A DNA stretch of 64,000 nucleotides from Candidatus Multivoradales bacterium (GTDB taxonomy: Bacteria; Acidobacteriota; Thermoanaerobaculia; Multivoradales; JAHEKO01), in contig CBDCYF010000005.1 in NCBI GenBank assembly GCA_965224065.1, positions 2,751,616 to 2,815,615 on the forward strand. Reading direction: 5' to 3'. This document shows positions 1 through 64,000 of this stretch, in pieces (position 1 is the first letter of the stretch; each line of letters starts with the position of its first letter). The notes beneath the pieces are model-generated. The model worked only from the letters and a program-made list of their open reading frames with translations, ran no database searches and was not told where the DNA came from. The position numbers were made by a program, and so were the translations under genes.

Positions 1-530
1 CGCGCAATCTTTCCCCGCTCGAGCCCAGCGTGGTGACGGTCGGGATCGTCCGGGGCGGCGAGCGGTTCAACATCATCCCCGGCGAGGTGCACCTGGAGGG
101 GACCGTGCGCACCTTCAGCCCCGAGGCGCGCGAAGCGGTCCGGCAGCGCATCGAAGAGATCCTGGATGGGGTCACCAGCGCCGGGGGAGGCAGCTACGAA
201 ATCGTCCAGTACCGCAACAACGCGCCGGCGACGATCAACGACCCGGCGCTGGCGCGAAGGGTGAGGCCGGTGCTCGAGGCGGCGGTCGGGGCGGAAAGCG
301 TGATCGAGACCTCGCCCACCATGGGGGGAGAGGATTTTGCCTATTTTGCCAACCGGGTTCCGGGGTTCTACTTCCGCCTCGGAGTGCTCGAAGAAGGGAC
401 CGAATCGGGGGGGCTCCACACCCCGACCTTCCGCGCCGGGGACGGGGCGGTCGAGACCGGGATCCGCGCCATGGCGGCGCTGGTGCTGGACTCCCTGGGA
501 GGCGGGCCGGGCGCCGATGCGTCACGTTGA
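1..530 (+). CDS. M20 family amidohydrolase/peptidase, C-terminal fragment. The gene starts upstream of the window.
   Basis: Frame continues from the window edge. The C-terminal region carries a GGEDFAYF motif typical of M20D amidohydrolases (hippurate hydrolase-like) and ends at TGA 528-530. Confidence 0.55.
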   Translation, partial: RNLSPLEPSVVTVGIVRGGERFNIIPGEVHLEGTVRTFSPEAREAVRQRIEEILDGVTSAGGGSYEIVQYRNNAPATINDPALARRVRPVLEAAVGAESVIETSPTMGGEDFAYFANRVPGFYFRLGVLEEGTESGGLHTPTFRAGDGAVETGIRAMAALVLDSLGGGPGADASR

Positions 531-560
531 CGTCTTGTCCCGCGGTGGCGCCAAAAATCG

Positions 561-589
561 TTGAGCGCGCTCTCCACCGAGGGTAGAAT
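561..589 (+). promoter_or_regulatory. Candidate sigma70-type promoter for pckA (TTGAGC-17-TAGAAT).
   Basis: TTGAGC at 561-566, a 17-nt spacer, and TAGAAT at 584-589, about 50 nt upstream of the pckA start. Identified by eye only. Confidence 0.3.
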
Positions 590-639
590 CTGCCCTCCGG
601 TTTTCGGGATCCTCCGGGCGGAATTCAACGCAAAATACA

Positions 640-2259
640 ATGAAGAATCACGGGTTGCATGTCAGCCGCAACGGGTTGGAGCAGGTGGGCCTCGAGGGGG
701 CCGCGAATGTCTACTGGAACCTGCCGCCGGCCCAGCTCTACGAACAGGCCATCCGCCGGGGTGAGGCGGTGCTGGCCGCCGAGGGTCCGTTGGTGGCTCG
801 AACCGGAGCCCACACGGGCCGCTCTCCCAACGACCGGTTTGTAGTCCGCAATCCGGAGGGGCCGAGCGCGGGCAAGATCTGGTGGGGCGAGGTCAACAGA
901 GCGTTTAACCCGTCGGCCTTTGCCGCGCTCGAGCGGGAGATGGCGAGCTATCTACAAGGGCGCGACTTGTTCGTCTTCGACGGCTACGCCGGGGCCGACC
1001 CCGAGTACCGGTTGAACGTGCGGGTCGTCAACGAGCTCGCCTGGCACAATCTCTTTGCCCGCAACATGTTTGTGCGCGAAAGCGACGGTGCGGCCCTCGA
1101 GTCCTTCTCGCCGCAGTTCACCGTGATCTCGGCGCCGGGCTTTCAGGCCGACCCGGACCGCCATGGCACCTCGAGCGGCACGTTCATTCTGCTTGACTTG
1201 GAGAAGCGACGGGTTCTGATCGGTGGCAGCGCCTACGCCGGCGAGATCAAGAAGTCGATCTTCTCGGTGATGAACTATCTACTGCCCGAGTGCGGCGTGC
1301 TGCCGATGCACTGTAGCTGCAACTACGGACCGGAGGGCGACACGGCGCTTTTCTTTGGCTTGAGCGGCACCGGCAAGACCACCCTTTCGGCCGACTCCGA
1401 GCGCACCCTGCTGGGCGACGACGAGCACGGCTGGAGTGAGCGGGGAGTGTTCAATTTCGAGGGCGGCTGCTATGCGAAGGTGATCCGGCTCTCGCCGGAC
1501 GGCGAGCCCGAGATCTACGCAACGACTCGGCGTTTTGGCACCATCCTGGAAAACGTAGTGATCGACCCGGCGAGCCGGCAGATCGATCTCGACGACGGTA
1601 CCTGTACCGAAAACACGCGGGCCAGCTATCCCTTGACCCAGCTCGAGCGCGCCGATCTGAAGGGTTGCGCCGGACACCCGCGCCATGTCGTGTTTCTCAC
1701 CTGCGACGCCTTTGGTGTGCTGCCTCCGATCAGCCGGTTGAGCGACGAGCAGGCGTCGTACCATTTCCTGAGTGGCTACACGGCCAAGGTCGCCGGCACC
1801 GAGCGCGGGGTGACGGAGCCCAAGGCCACATTCAGCGCTTGTTTTGGGGCGCCGTTTATGCCGCTTCACCCAGGGGTCTACGCCAAGATGCTGGCGGAGA
1901 AGACGCGGCGCCACGGGGCCCGGGTGTGGCTGGTCAACACCGGTTGGACGGGTGGGCCGGCCGGGATCGGGGAGCGGATGGCGCTGAGTCACACGCGGCG
2001 CATGGTGCGCGCGGCGCTGGGTGGCGAGCTGGAGGGCGTGGAGTTCTCGACCGATCCGCTCTTTGGACTCGAGATCCCTGCGCGGGTGGCCGGTGTGCCG
2101 GACGGGATCCTCGTGCCGCGCTCGACCTGGGCCGACCCGGCGGCCTACGACGATCGAGCCGGCAAGCTGGCCGAGATGTTTGCCGATAACTTCCGCTGTT
2201 TCGAGGAGGGCGTCGGGGCCGAGGTTCGGGCGGCGGGTCCCAGCCGGGTCGGCGTCTAG
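640..2259 (+). CDS. pckA: ATP-dependent phosphoenolpyruvate carboxykinase.
   Basis: 539 aa. Carries the kinase P-loop [11 protein letters not shown] and a PEPCK-ATP N-terminus (NL..LYE). The length is typical for PckA. Confidence 0.9.
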
Positions 2260-2283
2260 CCCGGTCTTCGTTTGTTCAAAAAG

Positions 2284-2313
2284 AAAAAGGGAGGCGTTTC
2301 CGCCTCCCTTTCT
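2284..2313. terminator. Bidirectional rho-independent terminator between pckA (+) and the dodecin gene (-).
   Basis: Perfect 8-bp stem GGGAGGCG/CGCCTCCC (2289-2296 and 2301-2308) with loop TTTC. It is flanked by AAAAA on the 5' side and TTTCT on the 3' side, and sits between convergent genes. Confidence 0.65.
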
Positions 2314-2331
2314 CGTCCGATCGAGCGACGA

Positions 2332-2541
2332 TCAGTCCTTGAGCACGAACGTGATCTTCATGTTGACGCAGTAGTTGGTCACTTCGCCGCCCGAGACCTC
2401 GACCTTCATCTCGTTGACCCAGGCACCCTTGATGTTGTCGAGGGTCTTGTTGGCGCGCGAGATACCCTCGCGGACGGCGGCCTCGAAGCTTTCGGACGAA
2501 CAGGCGGAAATCTCGGACACTTTGGCTACGGACATGTTCAC
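2332..2541 (-). CDS. Dodecin family flavin-binding protein.
   Basis: 69 aa. The sequence (ISACSSESFEAAVREGISRA...MKITFVLKD) follows the dodecin fold pattern seen in bacterial and archaeal dodecins. Confidence 0.7.
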   Translation of the reverse strand: MNMSVAKVSEISACSSESFEAAVREGISRANKTLDNIKGAWVNEMKVEVSGGEVTNYCVNMKITFVLKD

Positions 2542-2642
2542 TTCCTCCGTTTTTGAGGTTAAAGACTCGACCGAGAACAGCGTCGTCGGCGGCTCTCGGT
2601 GGAATGACCGGGCGGGGAATATAGCATGAGAATCGGCTAGCC

Positions 2643-3362
2643 ATGGGCGTGACGCGGCTGGAGAAGATCGCCCGCAAGCTCTCGCGCGAGGTCGCCGGGC
2701 TCGAGTTCTCGTTTCCGGTCACCCATGTGTACAACCCGCTCGAATACGCCTGGGCGGCTCACGGCGCCTACTTGCGCCGGTTCGGTCGAGGGAACAAGCA
2801 GGTGGTCTTTCTCGGCATGAACCCGGGACCCTGGGGCATGAGCCAGACCGGGGTCCCCTTTGGGGAGGTCACGGCGGTCAAGGACTGGATGCGCCTCGAG
2901 GCCGAGGTCGGCCACCCGGCCCGCGAGCACCCCAAGCGGCCCGTCGAGGGGTTCGCGTGCCGCCGCAGCGAGGTCAGCGGCCGCCGCCTCTGGGGCTGGG
3001 CTCGGTCTCGATTCGAAACCCCGGAAAGGTTTTTCTCCCGCTTCTTTGTCGCCAACTACTGCCCGCTGGTTTTTCTCGAGTCGAGCGGTCGCAACCGCAC
3101 CCCCGACCGCTTGCCCGCCGTGGAGCGGCGGCCTCTGCTCGAGGTCTGCGATCGGGCGCTCGCGGCTAGTGTCGGGGTCTTGGCGCCCGAGTGGGTGATT
3201 GGAGTGGGCCGGTTTGCCGAATCACGGGCACGGGCAGCGCTTGAAGGAACGGATGTCGAGATCGGCCGGATTCTCCATCCCAGCCCGGCCAGCCCGGCGG
3301 CCAACCGCGGCTGGGAGGACAAGATCGAATCGGAGCTGAAAGCGCTGGAGATCGGGCTCTGA
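2643..3362 (+). CDS. Uracil-DNA glycosylase, family 3 (SMUG-type).
   Basis: Motif A GMNPGPWGMSQTGVPFG and motif B HPSPASP match the SMUG1 signatures GMNPGP and HPSP. The protein is 239 aa. Confidence 0.7.
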   Translation: MGVTRLEKIARKLSREVAGLEFSFPVTHVYNPLEYAWAAHGAYLRRFGRGNKQVVFLGMNPGPWGMSQTGVPFGEVTAVKDWMRLEAEVGHPAREHPKRPVEGFACRRSEVSGRRLWGWARSRFETPERFFSRFFVANYCPLVFLESSGRNRTPDRLPAVERRPLLEVCDRALAASVGVLAPEWVIGVGRFAESRARAALEGTDVEIGRILHPSPASPAANRGWEDKIESELKALEIGL

Positions 3363-3395
3363 CGGGTTCTTTGCCAGTCCTCATGCTAGGTTAGA

Positions 3396-4517
3396 TTGGT
3401 GGTCGAGAATCGCGCCAAGGGCGCTGCGCCCGGGCGCTCGCTGCTGATCGCGGCGGCGTTCGTCATCGTCGTTGCGGGGCTGAGGGCCGCCGCCGAGATT
3501 CTCCAGCCCCTGCTGCTGGCGGTCTTTATCGCCGTCCTGAGCTTTCCATTTTTGGAGTGGCTGCGTCGTTGCGGCGTGCGCACCGCGCTGGCGGTCGTTG
3601 CAACAGTCTTTGCCGACCTGGCCTTGCTGGTCGCGCTGGGTCTTCTGATCTCCGGGGCGGTCAACGAGTTTGCGTCCACCGCGCCGAGCTATGTGGCGGC
3701 GCTCATCGAGAAGGGCAAAACGGCGCTTGCGGCGCTCGAAGAGCGTGGAGTCAATCTCTCCGAATGGGTGGCCCTCGAGCCGATCGACCCACGCCAGCTC
3801 GTGGATGTGGTCGGTGGGATCGTGGGTGGCACCGTCCGCGGCGTGGTCTCGGTCTTTTCGGGAATCACCCTGGTGGCGGTGACCCTCATCTTTGTCCTCC
3901 ACGAGCTGGTCGTCTTCCCGGGCAAGCTCCGCACGGCCCTCGGCGGACCCGACCCCATGCGGCACTTCGAGAGCGTCGTCCGGGAGGTTCAGCACTATCT
4001 CGGCATCAAGACCGTGGTCAGCCTCGGGACCGGCTTGATCATCGGCGGCTGGGCCTGGATCTTGGGGGTGGATTTCCCCTTGCTGTGGGGGCTCGCCGCC
4101 TTTTTGCTGAACTACATTCCGTTTCTGGGCTCGTTTATCGCGGGAGTGCCCGCCGTGCTGGTGACCCTGGTGCAGTTCGGCTGGGGGCGCGCCCTGTTGC
4201 TGGCGCTCGGCTATCTGGCGGTCAATATCCTGATCGGAAACCTGCTCGAGCCCCATCTGATGGGCCGCCGGTTCGGCCTGTCGTCGACCGTGGTGATGGT
4301 GTCGTTGATGTTCTGGGGCTGGGTCTGGGGCCCGCTCGGGATGATCCTCTCCGTGCCTCTGACCACCACCTTGAAGATCGCCTTCCAGCACAGCGATGGG
4401 ATGGCCTGGGCGGCCGTGCTCCTGGGCCCCGGTGAGGCCCCGGAACCGGCTCGCGCGGCGGCCAAGAGTCCCCCGGAGAAAAACCCGGTCAAAGAGGGCT
4501 CGACCGCAAGTCCCTAG
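3396..4517 (+). CDS. AI-2E family transporter (UPF0118 / PerM-like) membrane protein.
   Basis: 373 aa, polytopic and hydrophobic throughout. The conserved C-terminal region is characteristic of the AI-2E family. The long antisense ORF 3381..5054 is rejected. Confidence 0.6.
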   Translation: MVVENRAKGAAPGRSLLIAAAFVIVVAGLRAAAEILQPLLLAVFIAVLSFPFLEWLRRCGVRTALAVVATVFADLALLVALGLLISGAVNEFASTAPSYVAALIEKGKTALAALEERGVNLSEWVALEPIDPRQLVDVVGGIVGGTVRGVVSVFSGITLVAVTLIFVLHELVVFPGKLRTALGGPDPMRHFESVVREVQHYLGIKTVVSLGTGLIIGGWAWILGVDFPLLWGLAAFLLNYIPFLGSFIAGVPAVLVTLVQFGWGRALLLALGYLAVNILIGNLLEPHLMGRRFGLSSTVVMVSLMFWGWVWGPLGMILSVPLTTTLKIAFQHSDGMAWAAVLLGPGEAPEPARAAAKSPPEKNPVKEGSTASP

Positions 4518-4530
4518 TCCCAGGCCCGTC

Positions 4531-4590
4531 TTGACAGCGGCCTGAGATCTGCTACGATTTTCGAGGAAATCGGACCAGTTTGGTCCGATT
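4531..4590 (+). promoter_or_regulatory. Candidate promoter (TTGACA-16/17-TACGAT) followed by a 23-bp perfect palindrome (AATCGGACCAGTTTGGTCCGATT). This is the likely Rrf2/IscR-type operator for the rrf2-suf operon.
   Basis: TTGACA at 4531-4536, TACGAT at 4553-4558. The palindrome at 4568-4590 has exactly reverse-complementary 10-bp arms and lies immediately upstream of the Rrf2 start at 4599. Confidence 0.45.
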
Positions 4591-4598
4591 TTTTCACC

Positions 4599-5066
4599 AT
4601 GTTGCGCATGACCAAACAAGCCGACTACGGAATCGTCCTGCTGACTCGCATGGCGATCGATCCCGAGCGCTGGTTCAACGCCTCGCAGCTCGCCGAGTTG
4701 GTCCACCTGCCGCTGCCCACGGTGTCGAAGATCTTGAAGATTCTGGCCCGCGCGGACCTGCTCGAATCGCACCGCGGGGTCAAGGGCGGCTACTGTCTGG
4801 CGCGTCTGCCGGCCGAGATCACCATGGCCGAGATCATCAGCGCCCTGGACGGCCCGATCGCGGTCACCGAGTGCATCGACGACGCCCCGGGGGAGTGCTC
4901 GCAGGAATCGATTTGCGCCATCCGGGAGAACTGGCAGCGAATCAACAACTCGATCCGTTCGGCGTTGGAGGGGATCACCCTCGAGGAGATGTCTCATCCG
5001 GCGACACAGGGTCTGGTCACCCTGGGCGAAGGAGGGGCGGCCTCCGGCGCCCAAGTGGTTTCATAA
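4599..5066 (+). CDS. Rrf2 family transcriptional regulator (IscR/SufR-like, putative Fe-S cluster sensor).
   Basis: The N-terminus MLRMTKQADYGIVLLTRMA is an Rrf2 HTH. A three-Cys cluster (C-x6-C-x5-C near ECIDDAPGECSQESIC) resembles the IscR cluster ligands. It sits directly upstream of sufBCDSU. Confidence 0.8.
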   Translation: MLRMTKQADYGIVLLTRMAIDPERWFNASQLAELVHLPLPTVSKILKILARADLLESHRGVKGGYCLARLPAEITMAEIISALDGPIAVTECIDDAPGECSQESICAIRENWQRINNSIRSALEGITLEEMSHPATQGLVTLGEGGAASGAQVVS

Positions 5067-5111
5067 AGACGAGCGGCTTCACACGATTGATGGAATTGGA
5101 AGGGAAGAGAG

Positions 5112-6575
<1,464 letters not shown>

Positions 6576-6643
6576 CTATCCGGAATCGATAAAAACCGCC
6601 GGCCCCTTTGTGAGGGCGGCGTTCCCCAGGAGAGAGATAGAAG

Positions 6644-7423
<780 letters not shown>

Positions 7424-7435
7424 GGGAGGGCGCGA

Positions 7436-8790
7436 TGACGACCGCTACCGCAACCGCCGCCGCCCAGGACATCTATCGGACTGGTTTTGAAGAGTTTGTC
7501 CGGCGCCGGGAAGGGCGCGAGCCGGGATCGCTGACCGCGCTCCGCGGCTCGGCGTTCGAGCGCTTCTCGCAGCTCGGGTTCCCCGGCCGGCGGGACGAGG
7601 AATGGCGATTCACCAATGTGGCGCCGATCGCGCAGACCGCTTTCCGGCTCGACTCGGAAGCGGCTGCACCGACCCAGAGCCTCCCGGCCGAGGCGCTCGA
7701 AAAGTACCGCTACGAGGGCGCCCACGAGCTGATCTTTGTCAACGGCCGGTTCTCCACCGAGCTCTCCCGGCTCGAGCAGTTCCCCGAGGGAGTGGTGATC
7801 GGTAGCCTGGCGGAGGCTCTGGCCTCGGCTCCGGAGCGGCTGGAGGCTCATCTGGCGCGGCTCGCGAGCTTTGAAAAGCACCCGTTTGTGGCCCTCAACA
7901 CGGCCTTTTTTGCCGACGGCGCCCTGGTTTGGGTGCCCAGGGGCGTGATCGTGGAACGGCCGATCAATGTCATTCATGTCGGGGCCGCCGGAGCCGAGCC
8001 GCTCGCCTGCTTTCCGCGCCACCTCATCGTGGCCGAAGAGTCGAGCCAGGTCACGGTGGTCGAGCAGTACGGCTCGGTCGGCGACGACGTGTATCTGACC
8101 TGTCCGGTGACCGAGGTGGTGACTGAAGACAACGCCGTCATCGATCACTACAAGCTGCAGCGCGAATCGACCGACGCCTACCACGTCTCGACCTTCCAGC
8201 TTCACCAGGAGCGCGACTCGAACTTCTCGTCGCACTCGATCTCCTGGGGGGGCGGTCTGGTGCGAAACGACGTCAACGCGGTGCTCGCCGGCGAGGGCTG
8301 CGAGTCGACCTTGAACGGTCTGTACATGGTCGAGGGCAGCCAATTGGTGGACAACCACATGCGGGTCGAGCACAAGGCGGCGCACTGCGACTCGCACGAG
8401 CTCTTCAAGGGCATTCTCGAGGGCAAGGCGCGGGCGGTCTTCAACGGCCGGATCTATGTCCACCCCGGGGCCCAGAAGACCGACGCCAAACAGACCAACC
8501 GAAACCTGTTGCTCTCGCCCGACGCGCTGTGCAACTCTCACCCGCAGCTCGAGATCTTCGCCGACGACGTCAAGTGCACCCACGGCTCGACGGTCGGACA
8601 GCTCGACGAGACCGCGGTGTTCTATCTGCGCTCGCGGGGGATCGGCGAGGAAGCCGCCAAGAGCCTCTTGACCTACGCCTTTGCCGCCGACATCGTGGGG
8701 CGGATCAAGGTCGCCGAAGTCCGCCGCGATCTGGAGGAGTTTCTCTTCCGCCGGCTGCCTCGGGGAGAGGTCGTGCGGCAGGCGGTCTAG
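7436..8790 (+). CDS. sufD: Fe-S cluster assembly protein SufD.
   Basis: 451 aa downstream of sufC, with a SufB/SufD-family C-terminal region. The start was re-assigned to ATG 7435-7437, which follows a GAGGGAGGG RBS. The track ORF begins earlier, at 7375. Confidence 0.8.
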
Positions 8791-8805
8791 CCGCTGGGTA
8801 CCGTC

Positions 8806-10053
8806 GTGAGCGAGCCCGCCAAGACTCAAGCACCGGCGCTCGACGTGGAGGCGGTGCGGCGGGACTTCCCGGCCCTGGCGCTCGAGCCTTACGGCAAGCC
8901 GCTGGTTTATCTCGACAGCGCGGCCTCGGCGCAGAAGCCGCGGGTGGTGATCGACACCGAGGCTCGCTGCTACCGGGAGTACTACGCCAACGTCCACCGT
9001 GGCGTCCATTACCTCTCCGCCAAGGCGACGGTGGCCTACGAGGACGCGCGGCGCAAGGTGGCTCGTTTTCTTGGCGCGGAAAACCCCAACGAGATCGTCT
9101 TTGTTCGCGGCGCCACCGAGGGCATCAACCTGGTGGCGTCGAGCTACGGCCGGCAACGCGTCGGCGCCGGCGACGAGGTGCTCATCACCACTATGGAGCA
9201 CCACTCGAACATCGTCCCCTGGCAGCTTCTGTGCGAGGAGAAGAGGGCGACGCTCAAAGTCGCGCCGATCAACGACCGCGGTGAGGTTGAGCTGGACGAG
9301 GTCGAGCGCCTGATGAACGAGCGCACGCGTCTCTTGGCCACCGTCCACGTGTCCAACGCGCTGGGAACGATCAACCCCGTTCGGGAGCTGATCGCGATGG
9401 CCCATGAGCGCGGCATCCCGGTGCTCTTGGATGGCGCCCAGGCGGTGCCTCATCTGCCGGTCGACGTCTCCAAGCTGGGCGTTGATTTCTATGTGTTCTC
9501 GGGCCACAAGGCCTTTGGGCCCTCCGGGATCGGCGCGCTCTTTGGAAAGTACGAGCTGCTCGAGAGCATGCCCCCTTACCAGGGCGGCGGCGAGATGATC
9601 CGGACGGTGAGCTTCGAGAAGACCGAGTACGCGGAGCCACCGGCGCGTTTCGAGGCCGGCACCCCCAACATCGCCGGCGCGGTGGCGCTCGGAGCCACCG
9701 TCGACTATCTCGACGCCCTCGGGATGGAGGCGGTTTGGGCGCATGAGGTCGAGTTGCTCGAGTACGCGACGGCGGCGCTCGAAAAGCTGCCCGGATTGAG
9801 GATCATCGGGACCGCCCGCGAGAAGGTGGGAGTGCTCTCGTTTGTCCTCGAGGGCGTCCACCCGCACGACATCGGGACGATTCTGGACCGAGAGGGCATC
9901 GCGGTGCGCACCGGTCACCACTGCGCCCAGCCGGTGATGGAGCGGTTTGGCGTGCCGGCCACCGCCCGGGCATCGTTTGGCCTCTACAACACCCGGGAGG
10001 AGGTCGACCGTTTGGTGGCGGCACTGGGCAAGGTGCGGGAGGTCTTTGCCTGA
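8806..10053 (+). CDS. sufS: Cysteine desulfurase SufS (class V aminotransferase, group II).
   Basis: 415 aa with the PLP-lysine region SGHKAFGPSGIGALF and the catalytic Cys loop RTGHHCAQP. GTG start. Its stop overlaps the sufU start. Confidence 0.85.
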   Translation: MSEPAKTQAPALDVEAVRRDFPALALEPYGKPLVYLDSAASAQKPRVVIDTEARCYREYYANVHRGVHYLSAKATVAYEDARRKVARFLGAENPNEIVFVRGATEGINLVASSYGRQRVGAGDEVLITTMEHHSNIVPWQLLCEEKRATLKVAPINDRGEVELDEVERLMNERTRLLATVHVSNALGTINPVRELIAMAHERGIPVLLDGAQAVPHLPVDVSKLGVDFYVFSGHKAFGPSGIGALFGKYELLESMPPYQGGGEMIRTVSFEKTEYAEPPARFEAGTPNIAGAVALGATVDYLDALGMEAVWAHEVELLEYATAALEKLPGLRIIGTAREKVGVLSFVLEGVHPHDIGTILDREGIAVRTGHHCAQPVMERFGVPATARASFGLYNTREEVDRLVAALGKVREVFA

Positions 10054-10514
10054 TGTCGGATCTGTTCGATCTCTACCAGGAAGTCATCCTCGACCACAAC
10101 AAGCGGCCACGCAACTTCGGCGCGCTCGAGCACCCCGACCGCGAAGCGACCGGTCACAACCCGCTCTGCGGGGATCAACTCGAGCTCGATGTCGCTCTGG
10201 ACGACGGTGGCACGGCGATCGGCGATATCCGGTTCGAGGGCTCGGGCTGCGCCATCTCCAAGGCCTCGGCCTCGCTCATGACCGAGGCGGTCAAGGGCAA
10301 GACGCTCGAAGAAGTCTCCACCCTGTTCGAGAAGTTCCACGAGCTCTTGACCGGCGATCCCAGCGTGCGCGGCGAGGCCGGAACCGACCTCGGCAAGCTG
10401 GCGGTGTTTGAAGGCGTGCGCGAGTTCCCGGTGCGGGTCAAGTGCGCCACCCTCGCCTGGCACACTCTCCAGGCGGCGCTGGAGAGCTCCGAGCAGCCGG
10501 CGACGACCGAGTAG
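10053..10514 (+). CDS. sufU: SUF system NifU/IscU-like scaffold or sulfur-acceptor protein (SufU-type).
   Basis: 153 aa. The three conserved Cys are in the pattern NPLCGD...GSGCAIS...KCATLAW. The ATGA overlap with sufS suggests translational coupling. Confidence 0.75.
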   Translation: MSDLFDLYQEVILDHNKRPRNFGALEHPDREATGHNPLCGDQLELDVALDDGGTAIGDIRFEGSGCAISKASASLMTEAVKGKTLEEVSTLFEKFHELLTGDPSVRGEAGTDLGKLAVFEGVREFPVRVKCATLAWHTLQAALESSEQPATTE

Positions 10515-10545
10515 CGGTTGTGCGGCCTTTTTTTGGGCGGCAGGC

Positions 10546-10574
10546 TTGCGCGAAGCATCATGATGCCTCATAAT
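10546..10574 (+). promoter_or_regulatory. Candidate promoter TTGCGC-17-CATAAT placed 7 nt before the vapB start. This would give a near-leaderless transcript.
   Basis: Seen by eye. The -10 CATAAT at 10569-10574 and the ATG at 10581 leave no room for an RBS. A T-run (ggcctttttttg) after the sufU stop may act as a weak terminator. Confidence 0.3.
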
Positions 10575-10580
10575 TGATGT

Positions 10581-10823
10581 ATGCGCACCACGATTACGCT
10601 CGAAGATGACGTGGCAGCTCGCTTGGAGCAACTTCGCAAAGACAAGCCGTTCAAAGAGCTGGTCAACCAGGCGCTGCGCGCCGGCCTGGATCAGATGGAG
10701 AGCTCGGTCGCGGAGCCGCCGGCGCCCTATCGGTTGCAACCGGTCGATGGCCGGCCGCGCCGGGTCGATCTCGACAACGTCGCCGATGTTCTCTCCGAGG
10801 TCGAAGGGGACAGCTACAAGTGA
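10581..10823 (+). CDS. vapB: Type II antitoxin (VapB/ribbon-helix-helix-like).
   Basis: 80 aa small protein whose stop overlaps the start of a PIN-domain gene by 4 nt. Confidence 0.6.
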   Translation: MRTTITLEDDVAARLEQLRKDKPFKELVNQALRAGLDQMESSVAEPPAPYRLQPVDGRPRRVDLDNVADVLSEVEGDSYK

Positions 10824-11251
10824 AGTTGGTCGACGCCAATCTGCTGATCTACGCCAAATTCTCCGATCTTCCTCAACACGACAGGGCGCGTGAATGGCTC
10901 GAGAACGAGCTCAATAGTCCGGGCCGGCTTGGTCTCGCGTGGCAACCGGCGCTGGCCTTTCTGCGGCTGGCGACCAACCCGCGGCTCTTTGCCCGGCCGT
11001 TGCCGACGGCGGTCGCTTGGGCCCAGCTTCGAGACTGGCTGAACCACCCTCGGGTCTGGGTGCCCGAGCCGACCGACGGCCATTTGTCGATCCTGGGCGA
11101 GTTGCTCCAGGCCACACAGGCCACGGGCAACCTCGTCCCGGATGCCCACCTGGCGGCGATCGCGATCCAGCACGGCCTGACGCTCTGTAGCGCGGACGCC
11201 GACTTTGCGCGGTTTCCCGGATTGAGCTGGACGAACCCTCTCCACGCTTGA
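10820..11251 (+). CDS. vapC: PIN-domain ribonuclease toxin VapC.
   Basis: 143 aa. The N-terminus MKLVDANLLIYA has the PIN acidic residues. It ends with a TA-typical C-terminus and is paired with the upstream antitoxin. Confidence 0.75.
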   Translation: MKLVDANLLIYAKFSDLPQHDRAREWLENELNSPGRLGLAWQPALAFLRLATNPRLFARPLPTAVAWAQLRDWLNHPRVWVPEPTDGHLSILGELLQATQATGNLVPDAHLAAIAIQHGLTLCSADADFARFPGLSWTNPLHA

Positions 11252-11305
11252 GCGTACTGTCGGGGAGTTGTGCGCTCCTGCGAGCGTTTTGCCGCGGTTC
11301 GCGGA

Positions 11306-14068
11306 TCAGGGCGTCTTGCAGGTGGCGACGCTCGCGGCGAGCCGTTCGATCTGGTCGGCCTCCCAGGTCGCGATGCCTAGGTCTCGAAGTTCCTGCCAGA
11401 GCTCGCGACCCCGTTCGAGGGCCGGTCCGGCTTCGTCGCAGTTCCCGAGCCGCACTCGAGCCCGACTCATCCCCAGATAGGTCGCCGCCATGTCCATCCT
11501 CAATTCGGCACGGCTGGAGTCCTCGGCCAACGCTTGCTCGCCCAGGGCGACCGCTTCGAGATAGCTGCCGACGGCGGCTTCCAGCCGGCCGAGATCGGCA
11601 AGGGCGTCCCCGCGGGACCGGTGGATCTTGACGACATAGCGCCGGACCTCACCGGATTCGCGAAACTCGGGGGCCAAGGTGGCCTCGACCGTCAGGGCCT
11701 TGTCGAATTCGGTCAGGGCTTCGAGCGCTCTGCCTCGTCGGGCGAGGATTCGCCCCCGCGCGGTGTAGTTGACGCCTTGATCCCCTTTGAGGAGCTGGTT
11801 GCGAGGATCGATTTCCTGGAGCTCGGCCACGGTCGAGATCGCCCGGTCCATCAGCTCGAGCGCTTCTTTGCTCTCACCCGTGGCGGCGAGCTGCCAGGCT
11901 AGCTCGCGTTGAACGACCGTGAGCTCGCGGCGGAGCGGCGCGTGCGTGGGGTTATCGGCGACGAGAGATTCCATCAGAGGAAGGGCCGGCCGGAGCTGTT
12001 CGACGGCCTCGGCGTGGTCTCCCACCATCTCGAGGCCATAGGCAATCGCCAATCGGCTGATCGCCACATCGCGACGGGTCTCGATTCCCGTAGGCTCCCG
12101 CGACAGGGCCTCTTGTTCCATTGCGAGGATCTCGCGTTGGAGTGCGAGAGCCTCCGGATACCGTCCTTGACGCCTGCGGATGTCGGCGATTCGCGAGTTG
12201 GCGACCGTGAGCGTGTGTTTGAGCTCCGCCGGCGCCGAGGGATGCTTTGCGGCTTTTTCGACCAATGCCCGGGCGGCCTCGTAGCTGCTCGCCGCTTCGG
12301 CGGTACTCGCGACCGCTTCCAGAAGCTCCGCCAGGCGCATGTGGGCTCGGGCCAGCTCTTGGCGGCTCTCGATGTCGGCTGGATCCGAGGCTTGCAGTTC
12401 GGTGAGGATCCGGACGGCTTTCTCGAAGCTCTTTTGCGCCCCCCCGTAGTCGCCCAGGTTGGCCTGGCTGGGCGTTCCCTGGACCGCGCCAACCCGCGTA
12501 TACGCCGCGGCCAGCTCCTTTTGAAGCTCGCGATCCCCCTGCGCTTCGACGGCCAAGTTGTCGAGGTATTCGAGCGCTCGCCGGACCACCACCTCGCGCA
12601 CCGGGGTGGCCCCCGGGAGGTCTTCGATGCCGTCGTAGACCTCGAAGATAAACGAGTTCGCCAAGCTCCGCAGCTCGTTGAATCGCCTTTCGGCCTTGGC
12701 GCGCTCGCGGTTGGCGATCTGCGCCTGCCAGAGTGTCGCCACCGCGCCCACCACCAGCGCCGTTGTCACCAGAGCCGCGGCGGTGACCAGCAGCCGGTGG
12801 CGGCGCGCGAACTTCCGGACGCGATACACGACCCCGGGTGGGCTCGCCAGCACCGGCTCGTGGTTGAGATACCGTTCCACGTCCGCGGCCAGCTCGACCG
12901 GCGACCCGTAGCGTAGCGTTCGGTCCTTTTCCAGGGCCTTCATGGTGATGGAGTCCAGGTCCCCTTCGAGGTCCCGGCGCAATGTCGCGGCGTCCACCCG
13001 TCGGTTTCTGGCGGCCAGGGTCGAGCCGTCTCCCAGGCTCGATAGCCGGGTGCTCGGCCGGGGTGGATCCTCCTCCCGGATCACGCGTCGCACTTCGTCG
13101 AAGCCCGCCCGTCGCAGCGTCTCCGGGTCGAACGGTTTCGCGCCCACCAAGAGCTCGTAGAGCACCACGCCCAGGGCGTAGACGTCGGTGCGGGTATCGA
13201 CATCGAGCCCGGTCAAGTCCGCCTGCTCGGGGCTCATGTACTCGGGGGTTCCCACCCATTGACCGAGCTGGGTGAAAAGCGTCTTCTCGGTCAGCCGCTG
13301 CGCCGTCGCCTTGGCGACCCCGAAGTCGATCACCTTGGGAACGGCGACGCCTTCCTCGACCTTGACCAGCAGGTTCGACGGCTTGAGGTCGCGGTGGATG
13401 ATGCCCTTCTGATGCGCGTGCTGAACCGCGGAGCACACCTCGAGCAGGAGCTCCAGGCGATCACGAGCCGACAGCCGGTGGCGGTCGCAGTAGTCGGTGA
13501 TGGGGATTCCTTCGACGTACTCCATGGCGAAGTACGGCCGCCCCGACGGGGTCGAGCCGGCGTCGTACACGCGAGCGATCGAACGGTGACTCATCAGGGC
13601 GAGCGCCTGACGCTCGGTCTCGAAACGGGCGATGACCTCGCGCGTGTCCATCCCGCGCTTGATGACCTTGAGCGCCACCCGGCGGCGCACCGGCTCGCGT
13701 TGTTCCGCCTCCCACACTTCTCCCATTCCGCCCTCGCCGATCTTCCTCAGGATGCGATAGGGGCCGAGCCGGTCCCCCTGCTTGTAAGACTCTCCGGCCG
13801 TTTGCTCTCCGTCTGCCTGAGAGACGGCCGGCACCTCTAGAAACTCGGTGCTCCCCAAGTCCGAATCGAGGAGCGACAGAACCTCGGCCAGAAGATCGGC
13901 ATCGTCTCCGCACTCCCTTTCGACAAAGGCGCGGCGATCTTCCTCCGGCCGCTCGATTGCCTGCTGGAAGACTTTCTTGGCGAGTTGCCAGCGCTCAGAA
14001 TCCACTTGCAGCTCCTCGCTCAGTCGGTCGCCGAGTGGGTGGTGCGGCCCAGTTCGCGGCGCAGCCAT
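11306..14068 (-). CDS. Serine/threonine protein kinase with a transmembrane segment and C-terminal TPR repeats.
   Basis: Hanks kinase motifs: GEGGMGEVW, VALKVIK, HRDLKPSNLL, DFGVAK, TPEYMSPEQ. One TM (LLVTAAALVTTALVVGAVATLW) is followed by about 450 aa of TPR-like helical repeats. The start is taken at ATG 14068. GTG 14005 is an alternative. The track ORF start at 14389 is an artefactual extension into the sigma factor gene. Confidence 0.8.
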   Translation of the reverse strand: MAAPRTGPHHPLGDRLSEELQVDSERWQLAKKVFQQAIERPEEDRRAFVERECGDDADLLAEVLSLLDSDLGSTEFLEVPAVSQADGEQTAGESYKQGDRLGPYRILRKIGEGGMGEVWEAEQREPVRRRVALKVIKRGMDTREVIARFETERQALALMSHRSIARVYDAGSTPSGRPYFAMEYVEGIPITDYCDRHRLSARDRLELLLEVCSAVQHAHQKGIIHRDLKPSNLLVKVEEGVAVPKVIDFGVAKATAQRLTEKTLFTQLGQWVGTPEYMSPEQADLTGLDVDTRTDVYALGVVLYELLVGAKPFDPETLRRAGFDEVRRVIREEDPPRPSTRLSSLGDGSTLAARNRRVDAATLRRDLEGDLDSITMKALEKDRTLRYGSPVELAADVERYLNHEPVLASPPGVVYRVRKFARRHRLLVTAAALVTTALVVGAVATLWQAQIANRERAKAERRFNELRSLANSFIFEVYDGIEDLPGATPVREVVVRRALEYLDNLAVEAQGDRELQKELAAAYTRVGAVQGTPSQANLGDYGGAQKSFEKAVRILTELQASDPADIESRQELARAHMRLAELLEAVASTAEAASSYEAARALVEKAAKHPSAPAELKHTLTVANSRIADIRRRQGRYPEALALQREILAMEQEALSREPTGIETRRDVAISRLAIAYGLEMVGDHAEAVEQLRPALPLMESLVADNPTHAPLRRELTVVQRELAWQLAATGESKEALELMDRAISTVAELQEIDPRNQLLKGDQGVNYTARGRILARRGRALEALTEFDKALTVEATLAPEFRESGEVRRYVVKIHRSRGDALADLGRLEAAVGSYLEAVALGEQALAEDSSRAELRMDMAATYLGMSRARVRLGNCDEAGPALERGRELWQELRDLGIATWEADQIERLAASVATCKTP

Positions 14069-14598
14069 GCCTTGGCGGTTCGCCACTCTCGCTTGACGGT
14101 GGCCGGCGAAAGCTCCAACGTCGTGGCGGTCTCCTCGACCGTGAGGCCCGCGAAGAAGCGCAGCTCGACGATCCGGGCCTGACGTTCGTCCAGTTTTTCG
14201 AGCTCCCCGAGAGCTCCGTCCAGATCGAGCAGGTCGAGATCGAGAGACGGGCTGATGAGGCGCGTCTCCTCCAGAACGACTTTTCTGCCCTGACCGCGCT
14301 TGGCGGCCTTCAAGCTGCGGGTGTGGTCGACGAGGATACGGCGCATCGCTTGGGCGGCGGCGCGGAAGAAGTGGGCTCGGTCCTTCCATTCGATCGCAAC
14401 GCCGCCGGCGAGGCGCAGGTACGCCTCGTGGACCAGTGCGGTGGCTTGCAGGGTGTGGTCGCTGCGCTCGCGGCGCATGTAGGCGCGCGCGACGCCGCGC
14501 AACTCGTTGTAGACGAGCTGCATGAGCCGGTCGCGGGCGGCGCGGTCGCCGTCGTTCCAGGCGGCGAGAAGGTGGGAGAAAGTGTCCCCGAACGACAT
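14020..14598 (-). CDS. ECF-type RNA polymerase sigma factor.
   Basis: 192 aa from MSFGDTFSHLLAAWNDGD, with sigma-70 region 2 (ELRGVARAYMRRE...ATALVHEAYLRL) and region 4 (RIVELRFFAGLTVEETA). It lies immediately upstream of, and slightly overlapping, the kinase gene. Confidence 0.75.
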   Translation of the reverse strand: MSFGDTFSHLLAAWNDGDRAARDRLMQLVYNELRGVARAYMRRERSDHTLQATALVHEAYLRLAGGVAIEWKDRAHFFRAAAQAMRRILVDHTRSLKAAKRGQGRKVVLEETRLISPSLDLDLLDLDGALGELEKLDERQARIVELRFFAGLTVEETATTLELSPATVKREWRTAKAWLRRELGRTTHSATD

Positions 14599-14756
14599 CC
14601 CCGGCTTTCCCGCGCGCAACAGGGCACGGTGCGCGCGGCCGCGGCCAAGCCGCGAAAATCGCCGCGATGGTAGCACGATGGCCAAGCTCCCCGGTCCGAA
14701 ATAAGAGGGCGCGGCGGCCGGTGCCGCCGCGCCGTGCGGACTCAAGCGACCGGGCG

Positions 14757-15545
14757 CTACTCGGGCTCCGGTCCGCTCAAATGGAGAATTCGCCAGAGCT
14801 GGTCGTGGTGACCGGCCGGGTCGAATATCTCCGCTCTTCGGGCGTCAAATTCCTCGGTCACATAGTCGCTAAGAGCGGCGTCGACCGCGTCCATGCCGGC
14901 GAGCCTTTCCAGAGCGATCCAGGTCCAGTGACTCCAGCCGCCCTTGTCATGGAGCGCGGGAACCGCCATACCGTAACCGGTGATCTCTCCGTCATCCGCC
15001 AGCTTTTCGTAGATGGGAACGAACTCCTTGTAGAGCGCGGTGCCCGCAGACCACTTGCCGGGCCGGGCGCGGTACTCGCCCATCACGAGGTACTTGGGCG
15101 GTCGGTCCCACCCCTCGGCCCTGCGGACCACCGTCCGGATCACGCGGTTGTGGGGCCGCTCCTCGAGCACCTCGTCGAAGCTACGGCGGATCGCTTCCTT
15201 TTCGGCCTTTTCCATGGCCTCCCAGGCGCCTTCAAAAGACTCCTCCGACGACGCCATTGCAGTCCAGTTGGGGTGGGACACCCACTCGACATGGGTGTAG
15301 CCGCCGTCATAGTTGGATCGGCTGGCGATGCCCCAGCCCAGGATGGTGCCCGCCGCGATCTGGCTCTCGATCTCCTTGCCGAAGTGGGTCTTGATGAGGT
15401 CGACGAGTTGGTCACCCTTGTCGGGTTTGGCCTTGTACAGAAAGACCCAGGTGGTCCAGGGAGCGGTGTCTTGGGCCGTTGCCGCCGCCGGCAGCACCAG
15501 AGCGAGCGCCAGCGCCGCCACGATCCCGATTCGAAACATCTTCAT
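14757..15545 (-). CDS. Secreted hypothetical protein of unknown function.
   Basis: 262 aa with an N-terminal signal peptide MKMFRIGIVAALALALVLPAAATAQD. I recognise no family. Confidence 0.4.
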   Translation of the reverse strand: MKMFRIGIVAALALALVLPAAATAQDTAPWTTWVFLYKAKPDKGDQLVDLIKTHFGKEIESQIAAGTILGWGIASRSNYDGGYTHVEWVSHPNWTAMASSEESFEGAWEAMEKAEKEAIRRSFDEVLEERPHNRVIRTVVRRAEGWDRPPKYLVMGEYRARPGKWSAGTALYKEFVPIYEKLADDGEITGYGMAVPALHDKGGWSHWTWIALERLAGMDAVDAALSDYVTEEFDARRAEIFDPAGHHDQLWRILHLSGPEPE

Positions 15546-15880
15546 GATCTCCTCCTCTGCTTCAAGAGTTGTCGCTTCAGGAGGAGTAGCGGAAAGCGGC
15601 GAAAAACGGGCTCACGCCATACCGGCCGGCGATTGCCTCAGCCCGGGTGCATGAGCCGGCTGGAAACGGCGCCCGTTACTCGGACTTGGCTGAGTCGGTG
15701 TCACGACCCGGTCGGAGTCTCCGCAGGGCACGCCGCGCGCCAGCCGGACTCCTGTGATCTAAGGCGCGCGGCTCGGTTTCCCTCACGCCGGATCGGTGCC
15801 GGACTCCAGGCACTCTTGCCATGCGCTCGGTCAAACGGCCCTGGTGGAGCCTCCGACCGAGGCCGCGACTGCTAGTAGCT

Positions 15881-17323
15881 CTACCGGATGTACGAGTCGA
15901 TCACCCGCTCGATGGCCTCGCTGCACACCGGGCAGAAGTGGTCGGGGTTGCGGGTGAACATGATGCAATCGGCGGCCGGACGGTAGAGCCCCTGGGCCTC
16001 GTAGCTCGCTCCTTCGAAGGCGCCGACCCGGCCGAAGTACTTCTCGGCCGCCAGCATCTTGGAGGTCACCCGCTTGACCTTCGCAAAGTACTCTTCCATG
16101 CGTTCTTCCGAGGCGCCACCGGCGCGAAGCTCGGCGCGTTCTTTCTGGAAATCCAGCGAGACACGGTCGTAGTCTGTCTGGTTCCAGGGTGTCGGCAGGG
16201 GGGTGTCGGTCTCGACCAAGGGCTTCCACTTGAGCCCGTCCGGGTCGAGAAGCGCGGTGATATTGGGCTCCCAGGGCTCGGTGCCGGGCGGGTTGAATTC
16301 CTCGTAGGAGACCTGCGAGGTGTAGTACTCGTCGCCCAGCCCCGCGAAAGCGTGGCCGAACTCGTGGACGATCAGATAGGGAAGCTGGCCGCTCTTGGCC
16401 GCCGCGGTGGAGTAGAGGTTGTAGATTCCGCCGCCGCCGTATTTCTCGCTGTTGGAGATCAGGATCAGTGCGTCGTAGGGGGCCTGGGCGGCGATCTCGC
16501 GCAGCGCCTCGTTCTCGAAGGTGAGCATGTAGCGCTCGGAGTCGAAGGTGTTGTAGGAGAGCCCGAGCGGCGTGCGGTTCCAAATGCCGGCGCGTGGACG
16601 GGTGACGCCCGATCGCTCGGAGGCGACGTCGATCGCCCAGGCGTTGAAATCTCCCTGCCGCTCGGAGAAGGGCGGGAAGGCGAACAGCGCCTCTACCACC
16701 CGGCGCGCGTCTTCGCGGTAACGGGGAAGCTCATCGTCGGAGTAGCCGTCTCCCAGCACGAGAAGATCGACCTTCTCTGACGCCGGGCCGTTCTCGAAGA
16801 CCGCCCAGACCTCGCCGGTTGTGGGAATCGGCGAGCGGTCGATGAACCGGCTCTTGGGGTCCACCGGGAGCCGGTAGATCTCCGAGAATGTCCCGTCGGG
16901 CTGCCGTTTCGAGAGCACGAGCTCTACCGGCTCCTTGGGCTCGGGGAACCGCTGCGACTCGTGGAGCGTGCGGCGGAAGCCGCTGCGCGCCTCGCCGGTG
17001 GTCTCCCACTCGCCGTAAATCGACGAGAACCCGTAGCGGTACAGCAACCGGCCGGTTTCCGGCTCCAGCACCTCGAAACGGTATTTGCCAAACCCCGGAT
17101 CCTCTTCCAACCTACTCCGGCCGCCAGGCCAGTCGCCTTCCAGGCGGAGCCGGTGGAGGCTGACGTGCTCCTCGGTCGCGGTTCCCGAATGGAAGTAGTC
17201 GAAGCGCATGGTGCGCCCGGTGAAACGGTCCGCGAACTCGCCGGCGCCGGCGTCCAGAGGAGTCAAACAGGCCGCCAGGGCGAAGATCGTCGCCATGGAC
17301 GGCACAAAACGTGGGTTCCGCAT
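15881..17323 (-). CDS. Secreted zinc metallopeptidase, possibly peptidase M64-like.
   Basis: Signal peptide MRNPRFVPSMATIFALAACL. HEXXH zinc motif HEFGHAFAGLGDEY, preceded by an NSEKYGGGG motif that I recall from the M64 family. The start was re-assigned from 17422 to 17323. Confidence 0.5.
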   Translation of the reverse strand: MRNPRFVPSMATIFALAACLTPLDAGAGEFADRFTGRTMRFDYFHSGTATEEHVSLHRLRLEGDWPGGRSRLEEDPGFGKYRFEVLEPETGRLLYRYGFSSIYGEWETTGEARSGFRRTLHESQRFPEPKEPVELVLSKRQPDGTFSEIYRLPVDPKSRFIDRSPIPTTGEVWAVFENGPASEKVDLLVLGDGYSDDELPRYREDARRVVEALFAFPPFSERQGDFNAWAIDVASERSGVTRPRAGIWNRTPLGLSYNTFDSERYMLTFENEALREIAAQAPYDALILISNSEKYGGGGIYNLYSTAAAKSGQLPYLIVHEFGHAFAGLGDEYYTSQVSYEEFNPPGTEPWEPNITALLDPDGLKWKPLVETDTPLPTPWNQTDYDRVSLDFQKERAELRAGGASEERMEEYFAKVKRVTSKMLAAEKYFGRVGAFEGASYEAQGLYRPAADCIMFTRNPDHFCPVCSEAIERVIDSYIR

Positions 17324-17420
17324 GATGCCAAGATAGCAAACCATCCAGGCGGTGCGATAAGGTGCGGCGGTCCCTCCCACCGCCAACCGTTTCTTCAACC
17401 GTTTCTTTCGAGCAGCCCAC

Positions 17421-19205
17421 ATGAGCGCTACAAAAGTCCAGTACGAGCAGGCCGCATGGTCGTTGGCCGAGCTGCTCCCCGAGCCGGTCGAAGAGGCGGC
17501 GTCGAGGCTGCTCGCCGAGATCGACGCCGAGGTCGGCGAGTTGGAGGCCGCCCGTCCGAGCTTGACCGCCGCGCCCGGTCCGGCCGAGCTCCTGAGGCTC
17601 TTGCGGGTTTACGAACGCCTGTCCGAGAAGAGCTCCGTCGTTTCCGCCTACGCCCACCTGGCGTTTGCGGCCGACACCCAGAGCGAAGAGATCCTGACTT
17701 TCAGAAACCGCATGGATCAAGCGCTCGTCGGGTTCAAGAACCGCACGATGTTCTTCTCCCTCTGGTGGAAGGGACTCGACGACGAAGAAGCCGCCCGGCT
17801 GCTGCCGGACGAGACGAGAGAGCCCGACTTCGCCCACTACCTGAAAGATCTCCGGCGGATGAAGCCCTTCACCCTGGAGGAGCGGTGCGAACAGATCGTC
17901 AACTTGAAGGACGCCGACGGCATCGACGCCGTGTTGACGCTCTACTCGATGCTCACCAACCGGCTGGAGTTCGAGGTCGAGGTGGACGGAGAGACACAGC
18001 GCCTCACCCGCGACGAGGCGACCAGCCTGGTGTTCTCGCCCCAGCCGGAGGTGCGCGAAGCCGCCTATCGTGAGCTGCTACGGGTCTACAAGGACGAGGC
18101 CAAGATTCTCGGCCAGATCTACGTCAACCGGGTCCGGGATTGGTCGCACGAACAGATCGAGCTGCGGGGTTTTGGCTCGCCGATTGCCGCCCGCAACGTC
18201 GCCAACGACGTTCCGGACCGCGCCGTCGAGGTGCTGCTCGAGACCGGCGCCGAGGCGGCGGCGGTCTTTCGCAGGTACTTTCGATGGAAGGCCGGGCAGC
18301 TCGGTGGCGCCAAGCTCCGCCGTTACGATCTCTACGCGCCGTTGAGCGCTTCCGACCGCCGGATCCCCTATGGCGACGCGGTCGAGCGGGTGCTCGAGAC
18401 CCTGGGTGATTTTCACCCCCGGTTCGAGCGGCTTGCGAGCCGGGTCTTCGATCAGGACCACATTGACAGTGAGATCCGCAAGGGCAAGAAGGGCGGCGCT
18501 TTCTGTGCCACGGTCTTGCCGTCCCAGACCCCCTGGCTGTTGGCCAACTACACCGGCCGGGTGCGGGACGTTCAGACCCTGGCCCACGAGTTGGGCCACG
18601 CGATCCACAGCATGATGGCCGAGGAACATTCGGTGCTCACCCAGCACGCGTCGCTGCCGCTGGCCGAGACAGCGTCGGTCTTTGCCGAGCGTTTGCTGGC
18701 GGACCGTTTGCTCGCCGAAGAGAGAGACCCGCTGGTCCGCCGGGAGCTGCTGGCGTCCTCGCTCGACGACATCTACGCCACGGTCGTCCGGCAAGCTTAT
18801 TTTGTCCGTTTCGAGATCGCCGCCCACGAGGCGATCCTGGCGGGCCGCTCCCCGGAGGAGCTGAGCGAACTCTACAAGGGCCTACTGAAGGAACAGTTCG
18901 GGGACTCGGTGGAAGTCTCCGAGGACTTCCGGTACGAGTGGTTGTCGATTCCCCACATCTACCACACGCCGTTCTACTGCTATGCCTACAGCTTTGGGCA
19001 GCTCCTGGTCCTGGCGCTCTACCGGCGCTACCAGGAGGAAGGCGACTCGTTTGTCCCCGGCTACCTGCGGCTGTTGGCCCACGGTGGTTCGGCCCGCCCC
19101 GAGCTGATTCTGTCCGAAGCGGGGGTCGATATGACGGACCTCGAGTTTTGGCGCGGCGGCGTGCGGGTGCTCGAGGGCCTGGTCGACGAGCTCGAAGCGC
19201 TGTAG
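17421..19205 (+). CDS. pepF: Oligoendopeptidase F family (M3B) metallopeptidase.
   Basis: 594 aa, with an HELGHAIHSM zinc motif in an M3 context. Confidence 0.8.
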   Translation: MSATKVQYEQAAWSLAELLPEPVEEAASRLLAEIDAEVGELEAARPSLTAAPGPAELLRLLRVYERLSEKSSVVSAYAHLAFAADTQSEEILTFRNRMDQALVGFKNRTMFFSLWWKGLDDEEAARLLPDETREPDFAHYLKDLRRMKPFTLEERCEQIVNLKDADGIDAVLTLYSMLTNRLEFEVEVDGETQRLTRDEATSLVFSPQPEVREAAYRELLRVYKDEAKILGQIYVNRVRDWSHEQIELRGFGSPIAARNVANDVPDRAVEVLLETGAEAAAVFRRYFRWKAGQLGGAKLRRYDLYAPLSASDRRIPYGDAVERVLETLGDFHPRFERLASRVFDQDHIDSEIRKGKKGGAFCATVLPSQTPWLLANYTGRVRDVQTLAHELGHAIHSMMAEEHSVLTQHASLPLAETASVFAERLLADRLLAEERDPLVRRELLASSLDDIYATVVRQAYFVRFEIAAHEAILAGRSPEELSELYKGLLKEQFGDSVEVSEDFRYEWLSIPHIYHTPFYCYAYSFGQLLVLALYRRYQEEGDSFVPGYLRLLAHGGSARPELILSEAGVDMTDLEFWRGGVRVLEGLVDELEAL

Positions 19206-19239
19206 GGGACACGCCCGCGAAGACGGGCGGACGGTCGGG

Positions 19240-19974
19240 CTAAAACGACAGCCGTCTCATCACCGCGCGCGGAAGGCTGCGAATCACCAGCATGATCCAG
19301 CGCCAGGCAGGTGGCGCGTACACCACCGGCCGGCCACGGTCGATCGCCCGCAGCACCCGGCGCGCGACCGTCTCCGGCTCGCCGGCGAAGGGCGGCGGCT
19401 TCAGCCCGGCGGTCATTTCGGTGCGGACAAACCCCGGCTTGACACACACGGTCCTGAGGCCTGCGGCCCGGAACCGGTGATCGAGACCTTCGAGGTACCG
19501 GCTGAGCCCGGCCTTGGCGGCGCCGTAGAAGACCACTGGCTTGCGCCCGCGCTCGCCGGCCACCGAGCTGAAAACACACAGCGTGCCCCCGCCACCGGCG
19601 AGCAGACGACGGCGGGCCTCTTCACAGAACTCCACGGTGCGCGCGAAGTCGACATCCAGAAGACGGCGCAGGTGTTTGGGATCCTCCTCGAGGTCTTCCT
19701 GTCGTGCAAACAGTGCCGCGGTCACGACGATGGTGTCGAGCCCCCCGAGGGTCTTCTCGGCTGTGTCGAGAGCGGCGGCAAAGCCGTCGGGCTCTTCGAG
19801 GTCACAGTGGGCGGTTCCAACCGGTGAGTCTCCGAGCTCGGAGAGCTCAGAAGCGCAGCGCTCGAGTGCCGCGGGATCCCGGCCGAGCAGGAGCAGCCGG
19901 TCACCGCGCGCAGCCATTTGCCGTGCGAGCGCTAGCCCCATGCCACGGGTCGCGCCCAGGACGGCGACTTTCAT
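19240..19974 (-). CDS. SDR family oxidoreductase, DprE2-like (decaprenylphospho-2-keto-ribose reductase homolog).
   Basis: Starts MKVAVLGATRGMGLALARQ with a Rossmann GxxxGxG. About 244 aa. It overlaps the upstream DprE1-like gene by 4 nt, which is the same arrangement as the mycobacterial dprE1-dprE2 pair. Confidence 0.6.
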   Translation of the reverse strand: MKVAVLGATRGMGLALARQMAARGDRLLLLGRDPAALERCASELSELGDSPVGTAHCDLEEPDGFAAALDTAEKTLGGLDTIVVTAALFARQEDLEEDPKHLRRLLDVDFARTVEFCEEARRRLLAGGGGTLCVFSSVAGERGRKPVVFYGAAKAGLSRYLEGLDHRFRAAGLRTVCVKPGFVRTEMTAGLKPPPFAGEPETVARRVLRAIDRGRPVVYAPPAWRWIMLVIRSLPRAVMRRLSF

Positions 19975-21299
19975 CCTGCGTCCCCCAGCAGACGGACCGA
20001 CTGGGCGCTGCGCAGACGGCGCTCGGGGTCCCATTTGCGTCGCGCGGCGTCAAACTCCCGCAGACGCGGCTCCATGGCGGCGAAGTGATCGCGCCGGGTC
20101 AGGGCGTCCTTGGCCAGATAGATACGTCCCCCTTCGGCGATGACCCGCCGGTTGAGATCGTCGACGATCTGCTGAGTGTGACGCCTCATCGGCAGATCCA
20201 CGGCGATCGAGATCCCCGGCCGCGGGAAGGAGAGAAGCCCCTCACCTTCTTCCCCGCAGTCCTTGATCACACACAGAAAAGACCCGGCGTGGCTCGAGAC
20301 CAGCGATTCGAGAAAACGACGGGTGGCGCCGGGACGATCGCCTTCGGGCAGCACGCACTGGTGCTGGGTGAACCCGCGTCTGCCGTAAATGCGATTCCAA
20401 TTGCGGACCATGTCCAGGGGGTGAAAGAAGCTCTCGGGATGGGCGATCGCCTTGCGGGGACGAGTGGGGTGGCGCCGGTAGTACATCGCGTTGAACAGCC
20501 GCATCGACACGGAATTGAGGACCCAACCTGGGAGGTGGAACGGGACTCCCAACCTGGGTTTGGGTTGGGGTGGTTCCGCAGGGGCCTCACCGGGCTCGGC
20601 CCAGCGCCCACAGAGCAAAATGCCCCGGCCCAATTTTCGCCCCCCGGCCAGCGCGTCCAGCCAGCCGACCGTGTACGGCCAGACACCGGCGGCTTCTCGT
20701 AGACCGCGGATCAGGTCCTCGAGCCGTTCGAAACGCCGACTTTTGGCCCAGATCCACGGCGAGGGAATCGGTAGGAGCTGCACCTCGGCTTCCAGCAGAT
20801 GGCCGGTCAGTCCCATGCCTCCGAGAGTGGCGCGAAAAAGGTCGGGGTGCAGGTCGCGAGAGCACTCGACGGCGCCGCCGTCGGCCCACAGCATCCGCAC
20901 CGAACGGACGTGACGGCCGAGGGTGCCGTGGACGTGGTGGTTTTTCCCGTGAACGTCGGCCGCCACCATCCCGCCCAGGGTGACGTATTGAGTCCCGGGC
21001 AGGACGGGGAAGGTCCAGCCGCGCGGCAGAACCATCCGCTGAATCGTTTCCAGCGAGATCCCGGCTTCGGCCCGCAGGACGCCCGCGGTCTCGTCAAAGA
21101 CGAGAACCCGGTTGGCTCGTGTCGAGCCGGCCACCTTTCGGACCCCCGGCGGCGGCAGTGATGAATCCCCGTACGAGCGGCCCAGTCCGCGGGTCAGGAC
21201 CGCGTCGCGGGCCACCTCCTCGAGATTCTCGCCCAGGATTTCTTCCCCTGGGGCGGAGGTCCCCCCCCAGCCTCGGAGCATCGGTTCTCTTGCCGCCAC
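19971..21299 (-). CDS. FAD-binding oxidoreductase, DprE1-like.
   Basis: 442 aa. Shares DprE1 blocks from memory: GLGRSYGD, PVLPGTQYVTLGG, HGKNHH, GGMGLTG, YLAKD. Confidence 0.7.
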   Translation of the reverse strand: MAAREPMLRGWGGTSAPGEEILGENLEEVARDAVLTRGLGRSYGDSSLPPPGVRKVAGSTRANRVLVFDETAGVLRAEAGISLETIQRMVLPRGWTFPVLPGTQYVTLGGMVAADVHGKNHHVHGTLGRHVRSVRMLWADGGAVECSRDLHPDLFRATLGGMGLTGHLLEAEVQLLPIPSPWIWAKSRRFERLEDLIRGLREAAGVWPYTVGWLDALAGGRKLGRGILLCGRWAEPGEAPAEPPQPKPRLGVPFHLPGWVLNSVSMRLFNAMYYRRHPTRPRKAIAHPESFFHPLDMVRNWNRIYGRRGFTQHQCVLPEGDRPGATRRFLESLVSSHAGSFLCVIKDCGEEGEGLLSFPRPGISIAVDLPMRRHTQQIVDDLNRRVIAEGGRIYLAKDALTRRDHFAAMEPRLREFDAARRKWDPERRLRSAQSVRLLGDAG

Positions 21300-21338
21300 C
21301 GGGAGATCCTACGCCACGCGGGGGGCGTCCGGTCGGGG

Positions 21339-21380
21339 CGGCGTCCGGCGGCATCCGGCGGCATCCGGCGGCATCCGCTA
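21339..21380. repeat. Short tandem repeat of a 10-nt unit (GGCATCCGGC), about 4 copies.
   Basis: The run ggcgtccggc ggcatccggc ggcatccggc ggcatccgct sits just upstream of the ORF at 21391. Confidence 0.5.
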
Positions 21381-21390
21381 GGCTCGACGA

Positions 21391-21879
21391 GTGACAAACG
21401 GTTCGCAACCGTCGCAGTTGCTCCGTTACCAACTTGTGGTGGGGGCCATGGCCGGAGGTCTGCTGGGCTTTGCTCTGGTGTTGGTCTTTCTAGTGCAGCG
21501 CCAGAGACCGATGGTGAATCCGCAGATGGCCGAGGTGCTGACCCTCGCCGCCGCTGTCCTGTTAGTCGGTGGTTCTCTCGCCGGGCGGATGGTCCGGCGG
21601 TGGTGGGTGAAGCGTCTGAGGAGCCGCGGGTCGGACGGGACACCGGCGGGCGCCGATGAGCTTCTGCCGGCATTCGGCACGGTCACCATCGTGCGGGCCG
21701 CGCTTGCCGAGGCGCCCGGCTTGTTTTTTCTGGTGATCTACATGGCTACCGGGGCGGTCCTTGGACTCGTCGGGGCGGCTTTGGCGCTACTCGCTCTCTT
21801 GGCCGCGTTTCCCACTCGCTTCTCGTTCGAGGCGTTTGCCGAGGCCGTATCGGGGGATGGTGGCTTCCAGCCCCGCTAG
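21391..21879 (+). CDS. Hypothetical integral membrane protein.
   Basis: 162 aa with 3-4 hydrophobic helices. No recognisable family. Confidence 0.4.
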   Translation: MTNGSQPSQLLRYQLVVGAMAGGLLGFALVLVFLVQRQRPMVNPQMAEVLTLAAAVLLVGGSLAGRMVRRWWVKRLRSRGSDGTPAGADELLPAFGTVTIVRAALAEAPGLFFLVIYMATGAVLGLVGAALALLALLAAFPTRFSFEAFAEAVSGDGGFQPR

Positions 21880-24470
21880 CCGGGCGACTCCTCCAACCCT
21901 CCCAACAGGAGTGCGTTGAAGAGCAGTTTGAAGGTGCGTAGCGGCTGCGCCCGGTGCTGGGCGCGGAACCCGATGAGCACGACCCGGCCGTCGCCGACGG
22001 AGTATTCCACTACCGCTGCCTTGCGCTCCAGAAGCTCGGCTCCCTTGAGATAACCGCTCAGGCGAATGTCGTCGCGATGCTCGGGGTAGCGGGCCACAAC
22101 CCGTCTCTCGAAGCGGGCGTCGGGAACGGCGGTGCGAAAGGCCGGTGAGCCGGCGAAGTAGCCGGCTTCCTCGGATCGCAGCCCGAACCCCAGCGGATGC
22201 TGGGTGTCGACCAACAACCGTACGGTGGTTCCCGGAGCCGAAAATTCGCTTGATCGCCTGCCAGCCAGCACGTTTCGCAACGGCAGGTCGAAGAGCTCGA
22301 TGAAGTACTCGGTCGACGAGTCGAGCGCCACCAGGGTGCCGCCCTCAGAGACCCACTTCCTGATCGCCTCGCCGCCTTCGGTGCCGAGGCCCCCCGAGTA
22401 CTCGGGCGGCAGCTTGGAGGTAAAGCGTCGGGCGTCGGCGGACTCCGGCTCGCCCTTCTGGATGATCGACTTGTTGACGTCGGGAAAGAGCAGGACGTCG
22501 ATCCCCCGAAACGCGCCATCCCGAACCTGCTGGTTGGACAGGTTGTCGAACGGGACCTCGTAGCGCTCGAGCAGAAAGCGGGTCCAGCCCTCGTCCATCG
22601 AGGCTCGCCACGGCTTGTAGAGACCGGTGCGCTGAGGCCGCACCTGCCAGCGCTTGCCGCCCGGCTCGGTTTCCAACTCGCGGATCGGAAGATGGAGCTC
22701 GGTCGAGAGCCGGGAAAGCTCGGCTGCGGGGATCCCGGGGGGCAGGTAGACGTCTCCGATCTGGCCGTCCGGCGGGGCTTCTCTAAGCCAGAACACCGGG
22801 TGACCGCGGTCGAGCAAGCGGTGAATCGCGGGATAGACGGTGTCGGCGGCGTGCGAGATCAGGTACCCGCCGGGCGCCGCGCCGACCTCGCCCCCGGGCC
22901 AGCGAACTTCGGAGACCGGGCTCAAGACACCCTCGGATTCGACCAGCGGCTCTCGGCTCTCGTCCAACTCCACCCCCATGGCGAGCGGCAGCGACCAGGA
23001 CGTCACGTCGTAGGGGGGGATGATCGGGCCGTCTTGATGGGGCCGCACCTCGGGGTAGCGCTGGGTGCGCAGCATGGTGAGCAGAAAGGCGCGGTAGGGC
23101 TGGGCGGCGGGGATGACGTAGGTGCCCGCCGGGTAGCGCGTGCGCCCGACTTGGAGATCCTCGTCGGCCACCGATACCCGCACCCCGTGGCGCAGGAGCA
23201 GGTCGACGAGCTTGGCGGCGGCCACCGGGTCGTGCTGGTCGGGCGGGACGATCCAGGCAAAGGGAGGCTCGGCGGCCCCGGCGTCGCTCGCCTCCCGGGC
23301 CATGCGCCCGAAATTGCTCAGGATCTCCCTTCGGTACTGTGAGGCCGACTCGGCCAGCGCCCAGGTGGCGATCAGCTCGTACTCCACGATGTCGCGCAAC
23401 CGCCACCACCCGCCCGGCCAGGGGGAAGGGAAATTGGCGCGGCGCTTGTACTCCGGAAATCCCTTGCGGCCGCCCCGGAGTTCTCCCGGTTCGATATAGA
23501 TCGGCGAGGCGATCCGCACGCTCGCCACCTCGGTCAGTAGACCGGTGACGTTTTTCCACCAGGCGGTGTTGCGGGTGCCGCCCGGCCAGTAGGAGTCATA
23601 GATCATGTTGTGGCCGACACCGGTCTTGCCCGCCTCTTCCAGCCGGTACGACATGTTGGTGCCGATCAGATCCGCCTGGCGAAAGATCAGGGAGTGAACT
23701 TCCGGCGCCAGCGGATCGGTCTGCGGCGGAACAAACATGCGCACGCTCGATGAGCCCATCTGGTGCTCGTCGACAAAGACCTGGGGGAACCACTGGTGGT
23801 AGAGGAGATGGTTGACCACCTGGGTCTCCTTCTGGGTCAGCATGTAGAAGTCGCGGTTGTTGTCGTGGCCGACATAGGTCTGGTAGAGCCACGGCATGGG
23901 GCCGCCCTCGTACTCGGTGCCGACGTGCTGGTCGTACCAGTCGACCACCATCACCTGGCCGTCGGGATTGATCGACGGCATGAGCAGCAGGATCACGTCT
24001 TCCATCCACGCGGTCTTGTGCGGATCCTGGGTGGTTGCGAAGTCGTGGACAAACTCCATGGCCATCTGAGTCGAGCCGACCTCGGTGGAGTGGATGGTGC
24101 AAGTGACCAGCGCGATGACCTTGCCTTCGTCGGCCAGCGCATCGGCCTCGGCCGGATCCAGCCGGTCGGCGTTGGCCAGCCGGCGCGCGATCGAGCGGTA
24201 GCGATCCAGCTCGTTCTGGTTCGACTCGGACGTCAGGATGACCGTCCACATCTCGTTGCCGAGGGTCGAGACGCCGGTCTGCTCGATCGACACCCGTGGC
24301 GAGCTCTCGGCCACCGTGCCGAGATACTCGAGCACCTTGGGATACGTTGCCAGCTTGCGGTCGGCGCCTACGCGATGGCCGAGAAAATCCTCGGGTGTCG
24401 GGATCTCTGCCGCCGACAGGGGAGCCGCGGCAAGCGCGGCGCAAAGCACGGTCAGGAGCTTTCTCGACAT
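21876..24470 (-). CDS. Secreted M14 family zinc carboxypeptidase-like protein with a large C-terminal region.
   Basis: Start re-assigned to ATG 24470 (MSRKLLTVLCAALAAAPLSAAEIP signal peptide). An HxxE zinc motif (CTIHSTEVGS) and later residues are consistent with M14. The 5' extension to 25355 in the track is antisense to real + strand genes and is rejected. Confidence 0.55.
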   Translation of the reverse strand: MSRKLLTVLCAALAAAPLSAAEIPTPEDFLGHRVGADRKLATYPKVLEYLGTVAESSPRVSIEQTGVSTLGNEMWTVILTSESNQNELDRYRSIARRLANADRLDPAEADALADEGKVIALVTCTIHSTEVGSTQMAMEFVHDFATTQDPHKTAWMEDVILLLMPSINPDGQVMVVDWYDQHVGTEYEGGPMPWLYQTYVGHDNNRDFYMLTQKETQVVNHLLYHQWFPQVFVDEHQMGSSSVRMFVPPQTDPLAPEVHSLIFRQADLIGTNMSYRLEEAGKTGVGHNMIYDSYWPGGTRNTAWWKNVTGLLTEVASVRIASPIYIEPGELRGGRKGFPEYKRRANFPSPWPGGWWRLRDIVEYELIATWALAESASQYRREILSNFGRMAREASDAGAAEPPFAWIVPPDQHDPVAAAKLVDLLLRHGVRVSVADEDLQVGRTRYPAGTYVIPAAQPYRAFLLTMLRTQRYPEVRPHQDGPIIPPYDVTSWSLPLAMGVELDESREPLVESEGVLSPVSEVRWPGGEVGAAPGGYLISHAADTVYPAIHRLLDRGHPVFWLREAPPDGQIGDVYLPPGIPAAELSRLSTELHLPIRELETEPGGKRWQVRPQRTGLYKPWRASMDEGWTRFLLERYEVPFDNLSNQQVRDGAFRGIDVLLFPDVNKSIIQKGEPESADARRFTSKLPPEYSGGLGTEGGEAIRKWVSEGGTLVALDSSTEYFIELFDLPLRNVLAGRRSSEFSAPGTTVRLLVDTQHPLGFGLRSEEAGYFAGSPAFRTAVPDARFERRVVARYPEHRDDIRLSGYLKGAELLERKAAVVEYSVGDGRVVLIGFRAQHRAQPLRTFKLLFNALLLGGLEESPG

Positions 24471-24509
24471 CCTCTGGATCCCCCGAGTGGGATGGCGGGC
24501 TAGGCTAAC

Positions 24510-25301
24510 ATGCGCTTTCTCGAACAAATGGCGGGCGTTTTGCAAGTTCGGAGGGCGATGAGAAGCTGGATCAGAGCGTCTGTCCTGGCCGCCCCTCTGG
24601 CGCTGTTTGCTCTGCTGCCGGAGGTCGCCGTCGCCATCGCCATCGCCGATACTGTCGACAGGAGCCGCGAGACCTCGCCCTACGCGGCGTCGCTCACCGA
24701 CGAGGAGGTGCTTCGGTACGGCTGGGGGTTGGGAGGGTTCAAGGGCACCCTGGTACGGCTGATCCTGCCGGGTCGGGGCGATGCGGTTCTGCGTACCGGC
24801 CGCAACGGTACCGGCCATCTGGTGAGCGAGCTCAACATCTCCTCGCCGCGGAGCCGGCACGGTGACTTTCAGCGCTATGGCGCCGAGATCGGCTCGCACG
24901 CCGGCGCTCCCGAGACCCGCAAGGCCTGGACGACCCAGATGTTTCGCGGCAAAAACCGAGAGAAAGAAGCCGACCTTGTCGGCCAGGACGCGGTCGATAT
25001 CGCCTCCTGCATCTGGCGGCTCCGAAGCGATCCTTCTTTTGGCGCGGGAGAAGCGCGTCTGTGGTCGAGCGGCAAGTTCTATCCCATCGAGATCTCGGTT
25101 GCGGGTCGAGGTTGGGGCACGCTCGACGGAGAGCGGGTGGGCACGAAGTCCTTTTTGATTCGTGGCATTCGCCGGCCGGACGAGCGCTTCTGGAAGGGCC
25201 GGGTCGAGCTCGTGCTGGCGGAAGACAAAGACTCGACGCCACTCGAGATCGTGTTGCGCCAGGAAGGCGTCAAGGTGCGGCTGGCGTTGCTTCAGAGGTA
25301 G
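24510..25301 (+). CDS. Secreted hypothetical protein (DUF3108-like?).
   Basis: 263 aa, or shorter if it starts at the internal Met. A signal-like segment ASVLAAPLALFALLP is present. It lies on the + strand between the M14 gene and sodC. Confidence 0.4.
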   Translation: MRFLEQMAGVLQVRRAMRSWIRASVLAAPLALFALLPEVAVAIAIADTVDRSRETSPYAASLTDEEVLRYGWGLGGFKGTLVRLILPGRGDAVLRTGRNGTGHLVSELNISSPRSRHGDFQRYGAEIGSHAGAPETRKAWTTQMFRGKNREKEADLVGQDAVDIASCIWRLRSDPSFGAGEARLWSSGKFYPIEISVAGRGWGTLDGERVGTKSFLIRGIRRPDERFWKGRVELVLAEDKDSTPLEIVLRQEGVKVRLALLQR

Positions 25302-25353
25302 ACTGGGAAACCGGCCCGTTCGACCCAGAGCGGGCGGTTCGGAGGAGGAGAAC

Positions 25354-25974
25354 ATGTCCAGGATCCCCAGTCGTTCGTCCTATCGTTTTGTTTTTGTCTT
25401 GCCCGCAGTCTTGCCCGCGTTACTGTTGGCCTTGATCGTCTCGAGCACGGGCTGCGCCAAGAAGCCGGCACCGCAGGTGGAAGAGGCCGCGCCCGCCGTC
25501 GACCCGGCCCCTTCGGCTCCCGCGGTGACCGCCGAGGCGAGCGCCACGCTGGCTTCCAAAGACGGCTCGATCCACGGCATGGTGAGTTTCACCGAGACCG
25601 CCGATGGCGTCGCGGTCGTGGCGCACGTCGAAGGAGCGCCGCCCGGGGTGCACGGTTTTCACATCCACGAAACCGGCGATTGCAGCGCAGACGATTTCAC
25701 CTCGGCCGGCGGCCATTTCAACCCGGCCGGTGTTCCCCACGGCGGACCCGACGATGTGGAGCGGCACGGTGGTGACCTCGGAAACATCGAAGTCGCGGAA
25801 GGGGGCCATGGGCACCTGGAGATTTCCTCCGACATCATCACGCTGGGCGAGGGCGCCAACTCGGTGATCGGGCGCGGTGTGATCTTGCACGCCGACGCCG
25901 ACGACTTGGTCTCACAGCCCACCGGGGCGGCCGGAGCGAGGTTGGCCTGCGGCGTGATCCACGCCGGAAGTTGA
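25354..25974 (+). CDS. sodC: Cu/Zn superoxide dismutase (lipoprotein-type signal peptide).
   Basis: A GGAGGAGGAG RBS precedes ATG 25354. Carries HGFHIHETGDC, GGHFNP and DLGN with a conserved C-terminus. The lipobox is VSSTGC. Confidence 0.85.
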   Translation: MSRIPSRSSYRFVFVLPAVLPALLLALIVSSTGCAKKPAPQVEEAAPAVDPAPSAPAVTAEASATLASKDGSIHGMVSFTETADGVAVVAHVEGAPPGVHGFHIHETGDCSADDFTSAGGHFNPAGVPHGGPDDVERHGGDLGNIEVAEGGHGHLEISSDIITLGEGANSVIGRGVILHADADDLVSQPTGAAGARLACGVIHAGS

Positions 25975-27185
25975 CCCGGCGGCACGCCGCCGCGCTGGCG
26001 CTGGCACTTGTTGCTGCCGGAGCGTGCGGACCGAGCCACGAACCGGTGGCGAGAGAGGCCACGCCGGCCGAGGCCGGCGGACCGGCTCTCGATCCGCCCG
26101 CCGCGCCCGGCGCGATCGGGCCGAATCTGGCGGTCGCGGAAGGCGATCTGGTCGCCACCTGGATCGAAACGGTAGCCGGCGAGAGGCACCGTCTGCGCTT
26201 CTCGCGTCTTCGCGATAACGAATGGAGCACCCCGGCGACGGTCTCCGAAGGCGACGACTTCTTCGTCAACTGGGCCGACTTCCCCGAGGTGGTGGAGATG
26301 GGGGATGGCGCGCTCCTGGCTCACTGGCTGGCCAAGACGGCGCCGGACACCTATGCCTATTCGATCTTTCTGGCGCGCTCGGATGACGGCGGCGAGAGTT
26401 GGGGGGCCTTGGGAAAGCTCAACGACGACAACACACCGACCGAGCACGGGTTTGTCTCCTTTGTCTCGGAGCCGGCGGGGGCGCGGGCCTTCTGGCTCGA
26501 CGGCCGCGCGATGGCCGAGGGGGGTCCGATGAGCTTGCGCACCGCCCGGATCGGTCGCGAGGTGGGTCCGGCGGAGGTGCTCGACCCACGGATCTGCGAG
26601 TGTTGCTCGACCGACGCCGCAGTGACCTTGAGCGGACCGGTGGTCGTCTATCGGGACCGGAGCGAACAGGAAGTGCGCGACATCTCGCGAGTTCGGCTTG
26701 ATGGGGACACCTGGACGGCGCCGCGCGCCGTCTCGGCCGATGGCTGGCGGATCGAGGGCTGTCCGGTCAACGGACCGGAGGTCGTGGCGGCCGGTGATCT
26801 CGTGGCCACTGCGTGGTTTACGGCCGCCGGCGAGGCGCCGTCGGTTCGTCTAGCGTTCTCGCCCGATGGAGCCGGCACCTTCGCCCCCCCGATCACGGTG
26901 GATGCCGAGCGCCCGATGGGCCGTGTCGACGTCGCTCTTGGCGATCGGGATTCGGTGTGGGTGAGTTGGCTCGGCGCCCAGGGCGAGGGGGGTGGCGCGC
27001 TGGTGCGGCTTCGGGAGTTCGGCCCCGAGGGCCCGCGGGGCGAGGCGCTGACCGTGGGAGCGACCGCGGCGGGACGCTCGTCGGGAGTTCCACGGCTGGT
27101 TCGGCTCGGCCGGCGGCTCTACCTGGCGTATGTCGAGGTGGGCGACGGGCCGTCGCGAGTTCGCCTGCGCTCGTTCGGTCTCTGA
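25971..27185 (+). CDS. Secreted BNR/Asp-box repeat protein (sialidase-like beta-propeller).
   Basis: Signal peptide with lipobox MTRRHAAALALALVAAGACG. Asp-box SDDGGESW. 404 aa. Shares an ATGA overlap with the sodC stop. Confidence 0.5.
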   Translation: MTRRHAAALALALVAAGACGPSHEPVAREATPAEAGGPALDPPAAPGAIGPNLAVAEGDLVATWIETVAGERHRLRFSRLRDNEWSTPATVSEGDDFFVNWADFPEVVEMGDGALLAHWLAKTAPDTYAYSIFLARSDDGGESWGALGKLNDDNTPTEHGFVSFVSEPAGARAFWLDGRAMAEGGPMSLRTARIGREVGPAEVLDPRICECCSTDAAVTLSGPVVVYRDRSEQEVRDISRVRLDGDTWTAPRAVSADGWRIEGCPVNGPEVVAAGDLVATAWFTAAGEAPSVRLAFSPDGAGTFAPPITVDAERPMGRVDVALGDRDSVWVSWLGAQGEGGGALVRLREFGPEGPRGEALTVGATAAGRSSGVPRLVRLGRRLYLAYVEVGDGPSRVRLRSFGL

Positions 27186-27298
27186 CCCGCCGCCTCGGTG
27201 CCAGCCATCCATCGGGCCTGCTAGGATGAGGTTGAGCAGATAAAAAGAACGGACATTCGGTTATTTATCAGTCCGGGAGGCAGACGAGGTGAGGCGGA

Positions 27299-29950
27299 AT
27301 GAGCAGCGACAGTGATCCGCGGCGCGACATCGACCCCGTAGAGACCCGGGAGTGGAAGGACGCCCTGGGCGCCGTGATCGAGCGGGACGGTCCCGAACGG
27401 GCGCACTTCCTGATCGAGTCCCTGGTCGACAAGGCGCGCCGCTCGGGCGCGTATCTTCCCTACAACGCCACGACGGCGTACGCCAACACCATCCCTCCGC
27501 ATCTGGAGAAAAAGCGCCGCGGAGATCCGGCGCTCGAGCGCAGGATCAAGTCGATCATCCGCTGGAACGCCATGGCGATGGTGGTCCGGGCGAACAAGAA
27601 GGGCACCGCCCTGGGCGGGCACATCGCGTCGTACCAGTCGGTAGCCAATCTTTTCGAGATCGGTTTCAACCACTTCTTCCACGCTCCGAGCGACGACCAC
27701 GGGGGCGACTTGGTCATGTTCCAGGGGCACAGCTCGCCGGGGATCTATGCTCGCGCTTATCTCGAGGGTCGTATCAGCGAGCAACAGCTCCGGAACTTTC
27801 GGGAGGAAGTCGACGGCGAGGGTCTGTCGTCGTACCCCCACCCGTGGTTGATGCCGGGGTTCTGGCAGTTCCCGACGGTGTCGATGGGGCTTTCCTCGAT
27901 CACCGCGATCTACCAGGCGAGGTTTATGAAGTACCTCCACAACCGCGGCATTCTCGATACGTCGCGCCGCAAGGTCTGGGCCTTTCTGGGCGACGGTGAG
28001 ATGGACGAACCGGAGTCGCTCGGGGCGATCTCGCTCGGCTCGCGCGAGAAGCTGGACAACCTGATCTTTGTCATCAACTGCAACCTGCAACGGCTCGACG
28101 GACCGGTGCGTGGCAACGGCAAGATCATCCAGGAGCTCGAGGCGGTGTTCCGCGGCGCCGGCTGGAACGTCCTCAAGGTGGTCTGGGGGTCGAACTGGGA
28201 TCCGCTACTGGCGAGGGACATCAACGGCGTCCTCCGTCAGCGGATGGAGGAAGTCGTCGACGGCGAGTACCAGGCCTATGTGTCGGGCGACGGCGCGCTG
28301 GTGCGGGACCATTTCTTTGGCGAGTACCCGGAGCTCGCCGAGATGGTGGCCGACATGTCGGACGAGGATCTGTGGCGGCTGAAGAGAGGCGGTCACGATC
28401 CGGCCAAGGTGTATGCCGCCTACGCCGCGGCGGTCGAGCACACCGGCCGGCCGACCGTCATCCTGGCGAAGACGGTCAAGGGCTATGGCATGGGCGAGGC
28501 CGGTGAAGGCCAGAACATCACCCACCAGCAGAAAAAGCTCGGCGACGAGGCGCTGCGTCAATTTCGGGACCGGTTCAACATTCCGATCACCGATGAGCAG
28601 ATCGACGATCTGCCCTTCTACCGCCCCGAGGACGACTCGGCCACGATGCGCTATCTCCGGGAGCGCCGCGAAGCGCTGGGTGGTTATCTGCCGGTGCGCG
28701 CCCCCCGGGCCGAGACGCTCGAAGTGCCGGATCTCTCGGCGTTCAGCGCCTTGCTCGAAGGCTCGGGGGAGCGCGAGCTTTCCACCACCATGGTCTTTGT
28801 GCGCATCCTGATGACGCTCGCCCGCAACAAGGCGATCAAGGACCGCATCGTTCCGATCGTCGCCGACGAGGCCCGCACCTTTGGCATGGAGGGGATGTTT
28901 CGCCAGATCGGGATCTACTCTCCGGCGGGTCAGCTCTACACCCCCGAAGACGCGGACCAGCTCGCCTACTACCGCGAGGAGACCCACGGCCAGATTCTGC
29001 AGGAGGGGATCTCCGAAGCGGGGGCGCTGTCTTCGTGGTTGGCTGCCGGTACGGCCTACGCCAACCACGGGCTCCACATGATCCCGTTCTTTATCTTCTA
29101 TTCGATGTTCGGTTTTCAGCGGGTCGGAGATCTGATCTGGCAGGCAGGCGACATGCGGGCGCGGGGCTTCTTGATGGGCGCCACCTCCGGGCGGACGACC
29201 CTCAACGGCGAGGGACTCCAGCACCAGGACGGCCACAGCCACCTGCTCTCCTCGGCGCTCCCCAACTGTGTCTCCTACGACCCGGCGTTCAGCTACGAGC
29301 TGGCGGTCATCGTCCAGGACGGTCTGCGCCGCATGTATGCCGAGAACGAAGACGTCTTCTACTACATCACCGTTCACAACGAGAACTACCCGCAGCCTTC
29401 GATGCCGGCCGGAGCGGAGGACGGCATCCGCAAGGGCATGTACTTACTGAGCGAGGGCACAGCGGGCGAAGGCGGCCACGTCCAGTTGCTGGGCAGCGGG
29501 TCGATCTTGCGCGAGGTGATCGCAGCGTCCGATCTGCTGCAAAAGGACTTCGGGATCACGGCCGATATCTGGAGCGTGCCGAGTTTTACCGAGCTGCGGC
29601 GCGACGGTCAGTCGGTCGAGCGCTGGAACCGGCTCCATCCGGGCGGCGAGTCGCGGGTCTCGTATGTCGAGCAATGCCTCGGCCCACGAAACGGACCGGT
29701 GGTCGCCGCCAGCGACTGGGTGCGGGCGGTGCCCGATCAGATCCGGTCATTGATCGGCCGGCGCTACCGGGTGCTCGGTACCGATGGTTTTGGCCGCAGC
29801 GACAGCCGGCAGCAGTTGCGCTCGTTCTTCGAGGTCGATCGCCGCCACGTCGTGGTGGCGGCCCTCGACGCCCTCGGCGACGATCGCGTCGCGGAGGCGA
29901 TCGCCAGATACAAAATCGACACCGAAGGACCGGACCCCTGGACGGTTTGA
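27299..29950 (+). CDS. aceE: Pyruvate dehydrogenase E1 component, homodimeric type.
   Basis: 883 aa, with a typical homodimeric E1 N-terminus (DPVETREWKDALG) and ThDP-binding region. Confidence 0.9.
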   Translation: MSSDSDPRRDIDPVETREWKDALGAVIERDGPERAHFLIESLVDKARRSGAYLPYNATTAYANTIPPHLEKKRRGDPALERRIKSIIRWNAMAMVVRANKKGTALGGHIASYQSVANLFEIGFNHFFHAPSDDHGGDLVMFQGHSSPGIYARAYLEGRISEQQLRNFREEVDGEGLSSYPHPWLMPGFWQFPTVSMGLSSITAIYQARFMKYLHNRGILDTSRRKVWAFLGDGEMDEPESLGAISLGSREKLDNLIFVINCNLQRLDGPVRGNGKIIQELEAVFRGAGWNVLKVVWGSNWDPLLARDINGVLRQRMEEVVDGEYQAYVSGDGALVRDHFFGEYPELAEMVADMSDEDLWRLKRGGHDPAKVYAAYAAAVEHTGRPTVILAKTVKGYGMGEAGEGQNITHQQKKLGDEALRQFRDRFNIPITDEQIDDLPFYRPEDDSATMRYLRERREALGGYLPVRAPRAETLEVPDLSAFSALLEGSGERELSTTMVFVRILMTLARNKAIKDRIVPIVADEARTFGMEGMFRQIGIYSPAGQLYTPEDADQLAYYREETHGQILQEGISEAGALSSWLAAGTAYANHGLHMIPFFIFYSMFGFQRVGDLIWQAGDMRARGFLMGATSGRTTLNGEGLQHQDGHSHLLSSALPNCVSYDPAFSYELAVIVQDGLRRMYAENEDVFYYITVHNENYPQPSMPAGAEDGIRKGMYLLSEGTAGEGGHVQLLGSGSILREVIAASDLLQKDFGITADIWSVPSFTELRRDGQSVERWNRLHPGGESRVSYVEQCLGPRNGPVVAASDWVRAVPDQIRSLIGRRYRVLGTDGFGRSDSRQQLRSFFEVDRRHVVVAALDALGDDRVAEAIARYKIDTEGPDPWTV

Positions 29951-29965
29951 GGCCGGGGAAGAAAA

Positions 29966-31360
29966 ATGGCTGAGCCCCAACCGATCCTGGTTCCCGACAT
30001 CGGCGATCTCGACAAGGTCGACGTCGTCGAGGTGCTCGTGGCCGCCGGCGATACCGTGGCCCCGGACGACTCGTTGATCACCTTGGAGAGCGACAAGGCG
30101 ACAATGGATGTTCCGTCGACCCATGGGGGCGTGGTCCGCGAGGTCAAGGTCAAGGCCGGCGATGCGGTGAGCGAAGGCGATCTGATCCTGACGCTCGAGG
30201 TGGAGGACGCCTCGGGCGATGCCGAACCGGCCGATGCCTCTGTCGACACCAAACGGCCGCCACGGGGGGCGGCCGCTTCAGTCCCGCCCGACGAAAGCTC
30301 CCCGGCCGAAGCGGCCGGTGCCCCTGCCGGCCGTCCCGGCCCCTCCGATACACCCCCAACTGAAGCGGCCGGCGTCCCTGCCGGCCGTCTCGGCCCGCCC
30401 GACACACCCCCGACTGAAGCGGCCGGCGCCTCTGCCGGCCGCCCGGAGCCGCCCGCCGATCTCTCCAACGTCTACGCCAGCCCGTCGGTCCGCCGGTTGG
30501 CGCGAGAGCTAGGGGTCGATCTGCGCCAGGTCCGCGGTAGCGGCCGCAAGGGTCGGGTACTCGCCGGCGACGTCCAGGCCTGGGTCAACAAGACGCTGTC
30601 CGAGCCCGCCGCGCGGGGCGCCTTTGCGCTTCCCGATCTGCCGCCGGTGGACTTTTCCCGGTTTGGCGAGATCGAGCGTCAGGTGTTGTCGAGGGTGCAG
30701 AAGATCTCCGGGCCCAATCTCCAGCGGAGCTGGCTCCACGCTCCCCACGTCACGCAGCACGACGAGGCGGACGTCACCGAGTTGGAGGCCTTCCGGCAAG
30801 CGCACAAAGCGCGAGCCAAGGAGGAAGGGTTCAGCCTGACCCCGCTGGCGTTTGTGATGAAGGCGGTGGTGGCGGCGCTCAGGGAGTTTCCGCGTCTCAA
30901 CGCCTCACTCGATCCGGACGGCGAGCATGTAGTGCTCAAGAAGTACTACCACCTGGGGATCGCCGTGGACACCGAGGACGGTCTGATCGTCCCGGTGCTG
31001 CGGGACGTGGACAAAAAGGGGGTCTTCGAGCTGGCCCGTGAGCTGGGCGAGGTCAGCGCGCAGGCGCGGGCGCGCAAGCTGCGCCCCGACCAACTGCGCG
31101 GGGCTAGCTTCACCATCTCGAGCCTGGGCGGGATCGGCGGGACTTTTTTCACCCCGATCATCAACGTGCCCGAAGTGGCGATTCTCGGCGTCTCGCGCTC
31201 GCGGAACCAACCGGTGTGGATGGACGGCGAGTTTGTGCCGCGTCTCATCCTTCCCCTGTCGCTTTCCTACGACCATCGCGCGATCGACGGCGCCATGGCG
31301 GTGCGTTTCACGACGTATCTGAGCGAAGTCCTTTCCGACATCCGGAGACTGGTGCTGTGA
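29966..31360 (+). CDS. aceF: Dihydrolipoamide acetyltransferase E2 (single lipoyl domain), with a repeat-derived linker.
   Basis: Lipoyl motif ESDKATMDVPS, a peripheral subunit-binding domain (SPSVRRLARELGVDL) and the catalytic DHRAIDG. The linker contains 3 tandem 57-nt repeats. Confidence 0.85.
   Translation: MAEPQPILVPDIGDLDKVDVVEVLVAAGDTVAPDDSLITLESDKATMDVPSTHGGVVREVKVKAGDAVSEGDLILTLEVEDASGDAEPADASVDTKRPPRGAAASVPPDESSPAEAAGAPAGRPGPSDTPPTEAAGVPAGRLGPPDTPPTEAAGASAGRPEPPADLSNVYASPSVRRLARELGVDLRQVRGSGRKGRVLAGDVQAWVNKTLSEPAARGAFALPDLPPVDFSRFGEIERQVLSRVQKISGPNLQRSWLHAPHVTQHDEADVTELEAFRQAHKARAKEEGFSLTPLAFVMKAVVAALREFPRLNASLDPDGEHVVLKKYYHLGIAVDTEDGLIVPVLRDVDKKGVFELARELGEVSAQARARKLRPDQLRGASFTISSLGGIGGTFFTPIINVPEVAILGVSRSRNQPVWMDGEFVPRLILPLSLSYDHRAIDGAMAVRFTTYLSEVLSDIRRLVL
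30307..30460 (+). repeat. Three in-frame tandem copies (period about 57 nt, or 19 aa) of a GC-rich hairpin repeat unit, inside the aceF linker.
   Basis: The unit gaagcggccggcgcccctgccggccg... is repeated 3 times. It carries the type B hairpin core GGCCGGC-N-GCCGGCC also found in intergenic copies at 31367, 31565 and 45761. It is translated as PTEAAGxPAGRxGPxDTP. Confidence 0.7.
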
Positions 31361-31593
31361 GAACGCCTGAAGCGGCCGGCGCCCCTGCCGGCCAATCTCG
31401 GGCGGGGGCAAGCCCCGCCCCTACCTCCGGACAGTTTCCCCTTGAAGCGCCCGGCGCCCCTTCGGGCGGTTGGGCCGTTGTCCCAGCGGGCCTGCGGACC
31501 GTCGCCTCCTCCGGCCAATCTCGGGCGGGGGCTAGCCCCGCCCCTACCTTCGGACGGTTTCCCCCTGAAGCGGCCGGCGCCTCTGCCGGCCGT
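31361..31593. repeat. Composite REP-like repeat cluster in the aceF-lpdA intergenic space (type B hairpin, type A hairpin, then type A and type B again).
   Basis: Type B ctgaagcggccggcgcccctgccggcc at 31367-31393 and 31565-31591. Type A gggcgggggcaagccccgccc (8-bp stem GGGCGGGG/CCCCGCCC) at 31400-31420 and 31524-31544. The flanks of each copy are near-identical. Confidence 0.7.
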
Positions 31594-31616
31594 TTCCTGG
31601 CCTAAGGTTCTCGTCG

Positions 31617-33428
31617 ATGCCCGAGCTGCTCAAAGTCACCATCCCGGAGCTGGGCACCGACGAAAAAGTCGAAGTGGTCGAGGTCCTGGTCGCCGAGGGA
31701 GACCGGATCCAAAAAGACGACGGCCTGATCACGCTCGAGAGCGACAAGGCCTCGATGGACGTGCCGTCGCCGGCCGCCGGAGCGGTGCGCGAGCTCCGGG
31801 TCAAGGTCGGTGACCACGTCGGCGAAGGCGACCTGATCCTGGAGCTCGAGGTCGAGGCCGATGCCACGACCCGTTCTGTAGAAGCCGCTGGTGCTGCGGC
31901 CTCCCCCGGTTCCGGAGGGCCCACCGACCCTGTAGGGGCGGGGCTTGCCCCCGCCCGTGGGGCCACGGGGCTTGCCCCCGCCCGCGAGACGACGCCACCC
32001 CTGCCGTCGAACGCCGACCTCCACGCCGACGTCCTGGTGCTGGGCGCCGGTCCCGGGGGCTACACGGCCGCCTTCCGGGCCGCCGATCTGGGCAAGAAGG
32101 TCGTCCTGGTCGAGCGCTACCCGGTCCTCGGTGGCGTTTGTCTCAACGTCGGTTGTATCCCGTCCAAAGCACTGCTCCACGTCGCCCGGGTGATCTCCGA
32201 GGCGCGCGCGGCCGAGGAGCACGGTGTCTACTTCGGTGCTCCAAAGATCAGCCTTGAACAATTGCGTGCCTGGAAAACAAGTGTGGTGGAGCGTCTGACC
32301 AAGGGGCTCGCCGCGATGGCCGGCAAGCGCAAGGTCGAGATCCTCCAGGGGACCGGGCGCCTCTCCGGCCCAAAGACTCTCCAAGTCGAGACTTCAGACG
32401 GCGAGAAACTCGTGTCCTTCGACCAGGCGATCCTCGCCGCGGGATCGCGGTCGATCGAGATCCCGGGCTTTCCCTACGACGATCCTCGGGTCATGGATTC
32501 GACCGGGGCGCTCGAGCTGGCCGATGTTCCCGAGCGCTTGCTCTTGGTGGGTGGCGGCATCATTGGTCTCGAGATGGCCATGGTCTACGGCGAGCTGGGC
32601 TCAAAGCTCACGGTTGTCGAGCTGCTTGACGGTCTCGTCCCGGGATGCGATCGGGACTTGGTGCGTCCGCTCGAACGGAGGCTAAAAAAGGCCCTTGGCG
32701 CCGAGATTCACTTGAACACCAAGGTGACGGCGGTCGAGGCCGGCGAGGACGGCCTACGCGCCCGGCTCGAGGGGCCCAAGGCGCCCGAGTCGGCGGACTT
32801 CGACCGCGTGCTGGTGGCCGTGGGGCGTCGGCCCAACGGCGACCGCCTGGGCGTCGAGGCCGCCGGTGTTGCGCTCGACGAGCGCGGCTTTGTTCCCGTC
32901 GACCGCCAGATGCGCACCAACGTCCCCCATATCTTTGCGATTGGGGACCTGGTCGGCCAGCCGATGCTGGCGCACAAGGCGACCCACGAGGGGAAGGTCG
33001 CGGCGGAAGCCGTGGCTGGGGAGAAGAGTTTTTTCGACGCGCGAGTGATTCCTTCGGTGGCCTACACCGATCCCGAGATCGCCTGGGTGGGTTTGACCGA
33101 GACCGCGGCGGAACAGCAGGGTGTCGCCTACGAAAAGAGTGTCTTCCCCTGGTCGGCGAGCGGTCGCGCGCTTGGCATGGGGCGCACCGACGGCTCGACC
33201 AAGATCCTCTACGAACCGGAAACCGGCCGCATCCTGGGTGGCGGCATCGTCGGACCCGGTGCCGGCGACCTGATCGCAGAGCTGGCGCTCGCCATCGAGA
33301 TGGACGCCGAGGCGGGAGACCTGGCGCTCACGATCCATCCCCACCCGACGCTCTCCGAGACGCTGTCCCTCGCCGCCGAGGTCTTTGAAGGCACGGTCAC
33401 CGATCTCTACCTGCCGAAGAAAAAGTAG
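31617..33428 (+). CDS. lpdA: Dihydrolipoyl dehydrogenase E3 with an N-terminal lipoyl domain.
   Basis: N-terminal lipoyl domain (ESDKASMDVPS), then a linker that contains two type A hairpin repeats, then an FAD/NAD domain with redox-active CLNVGCIPSK and a C-terminal dimerisation HPHPTLSE. Confidence 0.85.
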   Translation: MPELLKVTIPELGTDEKVEVVEVLVAEGDRIQKDDGLITLESDKASMDVPSPAAGAVRELRVKVGDHVGEGDLILELEVEADATTRSVEAAGAAASPGSGGPTDPVGAGLAPARGATGLAPARETTPPLPSNADLHADVLVLGAGPGGYTAAFRAADLGKKVVLVERYPVLGGVCLNVGCIPSKALLHVARVISEARAAEEHGVYFGAPKISLEQLRAWKTSVVERLTKGLAAMAGKRKVEILQGTGRLSGPKTLQVETSDGEKLVSFDQAILAAGSRSIEIPGFPYDDPRVMDSTGALELADVPERLLLVGGGIIGLEMAMVYGELGSKLTVVELLDGLVPGCDRDLVRPLERRLKKALGAEIHLNTKVTAVEAGEDGLRARLEGPKAPESADFDRVLVAVGRRPNGDRLGVEAAGVALDERGFVPVDRQMRTNVPHIFAIGDLVGQPMLAHKATHEGKVAAEAVAGEKSFFDARVIPSVAYTDPEIAWVGLTETAAEQQGVAYEKSVFPWSASGRALGMGRTDGSTKILYEPETGRILGGGIVGPGAGDLIAELALAIEMDAEAGDLALTIHPHPTLSETLSLAAEVFEGTVTDLYLPKKK

Positions 33429-33453
33429 CCGAGCCGGCTGCCGGCAGCGTGAG

Positions 33454-33492
33454 TTGACGCGGTATCGTTGCCGTGTTAAACATTACATTAAC
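33454..33492 (+). promoter_or_regulatory. Candidate promoter (TTGACG-17-TAAACA) overlapping an AT-rich inverted repeat GTTAA-N8-TTAAC, upstream of the cytochrome operon.
   Basis: TTGACG at 33454-33459. The inverted repeat is at 33475-33492 and is the only AT-rich patch in this region. An AGGAGG RBS at 33545-33550 precedes GTG 33558. Confidence 0.3.
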
Positions 33493-33557
33493 TGCAGGAT
33501 CATGCCGGGGGCTGATCGAACCCGATCAAAGGGAGTGGCCGGTTAGGAGGGGTGGAC

Positions 33558-35345
33558 GTGAGAGATCCAAAAAGGGTATTTCTCTTGGCTCTGGCACTCG
33601 TCGCGGTGGGTGCGGTCCCCGCGACGCCCCAGGATCCAACAGCCGAGCCGGAGACTCCGCTCAGCGCCGACGAAGAGCACGAGAAGCTCTTTCTCGAGAA
33701 CCGTTTTCCATCCGCGGCCACCTGCGCCACGTGCCATCCGAGCCACTATCGGGAGTGGTCGGTGTCGCCCCACGCCTACGCCCAGATGAGCCCGGTGTTC
33801 AACGCCATGCACGGCACCGTCCTGAAGGTCACCAACGGTACCAACGGGGACTTTTGCATCCGGTGCCACACGCCGGTGGGGATGAACCTGGAAGAGCCCG
33901 AGTTCATGAGCAACATGGACCGGCATCCGACATCCCGCGAAGGCGTCACTTGCATCGTCTGCCACCGGCTCAACAAGGCCTACGGCAAGCTGAGCGGTCG
34001 GCTGGCGATCGTCGAGGGGGATCTGTTCGAGCCAGTTTTTGGCCCCTCGGGAAACGACGAGGTCGAACGGGTGATCCAGTCAAGCGACTACCGGGTGAAC
34101 CCCGAGCGCGGCAAGGCGGGGCGTGCCATCCACGGCCGGGCGGAGAAGTTCTTCCAGCTCACCACCTCGGGCTTTTGTGCCACCTGCCACGACGTCAACC
34201 TGGTCAACGGATTCCGGCTCGAGGAAGCCTTTAGCGAGTTCAAGACCTCGCCGGCGGCGCGGAACGGGGTCTCCTGTCAGGACTGCCACATGAGCACCGA
34301 GCCGGGGGTGGACTCCGGGTATGCCGAGGGTCCGGCGGCGGTAGTCGGACGCAGGCAGACCCAGAGCCGCAAGCTCACCGACCACATGTTTGTCGGTCCC
34401 GACTACTCGATCGTCCATCCGGGAATCTTTCCGCACAACACAAAGGCCTCGGAGATGGCCACGATCCGGCAATGGCTGACCTTTGACTACAGAGCCGGAT
34501 GGGGGACCGACGAGTTCGAGATCGATGTCCCCGAGAGCTACTCCTTCCCCGAGCACTGGCGCTCGGCCGACGATCGCTACGACGCGCGCGACGTCCTGGA
34601 GGAGAATCTCGAGCTGTTGCGAGAAGCCGAAGCCGCGCGTCTTCAGATTCTGCGCGCCGGGTACAAGCTGGGTGAGATATTGGTCGACAGGGCGGACAAA
34701 AAAAAGGGTCTCGAGTTCCGGGTGGAGGTCAAGAACGGCACCGACGGCCACGGGGTACCGACCGGTTTCGACGCCGAGCGTCTGGTCTTTCTGCAGGTGA
34801 CCGTGGCCGATCGCTCCAGCGAGGTGATTTTCCGTTCCGGCGACCTCGATCCGAACGGCGACGTGCGCGACAACCATTCGCTCTATGTCCACAACGGCGA
34901 GCTGCCGCTGGACAAACAACTCTTCAGCTTGCAGTCGCGGTTTGTCACCCGGATGATCCGGGGCGGCGAGCGCGAACAGGTCCTGGCGGTCAACTACTCA
35001 CCCGACCCGCTGCCGTTTCTTCGGCCTTCGACATCGTCGACCATCTTGACCGGACGACCGCGGGGAGCGCGCAAACACAAACAGAACATCGAGCCGCTCG
35101 GCAGGCGCTGGGCGCGCTACCGGGTGAAGCCCGAGGCGCTGACCGGCAACGGGCCGTACGTCGCGCGGATCCAGCTGATCGCCGGGATGGTGCCGGTCAA
35201 CCTGATCCACGAGATCAAGGGCGTTGGTTTCGACTACGGCATGTCCGCCCGCGAGGTGGCGGAGAAGGTGGTGGAAGGCCACCAAGTCGTGTGGGATCGG
35301 AAGCTCGAGATCGCCACAGAACCGCCACAAGTCGCTGAGCGATGA
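33558..35345 (+). CDS. Pentaheme c-type cytochrome, secreted.
   Basis: Five CXXCH motifs: CATCH, CIRCH, CIVCH, CATCH, CQDCH. Signal peptide RVFLLALALVAVGAVPATPQD. About 595 aa. The GTG start was chosen by RBS spacing. Confidence 0.7.
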   Translation: MRDPKRVFLLALALVAVGAVPATPQDPTAEPETPLSADEEHEKLFLENRFPSAATCATCHPSHYREWSVSPHAYAQMSPVFNAMHGTVLKVTNGTNGDFCIRCHTPVGMNLEEPEFMSNMDRHPTSREGVTCIVCHRLNKAYGKLSGRLAIVEGDLFEPVFGPSGNDEVERVIQSSDYRVNPERGKAGRAIHGRAEKFFQLTTSGFCATCHDVNLVNGFRLEEAFSEFKTSPAARNGVSCQDCHMSTEPGVDSGYAEGPAAVVGRRQTQSRKLTDHMFVGPDYSIVHPGIFPHNTKASEMATIRQWLTFDYRAGWGTDEFEIDVPESYSFPEHWRSADDRYDARDVLEENLELLREAEAARLQILRAGYKLGEILVDRADKKKGLEFRVEVKNGTDGHGVPTGFDAERLVFLQVTVADRSSEVIFRSGDLDPNGDVRDNHSLYVHNGELPLDKQLFSLQSRFVTRMIRGGEREQVLAVNYSPDPLPFLRPSTSSTILTGRPRGARKHKQNIEPLGRRWARYRVKPEALTGNGPYVARIQLIAGMVPVNLIHEIKGVGFDYGMSAREVAEKVVEGHQVVWDRKLEIATEPPQVAER

Positions 35346-36802
35346 GACAAGCGCCGCGGATCTTGCTGGTGTCGTGCCTGCTGGCGGCTGGGGTTGCCGG
35401 ACGGGCCACGGCCTGGCCGTGCCCCGCGGCCGCGGGGGACGAGAAGCCGGCCAAAGCGGACGACCCCGAATCCCGCCATCCGTCGGCCCATCATTCGAGC
35501 CGGTTGAGTGACGAGTACATCCCGCTCCAGCTCGAAGGCTTCCCCAAGCGGCCCAAGCTGCTCCTCGAGCTGGGCAACCCCTATCTCGGCACCGGCAACA
35601 TCAAACCCGGCTTCGAGCTGCCGACCGGCGCGGTCTGGCAGCCGACTCTCATTCTTTTTGGCACGCTCCGGACCGCGGTTCAGAGCTTCGAGGCCGGCGG
35701 TGCCCGGTTCAGCGAAGTCGCCGCGCGCCTCGACCTTTTTGCCAACCTCCAACTTTCGGGCACCGAGCGTCTGGTGGTGGGGTTCCGCAACCTGGATCGG
35801 GAAGGCCGCTTTACGAGCTACGTCATCGAGCCCGAACCGGCGGACGGCGACCGGTTTCGCGAAGAGCTCAACGCCGATATCCAGAGCCTCTACTTCGAAG
35901 GCGATTTTGGCGAGATCTTCCCCAAGCTCGACAAGGAGGACTTTGGCCGTAAGGACTACGGCTTTGCGATCGGGCGCCAGCCGCTGCTCTTTCAAGAGGG
36001 GATGCTGATCGATGATTCGATCGACGGCATCGGCATCACCCGCAACACGCTGCTGCCCAGGAACACGTCGAATTTTCGCGCCACGCTCTATCTGGGCTTC
36101 GAAAATGTCCACCGATCGAATTTCGAGGATGACGAAGCGGATCTGTTCGCGTTGTTGACGTCGACCGATTTTCGCGCCTCGACAGTCGACGCGGACCTGG
36201 CCGTGGTGACCGGATCCGATCGCCACGGCGACCAGGCGAACCTGGGCGTGAGCGCCGTCCAGCGCCTGGGCAAATACAACACGTCGTTTCGAGTGCTCGC
36301 GTCGAGCGCTCTGGATGAAGAGACCTTCTTCAGCACCGACGGCGTGCTGCTCTTTAGCGAGGTGTCCTGGACGCCGCACTACACGCACGATCTGGTCTAT
36401 GTCACGACGTTTGCGGCCCTCGACCGGTATTCGTCCGCCGCCCGCGGCCCGGCCACCGGCGGTCCTCTGGGTCGAGCGGGAATCAACTTCGCCGCCGTCG
36501 GTTTGGGTCGCTTTGGGGCCCCGCTGTCGAGCGTTGCCTGGGATGTGGCCGGTGGCGCGGTCGGGTACCAGAAGTTTCTCGGGCCCGAGAACCGGCGCCA
36601 GGTGCTCGCCGAGCTGGGGGTGAGATTGGGTCTTGCCGACTCCGTTGCCGACTCGGCGGCGGTGAGTGTGCGTTATCAGACCGCGGTGGGGCGGCGGCTG
36701 GTTTTTGGGGTCAGTGGCTTTGGCGCCCGGATCGAGAGCACGTCCGGAGCCTCCACCGACGACCGCTACGGGGGACGTTTCGAGGTCACGCTCAAGTTCT
36801 AG
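35342..36802 (+). CDS. Outer-membrane beta-barrel protein (porin-like; possibly alginate-export/AlgE-like family).
   Basis: Signal peptide MRQAPRILLVSCLLAAGVAG. Alternating amphipathic beta-strand pattern throughout. C-terminal ...RFEVTLKF ending in Phe, which is the OMP beta-signal. The ATGA overlap with the upstream cytochrome stop suggests coupling. Confidence 0.55.
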   Translation: MRQAPRILLVSCLLAAGVAGRATAWPCPAAAGDEKPAKADDPESRHPSAHHSSRLSDEYIPLQLEGFPKRPKLLLELGNPYLGTGNIKPGFELPTGAVWQPTLILFGTLRTAVQSFEAGGARFSEVAARLDLFANLQLSGTERLVVGFRNLDREGRFTSYVIEPEPADGDRFREELNADIQSLYFEGDFGEIFPKLDKEDFGRKDYGFAIGRQPLLFQEGMLIDDSIDGIGITRNTLLPRNTSNFRATLYLGFENVHRSNFEDDEADLFALLTSTDFRASTVDADLAVVTGSDRHGDQANLGVSAVQRLGKYNTSFRVLASSALDEETFFSTDGVLLFSEVSWTPHYTHDLVYVTTFAALDRYSSAARGPATGGPLGRAGINFAAVGLGRFGAPLSSVAWDVAGGAVGYQKFLGPENRRQVLAELGVRLGLADSVADSAAVSVRYQTAVGRRLVFGVSGFGARIESTSGASTDDRYGGRFEVTLKF

Positions 36803-36839
36803 CTCGCCGAGCGTTCGACGGCGCTTCCGACAGCTCGTG

Positions 36840-38963
36840 ATGCTGGTCGCGCCGTTGACTCTTGCTCACAGCGCGTATGCCCAGGGTACGCGCGATCTGC
36901 CCTTTCTCGAGCATTCACGGGTCGATCCGACCAAGGTTCTTACCGCCGAGGCTTGCGGCGAGTGCCACATCGCCGAATTCGAGGTTTGGGAAAAAACGCC
37001 CCACGCGACCGGCTTCAAGACGCTGCATCGCAAGCAGCAGGCGGAGACGATTGCGCGCAAGATGGGGTTTCGGTTGATCAAGCGCGACAGCCTCTGCTTT
37101 AGCTGTCACTACACACCGGTGGTCGATGACGACCGGATCCGGGTGGTCTCGGGGGTCTCGTGCGAGTCGTGCCACGGAGCGAGCGCCGATTGGATCGACG
37201 TCCACAATGACTATGGGGCCGGCCGGGACTATCGCAGCGAGCCCGCCGAGGCGCGCCGCGAGCGCGAGGAAAAAAGCCGCAGCGCCGGAATGCGCCGCCC
37301 TTCGGACCTCTACCCGGTGGTCGCCAACTGCTTCTCCTGCCACACGGTGCCGAGCGAGGAGCTGGTCAACGTGGGTGGGCACACCACCGGCAGCGGCGGG
37401 TTCGAGTTTGTCGAATGGTCCCAGGGGAAAATCCGGCACAACTATCTCGACGTCGTGCGGACCGGCAACCCCGGCCCCAACGCCACCCGGCCGATGGAGC
37501 GCCGCCGGGCGATGTATGTGGTCGGTCGCGCTCTCGATTTGGAATTCGGCCTGCGTGGCCTGGCCGTGGCCAAGGAAGACGGGGTCTACGCCAAGGCGAT
37601 GAGCCGGCGGGTGCGGAGCGCGCTCGCCGAGGTCCGCGCGATCGCTTCTGAAGCCGCGTTGCCCGACGTCGAAGAGATGGTCCGAACGGTCCAGAGCGTG
37701 CGGGTGGTGCCGCGAAACGAGGCGGAGCTGCTCGCGGCAGCGGAGAAGATCGGCGCCGCGACGCGCCGCTTCCTCGATCGTCACTCGACCCTCGACATGG
37801 CGGCGCTCGATCCCCTGATGACCGGAGGGGGCGGCGGGGAAGCCGCCGAAGACACGCTGGCAGCTGCCGGCGAGCCAGAGGGCCTTGCCGATGTAGGAGA
37901 CGCCGAGCCCGGCGCAGCAGGTCTGTCCGCCGGCACGGTGCGGACCGTTTCGGTAGCGGGCGGTCCCGGGCGGGGCCCGGCGTCCGCCGCCTCACCGGCG
38001 GCAACGGCCGGCCAGGGTGTGGTCGGGGAGTTCAAGCGTTCGATCCGCCCAAAGTCCAAGCACCGAACGCTTGGCCCCGGCAGTTGCAGTGGCTGCCACG
38101 GTCCGCAAAACGAATGGTGGTTTGGCCACGCGCACTACCGGTCGGCCGACCCGTTCTTCGACGGCGCCGCGGCAAATCTCCAGATCGCGCGTCTCTACGG
38201 TGTCAAGACATCCGAGATCACGCGGGGCAAGAACATCTGTATGGACTGCCACGGCACGGTGATCTCAGGCAAGGAGTCGCGCGATGTGCTCGACGGCGTG
38301 AGCTGCGAGAGCTGCCATGGGGCCGCCGCCGACTGGCTCGAGCCGCACAAGGACGAGACCGACAAACAGCTCGGCCGCCGCCGGCCGGGGCATCTGGCCG
38401 CCCTGCGGCGCGGCAAGCTGGATCTGGCAGACGCCGGAGCTCGTGCCGAGCGCTGCGCCGGGTGTCATTATGTGACCGACCGGCGGCTGCTGTCGGCGGG
38501 GCATCCGTCGGGCGCCGACTTCGACTTCGCGCGCGCCATGGCCGAGGTCCGTCACTGGCAGCGGCCGCTCGAGCCGGCCGTGCAGTTGGCCTCCGCTTAC
38601 ACGCGGGTCAAGAGCGCGCGCGGGCCGGTGCCCGATGTGCCCAGGGCGGTACTCGCGGCGGCCGGCAGCCGCGTCGAAGGAGGCTCGAAACGCGGCGCCG
38701 TCGCCACTCGCCGGGCCGTTTTTGCAACCGGCACTGCGCCGGGATCGTCGGGCGCTCCGATTCCGATCGCCCTGCTCGATCCGCCGGCGCCGCGACCGGC
38801 CGCCGCCGGATCCCGTTCCTCGAGTCAGGGCCCGCCGGTCGATCTGCCGCCGTTTCCGGAAATCACGGAGTCGACTCCGATCGAGGACGTCTTGCTGATG
38901 CTTCGCGAGCGCCTGGCCCGGTTGTACCGGGCCGTGGCGCCGGGAGGGAGCGGCACCCCATGA
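36840..38963 (+). CDS. Octaheme c-type cytochrome built from two related tetraheme modules joined by an Ala/Gly/Pro-rich linker.
   Basis: Eight CXXCH motifs: CGECH, CFSCH, CESCH, CFSCH in the first module and CSGCH, CMDCH, CESCH, CAGCH in the second. Both modules contain VSCESCHGA(S/A)ADW. The start is ATG 36840 (or GTG 36837) and is uncertain. Confidence 0.7.
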   Translation: MLVAPLTLAHSAYAQGTRDLPFLEHSRVDPTKVLTAEACGECHIAEFEVWEKTPHATGFKTLHRKQQAETIARKMGFRLIKRDSLCFSCHYTPVVDDDRIRVVSGVSCESCHGASADWIDVHNDYGAGRDYRSEPAEARREREEKSRSAGMRRPSDLYPVVANCFSCHTVPSEELVNVGGHTTGSGGFEFVEWSQGKIRHNYLDVVRTGNPGPNATRPMERRRAMYVVGRALDLEFGLRGLAVAKEDGVYAKAMSRRVRSALAEVRAIASEAALPDVEEMVRTVQSVRVVPRNEAELLAAAEKIGAATRRFLDRHSTLDMAALDPLMTGGGGGEAAEDTLAAAGEPEGLADVGDAEPGAAGLSAGTVRTVSVAGGPGRGPASAASPAATAGQGVVGEFKRSIRPKSKHRTLGPGSCSGCHGPQNEWWFGHAHYRSADPFFDGAAANLQIARLYGVKTSEITRGKNICMDCHGTVISGKESRDVLDGVSCESCHGAAADWLEPHKDETDKQLGRRRPGHLAALRRGKLDLADAGARAERCAGCHYVTDRRLLSAGHPSGADFDFARAMAEVRHWQRPLEPAVQLASAYTRVKSARGPVPDVPRAVLAAAGSRVEGGSKRGAVATRRAVFATGTAPGSSGAPIPIALLDPPAPRPAAAGSRSSSQGPPVDLPPFPEITESTPIEDVLLMLRERLARLYRAVAPGGSGTP

Positions 38964-40606
38964 GTGAGACCGGCTCGGCGGCGCTCGACAAGACCACGCT
39001 CCGGCGGGTCGAGCAGTATCGGGACCGCTGGACTTCGGAAGAAACCGACTCCGGCCTGCTCGAGATCTCGGACCGTCTGAGCGCCGCGGCGTTGCGCGAG
39101 TTCGAGATCTTCTCTGACTACGACGACAAATTCCTCGAGAAGATCAGCCCCGACGTCTCGCTGGCGACCTGGCGCGAGGGCGCGGTTCTGTTCGAGGAGG
39201 GCGCCTACATCGACCTGGCGTTCTTCGTGGTCGGCGGAGAGGTCGAGGTCTACCTCCGAGGGGTCGAGGGTGCGAGCCAGGGTCCGCGACCGATCTTCGA
39301 TCTGTCGCGCACGATCGTCGGCGCCGCGGAAGGAACCGATTCCTCGCGCGTGACCGAGCCGGGCACGGTGTTGATGCGCCAAGCGACTCGAACCGCATCG
39401 ACACAGATCACCCTCCTGACCACTATGGATTTCGATCTGCCACGCGACGCCGTCACGCGGTTGGGAGAGGGCGAGCTCTTTGGCGAGATCGGCTCGATGA
39501 GCGGTTGGCCGCAGTCGGTGACGGCCCGCACCGCCACCGAGTGCCGTCTGCTGCAGATCCGGGTGCCGGCACTGCGGTTGATGAAGCGCAAATCCAAGGC
39601 GCTCAAGCAACGGCTCGACGCCCTGTACCGGGAGCGCTCGCTGTCCTCCCAGCTCAAGAGCACCCCGGTCTTTGCGGACTGCAACGACATCTTTATCGAG
39701 GCGCTCAAGGAGAAGGTCGAGTTGGTCTCCTGCGATCCGGGCGAAGTGGTGGCCCGCGAGGGAGAGGTGGCCGACGCGTTTTACGTGCTGCGTTCGGGGT
39801 TTCTCAAGCTCTCGCAACGATTCGAACAAGGCGAGATTGTGGTGTCCTATCTCTCCAAGGGGATGAGCCTTGGCGAGATCGAGTTGCTGATCGACGGGGT
39901 GGACGAGTGGCAGACCACGGTGACGTCGGTCGAGTACGCTGAGCTCATCAAGTTGCCCAAGGAGATCTTCGAGCAACTGATCGGCAGCTACCCGGAGATC
40001 AAGGAACGGCTGTGGCGCTCCGCCACCGACCGGGTGCGAGAGGCGGGCTTCAGCCGCCGCAACATCGGCCACGCCGAGTTCACCGACGTCGCTCTCGAGA
40101 CCGGACTGGTGCAGGGCAACAGCATCCTGGCGATCGACCTGGCGAGCTGCACACGATGCGATGACTGCGTGCGCGCCTGCTCGGCGACCCACGGCGGACG
40201 GTCGCGTTTTGTCCGCGAGGGCGACAAGGTCGAGAACCTGCTGATCGCCAAGTCCTGCTACCACTGCCGTGACCCGGTTTGTCTCGTCGGGTGTCCGACG
40301 GGCGCGATCCATCGGGCCGGCGTCGGCGACGTAGTGGCCGTGGATGAGGAGATTTGTATCGGCTGTTCGAGCTGTTCGCGCAACTGCCCCTACGACGCCA
40401 TCGTGATGCACGAGATGGGTGAGAAATGGCCCGACGACATGGTGCCCCAAGGTCTGCGGGGCAAGGACCGCAGCGTGGCGAGCAAGTGCGATCTTTGCTA
40501 CGACACCGGGCACGGCCCCGCGTGTGTGAGCAATTGCCCGCAAGGCTGTGCCTACCGGGTCGGCTCGCTCGAGGAGTTTCAAGAGCTGCTGGCGGGGTGG
40601 AGATAG
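38960..40606 (+). CDS. Cytoplasmic iron-sulfur protein with two cyclic-nucleotide-binding (CAP-effector) domains fused to a four-cluster [4Fe-4S] ferredoxin (NrfC/DmsB/PsrB-like).
   Basis: Two cNMP-binding beta-roll domains (GELFGEIG...SVTARTAT and ...GMSLGEIELL...). Four Cys clusters: CTRCDDCVRAC, CYHCRDPVCLVGCP, CIGCSSCSRNCP, CDLCYDTGHGPACVSNCP. No signal or Tat motif. The ATGA overlap with the octaheme stop suggests coupling. Confidence 0.7.
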   Translation: MSETGSAALDKTTLRRVEQYRDRWTSEETDSGLLEISDRLSAAALREFEIFSDYDDKFLEKISPDVSLATWREGAVLFEEGAYIDLAFFVVGGEVEVYLRGVEGASQGPRPIFDLSRTIVGAAEGTDSSRVTEPGTVLMRQATRTASTQITLLTTMDFDLPRDAVTRLGEGELFGEIGSMSGWPQSVTARTATECRLLQIRVPALRLMKRKSKALKQRLDALYRERSLSSQLKSTPVFADCNDIFIEALKEKVELVSCDPGEVVAREGEVADAFYVLRSGFLKLSQRFEQGEIVVSYLSKGMSLGEIELLIDGVDEWQTTVTSVEYAELIKLPKEIFEQLIGSYPEIKERLWRSATDRVREAGFSRRNIGHAEFTDVALETGLVQGNSILAIDLASCTRCDDCVRACSATHGGRSRFVREGDKVENLLIAKSCYHCRDPVCLVGCPTGAIHRAGVGDVVAVDEEICIGCSSCSRNCPYDAIVMHEMGEKWPDDMVPQGLRGKDRSVASKCDLCYDTGHGPACVSNCPQGCAYRVGSLEEFQELLAGWR

Positions 40607-40610
40607 GGCG

Positions 40611-41459
40611 ATGCCGGAAGCCGCGGGCAAGCTGCATCTTCGCGGGGGACGCCACCGATCGCGCGGGCTCTACGTCTTTGTGCTGGCCATTGCCGCCGCC
40701 CTGGTGGCGCTGACCGCAAACCTGGCTTTTTCCGAGCTCCGTCCGGGCAACGCCTGGGGGCTGACTTACGGCACTCTCGCAGCGTTGCTCCTGGTGGCGG
40801 CCGCGGCCCTAGGGGTCCGCCGGCGCGCTATGAAGACGTCTTCACGTCTGAACGCCGGCAGCGCTCGCCCGTGGCTCGCCTTCCATCTCTACGGCAGCTT
40901 GCTTTTTCTGTTGATCCTGCTGATGCACAGCGGGTTTCGTGTTCCGGAGGGCCGCATCACCTGGTGGCTCTGGGTCGCCAGCTTGTGGATGGTGGCGACC
41001 GGAGTCGTCGGCCGTTTGCTGCAAAAGTGGCTGCCACGCGTCCTGGCGTCGGGTCTTTCGACCGAGGTGCTCTACGAGCGGATTCCCGAGCTGGTCGAAG
41101 AGATCGCCGGCCGGGCCAAGGCCGTGGCCGAGACCTCCGGCGACGCGATCCGCGCACTCTACGATCGAGTGCTGGCGCCGGCACTGGGCAGTCCACGGCG
41201 ACGGTGGATCTACTTAGTCGACGTCACCGGCGGGATCCAGGCTCGGCTCAAAGAGTTTGAATACCTGCGCGCTCTACTCCCGGAAGGCGAGCAAAAAAAG
41301 CTGGACGAGCTCGAGCGGCTCTATCGAACCAAGCTCGAGATCGACGCGCACTACACGCTGCAACTGCCCCTTCGCTGGTGGCTCTACCTCCACCTGCCGG
41401 TCACCCCGGTGGTGCTGGCGCTGTTGCTGCTTCACCTCTACACGGTGCTTTTCTATTGA
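40611..41459 (+). CDS. Integral membrane protein, putative di-heme b-type transmembrane electron carrier (cytochrome b / ferric-reductase-domain-like His pattern).
   Basis: Five predicted TM helices. TM3 (WLAFHLYGSLLFLLILLMHSG) and TM5 (WWLYLHLPVTPVVLALLLLHLY) each carry two His 14 positions apart (His-x13-His), the spacing used for bis-His heme b ligation in cytochrome b and NOX/FRD proteins. The function is inferred. Confidence 0.45.
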   Translation: MPEAAGKLHLRGGRHRSRGLYVFVLAIAAALVALTANLAFSELRPGNAWGLTYGTLAALLLVAAAALGVRRRAMKTSSRLNAGSARPWLAFHLYGSLLFLLILLMHSGFRVPEGRITWWLWVASLWMVATGVVGRLLQKWLPRVLASGLSTEVLYERIPELVEEIAGRAKAVAETSGDAIRALYDRVLAPALGSPRRRWIYLVDVTGGIQARLKEFEYLRALLPEGEQKKLDELERLYRTKLEIDAHYTLQLPLRWWLYLHLPVTPVVLALLLLHLYTVLFY

Positions 41460-43045
41460 GCAAAAAGAAGAGCGGCAAGGGCGCTTTTGGCGATCTCGAC
41501 CTGCCGGTGGCGACGGCCTATCCGAGTCAGTTGTCACGCCGCCGGATGCTCCTGCTGGGAGTGGTCGCGGTGGCCGTGATCGCGGCGTTGATCGCCTATG
41601 TTCAGTTCACGGGCAGCAGCCGTTGGGCCTCGAAGGGTCCGCTGTCCTCGGCGCACGCGGCGTTCGAGTGCGGCAGTTGTCATGCGTCGGACGCTCGTAC
41701 GGTGACCGATGAGAAGTGCTCGTCTTGCCACGAGAAGTTCGGCGACGAGCTGGGTGTCTACACGTTTGCCTCGCACTACTTGTACAAGTCCGACGACTTC
41801 CGTCGCCTGGTCCCCTCGTCGGATGAGAAGCCTTGCTCGGCCTGCCATCTCGAACACGAGGGGCGTCACGCCGACATCACCCGAGTCGGAGACGCGCGTT
41901 GCGAGACCTGCCACTTTGCGTCTTTTGACAAAGACCATCCGGAGTTCGATTTTGCCGCCGAAGAGATCCCGGATCCCGCCGCGCTCGATTTCGCCCACGT
42001 CCACCACGTACGCGAGGTCATGAAGCGTCAGAAGCTCGACGACATCGAGGCCTCGTGTCTCTATTGCCACAACGCTCAGCCCGACGGGCGTGCGTTCCAG
42101 CCGACCTCCTTCGACCGGCATTGCGACGCCTGTCATCTCACCGCGGCGGTATCCACGCCCGGTCTGCCGATTGCGGGCGCTGCGGCGGGTGTCGAGACCC
42201 TGGAGCAGATCGCCGAGCGGGGCGGCCCGGGCACACGCTGGGTCTATTTCTCGAACCCCAACGAGTTCCGGGTTCGAGGCTCCGCGGTCGTCAAGACGCC
42301 GCTACACCACAAAGACCCCTGGGTACTGGACAACCTGCGGCGTTTGCGCGGGATGCTCTATCCTGACGCCGGCCTCGCCGACCTATTGCTCGCGTCGCCC
42401 GACGCCGAGCCGCATGAGATCCGCGCGCTCTATCAAGAGGCGATCGCCGCCCTCGAGGAGCAGGTCGTTGGGTTGCGCGGTCGCCCCGAGCCCGAGATCC
42501 AAGCGGAGCTCGGGCGGATCACCGATCTGCTCGAACGGCTGAAGCAGCAGGTGGCGGACCCGTTTGCGCCCCTCGACGAGACGCGCTTCGCCCTGGCGCT
42601 CGACAGAAAAGCCGATGAGCTCGGCTCGGAAACACAGGGCGAGATCGAGGGCTTGATCGAGGAGTTGACCCGGCCCTGTCTCCAGTGCCACGAGCTGCGC
42701 GCGGCGACGATCGCGCGAGTCCAAAAGGACCAGCGCGTGTTGAGACGCGCAAAGTTCGACCACCGAGCCCACATCATCCAGGCGCGTTGTCTGGATTGCC
42801 ACCGCGGAATCCCCATCGCGGAGGGGCTCGAGTCGGAAACGCCGACCACGCCGACAGACTCTGAGCTAGACCATTCGGCGATCCAGAATCTACCGGGGAT
42901 CGAGACTTGCCGCACCTGTCACCGGTCGCAGCAGGCCGCCGACCGCTGCGTGACCTGTCACGACTTCCACGCCGACAAGAGCCGGCGATCCGAGCTGTTG
43001 CTGTATTTGGGAGAGGACGTACCGGAAGAGGAGGCGAGGTCGTGA
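41456..43045 (+). CDS. Membrane-anchored decaheme c-type cytochrome.
   Basis: Ten CXXCH motifs: CGSCH, CSSCH, CSACH, CETCH, CLYCH, CDACH, CLQCH, CLDCH, CRTCH, CVTCH. The N-terminal TM anchor is MLLLGVVAVAVIAALIAYV. The proposed TTG start at 41456 overlaps the upstream stop. ATG 41546 is an alternative. Confidence 0.7.
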   Translation: MSKKKSGKGAFGDLDLPVATAYPSQLSRRRMLLLGVVAVAVIAALIAYVQFTGSSRWASKGPLSSAHAAFECGSCHASDARTVTDEKCSSCHEKFGDELGVYTFASHYLYKSDDFRRLVPSSDEKPCSACHLEHEGRHADITRVGDARCETCHFASFDKDHPEFDFAAEEIPDPAALDFAHVHHVREVMKRQKLDDIEASCLYCHNAQPDGRAFQPTSFDRHCDACHLTAAVSTPGLPIAGAAAGVETLEQIAERGGPGTRWVYFSNPNEFRVRGSAVVKTPLHHKDPWVLDNLRRLRGMLYPDAGLADLLLASPDAEPHEIRALYQEAIAALEEQVVGLRGRPEPEIQAELGRITDLLERLKQQVADPFAPLDETRFALALDRKADELGSETQGEIEGLIEELTRPCLQCHELRAATIARVQKDQRVLRRAKFDHRAHIIQARCLDCHRGIPIAEGLESETPTTPTDSELDHSAIQNLPGIETCRTCHRSQQAADRCVTCHDFHADKSRRSELLLYLGEDVPEEEARS

Positions 43046-43506
43046 AGGCCAAGCTGATCTCACAGTGGGGATCGACCCGCGGCACCGAGCACGGGATCGC
43101 CGGCGAAGCCACCATCGGGCGCGCCGAAGACAATTCGATTTGCGTCGGTGCGCGACCGGTGTCGTCGCACCATGCGCGGGTCTTTTTCAACGGCGACCGC
43201 GGGCTCTATTACGTCGAAGACCTGGGAAGCCTCAATGGCACCGAGCTCGACGGAATGCGGATCACCCGCGCCGAGCCCCTCGGGCGGCTCCATGTTCTCC
43301 GCTTTGGTGGGGTCGCCGAGTTCCTGTTTGTCGAGCTGGATCGCACCCCGGCCTTTGACGGCTCCGAGCCATCACCCACCAAGGTCCCGTCGGCGGCCGA
43401 CGCCACGGATCAAACTCATGTCGATGCCAAGCTCCCCGAGCTGCCCGAGGCCCTGCGCACTGACACGGCGCCACCGCAACCCCCAGAAGAAGACGGCGGC
43501 GAGTGA
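43042..43506 (+). CDS. FHA domain-containing protein (phospho-threonine binding).
   Basis: 154 aa. FHA signature TIGRAEDNSICVGARPVSSHHARVF...GLYYVEDLGSLNGTELDG. A GTGA overlap joins it to the decaheme stop. Confidence 0.65.
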   Translation: MKAKLISQWGSTRGTEHGIAGEATIGRAEDNSICVGARPVSSHHARVFFNGDRGLYYVEDLGSLNGTELDGMRITRAEPLGRLHVLRFGGVAEFLFVELDRTPAFDGSEPSPTKVPSAADATDQTHVDAKLPELPEALRTDTAPPQPPEEDGGE

Positions 43507-43518
43507 AAGAGGGCTGAC

Positions 43519-45759
43519 GTGGCGGCCCTGGACATCCTGATCGTCGGTGGCGGACCCGCCGGCACGGCGGTGGCCTTTCGCGCCCGCGAGCTGGGTCTCG
43601 ATGCCCTGGTCATCGACTACGACGATCTGATGAAACGCATCCGCGACTATTCCAAGGACAAGCTCATCCTGCCGGCCTTTGGTGGTGGCGACAAGGTGTG
43701 CTTTCCCAGGGGTGGCGATCTCGTCGAGTGTCTTCAGTTTCAACCGATCGACAAGGACGACATGTGCGCCGAGTGGAAGGCGCTTTACGAGAAGCACGAC
43801 ATCGCCAGGCGTGTTGGACTTGAATTGACCGGGCTCGAGCCCTTGGAGGATCGCTATCGCGCCGTGACGTGGGATCACAACCGGCGCACCGAGGAGTGCT
43901 TTGAGGCCCGCCACGTTGTGCTGGCGATCGGTCGCGGGGTGCCGCGGCGCTTCGACATCCCGGGAAATACCGATGGCATCGCCTATCGGCTGGCGGACCC
44001 CGAGGACTACGTCGGCAGCCCGGCGTGCGTGGTGGGTGGCGGCACCTCGGCCGCCGAAGCGGTCATCGCGATCTCCAACGCCAAGTCGCAGGCCGGCGAC
44101 GAGAGCTCGGTCTACTGGTCCTACCGCGGCGACAAGATGCCGCGTGTCTCAAAGTCGCTGGCCGGCGAGTTCTTTGCCGCCTATGTCGGCAACGGCAACA
44201 TTCGCTACTTCCGCAAGAGTGAGCCGGCTGCGATTTCCGTCGGCGACGACCGGCGCGAATACCTCGCCGTCCGGGTCGACCGCCACCAAATGGCCGGCCG
44301 GCCCAACGAGCTGACACTCCTCGAGTTCCCAAAGGAGATGTGCCTTGCCTGTATCGGGGAGGATATTCCCGAAGCCCTGCTCAACTCGTTTGGAATTCAT
44401 CTTGCGACCGGCGGTCCCAGGGGGCGCAAGCGGATGGTCGTCAATCGCTGCCTCGAGACCTGTCGCCCCAACGTCTATCTGATCGGCGACCTGCTGTCCC
44501 AGGCCTATTTCGAGACCGAGGACTTCGATGCCGACCCGGCCGGTTTTCGTGAGATCAAACATCGCGGCAACATCAAATCCGCCCTGCGCGACGGGGTGCG
44601 GGTGGCGCAGATCATCGAGCAGCGGCTGGCCGGCAAGGAGGATGTCGTAGTCGACATCGAAGACGCCGAGGATACGGGCTCCGGTGTCTCGATTGCCGCG
44701 GTCTCCGCGCCTCTGGGATCGAGCGGGCCGCCGCGGGAAAGTCTCGGTGAGGGTCGCTCCGAGACCGAGGCCGAGGCGTTCGTGATTCGGGTGCTGCCGA
44801 CCGGTGTCGAAGAAGACGAGTACCCGGTTCGCTCGCACGGGATCACCACGATCGGGAGCGGGGACTGCGACCTGTCGTTTCCGAGCGATTCGATGCTTGC
44901 GCCGTGCCACGGCTCGGTCTCCCATGGAGAAGAGGGCTACTTTCTGCGCGATGACGGCAGCTCGACCGGGGTGTTTCTCAAGATCGCGCCGGCGCGCAAG
45001 GTCGAGCTCTCGAGCGGCGACCTGCTCCGCGTGGGCCGGCAGTTTCTGGTGCTCCAGCGAGAGAACGGTGTGGCGTCGCTCGTCCACTACTCGGCCGATG
45101 GCGAGGAGCGGGGGCAGCTCGCGCTCGAGCCCGGGAGAACCTGGGTGCTCGGGCGCGGCAACCCCGACCGGGTGCTCGACGCCGGGGACAAGACCCTGTC
45201 GCGGCGGCACCTTGCGGTCTCGTTTGAAAAAGGGGTCGTTCGAGTCAAGGACCTCAAAAGCGTCAACGGGACGTTTCTTCGCGTCCGCCCGGCGCGCCGG
45301 CTCGAACACGGCGACCAGATCCGGCTCGGACAGCAACTCTTGACCTTCAGCCTACGGGGCGAGGCCGCGCTGGACCCGGGAATCGAATCGCGGTCGGCGT
45401 CGGTTGGCGGCGCTGTCGAAGGCGGTACCGAGGCGACACCGGCGCCCGGCCCCGGACAGGCGAGTGTGGTCTTTCGCGGCTCGGGATCTGATGCTCCCAT
45501 CCCGGTGGCGGCGGGTCAGAGCCTGTGCGAGGCGGCCGAGGCCGCCGGAGTCGAGATCACCGCCGAATGCCATTCCGGGATTTGCGGCAGCGATCCGATC
45601 CGGATCGTCTCGGGCGCCGAGTACCTCGCCGGGGACGCTGCCGACCAGGAGCGCGAGACCCTCGAGGAACTCTGCGAGGTCGAGCCGGGCTCGTGCCGGC
45701 TGGCCTGCATGACACGGATCAACGGCCCGGTCGTCGTCGAGCTCCTGAGTTCGGACTGA
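43519..45759 (+). CDS. Multidomain redox protein: FAD/NAD(P)-binding pyridine-nucleotide oxidoreductase domain, then two FHA domains, then a C-terminal Cys-rich ferredoxin-like ([2Fe-2S]?) domain.
   Basis: N-terminal ILIVGGGPAGTAVA (FAD) and VVGGGTSAAEAV (NAD(P)) Rossmann motifs. FHA-1 is ITTIGSGDCDLSF...GYFLRDDGSSTGVFL. FHA-2 is TWVLGRGNPDRVLD...SRRHLAVSF...DLKSVNGTFL. The C-terminus carries CHSGICGSD...CRLAC. 746 aa. Confidence 0.65.
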   Translation: MAALDILIVGGGPAGTAVAFRARELGLDALVIDYDDLMKRIRDYSKDKLILPAFGGGDKVCFPRGGDLVECLQFQPIDKDDMCAEWKALYEKHDIARRVGLELTGLEPLEDRYRAVTWDHNRRTEECFEARHVVLAIGRGVPRRFDIPGNTDGIAYRLADPEDYVGSPACVVGGGTSAAEAVIAISNAKSQAGDESSVYWSYRGDKMPRVSKSLAGEFFAAYVGNGNIRYFRKSEPAAISVGDDRREYLAVRVDRHQMAGRPNELTLLEFPKEMCLACIGEDIPEALLNSFGIHLATGGPRGRKRMVVNRCLETCRPNVYLIGDLLSQAYFETEDFDADPAGFREIKHRGNIKSALRDGVRVAQIIEQRLAGKEDVVVDIEDAEDTGSGVSIAAVSAPLGSSGPPRESLGEGRSETEAEAFVIRVLPTGVEEDEYPVRSHGITTIGSGDCDLSFPSDSMLAPCHGSVSHGEEGYFLRDDGSSTGVFLKIAPARKVELSSGDLLRVGRQFLVLQRENGVASLVHYSADGEERGQLALEPGRTWVLGRGNPDRVLDAGDKTLSRRHLAVSFEKGVVRVKDLKSVNGTFLRVRPARRLEHGDQIRLGQQLLTFSLRGEAALDPGIESRSASVGGAVEGGTEATPAPGPGQASVVFRGSGSDAPIPVAAGQSLCEAAEAAGVEITAECHSGICGSDPIRIVSGAEYLAGDAADQERETLEELCEVEPGSCRLACMTRINGPVVVELLSSD

Positions 45760-45760
45760 A

Positions 45761-45830
45761 GCGGCCGGCGCCCCTGCCGGTCGTTGGGGCCGGTGTCCCG
45801 CCGGCCGACCCTACCCGGCCGGAAAATCGA
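45761..45830. repeat. REP-like hairpin element (type B) between convergent genes. Probably a bidirectional terminator.
   Basis: tgaagcggccggcgcccctgccgg..., the same unit as at 31367 and inside aceF. Followed by further GC palindromes (ccggccgg). Confidence 0.6.
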
Positions 45831-47814
45831 CTCGGATAAACGTGTACATCCGGCCGGCCACGCCGTCTCGGACCGCGGGCCGGAAGGTCGCTCCCTTGGC
45901 GGCTGCCATCGCGGCCTCCTTGAGCTTGCGCTTGAACGATGGGCGCTTGACGCTGGTCGAGAGCACCTTGCCGTGCTCGTCCACCAGCGCGGTGACCATA
46001 ATGGTCGTCGCGGTCCTTGGCGGTCCGTCTTCGAGCTTTGGTGGCGGGAGATGGAGGAGCACCGGTGGGATCACACCGAGAGCCCCCGGTTGATAGACCT
46101 CCTGGGTACGGCCGCGAGGCGGCGGTCCTCCCCGCGGGTCGCCGGGTGGTGGCGGACGGTGCTCCGGCGGGGGTTGATCTCCGGGTGGCCCACCGGGCTG
46201 CGGCCGCCGGCCCTCCGGACCGGTTCCGGGTGGCCCGGCTTCCGGAGCGGGGCGGCCCGATGGGTCGGACGGCGGCGTCGGCTCGGCTCGAGGCGCGGAT
46301 TCTTCGGGTGCGGGAATCGCCGCGGCTTCCGCTTCCGTAGGCGGTGGCTGCGGGACGGCGGTCAGCGCGAGATCGGCGTCGCCGGTCTCCGGGGTCCAGC
46401 GTTCCGCGGGATCCACGGCGACGGTCTCGCCACGCTCCGCCACCGCGTCGCCATCGCCATCGCCATCGCCACCGCCCCCGGATCTCCAAAGAAACCACCC
46501 GACGGCGGCGAGCGCGAGCAGCGCCGCCACTCCCAATCCGGCGGCTACCATCGGGAGCCGTTTCCCCTTTCCCGAGGCCGCGGGCGCCGGCTGGGTCGCT
46601 GGCGCCACCGTGGTGGGCTCGTCGGCCAGCATCTCGCGATACTTGGCGAGCTCCGGGACCTCGCCGTGCCGGGCCAGGGCCTTGTCCAGCAGCCGCTGGG
46701 CCTTGTTCTGCTTTCCGGCCGCCAGAATCTTGTCGATCTTGGCGGCATCCTTGGTGAGTTGCCGCAGGTCGACCGTCTTGGCCTTCTTTCCCGTCATTTC
46801 GGTGACCCGTGACGGTTCGGGTGTGGTGACCATGCCAAAGTCGCGATCCAGCCGGCTTTGGGTGGAGCCGGGCTCCTTGGATTCGGAGATCTTCGGCAAC
46901 GCGACCGCCGTGGCGCGAATGGTCGTGTCGAGCTCGGTGCGGAGAGAGCTTTTTGGGTTCCGGAATCCCGTGAGCGCTTCCGCAAATTCCATCGCGCTCG
47001 CGTGCCGGTTGTCGGGCTCTTTCTCGAGCGCCTTGAGCACGGCCTCGCGCAGCCCGGTCTCGATCCGGCCGTCTTTGTCCGTCTCGTCAAACGCGCGCGG
47101 AGCCTGGAAAAGATGGCAGCCGGCGAGCTCGGTAAAACTGTCGCCCTCGAAGGGGTACTCGCCGGTCAAGAGCTGGTAGAGCATCACCCCGAACGAATAG
47201 ATATCGCTTCGGTGGTCGAGCTCATCCGAGCCCGCCTTGGCCGAGAACTGCTCGGGCGAGCTGTAGCGGACCTTGCCGAGAAAAACGCCGGTCTGTGTCA
47301 ACTGGGCGACGGCTTCCAGGTTCTTGGCAATGCCCAAATCGATCAGCTTGACCACCGGACCGCCGGAGTGGTCCGAAGCCAGCATGATGTTGTCCGGTGA
47401 GATGTCGCGGTGGACGAACTTCTGATCGTGGAGATAGCCCAGAGCTTCGAGTGCCTGGGTCGCGAGCGCGATCGTCAGGTCGACGCTCGGTGGCCCCGTG
47501 GCCTTCAAGACCGCGTTCAGCCCGACGCCGTCGATGAACTCCATGACGATGTAGGCGGTTCCCTCGTCGGTCACCGCGAAGTCGTAGAGCTGTGCGATGT
47601 TGGGGTGCTTGAGGCGAATCGCCATCTTCGCCTCGCGCAGGAAGCGGCGCTGTATCTCTTCCTTGGACGCCGCTTGGGGCCGCAGGACCTTGATGACCCG
47701 GATCTCCTCCAGCAGCCGGTGCTTGACCTTGTAGACCGAGCCGATGCCACCCTCCCCGATCTTGGCGAGGATCTCGTACTTGCCCTCGAGCATCTCCTGG
47801 AGCGGCATGGTCAT
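45811..47814 (-). CDS. Serine/threonine protein kinase with a TM segment, a Pro/Gly-rich periplasmic region and a C-terminal TonB-C-like domain.
   Basis: Kinase motifs GEGGIGSVYKV, HRDISPDNIML, DLGIAK, SPEQ. TM segment MVAAGLGVAALLALAAVGWFLW. A (GD)n run. The C-terminal about 90 aa (PPVLLHLPPPKL...GKVLSTSVKRPSF...LKEAAMAAAKGATFRPA...) resembles the TonB C-terminal fold. Confidence 0.75.
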   Translation of the reverse strand: MTMPLQEMLEGKYEILAKIGEGGIGSVYKVKHRLLEEIRVIKVLRPQAASKEEIQRRFLREAKMAIRLKHPNIAQLYDFAVTDEGTAYIVMEFIDGVGLNAVLKATGPPSVDLTIALATQALEALGYLHDQKFVHRDISPDNIMLASDHSGGPVVKLIDLGIAKNLEAVAQLTQTGVFLGKVRYSSPEQFSAKAGSDELDHRSDIYSFGVMLYQLLTGEYPFEGDSFTELAGCHLFQAPRAFDETDKDGRIETGLREAVLKALEKEPDNRHASAMEFAEALTGFRNPKSSLRTELDTTIRATAVALPKISESKEPGSTQSRLDRDFGMVTTPEPSRVTEMTGKKAKTVDLRQLTKDAAKIDKILAAGKQNKAQRLLDKALARHGEVPELAKYREMLADEPTTVAPATQPAPAASGKGKRLPMVAAGLGVAALLALAAVGWFLWRSGGGGDGDGDGDAVAERGETVAVDPAERWTPETGDADLALTAVPQPPPTEAEAAAIPAPEESAPRAEPTPPSDPSGRPAPEAGPPGTGPEGRRPQPGGPPGDQPPPEHRPPPPGDPRGGPPPRGRTQEVYQPGALGVIPPVLLHLPPPKLEDGPPRTATTIMVTALVDEHGKVLSTSVKRPSFKRKLKEAAMAAAKGATFRPAVRDGVAGRMYTFIRVDFPAG

Positions 47815-47893
47815 CGTGAAACTTCCCCCTTGTCGGCCGTAAGCCGGTCGATCATCTTATCTTAAGGCAGTTTGTTAGATGTCGATAAGCGCA

Positions 47894-48412
47894 TCAGAGG
47901 TCGTTGATTTCGCGGTCGACATACGCCTGCCAATCTTCGATCTCGCGATGCCGGGTCGCGATCTCGTGTTGGAGACGCGTGATCGTCGCGAGCGGATTGG
48001 CCACTCGCTCGCCGGCGAGCTCGAGCTCGGTCTCGAGCTGGCGCAGGTTGAACCTCATCGAGTTCTCGTCGGCGCCCTCGGCTTCCGCGCGCTCTTGCAG
48101 GGTCTCGAGCTGCGATTCGAGGCGCGTCTGGTTTTCCACCGCCTTGTCGTAGTCCGTTTGAGCGGCGCGCAGCCGGCCCTCCAGTTCGTTGAGACGGCTG
48201 TGGCTGATGTCGACGCGCTTCATCAGGAGGTCGAGACGCGAGCCTTCGATCTGCCGTTCCATGGCGTCGGCGATGCGCCCGAGGGCGTCGGCGATCTCCG
48301 CCAGAGCGAGTGATTGCGCTTCACCCGAGGGCGCCGTTTGAGCGTGGAGGGGAGAAGTAGTGGCCAGGGCCCCGAGGGCGATCGCCATGGCAAAACCGGC
48401 GGTGGGCTTCAT
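47894..48412 (-). CDS. Secreted coiled-coil hypothetical protein.
   Basis: Signal peptide MKPTAGFAMAIALGALATTSPLHAQ. The remainder is heptad-rich (LNELEGRLRAAQTDYDKAVENQTRLESQLETLQERAEAEG). Confidence 0.35.
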   Translation of the reverse strand: MKPTAGFAMAIALGALATTSPLHAQTAPSGEAQSLALAEIADALGRIADAMERQIEGSRLDLLMKRVDISHSRLNELEGRLRAAQTDYDKAVENQTRLESQLETLQERAEAEGADENSMRFNLRQLETELELAGERVANPLATITRLQHEIATRHREIEDWQAYVDREINDL

Positions 48413-48506
48413 CGGAAACTCCTTTCGTCAGGCATTGCTCGAGCTCCTCTTGCTTCGAGGTTGTTAGTCTAGCCTCGGACAATGTCGATCTCGTTGTGAG
48501 GATTTA

Positions 48507-49247
48507 TTGATGGCCGAATTGGCTGCGCAGCCGGTGTTCCTGACGGCCAAATGGCGTTGGCTGGTGATGCTCAACTACGACATCGATCCGGGGGTGTTGG
48601 CCCAGTACGTGCCGCGCGGGACGGAGCTCGATACCCGGGGTGACACGACATACGTCAGTCTTGTTGCTTTCCGGTTTCTCGACACCCGCGTCAAGGGTCT
48701 GGTGATTCCGTTCCACCGGGACTTTGAGGAAATCAACTTGCGCTTCTACGTACGGCGGCGTGGGCCCGAAGGCTGGCGCCGGGGGGTCGTGTTTGTCCGC
48801 GAGGTCGTGCCACGGTGGGCCGTCGCTTCGGTTGCAAGATGGCTCTACAACGAAAACTATGTGGCGTGCCCGACGCGATCGACGATCGTCGAGCCTACCG
48901 ACGACCGGGCCGGACGAGTCGAGTATGGATGGAAATCGGGCGGCAGGTGGTTGTCCGTCTCGGCGAAGGCGACCGGCCGTCCGAGCACGCCGCCGCCCGG
49001 CTCCTTGGAAGAGTTCATCGCGGAGCACTATTGGGGTTACACGGTTCAGCGCGACGGCGGAACGGTCGAGTACCAGGTCGAACACCCGCAGTGGGACGTA
49101 TGGGCCGCCGAAGAGCCGGAAGCCGCCGGCGATTTTGGGAGTTTCTATGGATCGGAATTCGCCTCGGCTTTGGCGGGGACGCCCAGCTCCGCTTTTATTG
49201 CCGACGGATCCTCGGTGATCGTACGGAAGGGAGGTCGAATCGATTGA
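48507..49247 (+). CDS. Hypothetical protein, possibly DUF2071 (YqjF-like).
   Basis: 246 aa. Tentative family assignment from memory (...WRWLVMLNYDIDPGVLAQYVP...). Confidence 0.35.
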   Translation: MMAELAAQPVFLTAKWRWLVMLNYDIDPGVLAQYVPRGTELDTRGDTTYVSLVAFRFLDTRVKGLVIPFHRDFEEINLRFYVRRRGPEGWRRGVVFVREVVPRWAVASVARWLYNENYVACPTRSTIVEPTDDRAGRVEYGWKSGGRWLSVSAKATGRPSTPPPGSLEEFIAEHYWGYTVQRDGGTVEYQVEHPQWDVWAAEEPEAAGDFGSFYGSEFASALAGTPSSAFIADGSSVIVRKGGRID

Positions 49248-49289
49248 CAAGCCGTCTGACCCTCTACGTCTTGGGACGTATACAAAAGA

Positions 49290-49574
49290 ATGGAGAAACT
49301 GATGCCGAAGTATGTGATCGAACGAGAACTTCCGGGAGCCGGCGATTTGAGCTTCGAGGACTTAAAGGGCGTCTCCCAGAAGTCCTGCAGCGTGCTCCAC
49401 GAGCTGGGTCCCGAGATTAGCTGGATTCAGAGCTACGTCACGGACGATAAGATCTACTGCGTTTACGTCGCACCAAACGAGGATCTCGTACGAGAGCACG
49501 CCGAAAAAGGCGGCTTCCCGGCGAACCGGATATCTGAGGTGAGGTCGGTGATTGACCCCACCACAGCGGAATGA
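49290..49574 (+). CDS. Small hypothetical protein, DUF4242-like.
   Basis: 94 aa, MEKLMPKYVIERELPGAGDLSFEDL.... Tentative. Confidence 0.35.
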   Translation: MEKLMPKYVIERELPGAGDLSFEDLKGVSQKSCSVLHELGPEISWIQSYVTDDKIYCVYVAPNEDLVREHAEKGGFPANRISEVRSVIDPTTAE

Positions 49575-49629
49575 GGAATAAATCAGCTTCGCGAAGTGGA
49601 TCTGTCCGGGTAACAGTCTAGGAGTCAAT

Positions 49630-49959
49630 ATGGCCTATAACGAGAAGCTGGCGGATCGAGTCCGCGCCGCGCTCGCCCGCCGGCGAGGGGTGTCGGAAAA
49701 GAAGATGTTCGGGGGCATCGCCTTTCTGGCCCGCGGCCACATGTTCTGTGGCGTCAACGGCGACGACCTGATGGTGCGGGTGGGCCCGGCGGCCTACGAA
49801 AAGAGCTTGTCCCGCGCCCATGTGCGCGAGATGGATTTCACCGGTCGGCCCCTCAAGGGGATGGTCTATGTTGGTCCGGCCGGCGTTCGAACGGCCAAAC
49901 AGCTCCGGTCTTGGGTCGACCGCGGGCTGGAGTTTGCTCGCTCGCTGCCGCCCAAGTAG
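49630..49959 (+). CDS. TfoX/Sxy N-terminal domain protein.
   Basis: 109 aa. EKKMFGGIAFLARGHMFCGV...LMVRV is typical of TfoX_N. Confidence 0.55.
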   Translation: MAYNEKLADRVRAALARRRGVSEKKMFGGIAFLARGHMFCGVNGDDLMVRVGPAAYEKSLSRAHVREMDFTGRPLKGMVYVGPAGVRTAKQLRSWVDRGLEFARSLPPK

Positions 49960-50028
49960 CCTGGCGCCTGGTGCGGTGAAACAGCGGACGCTGTGTGAGC
50001 ACTCCACCGGTCGGGTAGCCTCTGAGCT

Positions 50029-50532
50029 ATGCGGATCCGAGCCGAGCGAGAAGAAGACCAATCGACGATTTACGCGGTAAACGCCTCGGCCTTTGAAACC
50101 AAGACCGAGGCCGATTTGGTGGACAATCTCCGAGCGCGGGCTTCTCCGATCGTCTCCCTGGTGGCCGAGGACCAGGGCGCGGTTGTTGGACACATCCTGT
50201 TTTCTCCCGTAACGGTGATCGGTGACGCCGCTCCCGAATCGATGGGACTCGCTCCGATGGCGGTCGCCCCGGGGCGGCAGCGCCAGGGAATCGGAACGGC
50301 GCTGGTGCGCTCGGGCCTGGAGCGTTGCCGCGACCTTGGAATCAGGGCGGTGTTCGTCCTCGGTCACCCCGATTACTATCCTCGCTTTGGCTTTGCGCCG
50401 TCCGTTCGATTCGGTCTCCGCAGCGAATACGAAGTCCCCGAGGAAGTCTTTATGGCCTTGGAGCTCGAGCCCGGTTCTCTCGACTCCGCCAGCGGCGCCG
50501 TGCGGTACCATGCCGCCTTCAGCGAGGCCTGA
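50029..50532 (+). CDS. GNAT family N-acetyltransferase.
   Basis: 167 aa. The acetyl-CoA motif RQRQGIGTALVRSGLE (Q/RxxGxG/A). Confidence 0.7.
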   Translation: MRIRAEREEDQSTIYAVNASAFETKTEADLVDNLRARASPIVSLVAEDQGAVVGHILFSPVTVIGDAAPESMGLAPMAVAPGRQRQGIGTALVRSGLERCRDLGIRAVFVLGHPDYYPRFGFAPSVRFGLRSEYEVPEEVFMALELEPGSLDSASGAVRYHAAFSEA

Positions 50533-50578
50533 CCGTGACGGGATTGCTCTGTTCGCCGCCGGCCCGTAGGCTCGGCGT

Positions 50579-51136
50579 ATGAGCGCTCCTTCGCCAAACG
50601 GCACCGTCACTGCGGTGAGCCGCAGCGCCACCCATACGATGAGCAAGCCCAACGCGAGCTCGATTCGGTTGCTCGCGGGTCTCGGCGTAGAGGGTGACGT
50701 TCACCTGGGCGAGACGGTCAAACACCGCTCGCGGGTGGCGAAAAATCCGCAAGCCCCCAATCTGCGCCAGGTCCATTTGATCCACTCCGAGCTGCACGAG
50801 GAGCTCCGGACGGCGGGATTCGAAGTGGAGCCGGGCGAGATGGGGGAGAACGTGACCACCCGGGGCGTCGATTTACTCGGATTGCCGACCGGATCCCGGC
50901 TGCGGCTCGGCGACGCCGCGGTGGTCGAGGTCACCGGTCTGAGAAACCCTTGTTCGCAGCTCGACGGGCTGTGGCCGGGTCTGATGGCCGCGACCCTGGG
51001 GCGCGATGAAGAGGGCCAGCTCGTCCGCAAGGCCGGGGTGATGGGTGTCGTCTTGGCCGGCGGGGAGGTTCGCCCGGGCGACCCGATCGTTGTCGAGCCA
51101 CCCTCGGGAGCACGCCGGGGACTGGAGCCGGTCTAA
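50579..51136 (+). CDS. MOSC domain-containing protein.
   Basis: 185 aa, with a beta-barrel MOSC pattern and the conserved Cys in LRNPCSQLDG. Confidence 0.6.
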   Translation: MSAPSPNGTVTAVSRSATHTMSKPNASSIRLLAGLGVEGDVHLGETVKHRSRVAKNPQAPNLRQVHLIHSELHEELRTAGFEVEPGEMGENVTTRGVDLLGLPTGSRLRLGDAAVVEVTGLRNPCSQLDGLWPGLMAATLGRDEEGQLVRKAGVMGVVLAGGEVRPGDPIVVEPPSGARRGLEPV

Positions 51137-51152
51137 CTGTCAGCGACGTCTT

Positions 51153-51644
51153 ATGCGCGAGTCGGAGCGCAGCCCGAGTGCCCTTCGGGTACAGACTGTT
51201 CTCGATCGACACGGTCTGGACTGCCGGGTCGTCGAGTTGCCCGAGTCGACGCGCTCGGCGCTGGAGGCCGCCCGAGCGGTCGGCTGCGATGTAGCGCAGA
51301 TCGCAAAGTCGCTTGTGTTCCGCGGCTCCGGGAGCGATGAGGCGCTTCTCGTGATCGCGAGCGGCGCCAACCGGGTATCGGAGAAAAAGCTCGCCGGCCT
51401 GGCGGGTGAAGGCATCCTCAAGGCCGACGCGGACTTTGTGCGCCAGCGGACGGGGTTTGCGATCGGCGGTGTCGCCCCGATCGGTCACGCTATTCCGTTG
51501 CGGATCTGGATCGACCGCGATCTGCTCGACCACCAGACGGTCTACGCCGCGGCGGGGACTCCGCGATCGTTGTTCTCGATCCGCCCGGCGGACCTTGTCG
51601 AGGTGACCGGTGCCCAGGTGGCCGACGTGGCTGAGGTCCCGTAG
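51153..51644 (+). CDS. YbaK/aminoacyl-tRNA deacylase (prolyl-tRNA editing) family protein.
   Basis: About 164 aa. Carries KSLVFRG...GGVAPIGH, as in YbaK/ProX. The start was re-assigned to the internal ATG 51153. Confidence 0.55.
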   Translation: MRESERSPSALRVQTVLDRHGLDCRVVELPESTRSALEAARAVGCDVAQIAKSLVFRGSGSDEALLVIASGANRVSEKKLAGLAGEGILKADADFVRQRTGFAIGGVAPIGHAIPLRIWIDRDLLDHQTVYAAAGTPRSLFSIRPADLVEVTGAQVADVAEVP

Positions 51645-51649
51645 GGCCG

Positions 51650-52636
51650 GTGCGAGCGATGGAGGCGGTGTGCACCATCTGCTGCGCGGCGAAACGCCAG
51701 GACGAAGGCCTGCTACCCGCCCGGCAACGCTATCTGAGCCCACGGATCGCACAGGTGGGCGCCGAGAGTCGCGACACCGGCAGGCCGTTTCTGATTCTGT
51801 CGGGTGAGCTCGGACTGATTGGCGCCGACGAGAAGATCCCCTGGTACGAAAACCTCCTGACTCGAGAATCGGTTTCGGAGCTCGTGTCCCGTGTGATCGG
51901 CCAGCTCGGCGAGTGCGAGATCGAGCGACTCAGATTTTTCTCCCGGGCGAGGGACACGCCGGGATGGGCGCCGTACGTCGAAGTGATCGAACGCGCTTGC
52001 GCAGAGGCGGGTGTCGCGCTGACCTTCTGTGACTACGATCTTTGTGAGCGTCTCCTGGAGCTTGCCGAGAGGGACCGGCAAACACGCAACCGGCTGGCGA
52101 CGAGCGGCGAGCTGTTCGACGGCTATCAGCCGGAGATGGAGAGAGTGCACGTCGAGAACGCGGCCGTGCTCGAGAAAGCGATCGAGAAGCACGGCTGGCC
52201 CGGCGAGTCGGTGGTCGGGCGCCGCGCCTCGGAGGCCGCCTGGCTGGTCGCGCAGCACGCCATCTCGTTGCCGTCGTTTCAAAAAAAGTGCCTCGCGCTG
52301 CTGCGCGGAGCGGTCGAGGCGGGAGAAGCGCCGCCGGCCCAGGCGGCGTACCTGTTCGATCGCATTCGGTTCAATCAACGACGGCCGCAGCGTTTTGGGA
52401 CGATCCTGGACTGGGACCGGGAAGGTCGATTGAGTCCGTGGGAGATCGAGGACGCAGGCGACGTCGAGACCCGCCGTCGGGAGACCGGTCTGTCGCCACT
52501 TGCCGAGACCGTCGCCCAAGCGCGGGCGGAAGCGGCCGAGATCGGCGAATCGTCGACTCCGTCCGCCGACTACGCCCAACGGCAGCGCCGGATCGCGGAG
52601 TGGGCGCGCGCGGTGGGCTGGCTTCCGGACCGATAG
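51650..52636 (+). CDS. Hypothetical protein.
   Basis: 328 aa ORF in the coding-dense + strand run. No family recognised. Confidence 0.3.
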   Translation: MRAMEAVCTICCAAKRQDEGLLPARQRYLSPRIAQVGAESRDTGRPFLILSGELGLIGADEKIPWYENLLTRESVSELVSRVIGQLGECEIERLRFFSRARDTPGWAPYVEVIERACAEAGVALTFCDYDLCERLLELAERDRQTRNRLATSGELFDGYQPEMERVHVENAAVLEKAIEKHGWPGESVVGRRASEAAWLVAQHAISLPSFQKKCLALLRGAVEAGEAPPAQAAYLFDRIRFNQRRPQRFGTILDWDREGRLSPWEIEDAGDVETRRRETGLSPLAETVAQARAEAAEIGESSTPSADYAQRQRRIAEWARAVGWLPDR

Positions 52637-52648
52637 TATCTAGTTCCC

Positions 52649-53194
52649 ATGGATATCGATCTCGACCAAGCCCGCGCGATCTTGGCTCGCACTCCCGCCG
52701 CTCTGGCGACGCTCCTGACCGGTCTGGACGAGGACTGGACGCACAGCAACGAGGGCGGAGAAAGCTGGAGCCCGTTTGACGTCGTCGGCCATTTGGTCCA
52801 CGGCGAGAAGACCGACTGGATGGGGCGGATGCGGATCATTCTGGATCACGGGGAAGAACGGCCGTTCGACCCCTTCGATCGCTTCGCCCAGTTCGAGGAC
52901 TCGAAGGGCAAGTCGCTCGAGGACCTCCTGGAAGAATTCGCGCAGCTACGGCGTTTGAACCTCCAGAAGCTTGACGACTGGGGGCTCACGAGCGAGGATT
53001 TCGACCGCCGCGGACGGCATCCAGCACTCGGGCAGGTGACCTTGGGCGAGCTTCTGGCGACCTGGGTGGCTCACGATCTAGGCCACATCGCGCAGATCGC
53101 GCGGGTGATGGCCAAGCAGTATGGCGATCAGGTCGGCCCGTGGGAGGAATACCTGGGGGTTCTTAGGGACCGCGTCGAGAAAAGGAGCTCGTGA
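52649..53194 (+). CDS. DinB/YfiT-like (DinB_2) putative metal-dependent hydrolase.
   Basis: 181 aa, with the His-containing helices VVGHLVHGE...HDLGHIAQI. Confidence 0.55.
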
Positions 53195-53195
53195 G

Positions 53196-53666
53196 ATGGA
53201 GAAAGCCACTTTTGGTGCCGGTTGTTTTTGGGGCGTCGAGGCGACGTTTCGTCAGACCGAAGGCGTGCTGGACACGGCGGTCGGCTACATGGGGGGCACG
53301 CTCGAGAACCCGACCTACAAGGACGTCTGCACCGACACCACCGGCCACGCCGAAGTCGTCGATGTGGATTTCGACCCCGAGAAGGTCTCCTACGAGACAC
53401 TGCTCGAGGTCTTTTGGTCGAACCACGATCCGACGACCTTGAACCGACAGGGGCCGGACGTCGGCTCCCAGTATCGCTCGGCGGTTTTCTTTCATTCGGA
53501 CGAGCAGCGCGTGGCGGCCGAACGGGTCAAGGAACGGCTCGTGGCGAGCGGGCGCTTCTCGAATACGATCGTGACCGAGATCGAGCCGGCCGCGACCTTC
53601 TACCGCGCCGAGGACTACCACCAGCGTTACCTCGAGAAGCGCGGGCTGGCGAGCTGTCACATCTGA
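53196..53666 (+). CDS. msrA: Peptide methionine sulfoxide reductase A.
   Basis: [15 protein letters not shown] active-site motif. 156 aa. The start was re-assigned to 53196. Confidence 0.85.
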
Positions 53667-53712
53667 CGCGAGCCGTTTCTAGCTGGGGCCGGCCGGTCGC
53701 GAGGCCGCGGGT

Positions 53713-54093
53713 ATGACCATGCTTCCCGAGATCCTGGCGCAGCCGGCGTGGCTCCAACTGTGGATTCTCTGGTTGGTGGTCGTCAACACCGCGAGCCTGT
53801 TCTTCCTGCGCCGTCACGAGGCCCGTTGGGTTCTCGCTGCATGGCTCGCGAATGCGGTCCTGATCACCGCGCTCTTTGAGTGGGGCGGCTACACGCGGTT
53901 TCTGGGGCTCTCGCACGTCATCTGCTGGACGCCGCTCTTGATCTATCTGTGGCGACGCAGAAGCGCTTGGTCCGGCCATGGTCGATTCTCGATCTGGATC
54001 CGTGCGCTCTTTCTGACCAACCTGATCTCGCTGGCGATCGACTACCTCGACGTTGCCCGCTACCTGCTGGGTGATCGCGCTCCCCTGGCATAG
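53713..54093 (+). CDS. Hypothetical small membrane protein.
   Basis: 126 aa with 3-4 TM helices. No family recognised. Confidence 0.35.
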   Translation: MTMLPEILAQPAWLQLWILWLVVVNTASLFFLRRHEARWVLAAWLANAVLITALFEWGGYTRFLGLSHVICWTPLLIYLWRRRSAWSGHGRFSIWIRALFLTNLISLAIDYLDVARYLLGDRAPLA

Positions 54094-54097
54094 CTCG

Positions 54098-54862
54098 TTG
54101 GCGTTCAAAGACTACTTTTCGGTCGCCCGCGACTACGCTCGCTACCGGCCGCACTACCCGAAGGAGCTCTTCGAGTTTCTGGCGAGCCTGGCGCCGGCGA
54201 AGCGCGTCGTCTGGGATGTGGGGTCCGGGAGCGGGCAGGCGGCGCAGGCGCTTGTTTCGCACTTCACCCGAGTGGTGGCGACCGACCCCAGCCTCAGTCA
54301 GTTGGCGCGGGCCGAGTCGAGGGAGATCTCGCGGGTGGCGGTACGCGCCGAGGAGCCTCCCCTGAAGAACTCTTCGATCGACCTGGTGACGGTGGCCCAA
54401 GCCCTCCACTGGTTCGATTTCGATCGGTTCTATGCCGCGGTGCGCCGGGTGACGCGGCCGGGGGCAATCGTTGCGGCCTGGACCTACCCGCTGGCCTCGC
54501 TCGGCGAAGACGTCGACTCATTGCTCGCGCGTTTTGCTCGCGAGACGGTCGGCGACTACTGGCCACCGGAGCGCCGGCACGTCGACCTCGAATACCGCCG
54601 GATCCCTTTCCCGTTCGAGAGGATCGAGACGCCGGAGTTCGAGATGACCGCCGAGTGGAGTCTCGACGACCTGCTCGGCTATGCGGGCACCTGGTCGGCG
54701 GTCAACCGGTATAGGCAAGCGACCGGAGACGACCCACTGCCCGATCTGGCCTTGGCGTTGAGAGCGGTTTGGGGCGGCGCCAAACGGCGTGCCGTACGTT
54801 GGTCTCTGCCGCTTTTTGTGGGACGAGCGCCCGGCGACCGGTCTGGTACGGTTCGCGCGTGA
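54098..54862 (+). CDS. Class I SAM-dependent methyltransferase.
   Basis: SAM motif I VVWDVGSGSGQAAQAL. About 254 aa from a putative TTG start at 54098 (uncertain). The track start at 54053 overlaps the previous gene. Confidence 0.55.
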   Translation: MAFKDYFSVARDYARYRPHYPKELFEFLASLAPAKRVVWDVGSGSGQAAQALVSHFTRVVATDPSLSQLARAESREISRVAVRAEEPPLKNSSIDLVTVAQALHWFDFDRFYAAVRRVTRPGAIVAAWTYPLASLGEDVDSLLARFARETVGDYWPPERRHVDLEYRRIPFPFERIETPEFEMTAEWSLDDLLGYAGTWSAVNRYRQATGDDPLPDLALALRAVWGGAKRRAVRWSLPLFVGRAPGDRSGTVRA

Positions 54863-55557
54863 CCACCCAGCCGCTCGCCGAACCGGTTCGCCCCGGCGCC
54901 GGAAGCGCCCGCGCGAGCTTCATCACCCGGGCCTATGCTCACCTCTTTGGCGCCATCCTGGTGTTTGTCGCCTTCGAGGTGGCGCTGTTCAAGAGCGGAG
55001 CGGCCGAGCGCATTGCCGGCGCCATGCGGCAGGTCCCTTGGGCGCTGATCCTGGGCGCGTTTCTCGTCGTCTCCTGGCTGGCGAGCCGGATGGCTTACCG
55101 GTTGAAGACTCCGGTCGGGCAGTACGCCGGGCTGGGGCTCTACATCGTGGCCAAGGGGCTGATCTTTGTGCCGCTTCTCTACCATGCCAACGCCCTGGCT
55201 TCCGGAGTGATCGAACAGGCAGCTCAGGTCACGGTCCTGGGTGCCGCGGGTCTCACCTGGGTGGCGTTTGTCAGCCGCAACGACTTCTCCTCGTTTCGCC
55301 CGTTTCTCTATTGGGGCGGGATCATCGCCCTGCTCCTGATCTTGGCGGCGATCCTTTTCGGCTTCCGTCTCGGGACCTGGTTCAGCGTCGCGATGATCGC
55401 GCTCTCGGGGGCGTCGATTCTCTACGACACGGCCAGGATCAAGCGCCGTCGCTATGGAGGTCGCAAGCACGTCGGCGCGGCGTTGAGCCTCTTTGCCTCG
55501 GTGGGGATGATGTTCTGGTACGTGCTGCGAATCACCACACGGCTCCACCGGTCATAG
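54859..55557 (+). CDS. Bax inhibitor-1/YccA family membrane protein.
   Basis: 7-TM pattern with a conserved C-terminal region (...ILYDTARIKRRRY...). The GTG start at 54859 makes a GTGA overlap with the methyltransferase stop. Confidence 0.55.
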   Translation: MTTQPLAEPVRPGAGSARASFITRAYAHLFGAILVFVAFEVALFKSGAAERIAGAMRQVPWALILGAFLVVSWLASRMAYRLKTPVGQYAGLGLYIVAKGLIFVPLLYHANALASGVIEQAAQVTVLGAAGLTWVAFVSRNDFSSFRPFLYWGGIIALLLILAAILFGFRLGTWFSVAMIALSGASILYDTARIKRRRYGGRKHVGAALSLFASVGMMFWYVLRITTRLHRS

Positions 55558-55576
55558 CTCGGCGGCGTCTTCGACC

Positions 55577-56188
55577 ATGCTCCCCGGCGACGATCTCTTT
55601 CGCTGGTTTCTTCCAGTGATCCTGCTCGCCAACCTGGCGATCTCGGCGACTTACCGGCGCCGGGCACGGCGGGCCGGGGAGGTCATCCAGAGGGGTGCGG
55701 AGAGCCCGGGGTTGATCCTCGCCCGAGTCGGGATCGCCCTGCCGACCTTGGCGTTGCTCGTGATCTTCATCGTCGCACCGGGCGCACTCGGCTGGTCACG
55801 GCTCCCCTTGACCGGTCCCTGGGTATCGATTCGTTGGCTGGGGGCCGGGCTCGGTCTAGCGGCGATCCCGATGGTCTGGTGGACCCTGTCGAGCCTCGGA
55901 TCGAACGTCTCGGAGACCGTCCTCACCAAGGAGTCGCACCGGCTCGTCACCAGTGGACCGTACCGTTGGATCCGCCACCCGCTGTATACGGCCGGAGCGT
56001 TCCTGCTTCTTCCGGGGCTAGCGTTGATGGCGGCGAGCTGGGTGCTTTTGGTGCTGTGCGTCGTGACCGTGGTGGTGGTGAGGCTCGTCGTCGTGCCCCG
56101 CGAGGAGGCGGCACTGGTGGCGAAATTCGGGGTGGACTACGAGTCCTACCGCGCGCGTACCGGGGCTATTGTGCCCCGGTTGCCGTAG
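55577..56188 (+). CDS. Isoprenylcysteine carboxyl methyltransferase (ICMT)/phospholipid methyltransferase family membrane protein.
   Basis: The conserved C-terminal motif LVTSGPYRWIRHPLYTAGAFLLL. Confidence 0.6.
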   Translation: MLPGDDLFRWFLPVILLANLAISATYRRRARRAGEVIQRGAESPGLILARVGIALPTLALLVIFIVAPGALGWSRLPLTGPWVSIRWLGAGLGLAAIPMVWWTLSSLGSNVSETVLTKESHRLVTSGPYRWIRHPLYTAGAFLLLPGLALMAASWVLLVLCVVTVVVVRLVVVPREEAALVAKFGVDYESYRARTGAIVPRLP

Positions 56189-56548
56189 CTCAGCTTCTGG
56201 CCTGGCCAAGCACCTCGGGGCCGCCCTTCGCTCCAGCTCAAGCAGCATCCGCTCCGGGCGGCCCGCTCAGTGCCGGGCTGCCGTATCGACCGGTTGCCGT
56301 TTCAAGGCGGTCGCCGCGAGGGCCGGCGGAGGCTCCATCAGGGCCGTTTGACCGAGCGCGCGGGTGGACTCTTTGGAAGTCAGATTTGGTCCGGCGCGAG
56401 GGAAACCGAGGCGCGAGCGGTCGATCGGAGTCTGCTCGGCTCGCGCCGTGCCCTGCGGAGACTTCGCCGGCCTCGTGGCTTACCGGTGAGGAGGGCCGGG
56501 CTCATGGACGGGCTGCTCTGATCCCAGCGGTGACGCGTTCGCCCACGC

Positions 56549-57211
56549 TCAGGAGGCGCTCGGTGGGTCGACCGGTTCTCCGTCTTCGTCGAGCGCCGGA
56601 TAGGGGAGATCGTGGCGCCGGCAGTAGTCGGCGAGCTTGGGATGCGCCCATTCAAAGAGAGTGCACTCGAACACTTCGGGCTCGAGTCGAGGCGTGTCGT
56701 AGAGCCCCGCCGCCGAGCGCTGCCGGTGCGCCTCGAAGAGGATCACCGCCGCGGCCACCGACACGTTGAGCGATTCCACAAACCCCGCCATCGGGATCGC
56801 GAGTACCTCGTCGACCGCGGCGAGCGCCTCGGCCGTCAACCCGTCCTTCTCCTGACCGAGCAGAAGCGCCGTGGGTTGGGTGAAGTCGATGTCGCGATAG
56901 TCGGTTGCTCCGGCGTCGGGGTGAGCCCCAACGACACGCAAGTCCCTTTCCCGCAGATGTCGGATGGCGTCACCGATCTCACGGTGAAGCTTGACGTTCA
57001 CCCACTTGTGGCTGCCACCGGCGCTCACCAGGGACGTTCGCAGCTCCCCGTCGTAGATCACCGCGTGGGCCTCGTACAGACCCACCGCGTCGGCGGTGCG
57101 CAGAACGGCGGCGAAATTGTGCGGCTTGTGGACGTTCTCGAGCAGAACCGTCAGATCGGGCTGCCTGCGCTCGAGAACGGCGCGCAGCTTCCGGTAGCGC
57201 TCGGGAGTCAT
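56549..57211 (-). CDS. trmH: tRNA (guanosine-2'-O)-methyltransferase TrmH (SpoU family).
   Basis: Motifs LENVHKPHNFAAVLRTADAVG and LLLGQEKDGL...IPMAGFVESLNVSVAAAV. Start re-assigned to ATG 57211 (MTPERYRKL). Confidence 0.7.
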   Translation of the reverse strand: MTPERYRKLRAVLERRQPDLTVLLENVHKPHNFAAVLRTADAVGLYEAHAVIYDGELRTSLVSAGGSHKWVNVKLHREIGDAIRHLRERDLRVVGAHPDAGATDYRDIDFTQPTALLLGQEKDGLTAEALAAVDEVLAIPMAGFVESLNVSVAAAVILFEAHRQRSAAGLYDTPRLEPEVFECTLFEWAHPKLADYCRRHDLPYPALDEDGEPVDPPSAS

Positions 57212-57287
57212 GCGTTTTCCACTCGCCACAAACCTCTGGGGCCGGAAGATCGTACTGTAAGATCGAGGCCCCCCACGAAGGACCGAC

Positions 57288-57995
57288 ATGAGGACCCCCA
57301 AGAGGACCCTAAGGATGATGAAAAAAGACAGCCGTTCCACCACACGAGCCCTCGCTTTGACCACGATCGCGGCTTTGGTTCTGCTCGCTGTACCGGCAAG
57401 CCTGACGGCCGGCGGAGGCGGCAGCACTCCCGACCCGGCGCCCAGCCTCGAGACGGTCGAGATGACCGCCCGCGACTACTATGAGCGTGGCTTGAAAGCG
57501 CGCGACAAGGCTTGGGCGCTCGAGGAAAAAGCCGCCGCGGAGCCGGGCAAGGCCGAGAAGCTCCTCAAAAAGGCCGCCAAGGAGTTCGAGAAGGCCGCCA
57601 AGGCGCAGCGCGAGGCGATCAAGTTGGATTCGCGGATGTATCAGGCCCACAGCAGCCTGGGGTACGCGCTCCGCAAGCTTGGCGACTATGACGCCTCCAT
57701 CAAGGCCTACGACACCGCGCTTGCCATCCAGCCGCGCTACAATGAGGCGATCGAGTATCGGGCGGAGGCCTATCTCGGGCTCGGCCGGCTCGACGAGGCA
57801 AAGGAAGCCTACATGCACCTGCTGAGGGCCGACCGCGAACAAGCGGACGATCTCCTGGCGGCGATGCAGAAGTGGGTCGAGGAGAAGCGGTCGATGGGGG
57901 GCGATCAAACTGTCGAGGACTTTGCCGCCTGGGTCGCCGAGCGCAGCGAGCTTGCCGAGCAGACCGCCATGGTGGGCTCGAAGCGCGACTGGTAG
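57288..57995 (+). CDS. Secreted tetratricopeptide-repeat protein.
   Basis: Signal peptide ALALTTIAALVLLAVPASLTA, followed by TPR-like helices (YQAHSSLGYALRKLGDYDASIKAYDTALAIQPRYNEAIEYRAEAY). Confidence 0.5.
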   Translation: MRTPKRTLRMMKKDSRSTTRALALTTIAALVLLAVPASLTAGGGGSTPDPAPSLETVEMTARDYYERGLKARDKAWALEEKAAAEPGKAEKLLKKAAKEFEKAAKAQREAIKLDSRMYQAHSSLGYALRKLGDYDASIKAYDTALAIQPRYNEAIEYRAEAYLGLGRLDEAKEAYMHLLRADREQADDLLAAMQKWVEEKRSMGGDQTVEDFAAWVAERSELAEQTAMVGSKRDW

Positions 57996-58029
57996 CGGCG
58001 AGTAGCGACTTGCAGCCGCGCGAGGCGAT

Positions 58030-59199
58030 GTGCGGCCGCGGATGAGATCCGACCGACGGGGCTTGCGATGGCGAGCCCCGTTTTGTTTGTTCGTTCTTCT
58101 GACCGCGTGCGCCCCGGGCGAGCGGGCCGAGCTCGCGACTCCGCCGGGCGGCCGCGTCATGCCGTCGCCCTACCGCTGGCAGCTGCCGCCGGGATTCCCC
58201 ATGCCGGTGGTGCCCCGAGACAACCCGATGAACCAGGCCAAGGTTGAGCTCGGGCGCCGGCTCTTCTACGACGCCGGGCTCTCGGGGAACGGAACGCTTT
58301 CTTGCGCCGGCTGTCATCGCCAGGAACGCGCTTTCTCGGACGGTTTGGAGGTCGCCAGAGGCTCCACCGGGGAGCTTCACCCGCGCAATGCGATGAGTCT
58401 GACCAACGTGGCCTACAACCGGGCCTTTGCCTGGGCGGATCCGGGGCTCGGCAGCCTCGAAGACCAGGCCCTGGTGCCGATGCTGAACGAGCACCCGGTC
58501 GAGCTGGGCCTGGCGGGGCGGGAACGGGAGCTCCTCGAGCGCTTGGGCTCGGACCCTGTGTACCCGTCACTTTTTGCCGAGGCCTTTCCGGTTCCCCGGC
58601 CGCTGCGCTTTGCTAACGTCGTGCGCGCGATTGCCGCCTTCGAGCGCACGCTTCTTTCGGGCAACTCTCCCTACGATCGTCTCGTGTTCTGGGATGAGAG
58701 AGACGCGCTTTCCCCGAGTGCTTTGCGCGGTATGCGGCTGTTCTTCTCCGAAAGGACCCGGTGCTCCGGTTGCCATGCCGGATTCAACTTCTCCGGTGCC
58801 GTCGCGTTTCGCGGCGGCGAGCGGGTGCCGCTCGAGTTCCACAACACCGGCCTGTTCGATCTCGACGGCCTGGGTGCCTATCCCCGGCCCAACCGTGGTC
58901 TCTTCGAGCACACCAAGCGCCCGCGCGACATGGGTCGCTTCAAGGCGCCGACCTTGCGGAACATCGAGCTCACCGCTCCCTATCTCCACGACGGAAGCGC
59001 CGCGACGCTCGAAGACGTGATCGACAATTATGCCGCCGGGGGCCGGGGAGCCGGCCGGGCCAACCGGTACAAAAGCGAGCTCGTCGGAGGGTTCGAGATC
59101 AGCGCGGTGGAGAAGAGCGATCTCGTCGAGTTTCTGAAGAGCCTGACCGACCGTTCCTTTGTGACCGACCCGCGGTTCTCGGATCCCTTCTCGGAATAG
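58030..59199 (+). CDS. Di-heme cytochrome c peroxidase (CCP/MauG family).
   Basis: Two CXXCH motifs (CAGCH, CSGCH) in the standard CCP context, with a conserved PTLRN...YLHDG segment. Signal/lipoprotein N-terminus. Confidence 0.8.
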   Translation: MRPRMRSDRRGLRWRAPFCLFVLLTACAPGERAELATPPGGRVMPSPYRWQLPPGFPMPVVPRDNPMNQAKVELGRRLFYDAGLSGNGTLSCAGCHRQERAFSDGLEVARGSTGELHPRNAMSLTNVAYNRAFAWADPGLGSLEDQALVPMLNEHPVELGLAGRERELLERLGSDPVYPSLFAEAFPVPRPLRFANVVRAIAAFERTLLSGNSPYDRLVFWDERDALSPSALRGMRLFFSERTRCSGCHAGFNFSGAVAFRGGERVPLEFHNTGLFDLDGLGAYPRPNRGLFEHTKRPRDMGRFKAPTLRNIELTAPYLHDGSAATLEDVIDNYAAGGRGAGRANRYKSELVGGFEISAVEKSDLVEFLKSLTDRSFVTDPRFSDPFSE

Positions 59200-59222
59200 G
59201 GCCGAGACCCCGCAGTCGATCG

Positions 59223-59390
59223 CGGGCGGGGGCAAGCCCCGCCCCTACATCATCTGTGTTGGCATTCCGTGGCGGACGGGACGCCCCCACGTCGCTAACG
59301 CTAGCGGGCGGGGGTAAGGTCGTCCCCTACACGGTCGTTTCTATCCTGACGGGAAGACCCAATGTAGGGGCGGGGCTTGCCCCCGCCCGT
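59223..59390. mobile_element. MITE/REP-like element with 28-bp perfect terminal inverted repeats that contain the type A hairpin.
   Basis: 59223-59250 cgggcgggggcaagccccgcccctacat is the exact reverse complement of 59363-59390 atgtaggggcggggcttgcccccgcccg. A degenerate third copy lies at 59304-59331. The element sits between convergent genes. Confidence 0.6.
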
Positions 59391-59405
59391 TTTCCTTGTC
59401 TGCCC

Positions 59406-60131
59406 TCAGAAGCTCCAGGTGAGACCCGCCGACAGCGTGCGCCCCGAAAGGTCGAGCTCGCCCAACCCTGCGAAGTCTTCCTCCAGGTCGGCCTCGGCGC
59501 GCTGCCAGCGTCCCTCGGCAAAGAGCGAGACACTGCGCGCCACCGGCACCTCGAGTCCCGCCTGCACGTAGTAGCCGAGAGTCGCGCCCTCTTCTTCGAA
59601 CGCGTCGAAGAAGACTTCGGGCGCTGCCAGCGAGAAGTCGATGAAATCGCCGAACTCCGCCAGTCGCCAGGCGAACAGGCCGCCACCGGCTCCCACATAG
59701 GGCACGATCGAGCTGTCCCGTCGCGCGAGATGAAACAGCAGGCCCAGGTTCAGAGTGGCGACGTCCAGTTCGGTGGTGTGAAAGATGTCGTTGCCGAACT
59801 CGTCGACAAAATTACGGTAGGCCAGGTCGCTACTGCCCCCGAAGGCGCTTCCCGAGACCACAACACCCAGCCGATCGCTCAGAAACCGGGTGTATTCGAT
59901 ACCCACAAGGGCGTCGTCGAAACTGTCGGCGTCACCGTTGAAATCAAAGTTCAGATCCTCCCAGTACGAGGACTCACCACGCGGCTCGAGAACGCCAAGC
60001 TGCAGACGCATGGCTTGGGTCTCGCCCCACAGTCCGCGCGACGATCCCTGGTGACCGGCCCAGCTCGGGGACACGGCGAAGATCGTCAACGCCGGCAGGA
60101 TCAAGAGGAGTAGCTTGTAACGTTTCATCAT
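59406..60131 (-). CDS. Outer-membrane beta-barrel protein (small OMP, OmpW/OmpA-barrel-like).
   Basis: Signal peptide MMKRYKLLLLILPALTIFAVSPSWA. Ends ...LTWSF with a C-terminal Phe. A GGAGGT RBS lies 3 nt before ATGATG. Confidence 0.55.
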   Translation of the reverse strand: MMKRYKLLLLILPALTIFAVSPSWAGHQGSSRGLWGETQAMRLQLGVLEPRGESSYWEDLNFDFNGDADSFDDALVGIEYTRFLSDRLGVVVSGSAFGGSSDLAYRNFVDEFGNDIFHTTELDVATLNLGLLFHLARRDSSIVPYVGAGGGLFAWRLAEFGDFIDFSLAAPEVFFDAFEEEGATLGYYVQAGLEVPVARSVSLFAEGRWQRAEADLEEDFAGLGELDLSGRTLSAGLTWSF

Positions 60132-60362
60132 CGCACCTCCGTTCGGGCTTTGGCCCGCGGGAGGTAAGAGCAACGGCGGTGCCAGTCCCGGAAATCCAAA
60201 GCGGCGATGGGCTTTTTTCGTGACGGCGTTCTGACCGACGAGGCGCGGCCGCCCTTTCGAGGGGACGGCGGTGTCCGGGCGCCGCCGCGCCCGGACACAG
60301 ATCGCTGAGGCGATACAATTGCTCTATCGAGGAGTAGGGGCTATCTTTCCAACGGAGAACCG

Positions 60363-61667
60363 ATGAGAGTTCTGGTTGTCGGGAGCGGGGGGCGCGAGCA
60401 CGCGCTGTGCTGGAAGCTGGCGCAGAGTCCGGATCTGGGCGAGTTGTTTTGCGCCCCGGGAAATCCGGGGGTCGACGCGGTGGCGGACCGGGTGCCGATC
60501 GCCGCGGACGAGGTTCAGAGGCTCGCCGACTTTGCCGCGGACCTCAAGATCGATCTCACCGTGGTGGGGCCCGAGCTACCCCTCACGCTCGGGATCGTTG
60601 ACGAATTTGCGACTCGCGGGCTGCCGATCTTCGGTCCGTCTCGCGAGGCCGCCCGGCTGGAGGGGAGCAAGGTCTTTGCAAAGCACTTCATGCGGGACCA
60701 TGGCATTCCAACGGCCGCCTTTGAGGTCGCGCTGGATGCCGGCCAGGCAAAAAAGGCGGCAAAAAAGCTCGGCCTCCCGGTAGTGCTCAAGGCCGACGGC
60801 CTGGCCGGTGGCAAGGGGGTCGTGATCCCGCGCAACAAAAAGGAGCTTTCGGCGGCGCTCGATCTCTTCTTCGCCGAGCGGAAATTCGGTGCCGCCGGCT
60901 CCCAGGTGGTCGTCGAAGAGCATCTGGAGGGCGAGGAAGTGTCGTTGATGGCGATCGTCGACGGCCAACGATTGCTGCCCCTGGCGACGAGCAAGGACTA
61001 CAAGCGGATCGGTGACGGCGACGAAGGTCCCAACACCGGGGGCATGGGTGCCCACAGTCCGTCGGGTGTGCTGCCCGCAGCCGACGCCAAGCAGATCCTC
61101 GATCAAGTGATGCGTCCGGTGATCACCGGTATGGCGGCCAAGGGGAGTCCGTTTCGCGGGTTTCTTTACGCGGGGTTGATGCTCACCGCCGAGGGGCCTC
61201 GGGTGCTCGAATTCAACGCCCGGCTGGGCGACCCCGAGGCTCAGCCGATCATGATGCGTCTGGCCGATGACCTGCTGCCGGTCTTGGCTCGGGGCGCCAC
61301 CGGCTCGTTCGAGTCCACGCGGCTGGGCTTTCACAAGGCGGCTGCGGCCTGCGTCGTCCTCGCAGCGGCCGGCTACCCGGGGTCGCCGCAAGTGGGGGAG
61401 CCGATTCGCGGTCTCGAAGCGGCTTCGCGACACGACGGCGTGGAAGTGTTCCACGCGGGAACCCGGCTCGAAGGCGAAGAGGTGGTGACGGCGGGGGGGA
61501 GAGTTCTCAACGTTTGCGCCACGGGCGCCGATCTCCGGGGTGCGTTGCGCCGTGCTTACCAAGCGGCGGAGGAAATACGTTGGGAGCACAAAGTGTTTCG
61601 AACGGATATCGGGCGCCGGGTCCTGGAATTGATCGAAAGCCCGGGTGGATCGGGCGCGCAACATTGA
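60363..61667 (+). CDS. purD: Phosphoribosylamine--glycine ligase.
   Basis: MRVLVVGSGGREHALCWKL N-terminus and ATP-grasp motifs. 434 aa. Confidence 0.9.
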   Translation: MRVLVVGSGGREHALCWKLAQSPDLGELFCAPGNPGVDAVADRVPIAADEVQRLADFAADLKIDLTVVGPELPLTLGIVDEFATRGLPIFGPSREAARLEGSKVFAKHFMRDHGIPTAAFEVALDAGQAKKAAKKLGLPVVLKADGLAGGKGVVIPRNKKELSAALDLFFAERKFGAAGSQVVVEEHLEGEEVSLMAIVDGQRLLPLATSKDYKRIGDGDEGPNTGGMGAHSPSGVLPAADAKQILDQVMRPVITGMAAKGSPFRGFLYAGLMLTAEGPRVLEFNARLGDPEAQPIMMRLADDLLPVLARGATGSFESTRLGFHKAAAACVVLAAAGYPGSPQVGEPIRGLEAASRHDGVEVFHAGTRLEGEEVVTAGGRVLNVCATGADLRGALRRAYQAAEEIRWEHKVFRTDIGRRVLELIESPGGSGAQH

Positions 61668-61811
61668 CGGTGTCCGTGGGGATTGCCATAATGAACTCAC
61701 CGATTGCGCACAGTCGCTCAGTCGAGTCGCGAGGGTGTGGGGCCCGCGAAGCCGGGCCGGTTTGAGCGCTGAGGCGTTGTCACCTCCGAACCGGAAGAGC
61801 TCATACCAACG

Positions 61812-62540
61812 ATGTCGGGTTGCCAGGGTTGCTCCTTCAAGGGCATGTCCACCGCGATCGAGGACAACTTTGTCGGCGTCCGTTTTCGCGAGGAAACCAA
61901 TCTGACCCTGTGCGCCACGGGCGGCAAGATCTTCGGCCGCGGGGACCGGGTCATCGTGGAGCTCGAGCACGGGCCGGCATACGGCCGGGTCGAGAAGTCC
62001 CCGATGCCGGTGTTCAAACCCTGCCAGAAATCGAGCGCCAGCCGCATCGTCCGCGAGGCGACCGACGACGACAGCCAACTGCTCGACCGGCAGCAGACGA
62101 ACGAGCAATCGGGCCGGCTTTTTTGCCGCGAACGGGCGCGAGAGCTGGGGCTCGATCTCAAGGTCTCACGTGTCGATTTCTCGCTGGACGGAAAATCGGC
62201 GGTTTTCTACTTCACCGCCAACGGTCGGGTGGATTTTCGCCGGCTGGTCAGCGATCTGTCCCGCCGCTTCTCGGCTCGGGTGCGCATGGTGCAGGTCGGC
62301 TCGCGCGACGAAGCGGGCCTGATTGGCGGAATCGGGGTGTGCGGAAAAACACTTTGTTGCTCGACGTGGCTCAAGGACTTCCGTCCGATCTCGATACAGA
62401 TGGCGAAACGTCAGAACCTGAGCCTCAACCCGTCGAAAATCTCCGGCCAATGCGGCAGGCTTTTGTGCTGCCTGGCCTACGAAGACGACCAGTACAAGCA
62501 ACCGCCCAAGAGAAAACCGCGAGCGCAACCCGATGCCTAG
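61812..62540 (+). CDS. PSP1 domain protein (RicT/YaaT-like).
   Basis: PSP1 C-terminal conserved region with a Cys cluster GVCGKTLCCSTWL...CGRLLCCLAYED. Confidence 0.6.
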   Translation: MSGCQGCSFKGMSTAIEDNFVGVRFREETNLTLCATGGKIFGRGDRVIVELEHGPAYGRVEKSPMPVFKPCQKSSASRIVREATDDDSQLLDRQQTNEQSGRLFCRERARELGLDLKVSRVDFSLDGKSAVFYFTANGRVDFRRLVSDLSRRFSARVRMVQVGSRDEAGLIGGIGVCGKTLCCSTWLKDFRPISIQMAKRQNLSLNPSKISGQCGRLLCCLAYEDDQYKQPPKRKPRAQPDA

Positions 62541-62561
62541 AGTTTCGCCGACGGGGGAACT

Positions 62562-62900
62562 ATGTCGAACCGTAAGCTGATCCGGCCGGATCTCAACGAA
62601 ATGAGAAAAGACAGCACCTCACGCGCCGTGCGCCGCAAACAGGCGCCACCCGAGCAGACCAACGCCGAGGAGTTCTACTACCTCAAGCAGATGGCGGCAC
62701 GGACCCCGATGGTGGTGGTGTTGACCGACGACACCGAGCTGCGGGGCTGGATCGAGTGGTACGACAAAAACGCCATCAAACTCAACCGCCATCACGAGCC
62801 CAACCTCTTGCTCCGCAAGGCCAGCATCCGGTACATGTTCAAAGAAGAAGAGCTCAAGCGGCGGCGGAAACGGTCGGGGTCTGGGTCTTCCTCGGGCTAG
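62562..62900 (+). CDS. Small basic hypothetical protein, possibly Sm-like/Hfq-like fold.
   Basis: 112 aa. The core VVVLTDDTELRGWIEWYDKNAIKL...LLLRKASIRYM loosely follows the Hfq Sm1/Sm2 pattern. Tentative. Confidence 0.3.
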   Translation: MSNRKLIRPDLNEMRKDSTSRAVRRKQAPPEQTNAEEFYYLKQMAARTPMVVVLTDDTELRGWIEWYDKNAIKLNRHHEPNLLLRKASIRYMFKEEELKRRRKRSGSGSSSG

Positions 62901-62927
62901 CCGGCTGCCCGGGCGGCGCGCTCGCTC

Positions 62928-63950
62928 TTGACGTCCGAGACGAAACCACCGCTTCTGGCGGTCACCCAGGGAGATCCGGCTGGCGTCGGCCCCGAGCTGC
63001 TGTTGGATCTGCTGGCGGCGCCGCCCGAAGATGTCCGCCTTCTCCTGATTGCTGAAGCCGTGGCGCTCGAGGCGGCGGCACACGGTGTCAAACAAAGCGG
63101 CCGCGCGGCTCCCTGGACGGACCGGTTGATCGGCGCCGAGCCGGATCTCGACTCGATCCGCCCCGGCGAGGCGGCGGTACTCGATCCGGTCGCAATCGGG
63201 CGCACGGTCGAGCCCGGGCGAACGACAGAGCTCGATGCAGCCGGTGCCCTGGCCTGTCTCGACGCCGGCATCGAGTTGGCGCAAGCCGGGAGGGTCGACG
63301 CGCTGGTCACCGGTCCGGTGAGCAAGGAGTCGATCGCGCGTCACGCGTTGCCGGAGTTCCGCGGCCACACCGATTATCTCGCCCAGGCCTGCGGTCTCGG
63401 TCGCTACGGCGCCGACTACCTGATGGCGTTTCTTTCCCCCGGCCTTCAGGTGGCGCTCTTGACCACACATTTGCCGTTGACCGAGGCCATTGCCGCCCTC
63501 TCCGTCGAGGCGATTGTCGGGGCCCTGGCATGTCTGGATCGCAATGCCGGCGGCCGGATCGCCGTGGCGGGCCTCAACCCTCACGCCGGGGAAGGGGGGC
63601 TGATGGGTGAAGAAGACGACCTAATTGTGACCCCTGCCGTGGAAGAAGCACGTCGCCGTGAGGTCGACGCCTTTGGGCCCTTGAGCGCCGACTCGCTGTT
63701 TTCCCGCGCGCGCGGGGGAGAGTTCGACTGGGTCCTGGCGCTCTACCATGACCAGGGTCTGATCCCGATCAAGACGCTCTCGTTCGGTTCGGCGACCAAC
63801 TGGACCCTCGGGCTGCCCTTTCTGAGAACTTCAGTCGATCACGGCACCGCCTTCGAGATCGCCGGCCGGGGCGAGGCCGACACACGGCCACTTAGAAGGG
63901 TACTGGAGACCACCGCGCGGCTGGCGTCGGGCGAGTTGCCGAAAAAGTAG
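62928..63950 (+). CDS. pdxA: 4-hydroxythreonine-4-phosphate dehydrogenase.
   Basis: PdxA family motifs GDPAGVGPEL, GHTDYLA and NPHAGEGG. 340 aa. Confidence 0.8.
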   Translation: MTSETKPPLLAVTQGDPAGVGPELLLDLLAAPPEDVRLLLIAEAVALEAAAHGVKQSGRAAPWTDRLIGAEPDLDSIRPGEAAVLDPVAIGRTVEPGRTTELDAAGALACLDAGIELAQAGRVDALVTGPVSKESIARHALPEFRGHTDYLAQACGLGRYGADYLMAFLSPGLQVALLTTHLPLTEAIAALSVEAIVGALACLDRNAGGRIAVAGLNPHAGEGGLMGEEDDLIVTPAVEEARRREVDAFGPLSADSLFSRARGGEFDWVLALYHDQGLIPIKTLSFGSATNWTLGLPFLRTSVDHGTAFEIAGRGEADTRPLRRVLETTARLASGELPKK

Positions 63951-64000
63951 GCTGGTTCTCCGTAAAGGGGGGCGCTCTTCTCCACCTCTCGGATACACTC

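Follow-up and report, generated by a model that had tools for sequence, protein, structure and literature searches.

The window, a 64,000-nucleotide stretch of DNA, carries at positions 38960 to 40606 a gene for a protein of 548 amino acids in which, according to the open reading frame, its translation and Pfam, tandem cyclic nucleotide-binding (CNB)-fold domains are fused to a four-cluster [4Fe-4S] ferredoxin. This gene, like all features below except a kinase gene, lies on the plus strand. We refer to it as PtdE-like, after ptdABCDEFG, the name given to the gene set of an uncharacterised operon (bioRxiv 10.1101/2023.11.21.568154). Its ATG overlaps the stop codon of the upstream cytochrome gene (ATGA, 38960-38963) and is preceded by a GGAGG-like site at 38947-38955. 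The architecture is not a previously unrecognised one: fusions of CNB domains to a four-cluster ferredoxin make up over 700 sequence clusters (50% identity), and PtdE had already been named in that preprint. The protein itself has more than 1600 close full-length homologues, with 62 to 82% identity within the best 120; its residue conservation was counted over 135 family members.

Genes of the cluster and their conservation

Upstream, a PtdA-like pentahaem cytochrome c with a signal peptide is encoded at 33552 to 35345 (start uncertain). It has five CxxCH motifs and a Cytochrome_C554 match, is homologous to the pentahaem cytochrome c552 of PDB 5ze8 (E=1.5e-12), and is 60 to 80% identical across related loci. 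Its stop codon is overlapped by the start of a PtdB-like gene (35342 to 36802) for a putative outer-membrane beta-barrel protein (porin) with a signal peptide and the C-terminal sequence ...EVTLKF, which gave no match in Pfam and NCBIfam searches and whose position in the cluster is conserved. The PtdD-like periplasmic octahaem cytochrome (36840 to 38963), likely starting at the ATG at 36840 with a signal peptide, contains two Cytochrome_C554 stretches, and its eight CxxCH motifs form two groups of four, in tetrahaem halves joined by a Gly/Ala/Pro-rich linker.

Downstream, the ATG of a PtdF-like gene (40611 to 41459) lies 4 nt past the PtdE-like stop codon. The product is a membrane protein (AF2 pLDDT 83) that has five transmembrane (TM) helices and, besides a helical domain in the cytoplasm, two H-x13-H pairs. 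It had no match in Pfam, NCBIfam or PDB folds, and its four TM His (H92, H106, H261 and H275) do not vary in 25/25 homologues. It is probably the dihaem-b membrane partner of PtdE, haem binding being predicted. Next comes a PtdG-like membrane-anchored decahaem cytochrome c (41378 to 43045; start uncertain, 41456-41546) with ten CxxCH motifs, one N-terminal TM segment and cytochrome c3-type domains, which is conserved downstream of PtdF. The GTG start of a gene for a small FHA-domain protein (43042 to 43506; FHA E=4e-13) overlaps the decahaem stop codon and has GGAGG upstream; FHA proteins occupy the equivalent position at other loci. The PtdC-like oxidoreductase (43519 to 45759), also conserved in the cluster, combines a TrxR/YpdA-like FAD/NAD(P) domain (Pyr_redox_2) with two FHA domains and a C-terminal plant-type [2Fe-2S] ferredoxin (Fer2), matching YpdA and TagH-FHA and, in the PDB, thioredoxin reductase, GarA and ferredoxin. 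Finally, a Ser/Thr protein kinase (Pkinase E=4e-46) that contains a TM segment and has a TonB_C-like C terminus is encoded convergently to the operon at 45811 to 47814 on the minus strand, and such a kinase adjoins the cluster at many loci, rearranged ones included.

The order pentahaem, porin-like, octahaem, PtdE, PtdF, decahaem, FHA and FAD/FHA/Fer2 protein is conserved, and start and stop codons within the cluster overlap or lie 4 nt apart. The PtdE-like gene belongs to a conserved, translationally coupled cluster. The PtdE gene directly neighbours the PtdF gene in 24 of the 30 informative loci, which come from Acidobacteriota, Ignavibacteria, 'Deltaproteobacteria' and others, and no PtdF gene was found in the DNA examined around six rearranged loci. 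A distant version (26% identity) retains a tetrahaem cytochrome, the CNB-ferredoxin fusion, a PtdF-like protein with both H-x13-H pairs, and decahaem and pentahaem cytochromes.

Domains and predicted binding sites of the PtdE-like protein

The N terminus contains an RR pair without a hydrophobic stretch after it, and no TM segment is predicted in the protein, which indicates neither a Tat nor a Sec signal; the protein is therefore predicted to be cytoplasmic, as the earlier note had proposed. An N-terminal helix at aa 11-24 (38990 to 39031), recognised from alignment columns and modelled by AF2 with low confidence, ends in an invariant D22-R23-W24 (columns conserved in 134/135 relatives) and is possibly a docking element. 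The CNB domains match Pfam cNMP_binding (PF00027) in three stretches with E=1.1e-28 and 99.4 bits against a cutoff of 27.5, and no HTH family was matched by Pfam anywhere in the protein, which confirms the two CNB domains lacking an HTH of the earlier description. Foldseek with the AF2 model retrieved tandem-CNB PKA/PKG regulatory subunits (E about 1e-17), nucleoside-bound kinetoplastid PKA-R structures being among the matches.

CNB-A spans aa ~45-235 (39092 to 39664) as a beta-roll, delimited by HMMER against PKA R, AF2 and Foldseek. About 60 inserted residues (aa 101-160; 39260 to 39439), seen in pLDDT and column counts and omitted from the earlier description, split the roll. The insertion, with pLDDT below 50, is a variable Pro/Ala-rich loop between two conserved motifs, P-I-F-D-x-S-R-T (111-118) and E-I-T-F-L-A-T-M-D-F-D-L-P-R-G (149-163); P111 is present in 133/135 relatives and R117 and T118 in 126/135, T118 being a candidate phospho-site. 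In the CNB-A cassette, F-G-E-I-G-(A/S)-M-S-G-W-P-Q-S-V-T-A (aa 174-189; 39479 to 39526), the HMMER alignment places Gln185 opposite the phosphate-binding R209 of PKA RIalpha. Gln185 is present in 134/135 relatives, and G175, E176, I177, G178, G182, W183 and P184 are each found in 135/135; CNB-A keeps an invariant, remodelled pocket, G-E-I-G...G-W-P-Q-S. In principle, Gln185 and Ser186 could still hydrogen-bond a phosphate, which would give a weak or non-canonical cNMP site. Among the 150 best paralogue representatives, 111 keep Arg at the Gln185 position in a canonical P-R-S/T-A-T cassette.

CNB-B, together with C-terminal helices that link it to the Fe-S domain, occupies aa 236-381 (39665 to 40102; Pfam and AF2, no HTH), holds the best cNMP_binding stretch (aa 256-343) and is modelled with pLDDT 85-96. 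Its cassette, L-G-E-(V/I)-E-L-L-x-D-G-x-D-x-W-(E/Q)-x-T-A-x-S (aa 304-323; 39869 to 39928), is two residues longer than the canonical one in alignments to Bcy1 and PKA RIalpha. Trp317 (114/135) stands at the phosphate-binding Arg position (R333 of PKA RIalpha), and G305 (135/135), E306 (131/135) and E308, an Ala-to-Glu replacement (135/135), form a G-E-x-E signature. This signature recurs in 8 of the 11 representatives of the Gln185 orthogroup with residues at the site and in none of the commonest CNB-B patterns among the 111 Arg-keeping paralogues, and is characteristic of the Gln185 orthogroup.

The ferredoxin domain (aa 388-535; 40121 to 40564) was delimited by Pfam and by Cys alignment, AF2 confidence being low over this region. 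Fer4_11 (37.5 bits against a cutoff of 26.2), Fer4_7 and Fer4_9 exceed their cutoffs at aa 427-530. The four complete [4Fe-4S] motifs quoted in the earlier note were found as described: C397/400/403/407 (40148-40180), C433/436/441/445 (40256-40297), C466/469/472/476 (40355-40390) and C510/513/522/526 (40487-40540). All 16 Cys are invariant in the 135 relatives, are kept in 121 of the 132 representatives covering the Fe-S region, and align one to one with those of HycB3/HycB4 (7qv7), HycB (7z0s) and PsrB (2vpw). We infer that the domain holds four [4Fe-4S] clusters.

Proposed electron path and possible regulation

We consider it probable (roughly 0.6) that the protein is a PtdE-type cytoplasmic Fe-S wire of a trans-envelope multihaem-cytochrome system, modulated by a ligand other than a cyclic nucleotide and by kinase/FHA signalling. 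The four clusters would form a linear wire, most likely joining the cytoplasmic PtdC-like flavoprotein (FAD/NAD(P)H and [2Fe-2S]) to the PtdF-like membrane protein, whose two H-x13-H pairs would hold two b-type haems and let electrons cross the inner membrane. From there, electrons may pass in turn to the anchored decahaem, the octahaem and the pentahaem/porin pair. Flow is probably outward, with NAD(P)H or ferredoxin as donor and an acceptor in the periplasm or outside the cell. The CNB-fold domains would derive from true cNMP sensors and serve in regulation or docking. Since their pockets lack the phosphate-binding Arg and CNB-B carries G-E-x-E, the ligand is most likely not cAMP or cGMP; it would instead be another small molecule or a partner segment, a ribose-containing metabolite being our leading guess for what might gate the wire. 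Indeed, Arg loss combined with Ala-to-Glu replacement switched a CNB domain from cAMP to nucleosides in trypanosomatid PKA-R (PMC10959531). The conserved FHA proteins and the Ser/Thr kinase may add a second, phosphorylation-based layer of control.

It is also possible, but rather doubtful, that the CNB domains are ligand-free pseudo-receptors and serve as a scaffold for dimerisation or for docking to PtdF, PtdC or the FHA protein; by analogy with the CNB-homology domains of KCNH channels, an intrinsic peptide segment may fill the pocket. The non-canonical cassettes in both domains and the only moderate conservation of the CNB-B cassette are consistent with this, the conserved N-terminal helix and insertion-flanking motifs could serve as intramolecular or partner ligands, and the conserved FHA and kinase partners suggest protein-protein regulation. 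However, the CNB-A cassette (G-E-I-G-x-x-S-G-W-P-Q-S-V-T-A) is nearly invariant and still has the Gly-Glu that binds ribose, features found more typically in small-molecule sites than in passive scaffolds, and the CNB-B G-E-x-E mirrors a proven nucleoside site (PMC10959531).

The earlier note had pictured a redox wire with a sensor module, which is reasonable because the PtdE-like gene sits in an electron-transport gene cluster, but its further proposal, that cAMP or cGMP, once bound, directly controls how the wire conducts or docks, is unlikely. The strong PF00027 match, the PKA-R-like tandem fold, the ribose-contacting Gly-Glu retained in both domains and the very strong selection on the CNB-A cassette all speak for such gating, and the canonical cassette of most of the best paralogue representatives implies that the ancestral fusion was probably cNMP-responsive. 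Nevertheless, the phosphate-binding Arg, a cassette residue whose absence the earlier note had itself taken to imply a degenerate or non-binding domain, is missing from CNB-A and CNB-B alike in essentially all of the 135 orthologues, and its loss drastically lowers cNMP affinity in PKA and CRP. Besides, the Ala-to-Glu replacement found in CNB-B excludes the cyclic phosphate in trypanosome PKA-R, where it clashes with the cAMP phosphate both sterically and electrostatically (PMC10959531).

Quite improbably, PtdE might lie off the main electron path and act as a redox/Fe-S sensor of the cytoplasm, controlling cytochrome assembly or activity via the CNB domains. The combination of sensor-type domains with redox cofactors and a cluster rich in signalling parts (FHA domains and kinase) would suit this role, but the HycB/DmsB-type four-cluster arrangement is the signature of a long-range wire rather than of a sensor, and the Pfam scan gave no output domain. 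In addition, the gene is coupled between those of a periplasmic cytochrome and a membrane protein, the position of a structural subunit, and the D-E-F-G core persists at 26% identity.

Membership as a DmsB/NrfC-type subunit in a molybdoenzyme (CISM) complex, as the family label in the earlier note would imply, is effectively refuted: the kinship holds only at the superfamily level (Fer4_11), and DmsB is the best NCBIfam match by E-value (1.7e-17), but equivalog bit scores are far under their cutoffs (DmsB 63.9/214, NrfC 46.7/378, DsrO 54.5/200), no Tat signal is present, the solved structures most closely related to it are those of cytoplasmic HycB-type proteins, and no molybdopterin catalytic subunit or NrfD/DmsC-type anchor occurs among the scanned ORFs (other downstream ORFs measure at most about 510 aa) or at 30+ related loci.

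Comparison with known systems

In gene content, including PtdA homology to PDB 5ze8, the cluster matches the published ptdABCDEFG and would thus be of a known, uncharacterised kind, orthology to published PtdE being judged by this content and not by the published sequences. Both sets encode a pentahaem cytochrome (5ze8 homologue), a porin-like protein, a decahaem cytochrome and an FAD/NAD(P) oxidoreductase, and in both the gene for a CNB protein with 4Fe-4S motifs has that of a periplasmic tetrahaem-type cytochrome on one side and that of a small membrane protein on the other. However, two 4Fe-4S clusters were reported for published PtdE, whereas the present protein has four complete, invariant motifs; here, duplication of the tetrahaem cytochrome has given an octahaem, the FAD protein comes last in order and carries FHA and [2Fe-2S] domains, and the cluster is accompanied by a further FHA protein and a Ser/Thr kinase. 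The published hosts are marine Alpha/Gammaproteobacteria, Nitrospirales and Planctomycetes MAGs (bioRxiv 10.1101/2023.11.21.568154), whereas the present host is an Acidobacteriota-like genome. Furthermore, the present protein has lost the Arg of both cassettes, whereas the one in CNB-A is retained by at least one distant paralogue, which belongs to a similar D-E-F-G cluster.

The closest solved relatives in sequence (E=1.7e-15) are HycB/HydN-type proteins, namely, HycB3/HycB4 of hydrogen-dependent CO2 reductase and HycB of formate hydrogenlyase, which share all 16 Cys, are likewise cytoplasmic without a signal peptide, and pass electrons from one partner module to another. They lack CNB domains, and their partners are hydrogenase/formate-dehydrogenase modules instead of a haem membrane protein and multihaem cytochromes. 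DmsB, NrfC, PsrB and DsrO share the Fer4_11 four-cluster fold and equal spacing of the Cys groups; the present protein falls far under their equivalog cutoffs, lacks their Tat export, molybdopterin partner and NrfD-type anchor, and is predicted to be cytoplasmic rather than periplasmic. A functional analogy may be drawn with NarH-NarI of respiratory nitrate reductase, in which a cytoplasmic multi-cluster ferredoxin sits on a dihaem-b membrane protein, electrons cross the membrane dielectric, and two helices provide two His each for two b haems, as predicted for PtdF. NarH is a detectable sequence relative of the PtdE-like protein, whereas PtdF has no sequence or fold similarity to NarI, a catalytic NarG is missing here, and the outer-side partners are c-type multihaem cytochromes, not quinol.

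Over aa ~130-350, PKA/PKG regulatory subunits match best in both fold and sequence and share the tandem CNB-A/CNB-B arrangement with a conserved Gly-Glu in each cassette, but the present sites lack the phosphate-binding Arg, CNB-A contains the 60-aa insertion, and an Fe-S domain takes the place of the kinase-inhibitory segment as output. The cAMP-independent PKA-R of kinetoplastids has a nucleoside-binding 'ribose binding cassette' (PMC10959531, PMC6440977), in which Arg is replaced and the cassette Ala is changed to Glu, as in CNB-B here with G305-E306-x-E308 and Trp at the Arg position; CNB-A, in contrast, has Gly, not Glu, at the cassette Ala position. The likeness of CNB-B to kinetoplastid PKA-R is most likely convergent rather than orthologous.

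Domain architecture and family of the target protein

The target gene occupies positions 38960-40606 (+) of the window and encodes 548 amino acids, as judged by ORF calling and translation. The ATG shares bases (ATGA) with the TGA that ends the cytochrome gene upstream, a GGAGG-like ribosome-binding site precedes it, and 4 nt past its stop codon begins the gene for a PtdF-like membrane protein, named here, as is the PtdE-like target, after the ptdABCDEFG gene set of a preprint (bioRxiv 10.1101/2023.11.21.568154). A 601-aa antisense ORF (38825-40630, -) spanning the whole gene was dismissed as a shadow ORF typical of 66% GC DNA, because all homology and conservation sit in the plus frame.

Using Pfam, we detected PF00027 (cNMP_binding) at 99.4 bits, above the curated threshold of 27.5 (E = 1.1e-28), in three stretches because the first cyclic-nucleotide-binding (CNB) domain is split. 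Fer4_11 scored 37.5 bits against a cutoff of 26.2, and several 4Fe-4S families matched residues 427 to 530. In a PDB sequence search, residues from about 134 to 350 aligned with the tandem domains CNB-A and CNB-B of PKA regulatory subunits, and residues 387 to 541 aligned with the four-cluster ferredoxins HycB3/HycB4, HycB of formate hydrogenlyase, and PsrB; for HycB3/HycB4 of the hydrogen-dependent CO2 reductase, the E value was 1.7e-15. All 16 Cys residues of the target match those of HycB3, and their groups (CxxCxxCxxxC, CxxCxxxxCxxxCP, CxxCxxCxxxCP, and CxxCx(n)CxxxCP) follow the four-cluster ferredoxin pattern. The AF2 model (mean pLDDT, 65) is confident in the CNB-A core and in CNB-B, whose C-helix runs straight into the Fe-S domain, and a Foldseek search with this model retrieved PKA/PKG R subunits at E values of 1e-17 to 1e-15; the two results support a tandem arrangement in which both CNB domains have the eight-stranded beta-roll fold with a cassette helix and B/C helices. 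The pLDDT was <50 at residues 101 to 160 and in the Fe-S domain, and no inference on cluster geometry, packing, or pocket shape was drawn.

Thus, an earlier note on this DNA was right that the ORF joins tandem CNB domains to four [4Fe-4S] motifs. It was also right that no HTH follows the CNB domains, as none was matched in Pfam, and that a Tat or Sec signal is lacking, as we found neither a TM segment nor a signal peptide in the target and no Tat h-region at its N-terminus. Its description of two CNB domains was correct but omitted an insertion of about 60 residues in CNB-A. The label "DmsB/NrfC-type" was accurate at the superfamily level (Fer4_11) but not at the equivalog level, where the target scored 63.9 against 214.1 for DmsB (TIGR02951), 46.7 against 377.6 for NrfC (TIGR03149), and 54.5 against 200 for DsrO (NF045797). 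We found no molybdopterin catalytic subunit and no NrfD/DmsC anchor among the scanned ORFs of the window or in related loci, and the unscanned window ORFs are all too short to encode such a catalytic subunit; the proposed link to molybdoenzymes was therefore abandoned. DmsB, NrfC, or DsrO orthology was rejected because the scores are far below the cutoffs and because a molybdoenzyme or NrfD-type partner and a Tat signal are missing. A CRP/FNR-type transcription factor was likewise rejected, since the target has no C-terminal HTH.

The insertion in CNB-A (39260-39439, +; residues 101 to 160) is a variable Pro/Ala-rich loop that interrupts the beta-roll and is flanked by the conserved motifs P-I-F-D-x-S-R-T and E-I-T-F-L-A-T-M-D-F-D-L-P-R-G. 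Thr118 in the former motif, at the edge of the disordered insertion, is near-invariant (126/135 relatives), and we speculate that it may be a target of a kinase and FHA domains.

More than 1,600 proteins of a 90%-clustered database match the target at E values of ≤1e-10, and the best 120 of these are full length and 62 to 82% identical to it. Where named, the homologues are called "cyclic nucleotide-binding domain-containing protein" and come from Acidobacteriota, Thermoanaerobaculia, or "Deltaproteobacteria" MAGs; a genome scan added homologues in Vicinamibacteria, Ignavibacteria, Cytophagia-labelled, KSB1, and Multivoradales MAGs. The predicted cluster-ligating motifs are conserved in the orthologs, with 16 of 16 Cys residues invariant in 135 aligned members. 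An exhaustive HMMER search over 1.84 billion representatives yielded 724 clusters (50% identity) of the wider fusion at E values of ≤1e-30 and 2706 at ≤1e-10. All of the sampled members have CNB domains followed by 4Fe-4S motifs, some with extra N-terminal Fe-S modules, and therefore the fusion is an old and widespread architecture rather than a one-off. One wider-family representative (P0136) carries an N-terminal NuoG-like Fer2_4/Fer4 module.

Ligand cassettes of the CNB domains

In canonical CNB domains, the cyclic phosphate is contacted by a cassette Arg, i.e., R209 and R333 in PKA RIalpha and R82 in CRP. HMMER alignment to PKA RIalpha and yeast Bcy1 placed Gln185 of the target opposite Arg209 (site A) and Trp317 opposite Arg333 (site B), the CNB-B cassette being two residues longer. 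In essentially all of 135 orthologues, the phosphate-binding Arg is absent from both cassettes, Gln185 being present in 134 and Trp317 in 114, whereas the Gly-Glu pair binding the ribose 2'-OH is kept in both (G175/E176 and G305/E306). The CNB-A cassette, F-G-E-I-G-(A/S)-M-S-G-W-P-Q-S-V-T-A, is nearly frozen: G175, E176, I177, G178, G182, W183, and P184 are each found in 135/135 sequences. This strong conservation argues for a functional site there. In CNB-B, G305 and E308 are invariant (135/135) and E306 is found in 131/135.

The earlier note had suggested comparing the cassettes with those of PKA; the ribose-binding part proved intact and the phosphate-binding part did not. Since the Arg is absent, direct gating by cAMP or cGMP, as proposed there, is not supported on that note's own terms. 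Its observation was confirmed and its interpretation found support in part. Judged from its sequence, the target would be a redox wire that lies in the cytoplasm and carries a sensor module, neither gated by cAMP or cGMP nor related to molybdoenzymes.

In the 150 best wider-family representatives, the CNB-A Arg is canonical in 111 (e.g., Y-P-R-S-A-T-V), many of which also have the CNB-B Arg; G-W-P-Q occurs in 15, which constitute the orthogroup of the target, and G-E-x-E in CNB-B is characteristic of the same orthogroup. Because most relatives have the Arg, the target lineage appears to derive from probable cNMP sensors, with both pockets specifically remodelled; the ancestral cNMP site is, by this comparison, a putatively remodelled one throughout the orthogroup. 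The canonical cassette Arg is likewise found in most of the CNB-CNB-four-cluster-ferredoxin superfamily (724 clusters at E values of ≤1e-30; representatives P0128-P0270 and a paralogue at 1306-3021 of the related locus L036). These fusions, rather than the target, are candidates for true cNMP-controlled Fe-S proteins.

The best precedent is kinetoplastid PKA-R, in which replacement of the Arg together with a change of the cassette Ala to Glu (G-E-x-E) abolished cAMP binding and gave nanomolar nucleoside sites, the Glu clashing with the cyclic phosphate (PMC10959531). Nucleoside-bound PKA-R structures were among the Foldseek matches of the target. As in the kinetoplastid "ribose binding cassette," the Arg is replaced in the target, although by Q185 and W317 instead of T318 and N442 in TbPKAR. 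At the position of the cassette Ala, CNB-B of the target has Glu (E308) and CNB-A has Gly (G178), each in all 135 sequences.

Cytochrome gene cluster and the probable membrane partner

The target lies in a tight, same-strand cytochrome cluster, several start and stop codons of which overlap. Upstream of it are a pentahaem cytochrome (33552-35345, +) that has 5 CxxCH motifs and is a homologue of the pentahaem c552 of PDB 5ze8 (E = 1.5e-12), a porin-like protein (35342-36802, +) without a family match but with a signal peptide and the C-terminal sequence ...TLKF, and an octahaem cytochrome (36840-38963, +) composed of two tetrahaem halves (4+4 CxxCH). The target, a CNB-CNB-four-cluster ferredoxin, is followed by the PtdF-like membrane protein (40611-41459, +), a membrane-anchored decahaem cytochrome (41378-43045, +; 10 CxxCH), a small protein with an FHA domain (43042-43506, +), and an oxidoreductase (43519-45759, +) in which a TrxR/YpdA-like FAD domain (Pyr_redox_2), two FHA domains, and a [2Fe-2S] ferredoxin are combined. 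A Ser/Thr kinase with a Pkinase domain (45811-47814, -) is convergent with the cluster.

The gene order is conserved in related loci, the PtdE and PtdF-like genes being adjacent in 24 of the 30 informative ones, and the full nine-gene unit was found again in two further genomes. The L036 locus encodes a 26%-identical paralogue with the Arg kept in CNB-A, within a cluster of tetrahaem cytochrome, CNB/four-cluster ferredoxin fusion, PtdF-like, decahaem, and pentahaem genes, and therefore the D-E-F-G core is ancient. The parts of the system, their conservation, and their coupling were thus directly observed.

The linker between the octahaem halves is long, Gly/Ala/Pro-rich, and probably disordered, and the protein represents an internal duplication; a single tetrahaem-type protein takes its position in the published ptd operon and in the distant L036 cluster.

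The FHA protein, the FHA/FAD/[2Fe-2S] oxidoreductase, and the Ser/Thr kinase are kept with the cytochrome cluster across phyla, even when rearranged, which suggests that the electron conduit is controlled through phospho-threonine. In six rearranged loci from Cytophagia/KSB1-labelled MAGs (L013, positions 1-15459; L014; L017; L019; L022; and L029), the target homologue is still accompanied by a tetrahaem cytochrome, FHA proteins, and a kinase. In the L013-type order, a two-FHA protein comes first, then an HbpS-like haem-degrading-type protein, an uncharacterised protein, and a 1226-aa multihaem protein bearing LVIVD repeats; next are a tetrahaem cytochrome and PtdE, after which come an outer-membrane-barrel-like protein and a Ser/Thr kinase that is fused to an FGE-sulfatase domain. 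Neither a profile HMM search of six-frame ORFs nor a scan for the H-x13-H pattern detected a PtdF within the DNA covered for these six loci; the place where it would be expected, upstream of the decahaem gene, lies beyond that DNA, so that a PtdF gene there would have escaped the search.

Directly upstream of the cluster is a pyruvate dehydrogenase E1-E2-E3 operon (27299-33428, +), the E3 of which has an N-terminal lipoyl domain. It was rejected as a functional partner, because other genomes that carry the cytochrome cluster do not share this adjacency. Another large Ser/Thr kinase (1027 aa), with TPR repeats, is encoded at 11306-14389 (-); together with the kinase at 45811-47814, it points to a genome rich in kinases, as is typical of Acidobacteriota or Myxococcota.

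The PtdF-like protein matched no Pfam, NCBIfam, or PDB fold. Its AF2 model (pLDDT, 83) comprises five TM helices plus a helical domain on the cytoplasmic side, and two His pairs, H92-x13-H106 in TM3 and H261-x13-H275 in the last TM helix, are invariant in 25 of 25 homologues and kept in a 29%-identical paralogue. Paired TM His residues are the classical layout for two stacked bis-His b haems, examples being cytochrome b, NarI, and ferric-reductase domains. No similarity to FRD, NOX, or cytochrome b families was recognisable in sequence or fold, and the "ferric reductase-like" label of the preprint was not reproduced. The PtdF-like protein may represent a family of dihaem electron carriers of the membrane that has yet to be described.

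Proposed electron path, its possible control, and comparison with the ptd operon

Conduits built from multihaem cytochromes drive the cycling of metals, nitrogen, and sulfur; to our knowledge, little has been established about the entry of cytoplasmic electrons into them or about posttranslational control of the flow. Here, electrons would most likely pass from NAD(P)H to PtdC (the FAD/[2Fe-2S] oxidoreductase) and on to the four [4Fe-4S] clusters of PtdE, from there through the two b haems of PtdF to the decahaem and octahaem cytochromes, and finally through the pentahaem/porin pair to an external or periplasmic acceptor, without involvement of quinones. The cofactor occupancy, contacts, direction, and physiological acceptor of this path are what we infer from the gene set. 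The PtdC-PtdE-PtdF route may be analogous in its logic to NarH-NarI or to NADPH oxidases made of separate subunits.

The CNB tandem most likely either modulates docking or conformation through a ligand other than a cNMP or serves as a scaffold, and the FHA domains and kinase could place the conduit under phospho-Thr control. One reading goes further, and we give it a probability of roughly one in four: the CNB-CNB-four-cluster fusion would be an allosteric switch, in which a small molecule other than a cyclic nucleotide alters the docking of, or conduction by, PtdE between the NAD(P)H-linked flavoprotein and the undescribed dihaem membrane protein, and thereby turns a quinone-independent trans-envelope conduit on or off. 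The ligand, perhaps a nucleoside or some other metabolite that contains ribose, would bind in two pockets, G-W-P-Q-S in CNB-A and G-E-x-E in CNB-B. The kinase and FHA proteins would supply a second input, e.g., through Thr118 in the CNB-A insertion. Such a switch, if it exists, would make this the first known respiratory or extracellular electron-transfer chain that a ligand gates directly, and it would parallel in bacteria the sensing of nucleosides by trypanosome CNB domains.

The sensor module sits directly on the putative conduit-feeding Fe-S subunit, beside an FHA flavoprotein and a kinase, in a large and strongly conserved family. The remodelled cNMP site redirects experiments from cAMP and cGMP to a ligand screen, and mutagenesis could readily target Q185, W183, E308, W317, and the His pairs of PtdF. 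Gating, if real, would add a new principle to the control of electron transport; otherwise, the target would still be the likely site at which electrons enter a quinone-independent pathway from NAD(P)H to cytochromes.

Databases already include the architecture of the target, and it has received a name, PtdE, in one preprint; literature searches for CNB and 4Fe-4S fusions, or for the cluster under other names, found only that preprint on the ptd operon. The ptdABCDEFG operon was described in marine MAGs, with PtdA as a pentahaem protein with a beta-sandwich and noted homology to 5ze8, PtdB as a porin, PtdC as an FAD/NAD(P) oxidoreductase, PtdD as a tetrahaem protein, PtdF as a TM ferric reductase-like protein, and PtdG as a decahaem protein; a porin-cytochrome complex was proposed, the function of which "remains completely unknown" (bioRxiv 10.1101/2023.11.21.568154). 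Compared by description, the window matches this neighbourhood in its 5ze8-like pentahaem, porin-like, tetrahaem-type, TM, decahaem, and FAD/NAD(P) oxidoreductase proteins, and ptd PtdE, like the target, unites CNB domain(s) and 4Fe-4S motifs in one cytoplasmic protein. However, two clusters are reported for ptd PtdE, whereas the target has motifs for four, and a tetrahaem PtdD stands where the window cluster has an octahaem cytochrome. Furthermore, the FAD protein of the window, which also carries FHA and Fer2 domains, comes last in the gene order, a separate FHA protein and a kinase are added, and the host belongs to a phylum different from that of the ptd operon.

Follow-up and report, generated by a model that had tools for sequence, protein, structure and literature searches.

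A conserved five-helix membrane protein, putatively a di-haem cytochrome b, encoded between a four-cluster Fe-S protein and a decahaem cytochrome c in Candidatus Multivoradales

The window that was analysed here is a 64,000-nucleotide stretch of DNA from a Candidatus Multivoradales bacterium. Within it lies the gene of a small membrane protein, the target of this study, in a row of genes that mostly encode redox proteins. The genes of this neighbourhood are as follows.

33552..35345, + strand: pentahaem c-type cytochrome with a signal peptide (5 CxxCH motifs, Pfam); first gene of the operon
35342..36802, + strand: 486-aa protein with a signal peptide and a C-terminal Phe; candidate outer-membrane porin
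36840..38963, + strand: octahaem c-type cytochrome with c554/c7-type domains (8 CxxCH motifs, Pfam)
38960..40606, + strand: cNMP-binding four-cluster ferredoxin protein of 548 aa (Pfam, NCBIfam, Cys motifs)
40611..41459, + strand: target gene, putative di-haem cytochrome b of 282 aa with five transmembrane helices (ORF and translation)
41456..43045, + strand: membrane-anchored decahaem c-type cytochrome (exactly 10 CxxCH motifs, N-terminal hydrophobic anchor, Pfam c3/c7-type)
43042..43506, + strand: FHA-domain protein, a phospho-threonine reader (Pfam FHA, E=2.6e-13)
43519..45759, + strand: flavoprotein with a pyridine-nucleotide-disulfide-oxidoreductase fold (Pfam and sequence motifs)
45811..47814, − strand: Ser/Thr protein kinase with a TonB_C-like C-terminus (Pfam)

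We regard the plus-strand genes as one operon because their stop and start junctions overlap. The start of the Fe-S protein gene at 38960 overlaps the stop of the preceding gene (ATGA), and the decahaem cytochrome starts either at a TTG at 41456, which overlaps the stop of the target, or at an ATG at 41546. The first-pass annotation had placed the target between a cytoplasmic Fe-S protein and a periplasmic decahaem cytochrome, and this is indeed the arrangement of the genes at 38960..40606 and 41456..43045. The upstream protein carries 16 Cys in four complete ferredoxin-type motifs, has DmsB/NrfC/FdnH-like NCBIfam matches, and showed no signal peptide. The flavoprotein combines two GGG dinucleotide motifs (VGGGPAG and VVGGGTSAAE) with two FHA domains and a C-terminal 2Fe-2S ferredoxin domain, and the kinase encoded next to it is likely a regulator that acts via the FHA domains. 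The protein encoded at 35342..36802, which had no Pfam match, is a candidate for the outer-membrane porin of a porin-cytochrome conduit. All haem motifs in the neighbouring proteins are standard CxxCH, and no msrP-like gene is present in the cluster.

The target ORF starts with the ATG at 40611 and ends with the stop codon at 41457-41459 in the ORF list; the gene is single-copy, with no paralogue within the 64-kb window. A 19-residue hydropathy scan of the protein revealed five hydrophobic segments (residues ~20-40, 49-69, 85-108, 116-137 and 256-281), and these coincide with the helices of an AlphaFold2 model (mean pLDDT 81.9, pTM 0.72), so that the five-helix architecture proposed at first reading is upheld by two approaches. 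The elements of the protein are listed below.

40668..40730, + strand: TM1, residues ~20-40, running from in to out (hydropathy and model helix 18-40)
40755..40817, + strand: TM2, residues ~49-69, with G54 near the periplasmic end
40863..40934, + strand: TM3, residues ~85-108, carrying H92 and H106
40956..41021, + strand: TM4, residues ~116-137, with G131 and G134 near the cytoplasmic end
41022..41375, + strand: insert, residues 138-255, helical in the AlphaFold2 model and located where NOX has its 'D-loop'
41376..41453, + strand: TM5, residues ~256-281, carrying H261 and H275

As had been noticed from the letters alone, TM3 and TM5 each contain a His-x13-His pair. These are H92 and H106 (codons 40884-40886 and 40926-40928) and H261 and H275 (codons 41391-41393 and 41433-41435), each pair being in i/i+14 positions with 13 residues in between. 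The protein ends only 7 residues past H275.

Homologues of the target are numerous, with 408 close relatives and 2718 representatives, the latter being clusters at 50% identity. To assess conservation, 98 relatives with 22-54% identity were aligned. Invariance across these 98 sequences is limited to six positions, namely G54, H92, H106, G131, H261 and H275, while G134 in TM4 is near-invariant. The spacing of exactly 14 is kept for both His pairs in 98/98 relatives, and all four His are present in every one of 83 homologous loci drawn from genomes and metagenomes. Judged from these sequences, the His pattern of the family is far beyond chance. The invariant glycines G54 and G131 lie at the depth of the outer and of the inner His pair, respectively. 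Near-invariant residues other than these His and Gly sit at both membrane surfaces in the 98 relatives, and none of the conserved residues within the membrane is acidic, Met or Cys.

The orientation of the protein was deduced from the charges of its loops. In the 98 sequences, the tail before TM1 is rich in Lys and Arg (family mean of 3.1 K+R versus 0.4 D+E), and the loop between TM2 and TM3 contains on average 4.3 K+R versus 0.8 in the two short loops. Moreover, the Fe-S protein is fused to the N-terminus of the target in several homologues (P0121, P0162, P0266, P0131 and P0166). Since the loop charges and the fusions to a cytoplasmic protein agree, the predicted topology is N-in. It follows that TM3 and TM5 are predicted to run parallel, both from in to out, with H92 and H261 at the cytoplasmic level and H106 and H275 at the periplasmic level. 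The paired His are thus located in membrane helices, and each of the two helices presents one His near each membrane face, as stacking of two haems across the membrane demands. NOX and ferric-reductase domains likewise set their ligating His at a cytoplasmic and a periplasmic level.

Between TM4 and TM5 lies a hydrophilic segment, originally estimated at about 120 residues, that is 118 aa long (residues 138-255) and is predicted to be cytoplasmic by the positive-inside rule. In the AlphaFold2 model it is all-helical (helices 155-174, 178-191, 205-220 and 225-261), with pLDDT values of up to 97 in this block. It is found in all 98 relatives, where the distance between H106 and H261 ranges from 136 to 174 residues, and it contains the conserved motifs E-V-x-Y-E-R-I-P, D-[IV]-T-G-G-I and K241-x3-D245-x5-Q251. 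Pfam and PDB searches gave no match for it. By its sequence, the insert is a family-defining feature that matches nothing known. The D-[IV]-T-G-G-I motif resembles a possible pT-x-x-I target of FHA domains, but it does not track the presence of FHA genes, being found also in loci that have none adjacent, and the idea is speculative. A haem-lyase (WWD-like) reading of a TWWLW stretch was discarded, as the wider family does not conserve this stretch.

Profile searches place the target outside the families described so far. No Pfam family matched the protein of the window at E<=0.1, and NCBIfam yielded nothing except a spurious CPA2 match at E=0.014. Neither Pfam nor NCBIfam has a model for the family as a whole, and no structure of a relative has been solved, which bears out the earlier suggestion that the protein represents a new variant. 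When the 98 relatives were searched against Pfam at a threshold of E<=1, only three families recurred, all of them weakly matched and all of them haem-b membrane families. These are DUF4405 (51/98 relatives, best E 2.3e-6), Ni_hydr_CYTB, the prokaryotic cytochrome b561 (23/98, best E 2.5e-4), and Ferric_reduct (14/98, best E 3.4e-6). By extrapolation, the best E-values for DUF4405 and Ferric_reduct correspond to about 28-29 bits, which is near or just above the respective cut-offs of 26.7 and 28. No haem-free family recurs or gives a confident match in Pfam, NCBIfam, PDB or Foldseek searches with the window protein and its relatives, so the sequence searches delivered no such hit against the haem-binding idea. 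Structure-oriented searches were less informative: PDB sequence searches with family profiles returned only chance matches of soluble coiled proteins to the insert region, and a Foldseek search of the PDB gave no match below E=0.39, the fold search being non-specific. Comparison of the family profile by hhalign with E. coli MsrQ, with CybB and with a shallow MsrQ alignment was not significant; the MsrQ homologues obtained were all at least 77% identical and most of them 84-100% identical.

Experiments have established haem b binding for a DUF4405 protein whose four central His are arranged as in MsrQ-like and PepSY-like cytochromes (PMC11334425). Haem b binding has also been demonstrated for FezC (PMC11334425). 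DUF4405 (PF14358, which includes the ferrosome protein FezC) resembles the target in having four conserved His in the membrane core, and it is the commonest weak match of the relatives, the window protein itself remaining below threshold. The two also share a proposed role in transmembrane electron transfer to extracytosolic redox proteins. They differ in architecture, DUF4405 having six transmembrane helices as opposed to five plus the 118-aa cytoplasmic helical insert, and in their partners, which are ApbE-flavinylated proteins or ferrosome components for DUF4405 and a four-cluster Fe-S protein and multihaem cytochromes c for the target. In the best reading of these sequence data, the target would be a new family of the di-haem cytochrome b superfamily.

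The absence of any above-threshold haem-family match for the window protein itself, together with the abundance of regulatory domains in the neighbourhood, would also suit a protein that is no cytochrome at all. It might for instance be a metal-ion transporter or sensor, a tether or scaffold for the cNMP, FHA and kinase proteins, or a haem-handling factor in c-type cytochrome maturation. We consider this very improbable. On each of two helices the paired His are separated by about 21 Å (14 residues with a rise of 1.5 Å for each). Combined with Gly in the flanking helices, this forms a di-haem signature, and we know of no ion-pathway pattern that looks like this His/Gly arrangement. Conserved acidic, Met or Cys residues in the membrane would speak for an ion pathway and are missing from the family, the standard CxxCH motifs of the neighbours make a special lyase unnecessary, and the fusion and synteny with a four-cluster Fe-S wire favour bulk electron transfer.

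The first-pass annotation had likened the His pairs to those of bc1 cytochrome b and of NOX or ferric-reductase domains, with TM3 and TM5 as the ligating helices in each case. In two details this analogy is imprecise. NOX proteins have six transmembrane helices with His-x13-His in TM3 and His-x12-His in TM5, so that the TM3 spacing is shared, whereas the NOX pair in TM5 has 12 intervening residues compared to the 13 that we found in both pairs of all 98 relatives. The ligating helices of bc1 cytochrome b are B and D, that is TM2 and TM4; the bc1/b6f cytochromes b have 8 (or 4+3) transmembrane helices and quinone sites, and only the His spacing is common to them and the five-helix target. The members of the ferric-reductase superfamily (PF01794), such as NOX/DUOX, Fre, STEAP and MsrQ, likewise have six helices as compared to five. 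Furthermore, NOX and Fre possess a fused FAD/NAD(P)H domain, while the target is accompanied by a separate flavoprotein encoded two genes downstream and by a four-cluster Fe-S wire. The acceptors of that superfamily are O2, Fe(III) or MsrP, whereas the acceptor that we propose for the target is the decahaem cytochrome c.

The genetic organization around the target is conserved well beyond the window. Over the 83 homologous loci the order is a cNMP-binding protein with four [4Fe-4S] clusters, the target, a multihaem cytochrome of ~500 aa, an FHA protein, and an NAD(P)H flavoprotein with FHA and 2Fe-2S domains. The cNMP/Fe-S gene is located directly upstream of the target in 61 of 75 loci and is absent from that position in the other 14/75; a multihaem cytochrome gene follows directly downstream in 70/74 loci. 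An FHA gene is found at most 6 kb downstream in 50 of 57 loci, and the flavoprotein gene is downstream in 45/57. In a distant locus (L088), an FHA domain with FNR-type NAD_binding_1 and Fer2 domains takes the place of the flavoprotein, and this non-orthologous replacement argues for the same role of the flavoprotein and its substitute. Other genes accompany the target less regularly: those for the pentahaem cytochrome (17/83 loci), the 486-aa porin candidate (19/83), the octahaem cytochrome (58/83, as tblastn matches that are often partial), and a kinase (30/83), sometimes with a PP2C phosphatase. The gene arrangement extends to some of the more distant relatives in the alignment. The loci span Acidobacteriota, Bacteroidota (Rhodothermales, Cytophagia and Chitinophagales), KSB1, Ignavibacteria, Myxococcota and Nitrospirota, with further carriers among genomes labelled Calditrichaceae. 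A literature search found no paper on this cluster.

From the invariance of the His and Gly residues, the topology, the haem-b profile matches, the synteny and the Fe-S fusions we infer that the target is a putative di-haem cytochrome b, serving as the transmembrane subunit of a multi-subunit electron conduit. We assign this reading a probability of about 0.7; the sequence-level tests lend support to the transmembrane electron step through two b-type haems that had been suspected from the His spacing and the gene order. Two b-type haems would be stacked across the inner membrane within the five-helix protein, the inner one liganded by H92 of TM3 and H261 of TM5 and the outer one by H106 and H275, with G54 in TM2 and G131 and G134 in TM4 providing space for the porphyrins. 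The insert and the basic TM2-TM3 loop may serve for docking of the four-[4Fe-4S] module of the upstream protein, and the membrane-anchored decahaem cytochrome c would lie opposite the outer haem. Electrons would enter from NAD(P)H via the FAD and [2Fe-2S] cluster of the flavoprotein and the four [4Fe-4S] clusters, and would leave via the two haems b to the decahaem cytochrome and then to further multihaem cytochromes and the putative outer-membrane porin. Such a system would amount to a 'split' NOX-like electron exporter that does not require the quinone pool, and it may be gated by a cyclic nucleotide and, through the FHA domains, by Ser/Thr phosphorylation. The reading of the entire operon as a previously unrecognised, quinone-independent analogue of NADPH oxidases, which exports electrons to a decahaem and porin module and is switched by cNMP, phospho-threonine and FHA domains, is put forward tentatively, with odds that we place clearly below even.

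The combination of an Fe-S protein with a membrane cytochrome is known from other systems. NarH-NarI and FdnH-FdnI resemble the target and its partner in pairing a DmsB/NarH-type 16-Cys four-cluster protein with a two-haem membrane protein, the latter being predicted in our case, and in Nar the Fe-S subunit is cytoplasmic as in the target operon. The membrane partners of most characterised four-cluster Fe-S subunits, the Nar/Fdn/Dms family, are quinone-reactive anchors. The target may therefore be asked to play a comparable part, coupling menaquinone to the four-cluster Fe-S protein or to the decahaem cytochrome in the manner of NarI, FdnI, HyaC or di-haem SdhC, with no direct wire through the membrane. 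This alternative is in keeping with a di-haem cytochrome and changes only its partner, and it gains from the weak matches of 23/98 relatives to Ni_hydr_CYTB, which includes quinone-reactive cytochromes b. However, NarI gave no match at any threshold used with the window protein or the 98 relatives, and the FdnI and SdhC models gave no significant match with either. Cytochrome b (PF00033) had no match with the window protein and was absent from the 25 commonest families at E<=1 among the 98 relatives. The near-invariant residues at the membrane surfaces of the 98 relatives form no quinone-site motif that we recognise, and the neighbouring genes provide chains for a cytoplasmic donor and a periplasmic acceptor, so that a quinone would not be needed to close the circuit. 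We therefore judge quinone coupling of the target to be unlikely. The membrane-anchored decahaem cytochrome could itself draw electrons from quinol.

The direct conduit that we favour follows the same logic as Hmc, Tmc and DsrMKJOP, in which a periplasmic multihaem cytochrome c, a membrane cytochrome b and a cytoplasmic Fe-S protein work together. The cytochromes b of those complexes are of the NarI type and their Fe-S proteins are HdrD-like (CCG). Neither domain was found in the target operon with Pfam and NCBIfam, and compared to these complexes the operon adds the NAD(P)H flavoprotein and the cNMP, FHA and kinase regulation. Like CymA, ImcH, CbcL and CbcBA, the target system would pass its electrons on to a network of periplasmic multihaem proteins and to a porin-cytochrome-like module. 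The four named proteins are quinol dehydrogenases, whereas the present system would receive its electrons from cytoplasmic Fe-S proteins and flavoproteins and would use an unrelated cytochrome b. As far as we know, CymA, ImcH, CbcL and CbcBA, the inner-membrane entry points that have been characterised for extracellular electron transfer (EET) in Gram-negative bacteria, draw on the quinone pool. A direct wire from cytoplasm to periplasm would differ from all of these, its logic being closest to the NADPH oxidases and the Hmc/Tmc complexes of sulfate reducers.

Electron export from NAD(P)H is the most likely flow through the proposed conduit. Haem and Fe-S wires are reversible by nature, gene content does not fix their direction, and porin-cytochrome modules run both ways in different organisms, as exemplified by MtrCAB on the one hand and MtoAB/PioAB on the other. 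Electrons might accordingly be imported from Fe(II), a cathode or a partner cell to reduce NAD(P)+ or another acceptor. Such inward flow would have to work against the membrane potential, and NAD(P)+ lies uphill from most extracellular donors. The cluster contains no conserved energy-coupling subunit. The hosts moreover include heterotrophic groups, among them Bacteroidota and Acidobacteriota, and we regard import as improbable. It should be noted here that the membrane potential would be dissipated if electrons were exported from NAD(P)H and no protons were pumped, and one may ask what benefit the cell derives from this.

The association with cNMP-binding, FHA, kinase and phosphatase proteins suggests that a respiratory or redox-balancing pathway is gated post-translationally, for which we know of few bacterial examples. 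The family is large and unannotated and occurs in abundant but poorly studied phyla of sediments and soils, such that naming it would improve metabolic predictions from MAGs. One of its carriers, Sulfidibacter corallicola M133 (locus L046, with the orthologue at ~1,032,127-1,032,924 of NZ_CP071793.1), is in culture, and this makes the hypothesis directly testable.

The target gene (40611-41459, + strand) codes for a protein of 282 aa, starting at an ATG four bases past the upstream gene's stop. A hydropathy scan of this protein gives five hydrophobic segments (residues ~20-40, 49-69, 85-108, 116-137 and 256-281), and the helices of an AlphaFold2 model computed with 43 homologues as input (mean pLDDT 81.9, pTM 0.72) coincide with all five. 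H92 and H106 lie in TM3, H261 and H275 in TM5, with an i/i+14 spacing in each pair. The first-pass annotation, which had described a five-TM protein with His pairs in TM3 and TM5, is thus borne out by hydropathy, model and spacing. The soluble insert that it had placed between TM4 and TM5 is likewise recovered, residues 138-255 being modelled as an all-helical domain (helices at 155-174, 178-191, 205-220 and 225-261; block pLDDT up to 97).

Sequence searches place the target in a large, unannotated protein family. The 90%-clustered collection holds 408 matches; all are ~260-300 aa long, bear the label 'hypothetical' and have no Pfam domain. In the 50%-clustered library a cut-off of E≤1e-3 gives 2718 representatives, of which 1280 remain at E≤1e-10. 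When 98 representatives with 22-54% identity to the window protein were aligned, only six columns were invariant: G54, H92, H106, G131, H261 and H275. The 14-residue spacing is exact in both His pairs in 98 of 98 sequences, and every one of these relatives keeps the insert, the interval between H106 and H261 being 136-174 residues. All four His were also found in 83 of 83 genomic loci.

Among the 98 relatives, the N-terminal tail (K+R 3.1, D+E 0.4) and the TM2-TM3 loop (K+R 4.3, D+E 0.1) are strongly basic, and the TM1-2 and TM3-4 loops contain only ~0.8 K+R each. By the positive-inside rule this charge pattern indicates an N-in topology, which gives a predicted in-to-out course for both TM3 and TM5 and a cytoplasmic insert. 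The N-in topology is independently supported by natural fusions in which the cNMP/Fe-S protein encoded upstream of the target is joined straight onto the N-terminus of a target homologue (library relatives P0121, 828 aa; P0162, 771 aa; P0266, 856 aa; and the apparently truncated P0131 and P0166). Together, topology and fusions put H92/H261 at the cytoplasmic and H106/H275 at the periplasmic level, so that both ligating helices supply one His at each level. Fourteen helix residues span ~21 Å, close to the distance between the stacked b haems of NOX and cytochrome b. Both invariant glycines lie in the non-ligating helices: G54 in TM2, close to the periplasmic end and at the depth of H106/H275, and G131, with G134, in TM4, close to the cytoplasmic end and at the depth of H92/H261. 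In bc1 cytochrome b the porphyrins are accommodated by conserved glycines of flanking helices, and the invariant glycines of the target would give porphyrins room likewise. One further relative, P0177, may be a target homologue fused to a c3-type cytochrome segment.

The window protein matched no Pfam or NCBIfam model, and neither of two family profiles found a sequence relative in the PDB. We therefore scanned the 98 relatives one by one against Pfam at E≤1. DUF4405 was matched by 51 of them (best E 2.3e-6), the prokaryotic cytochrome b561 family Ni_hydr_CYTB by 23 (best 2.5e-4) and Ferric_reduct by 14 (best E 3.4e-6), and any further family at this cut-off by at most five; the matches cover TM2-TM3 and TM5. 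Pfam groups these three families in a single clan of two-haem cytochromes. DUF4405, MsrQ-like and PepSY-like proteins are reported to have in common a core containing four central His, and a purified DUF4405 protein and FezC bind haem b (PMC11334425). From these recurrent matches, each sub-threshold or borderline, rather than from one significant match, we conclude that the target represents a divergent new family in the di-haem cytochrome b superfamily, with predicted haem binding; the alternative is a non-haem or maturation role. Membership of NOX/FRD proper was rejected, as those proteins have six TM segments, 13/12 His spacing and a fused dehydrogenase, whereas the target has five, 13/13 spacing and none fused. 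Membership of bc1 cytochrome b and of NarI/FdnI was also rejected.

The genes between 33552 and 45759 are co-directional, and neighbours mostly overlap or all but touch (ATGA, ATGA, TTGA, GTGA). In order, they are:

33552-35345, + strand, pentahaem cytochrome c
35342-36802, + strand, candidate porin of 486 aa with a signal peptide and a C-terminal Phe, without Pfam match
36840-38963, + strand, octahaem cytochrome c
38960-40606, + strand, cNMP/Fe-S protein with cNMP-binding domains and 16 Cys in four ferredoxin motifs
40611-41459, + strand, target
directly downstream of the target, + strand, decahaem cytochrome c with an N-terminal anchor and exactly ten CxxCH motifs
between the decahaem and flavoprotein genes, + strand, FHA protein
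43519-45759, + strand, flavoprotein with Pyr_redox_2, two FHA domains and a 2Fe-2S domain

No signal peptide was found in the cNMP/Fe-S protein, and the target gene does lie, as the initial reading had it, between a gene for a cytoplasmic-type Fe-S protein and one for an anchored decahaem cytochrome. The layout of 33552-38963 resembles a porin-cytochrome outer-membrane conduit, the porin being a candidate only. The C-terminal ~90 aa of the flavoprotein (Fer2) contain C684-x4-C689, with no obvious third Cys at the +2/+3 position that is canonical in plant-type 2Fe-2S ferredoxins, and ligation of this cluster may be atypical. The gene just downstream of the operon (45811-47814, - strand) encodes a Ser/Thr protein kinase that has a proline-rich linker and ends in a TonB_C-like domain. 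Directly upstream, 27299-33428 holds a complete pyruvate/2-oxoacid dehydrogenase set, a source of NADH:

27299-29950, E1
29966-31360, E2
31617-33428, lipoyl-domain-bearing E3

To assess synteny, 83 loci (80 from GTDB species genomes and three from assemblies) were searched with the window's neighbour proteins, counts being limited to loci with enough flanking sequence. A multihaem (decahaem-like) gene lies directly downstream of the target in 70/74 loci and the cNMP/Fe-S gene directly upstream in 61/75; FHA and flavoprotein genes occur within 6 kb in 50/57 and 45/57, respectively. The full arrangement, including the upstream pentahaem and candidate-porin genes, is present in about 17 of the 83, among them cultured Sulfidibacter corallicola M133. 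As titled in their records, the hosts belong to Acidobacteriota (Thermoanaerobaculia, Holophagae, Acanthopleuribacteraceae), Bacteroidota (Rhodothermales, Cytophagia, Chitinophagales), KSB1, Ignavibacteria, Calditrichaceae, Myxococcota, Nitrospirota and others. Two of the more divergent aligned relatives, from loci L086 and L088, preserve the Fe-S–target–multihaem triad. L088 (89-1699, Logan SRR28338165_13293) encodes an FHA, NAD_binding_1 (FNR-type) and Fer2 protein instead of the Pyr_redox_2 flavoprotein, a non-orthologous replacement that argues for a conserved role from NAD(P)H to 2Fe-2S. The cNMP/Fe-S protein of L088 has its own FHA domain.

An unbroken cofactor chain can be drawn from NAD(P)H to the putative porin. 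Electrons would pass from NAD(P)H through FAD and [2Fe-2S] of the flavoprotein to the four [4Fe-4S] clusters of the cNMP/Fe-S protein, then to the inner and outer haems b of the target, the ten haems c of the decahaem protein, and finally further multihaem cytochromes and the putative outer-membrane porin. The target insert occupies the same place as the NOX D-loop, which touches the NOX dehydrogenase domain, and on this ground we propose a docking site for the Fe-S module made up of the insert and the basic TM2-3 loop. Alternatively, the target would be a quinone-coupled anchor, which keeps the di-haem assignment and changes the partner. Outward flow would be thermodynamically downhill and aided by the membrane potential, yet would dissipate it, which may be why the regulatory load is heavy: besides cNMP domains and a kinase there are three FHA domains in the window's operon, and other loci add a PP2C phosphatase. 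Inward flow, again with the di-haem assignment kept, is the alternative as to direction. Bis-His di-haem transmembrane cytochromes b are a well-known kind of protein. The literature searched yielded no description of this family or of the gene cluster, and nothing on the cytoplasmic insert or on a partnership of such a protein with a cNMP-binding four-cluster Fe-S protein, a decahaem cytochrome and an NAD(P)H flavoprotein bearing FHA domains. The chance is considerable that the operon as a whole represents a novel kind of electron-export system.

Nearly all close relatives share a Y-x-x-D-[IV]-T-G-G-I motif in the insert (window 41211-41237, residues 201-209); many FHA domains prefer pT-x-x-I, which its T-G-G-I fits. 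Across loci the motif did not co-vary with adjacent FHA genes, and a phospho-switch role for it is speculation. Elsewhere the kinase position is taken by one or two kinases and a PP2C phosphatase, or by an FHA-GGDEF protein (L001, L003). Some MAGs carry two paralogous cluster copies (L011/L022, L030/L043, L039/L050). In KSB1 PMV_1, with copies on JAKEEU010000444 and JAKEEU010000329, L011 has the cNMP/Fe-S, upstream cytochrome and candidate-porin genes and L022 lacks them; a ~4 kb insertion separates the target homologue of L011 from its multihaem gene. Gene order differs in L017 and L034, where the Fe-S gene has the multihaem gene upstream of it. Finally, the clusters of L002 (15987-19370) and L003 (569-7448), KSB1 and Chlorobi-labelled, include an HbpS-like (PF03928) protein, and loci of this type also encode a protein of ~535-555 aa without Pfam match and a ~1200-aa protein that combines LVIVD repeats with a cytochrome c3 segment; together these proteins appear to substitute for the window's pentahaem/candidate-porin/octahaem trio.
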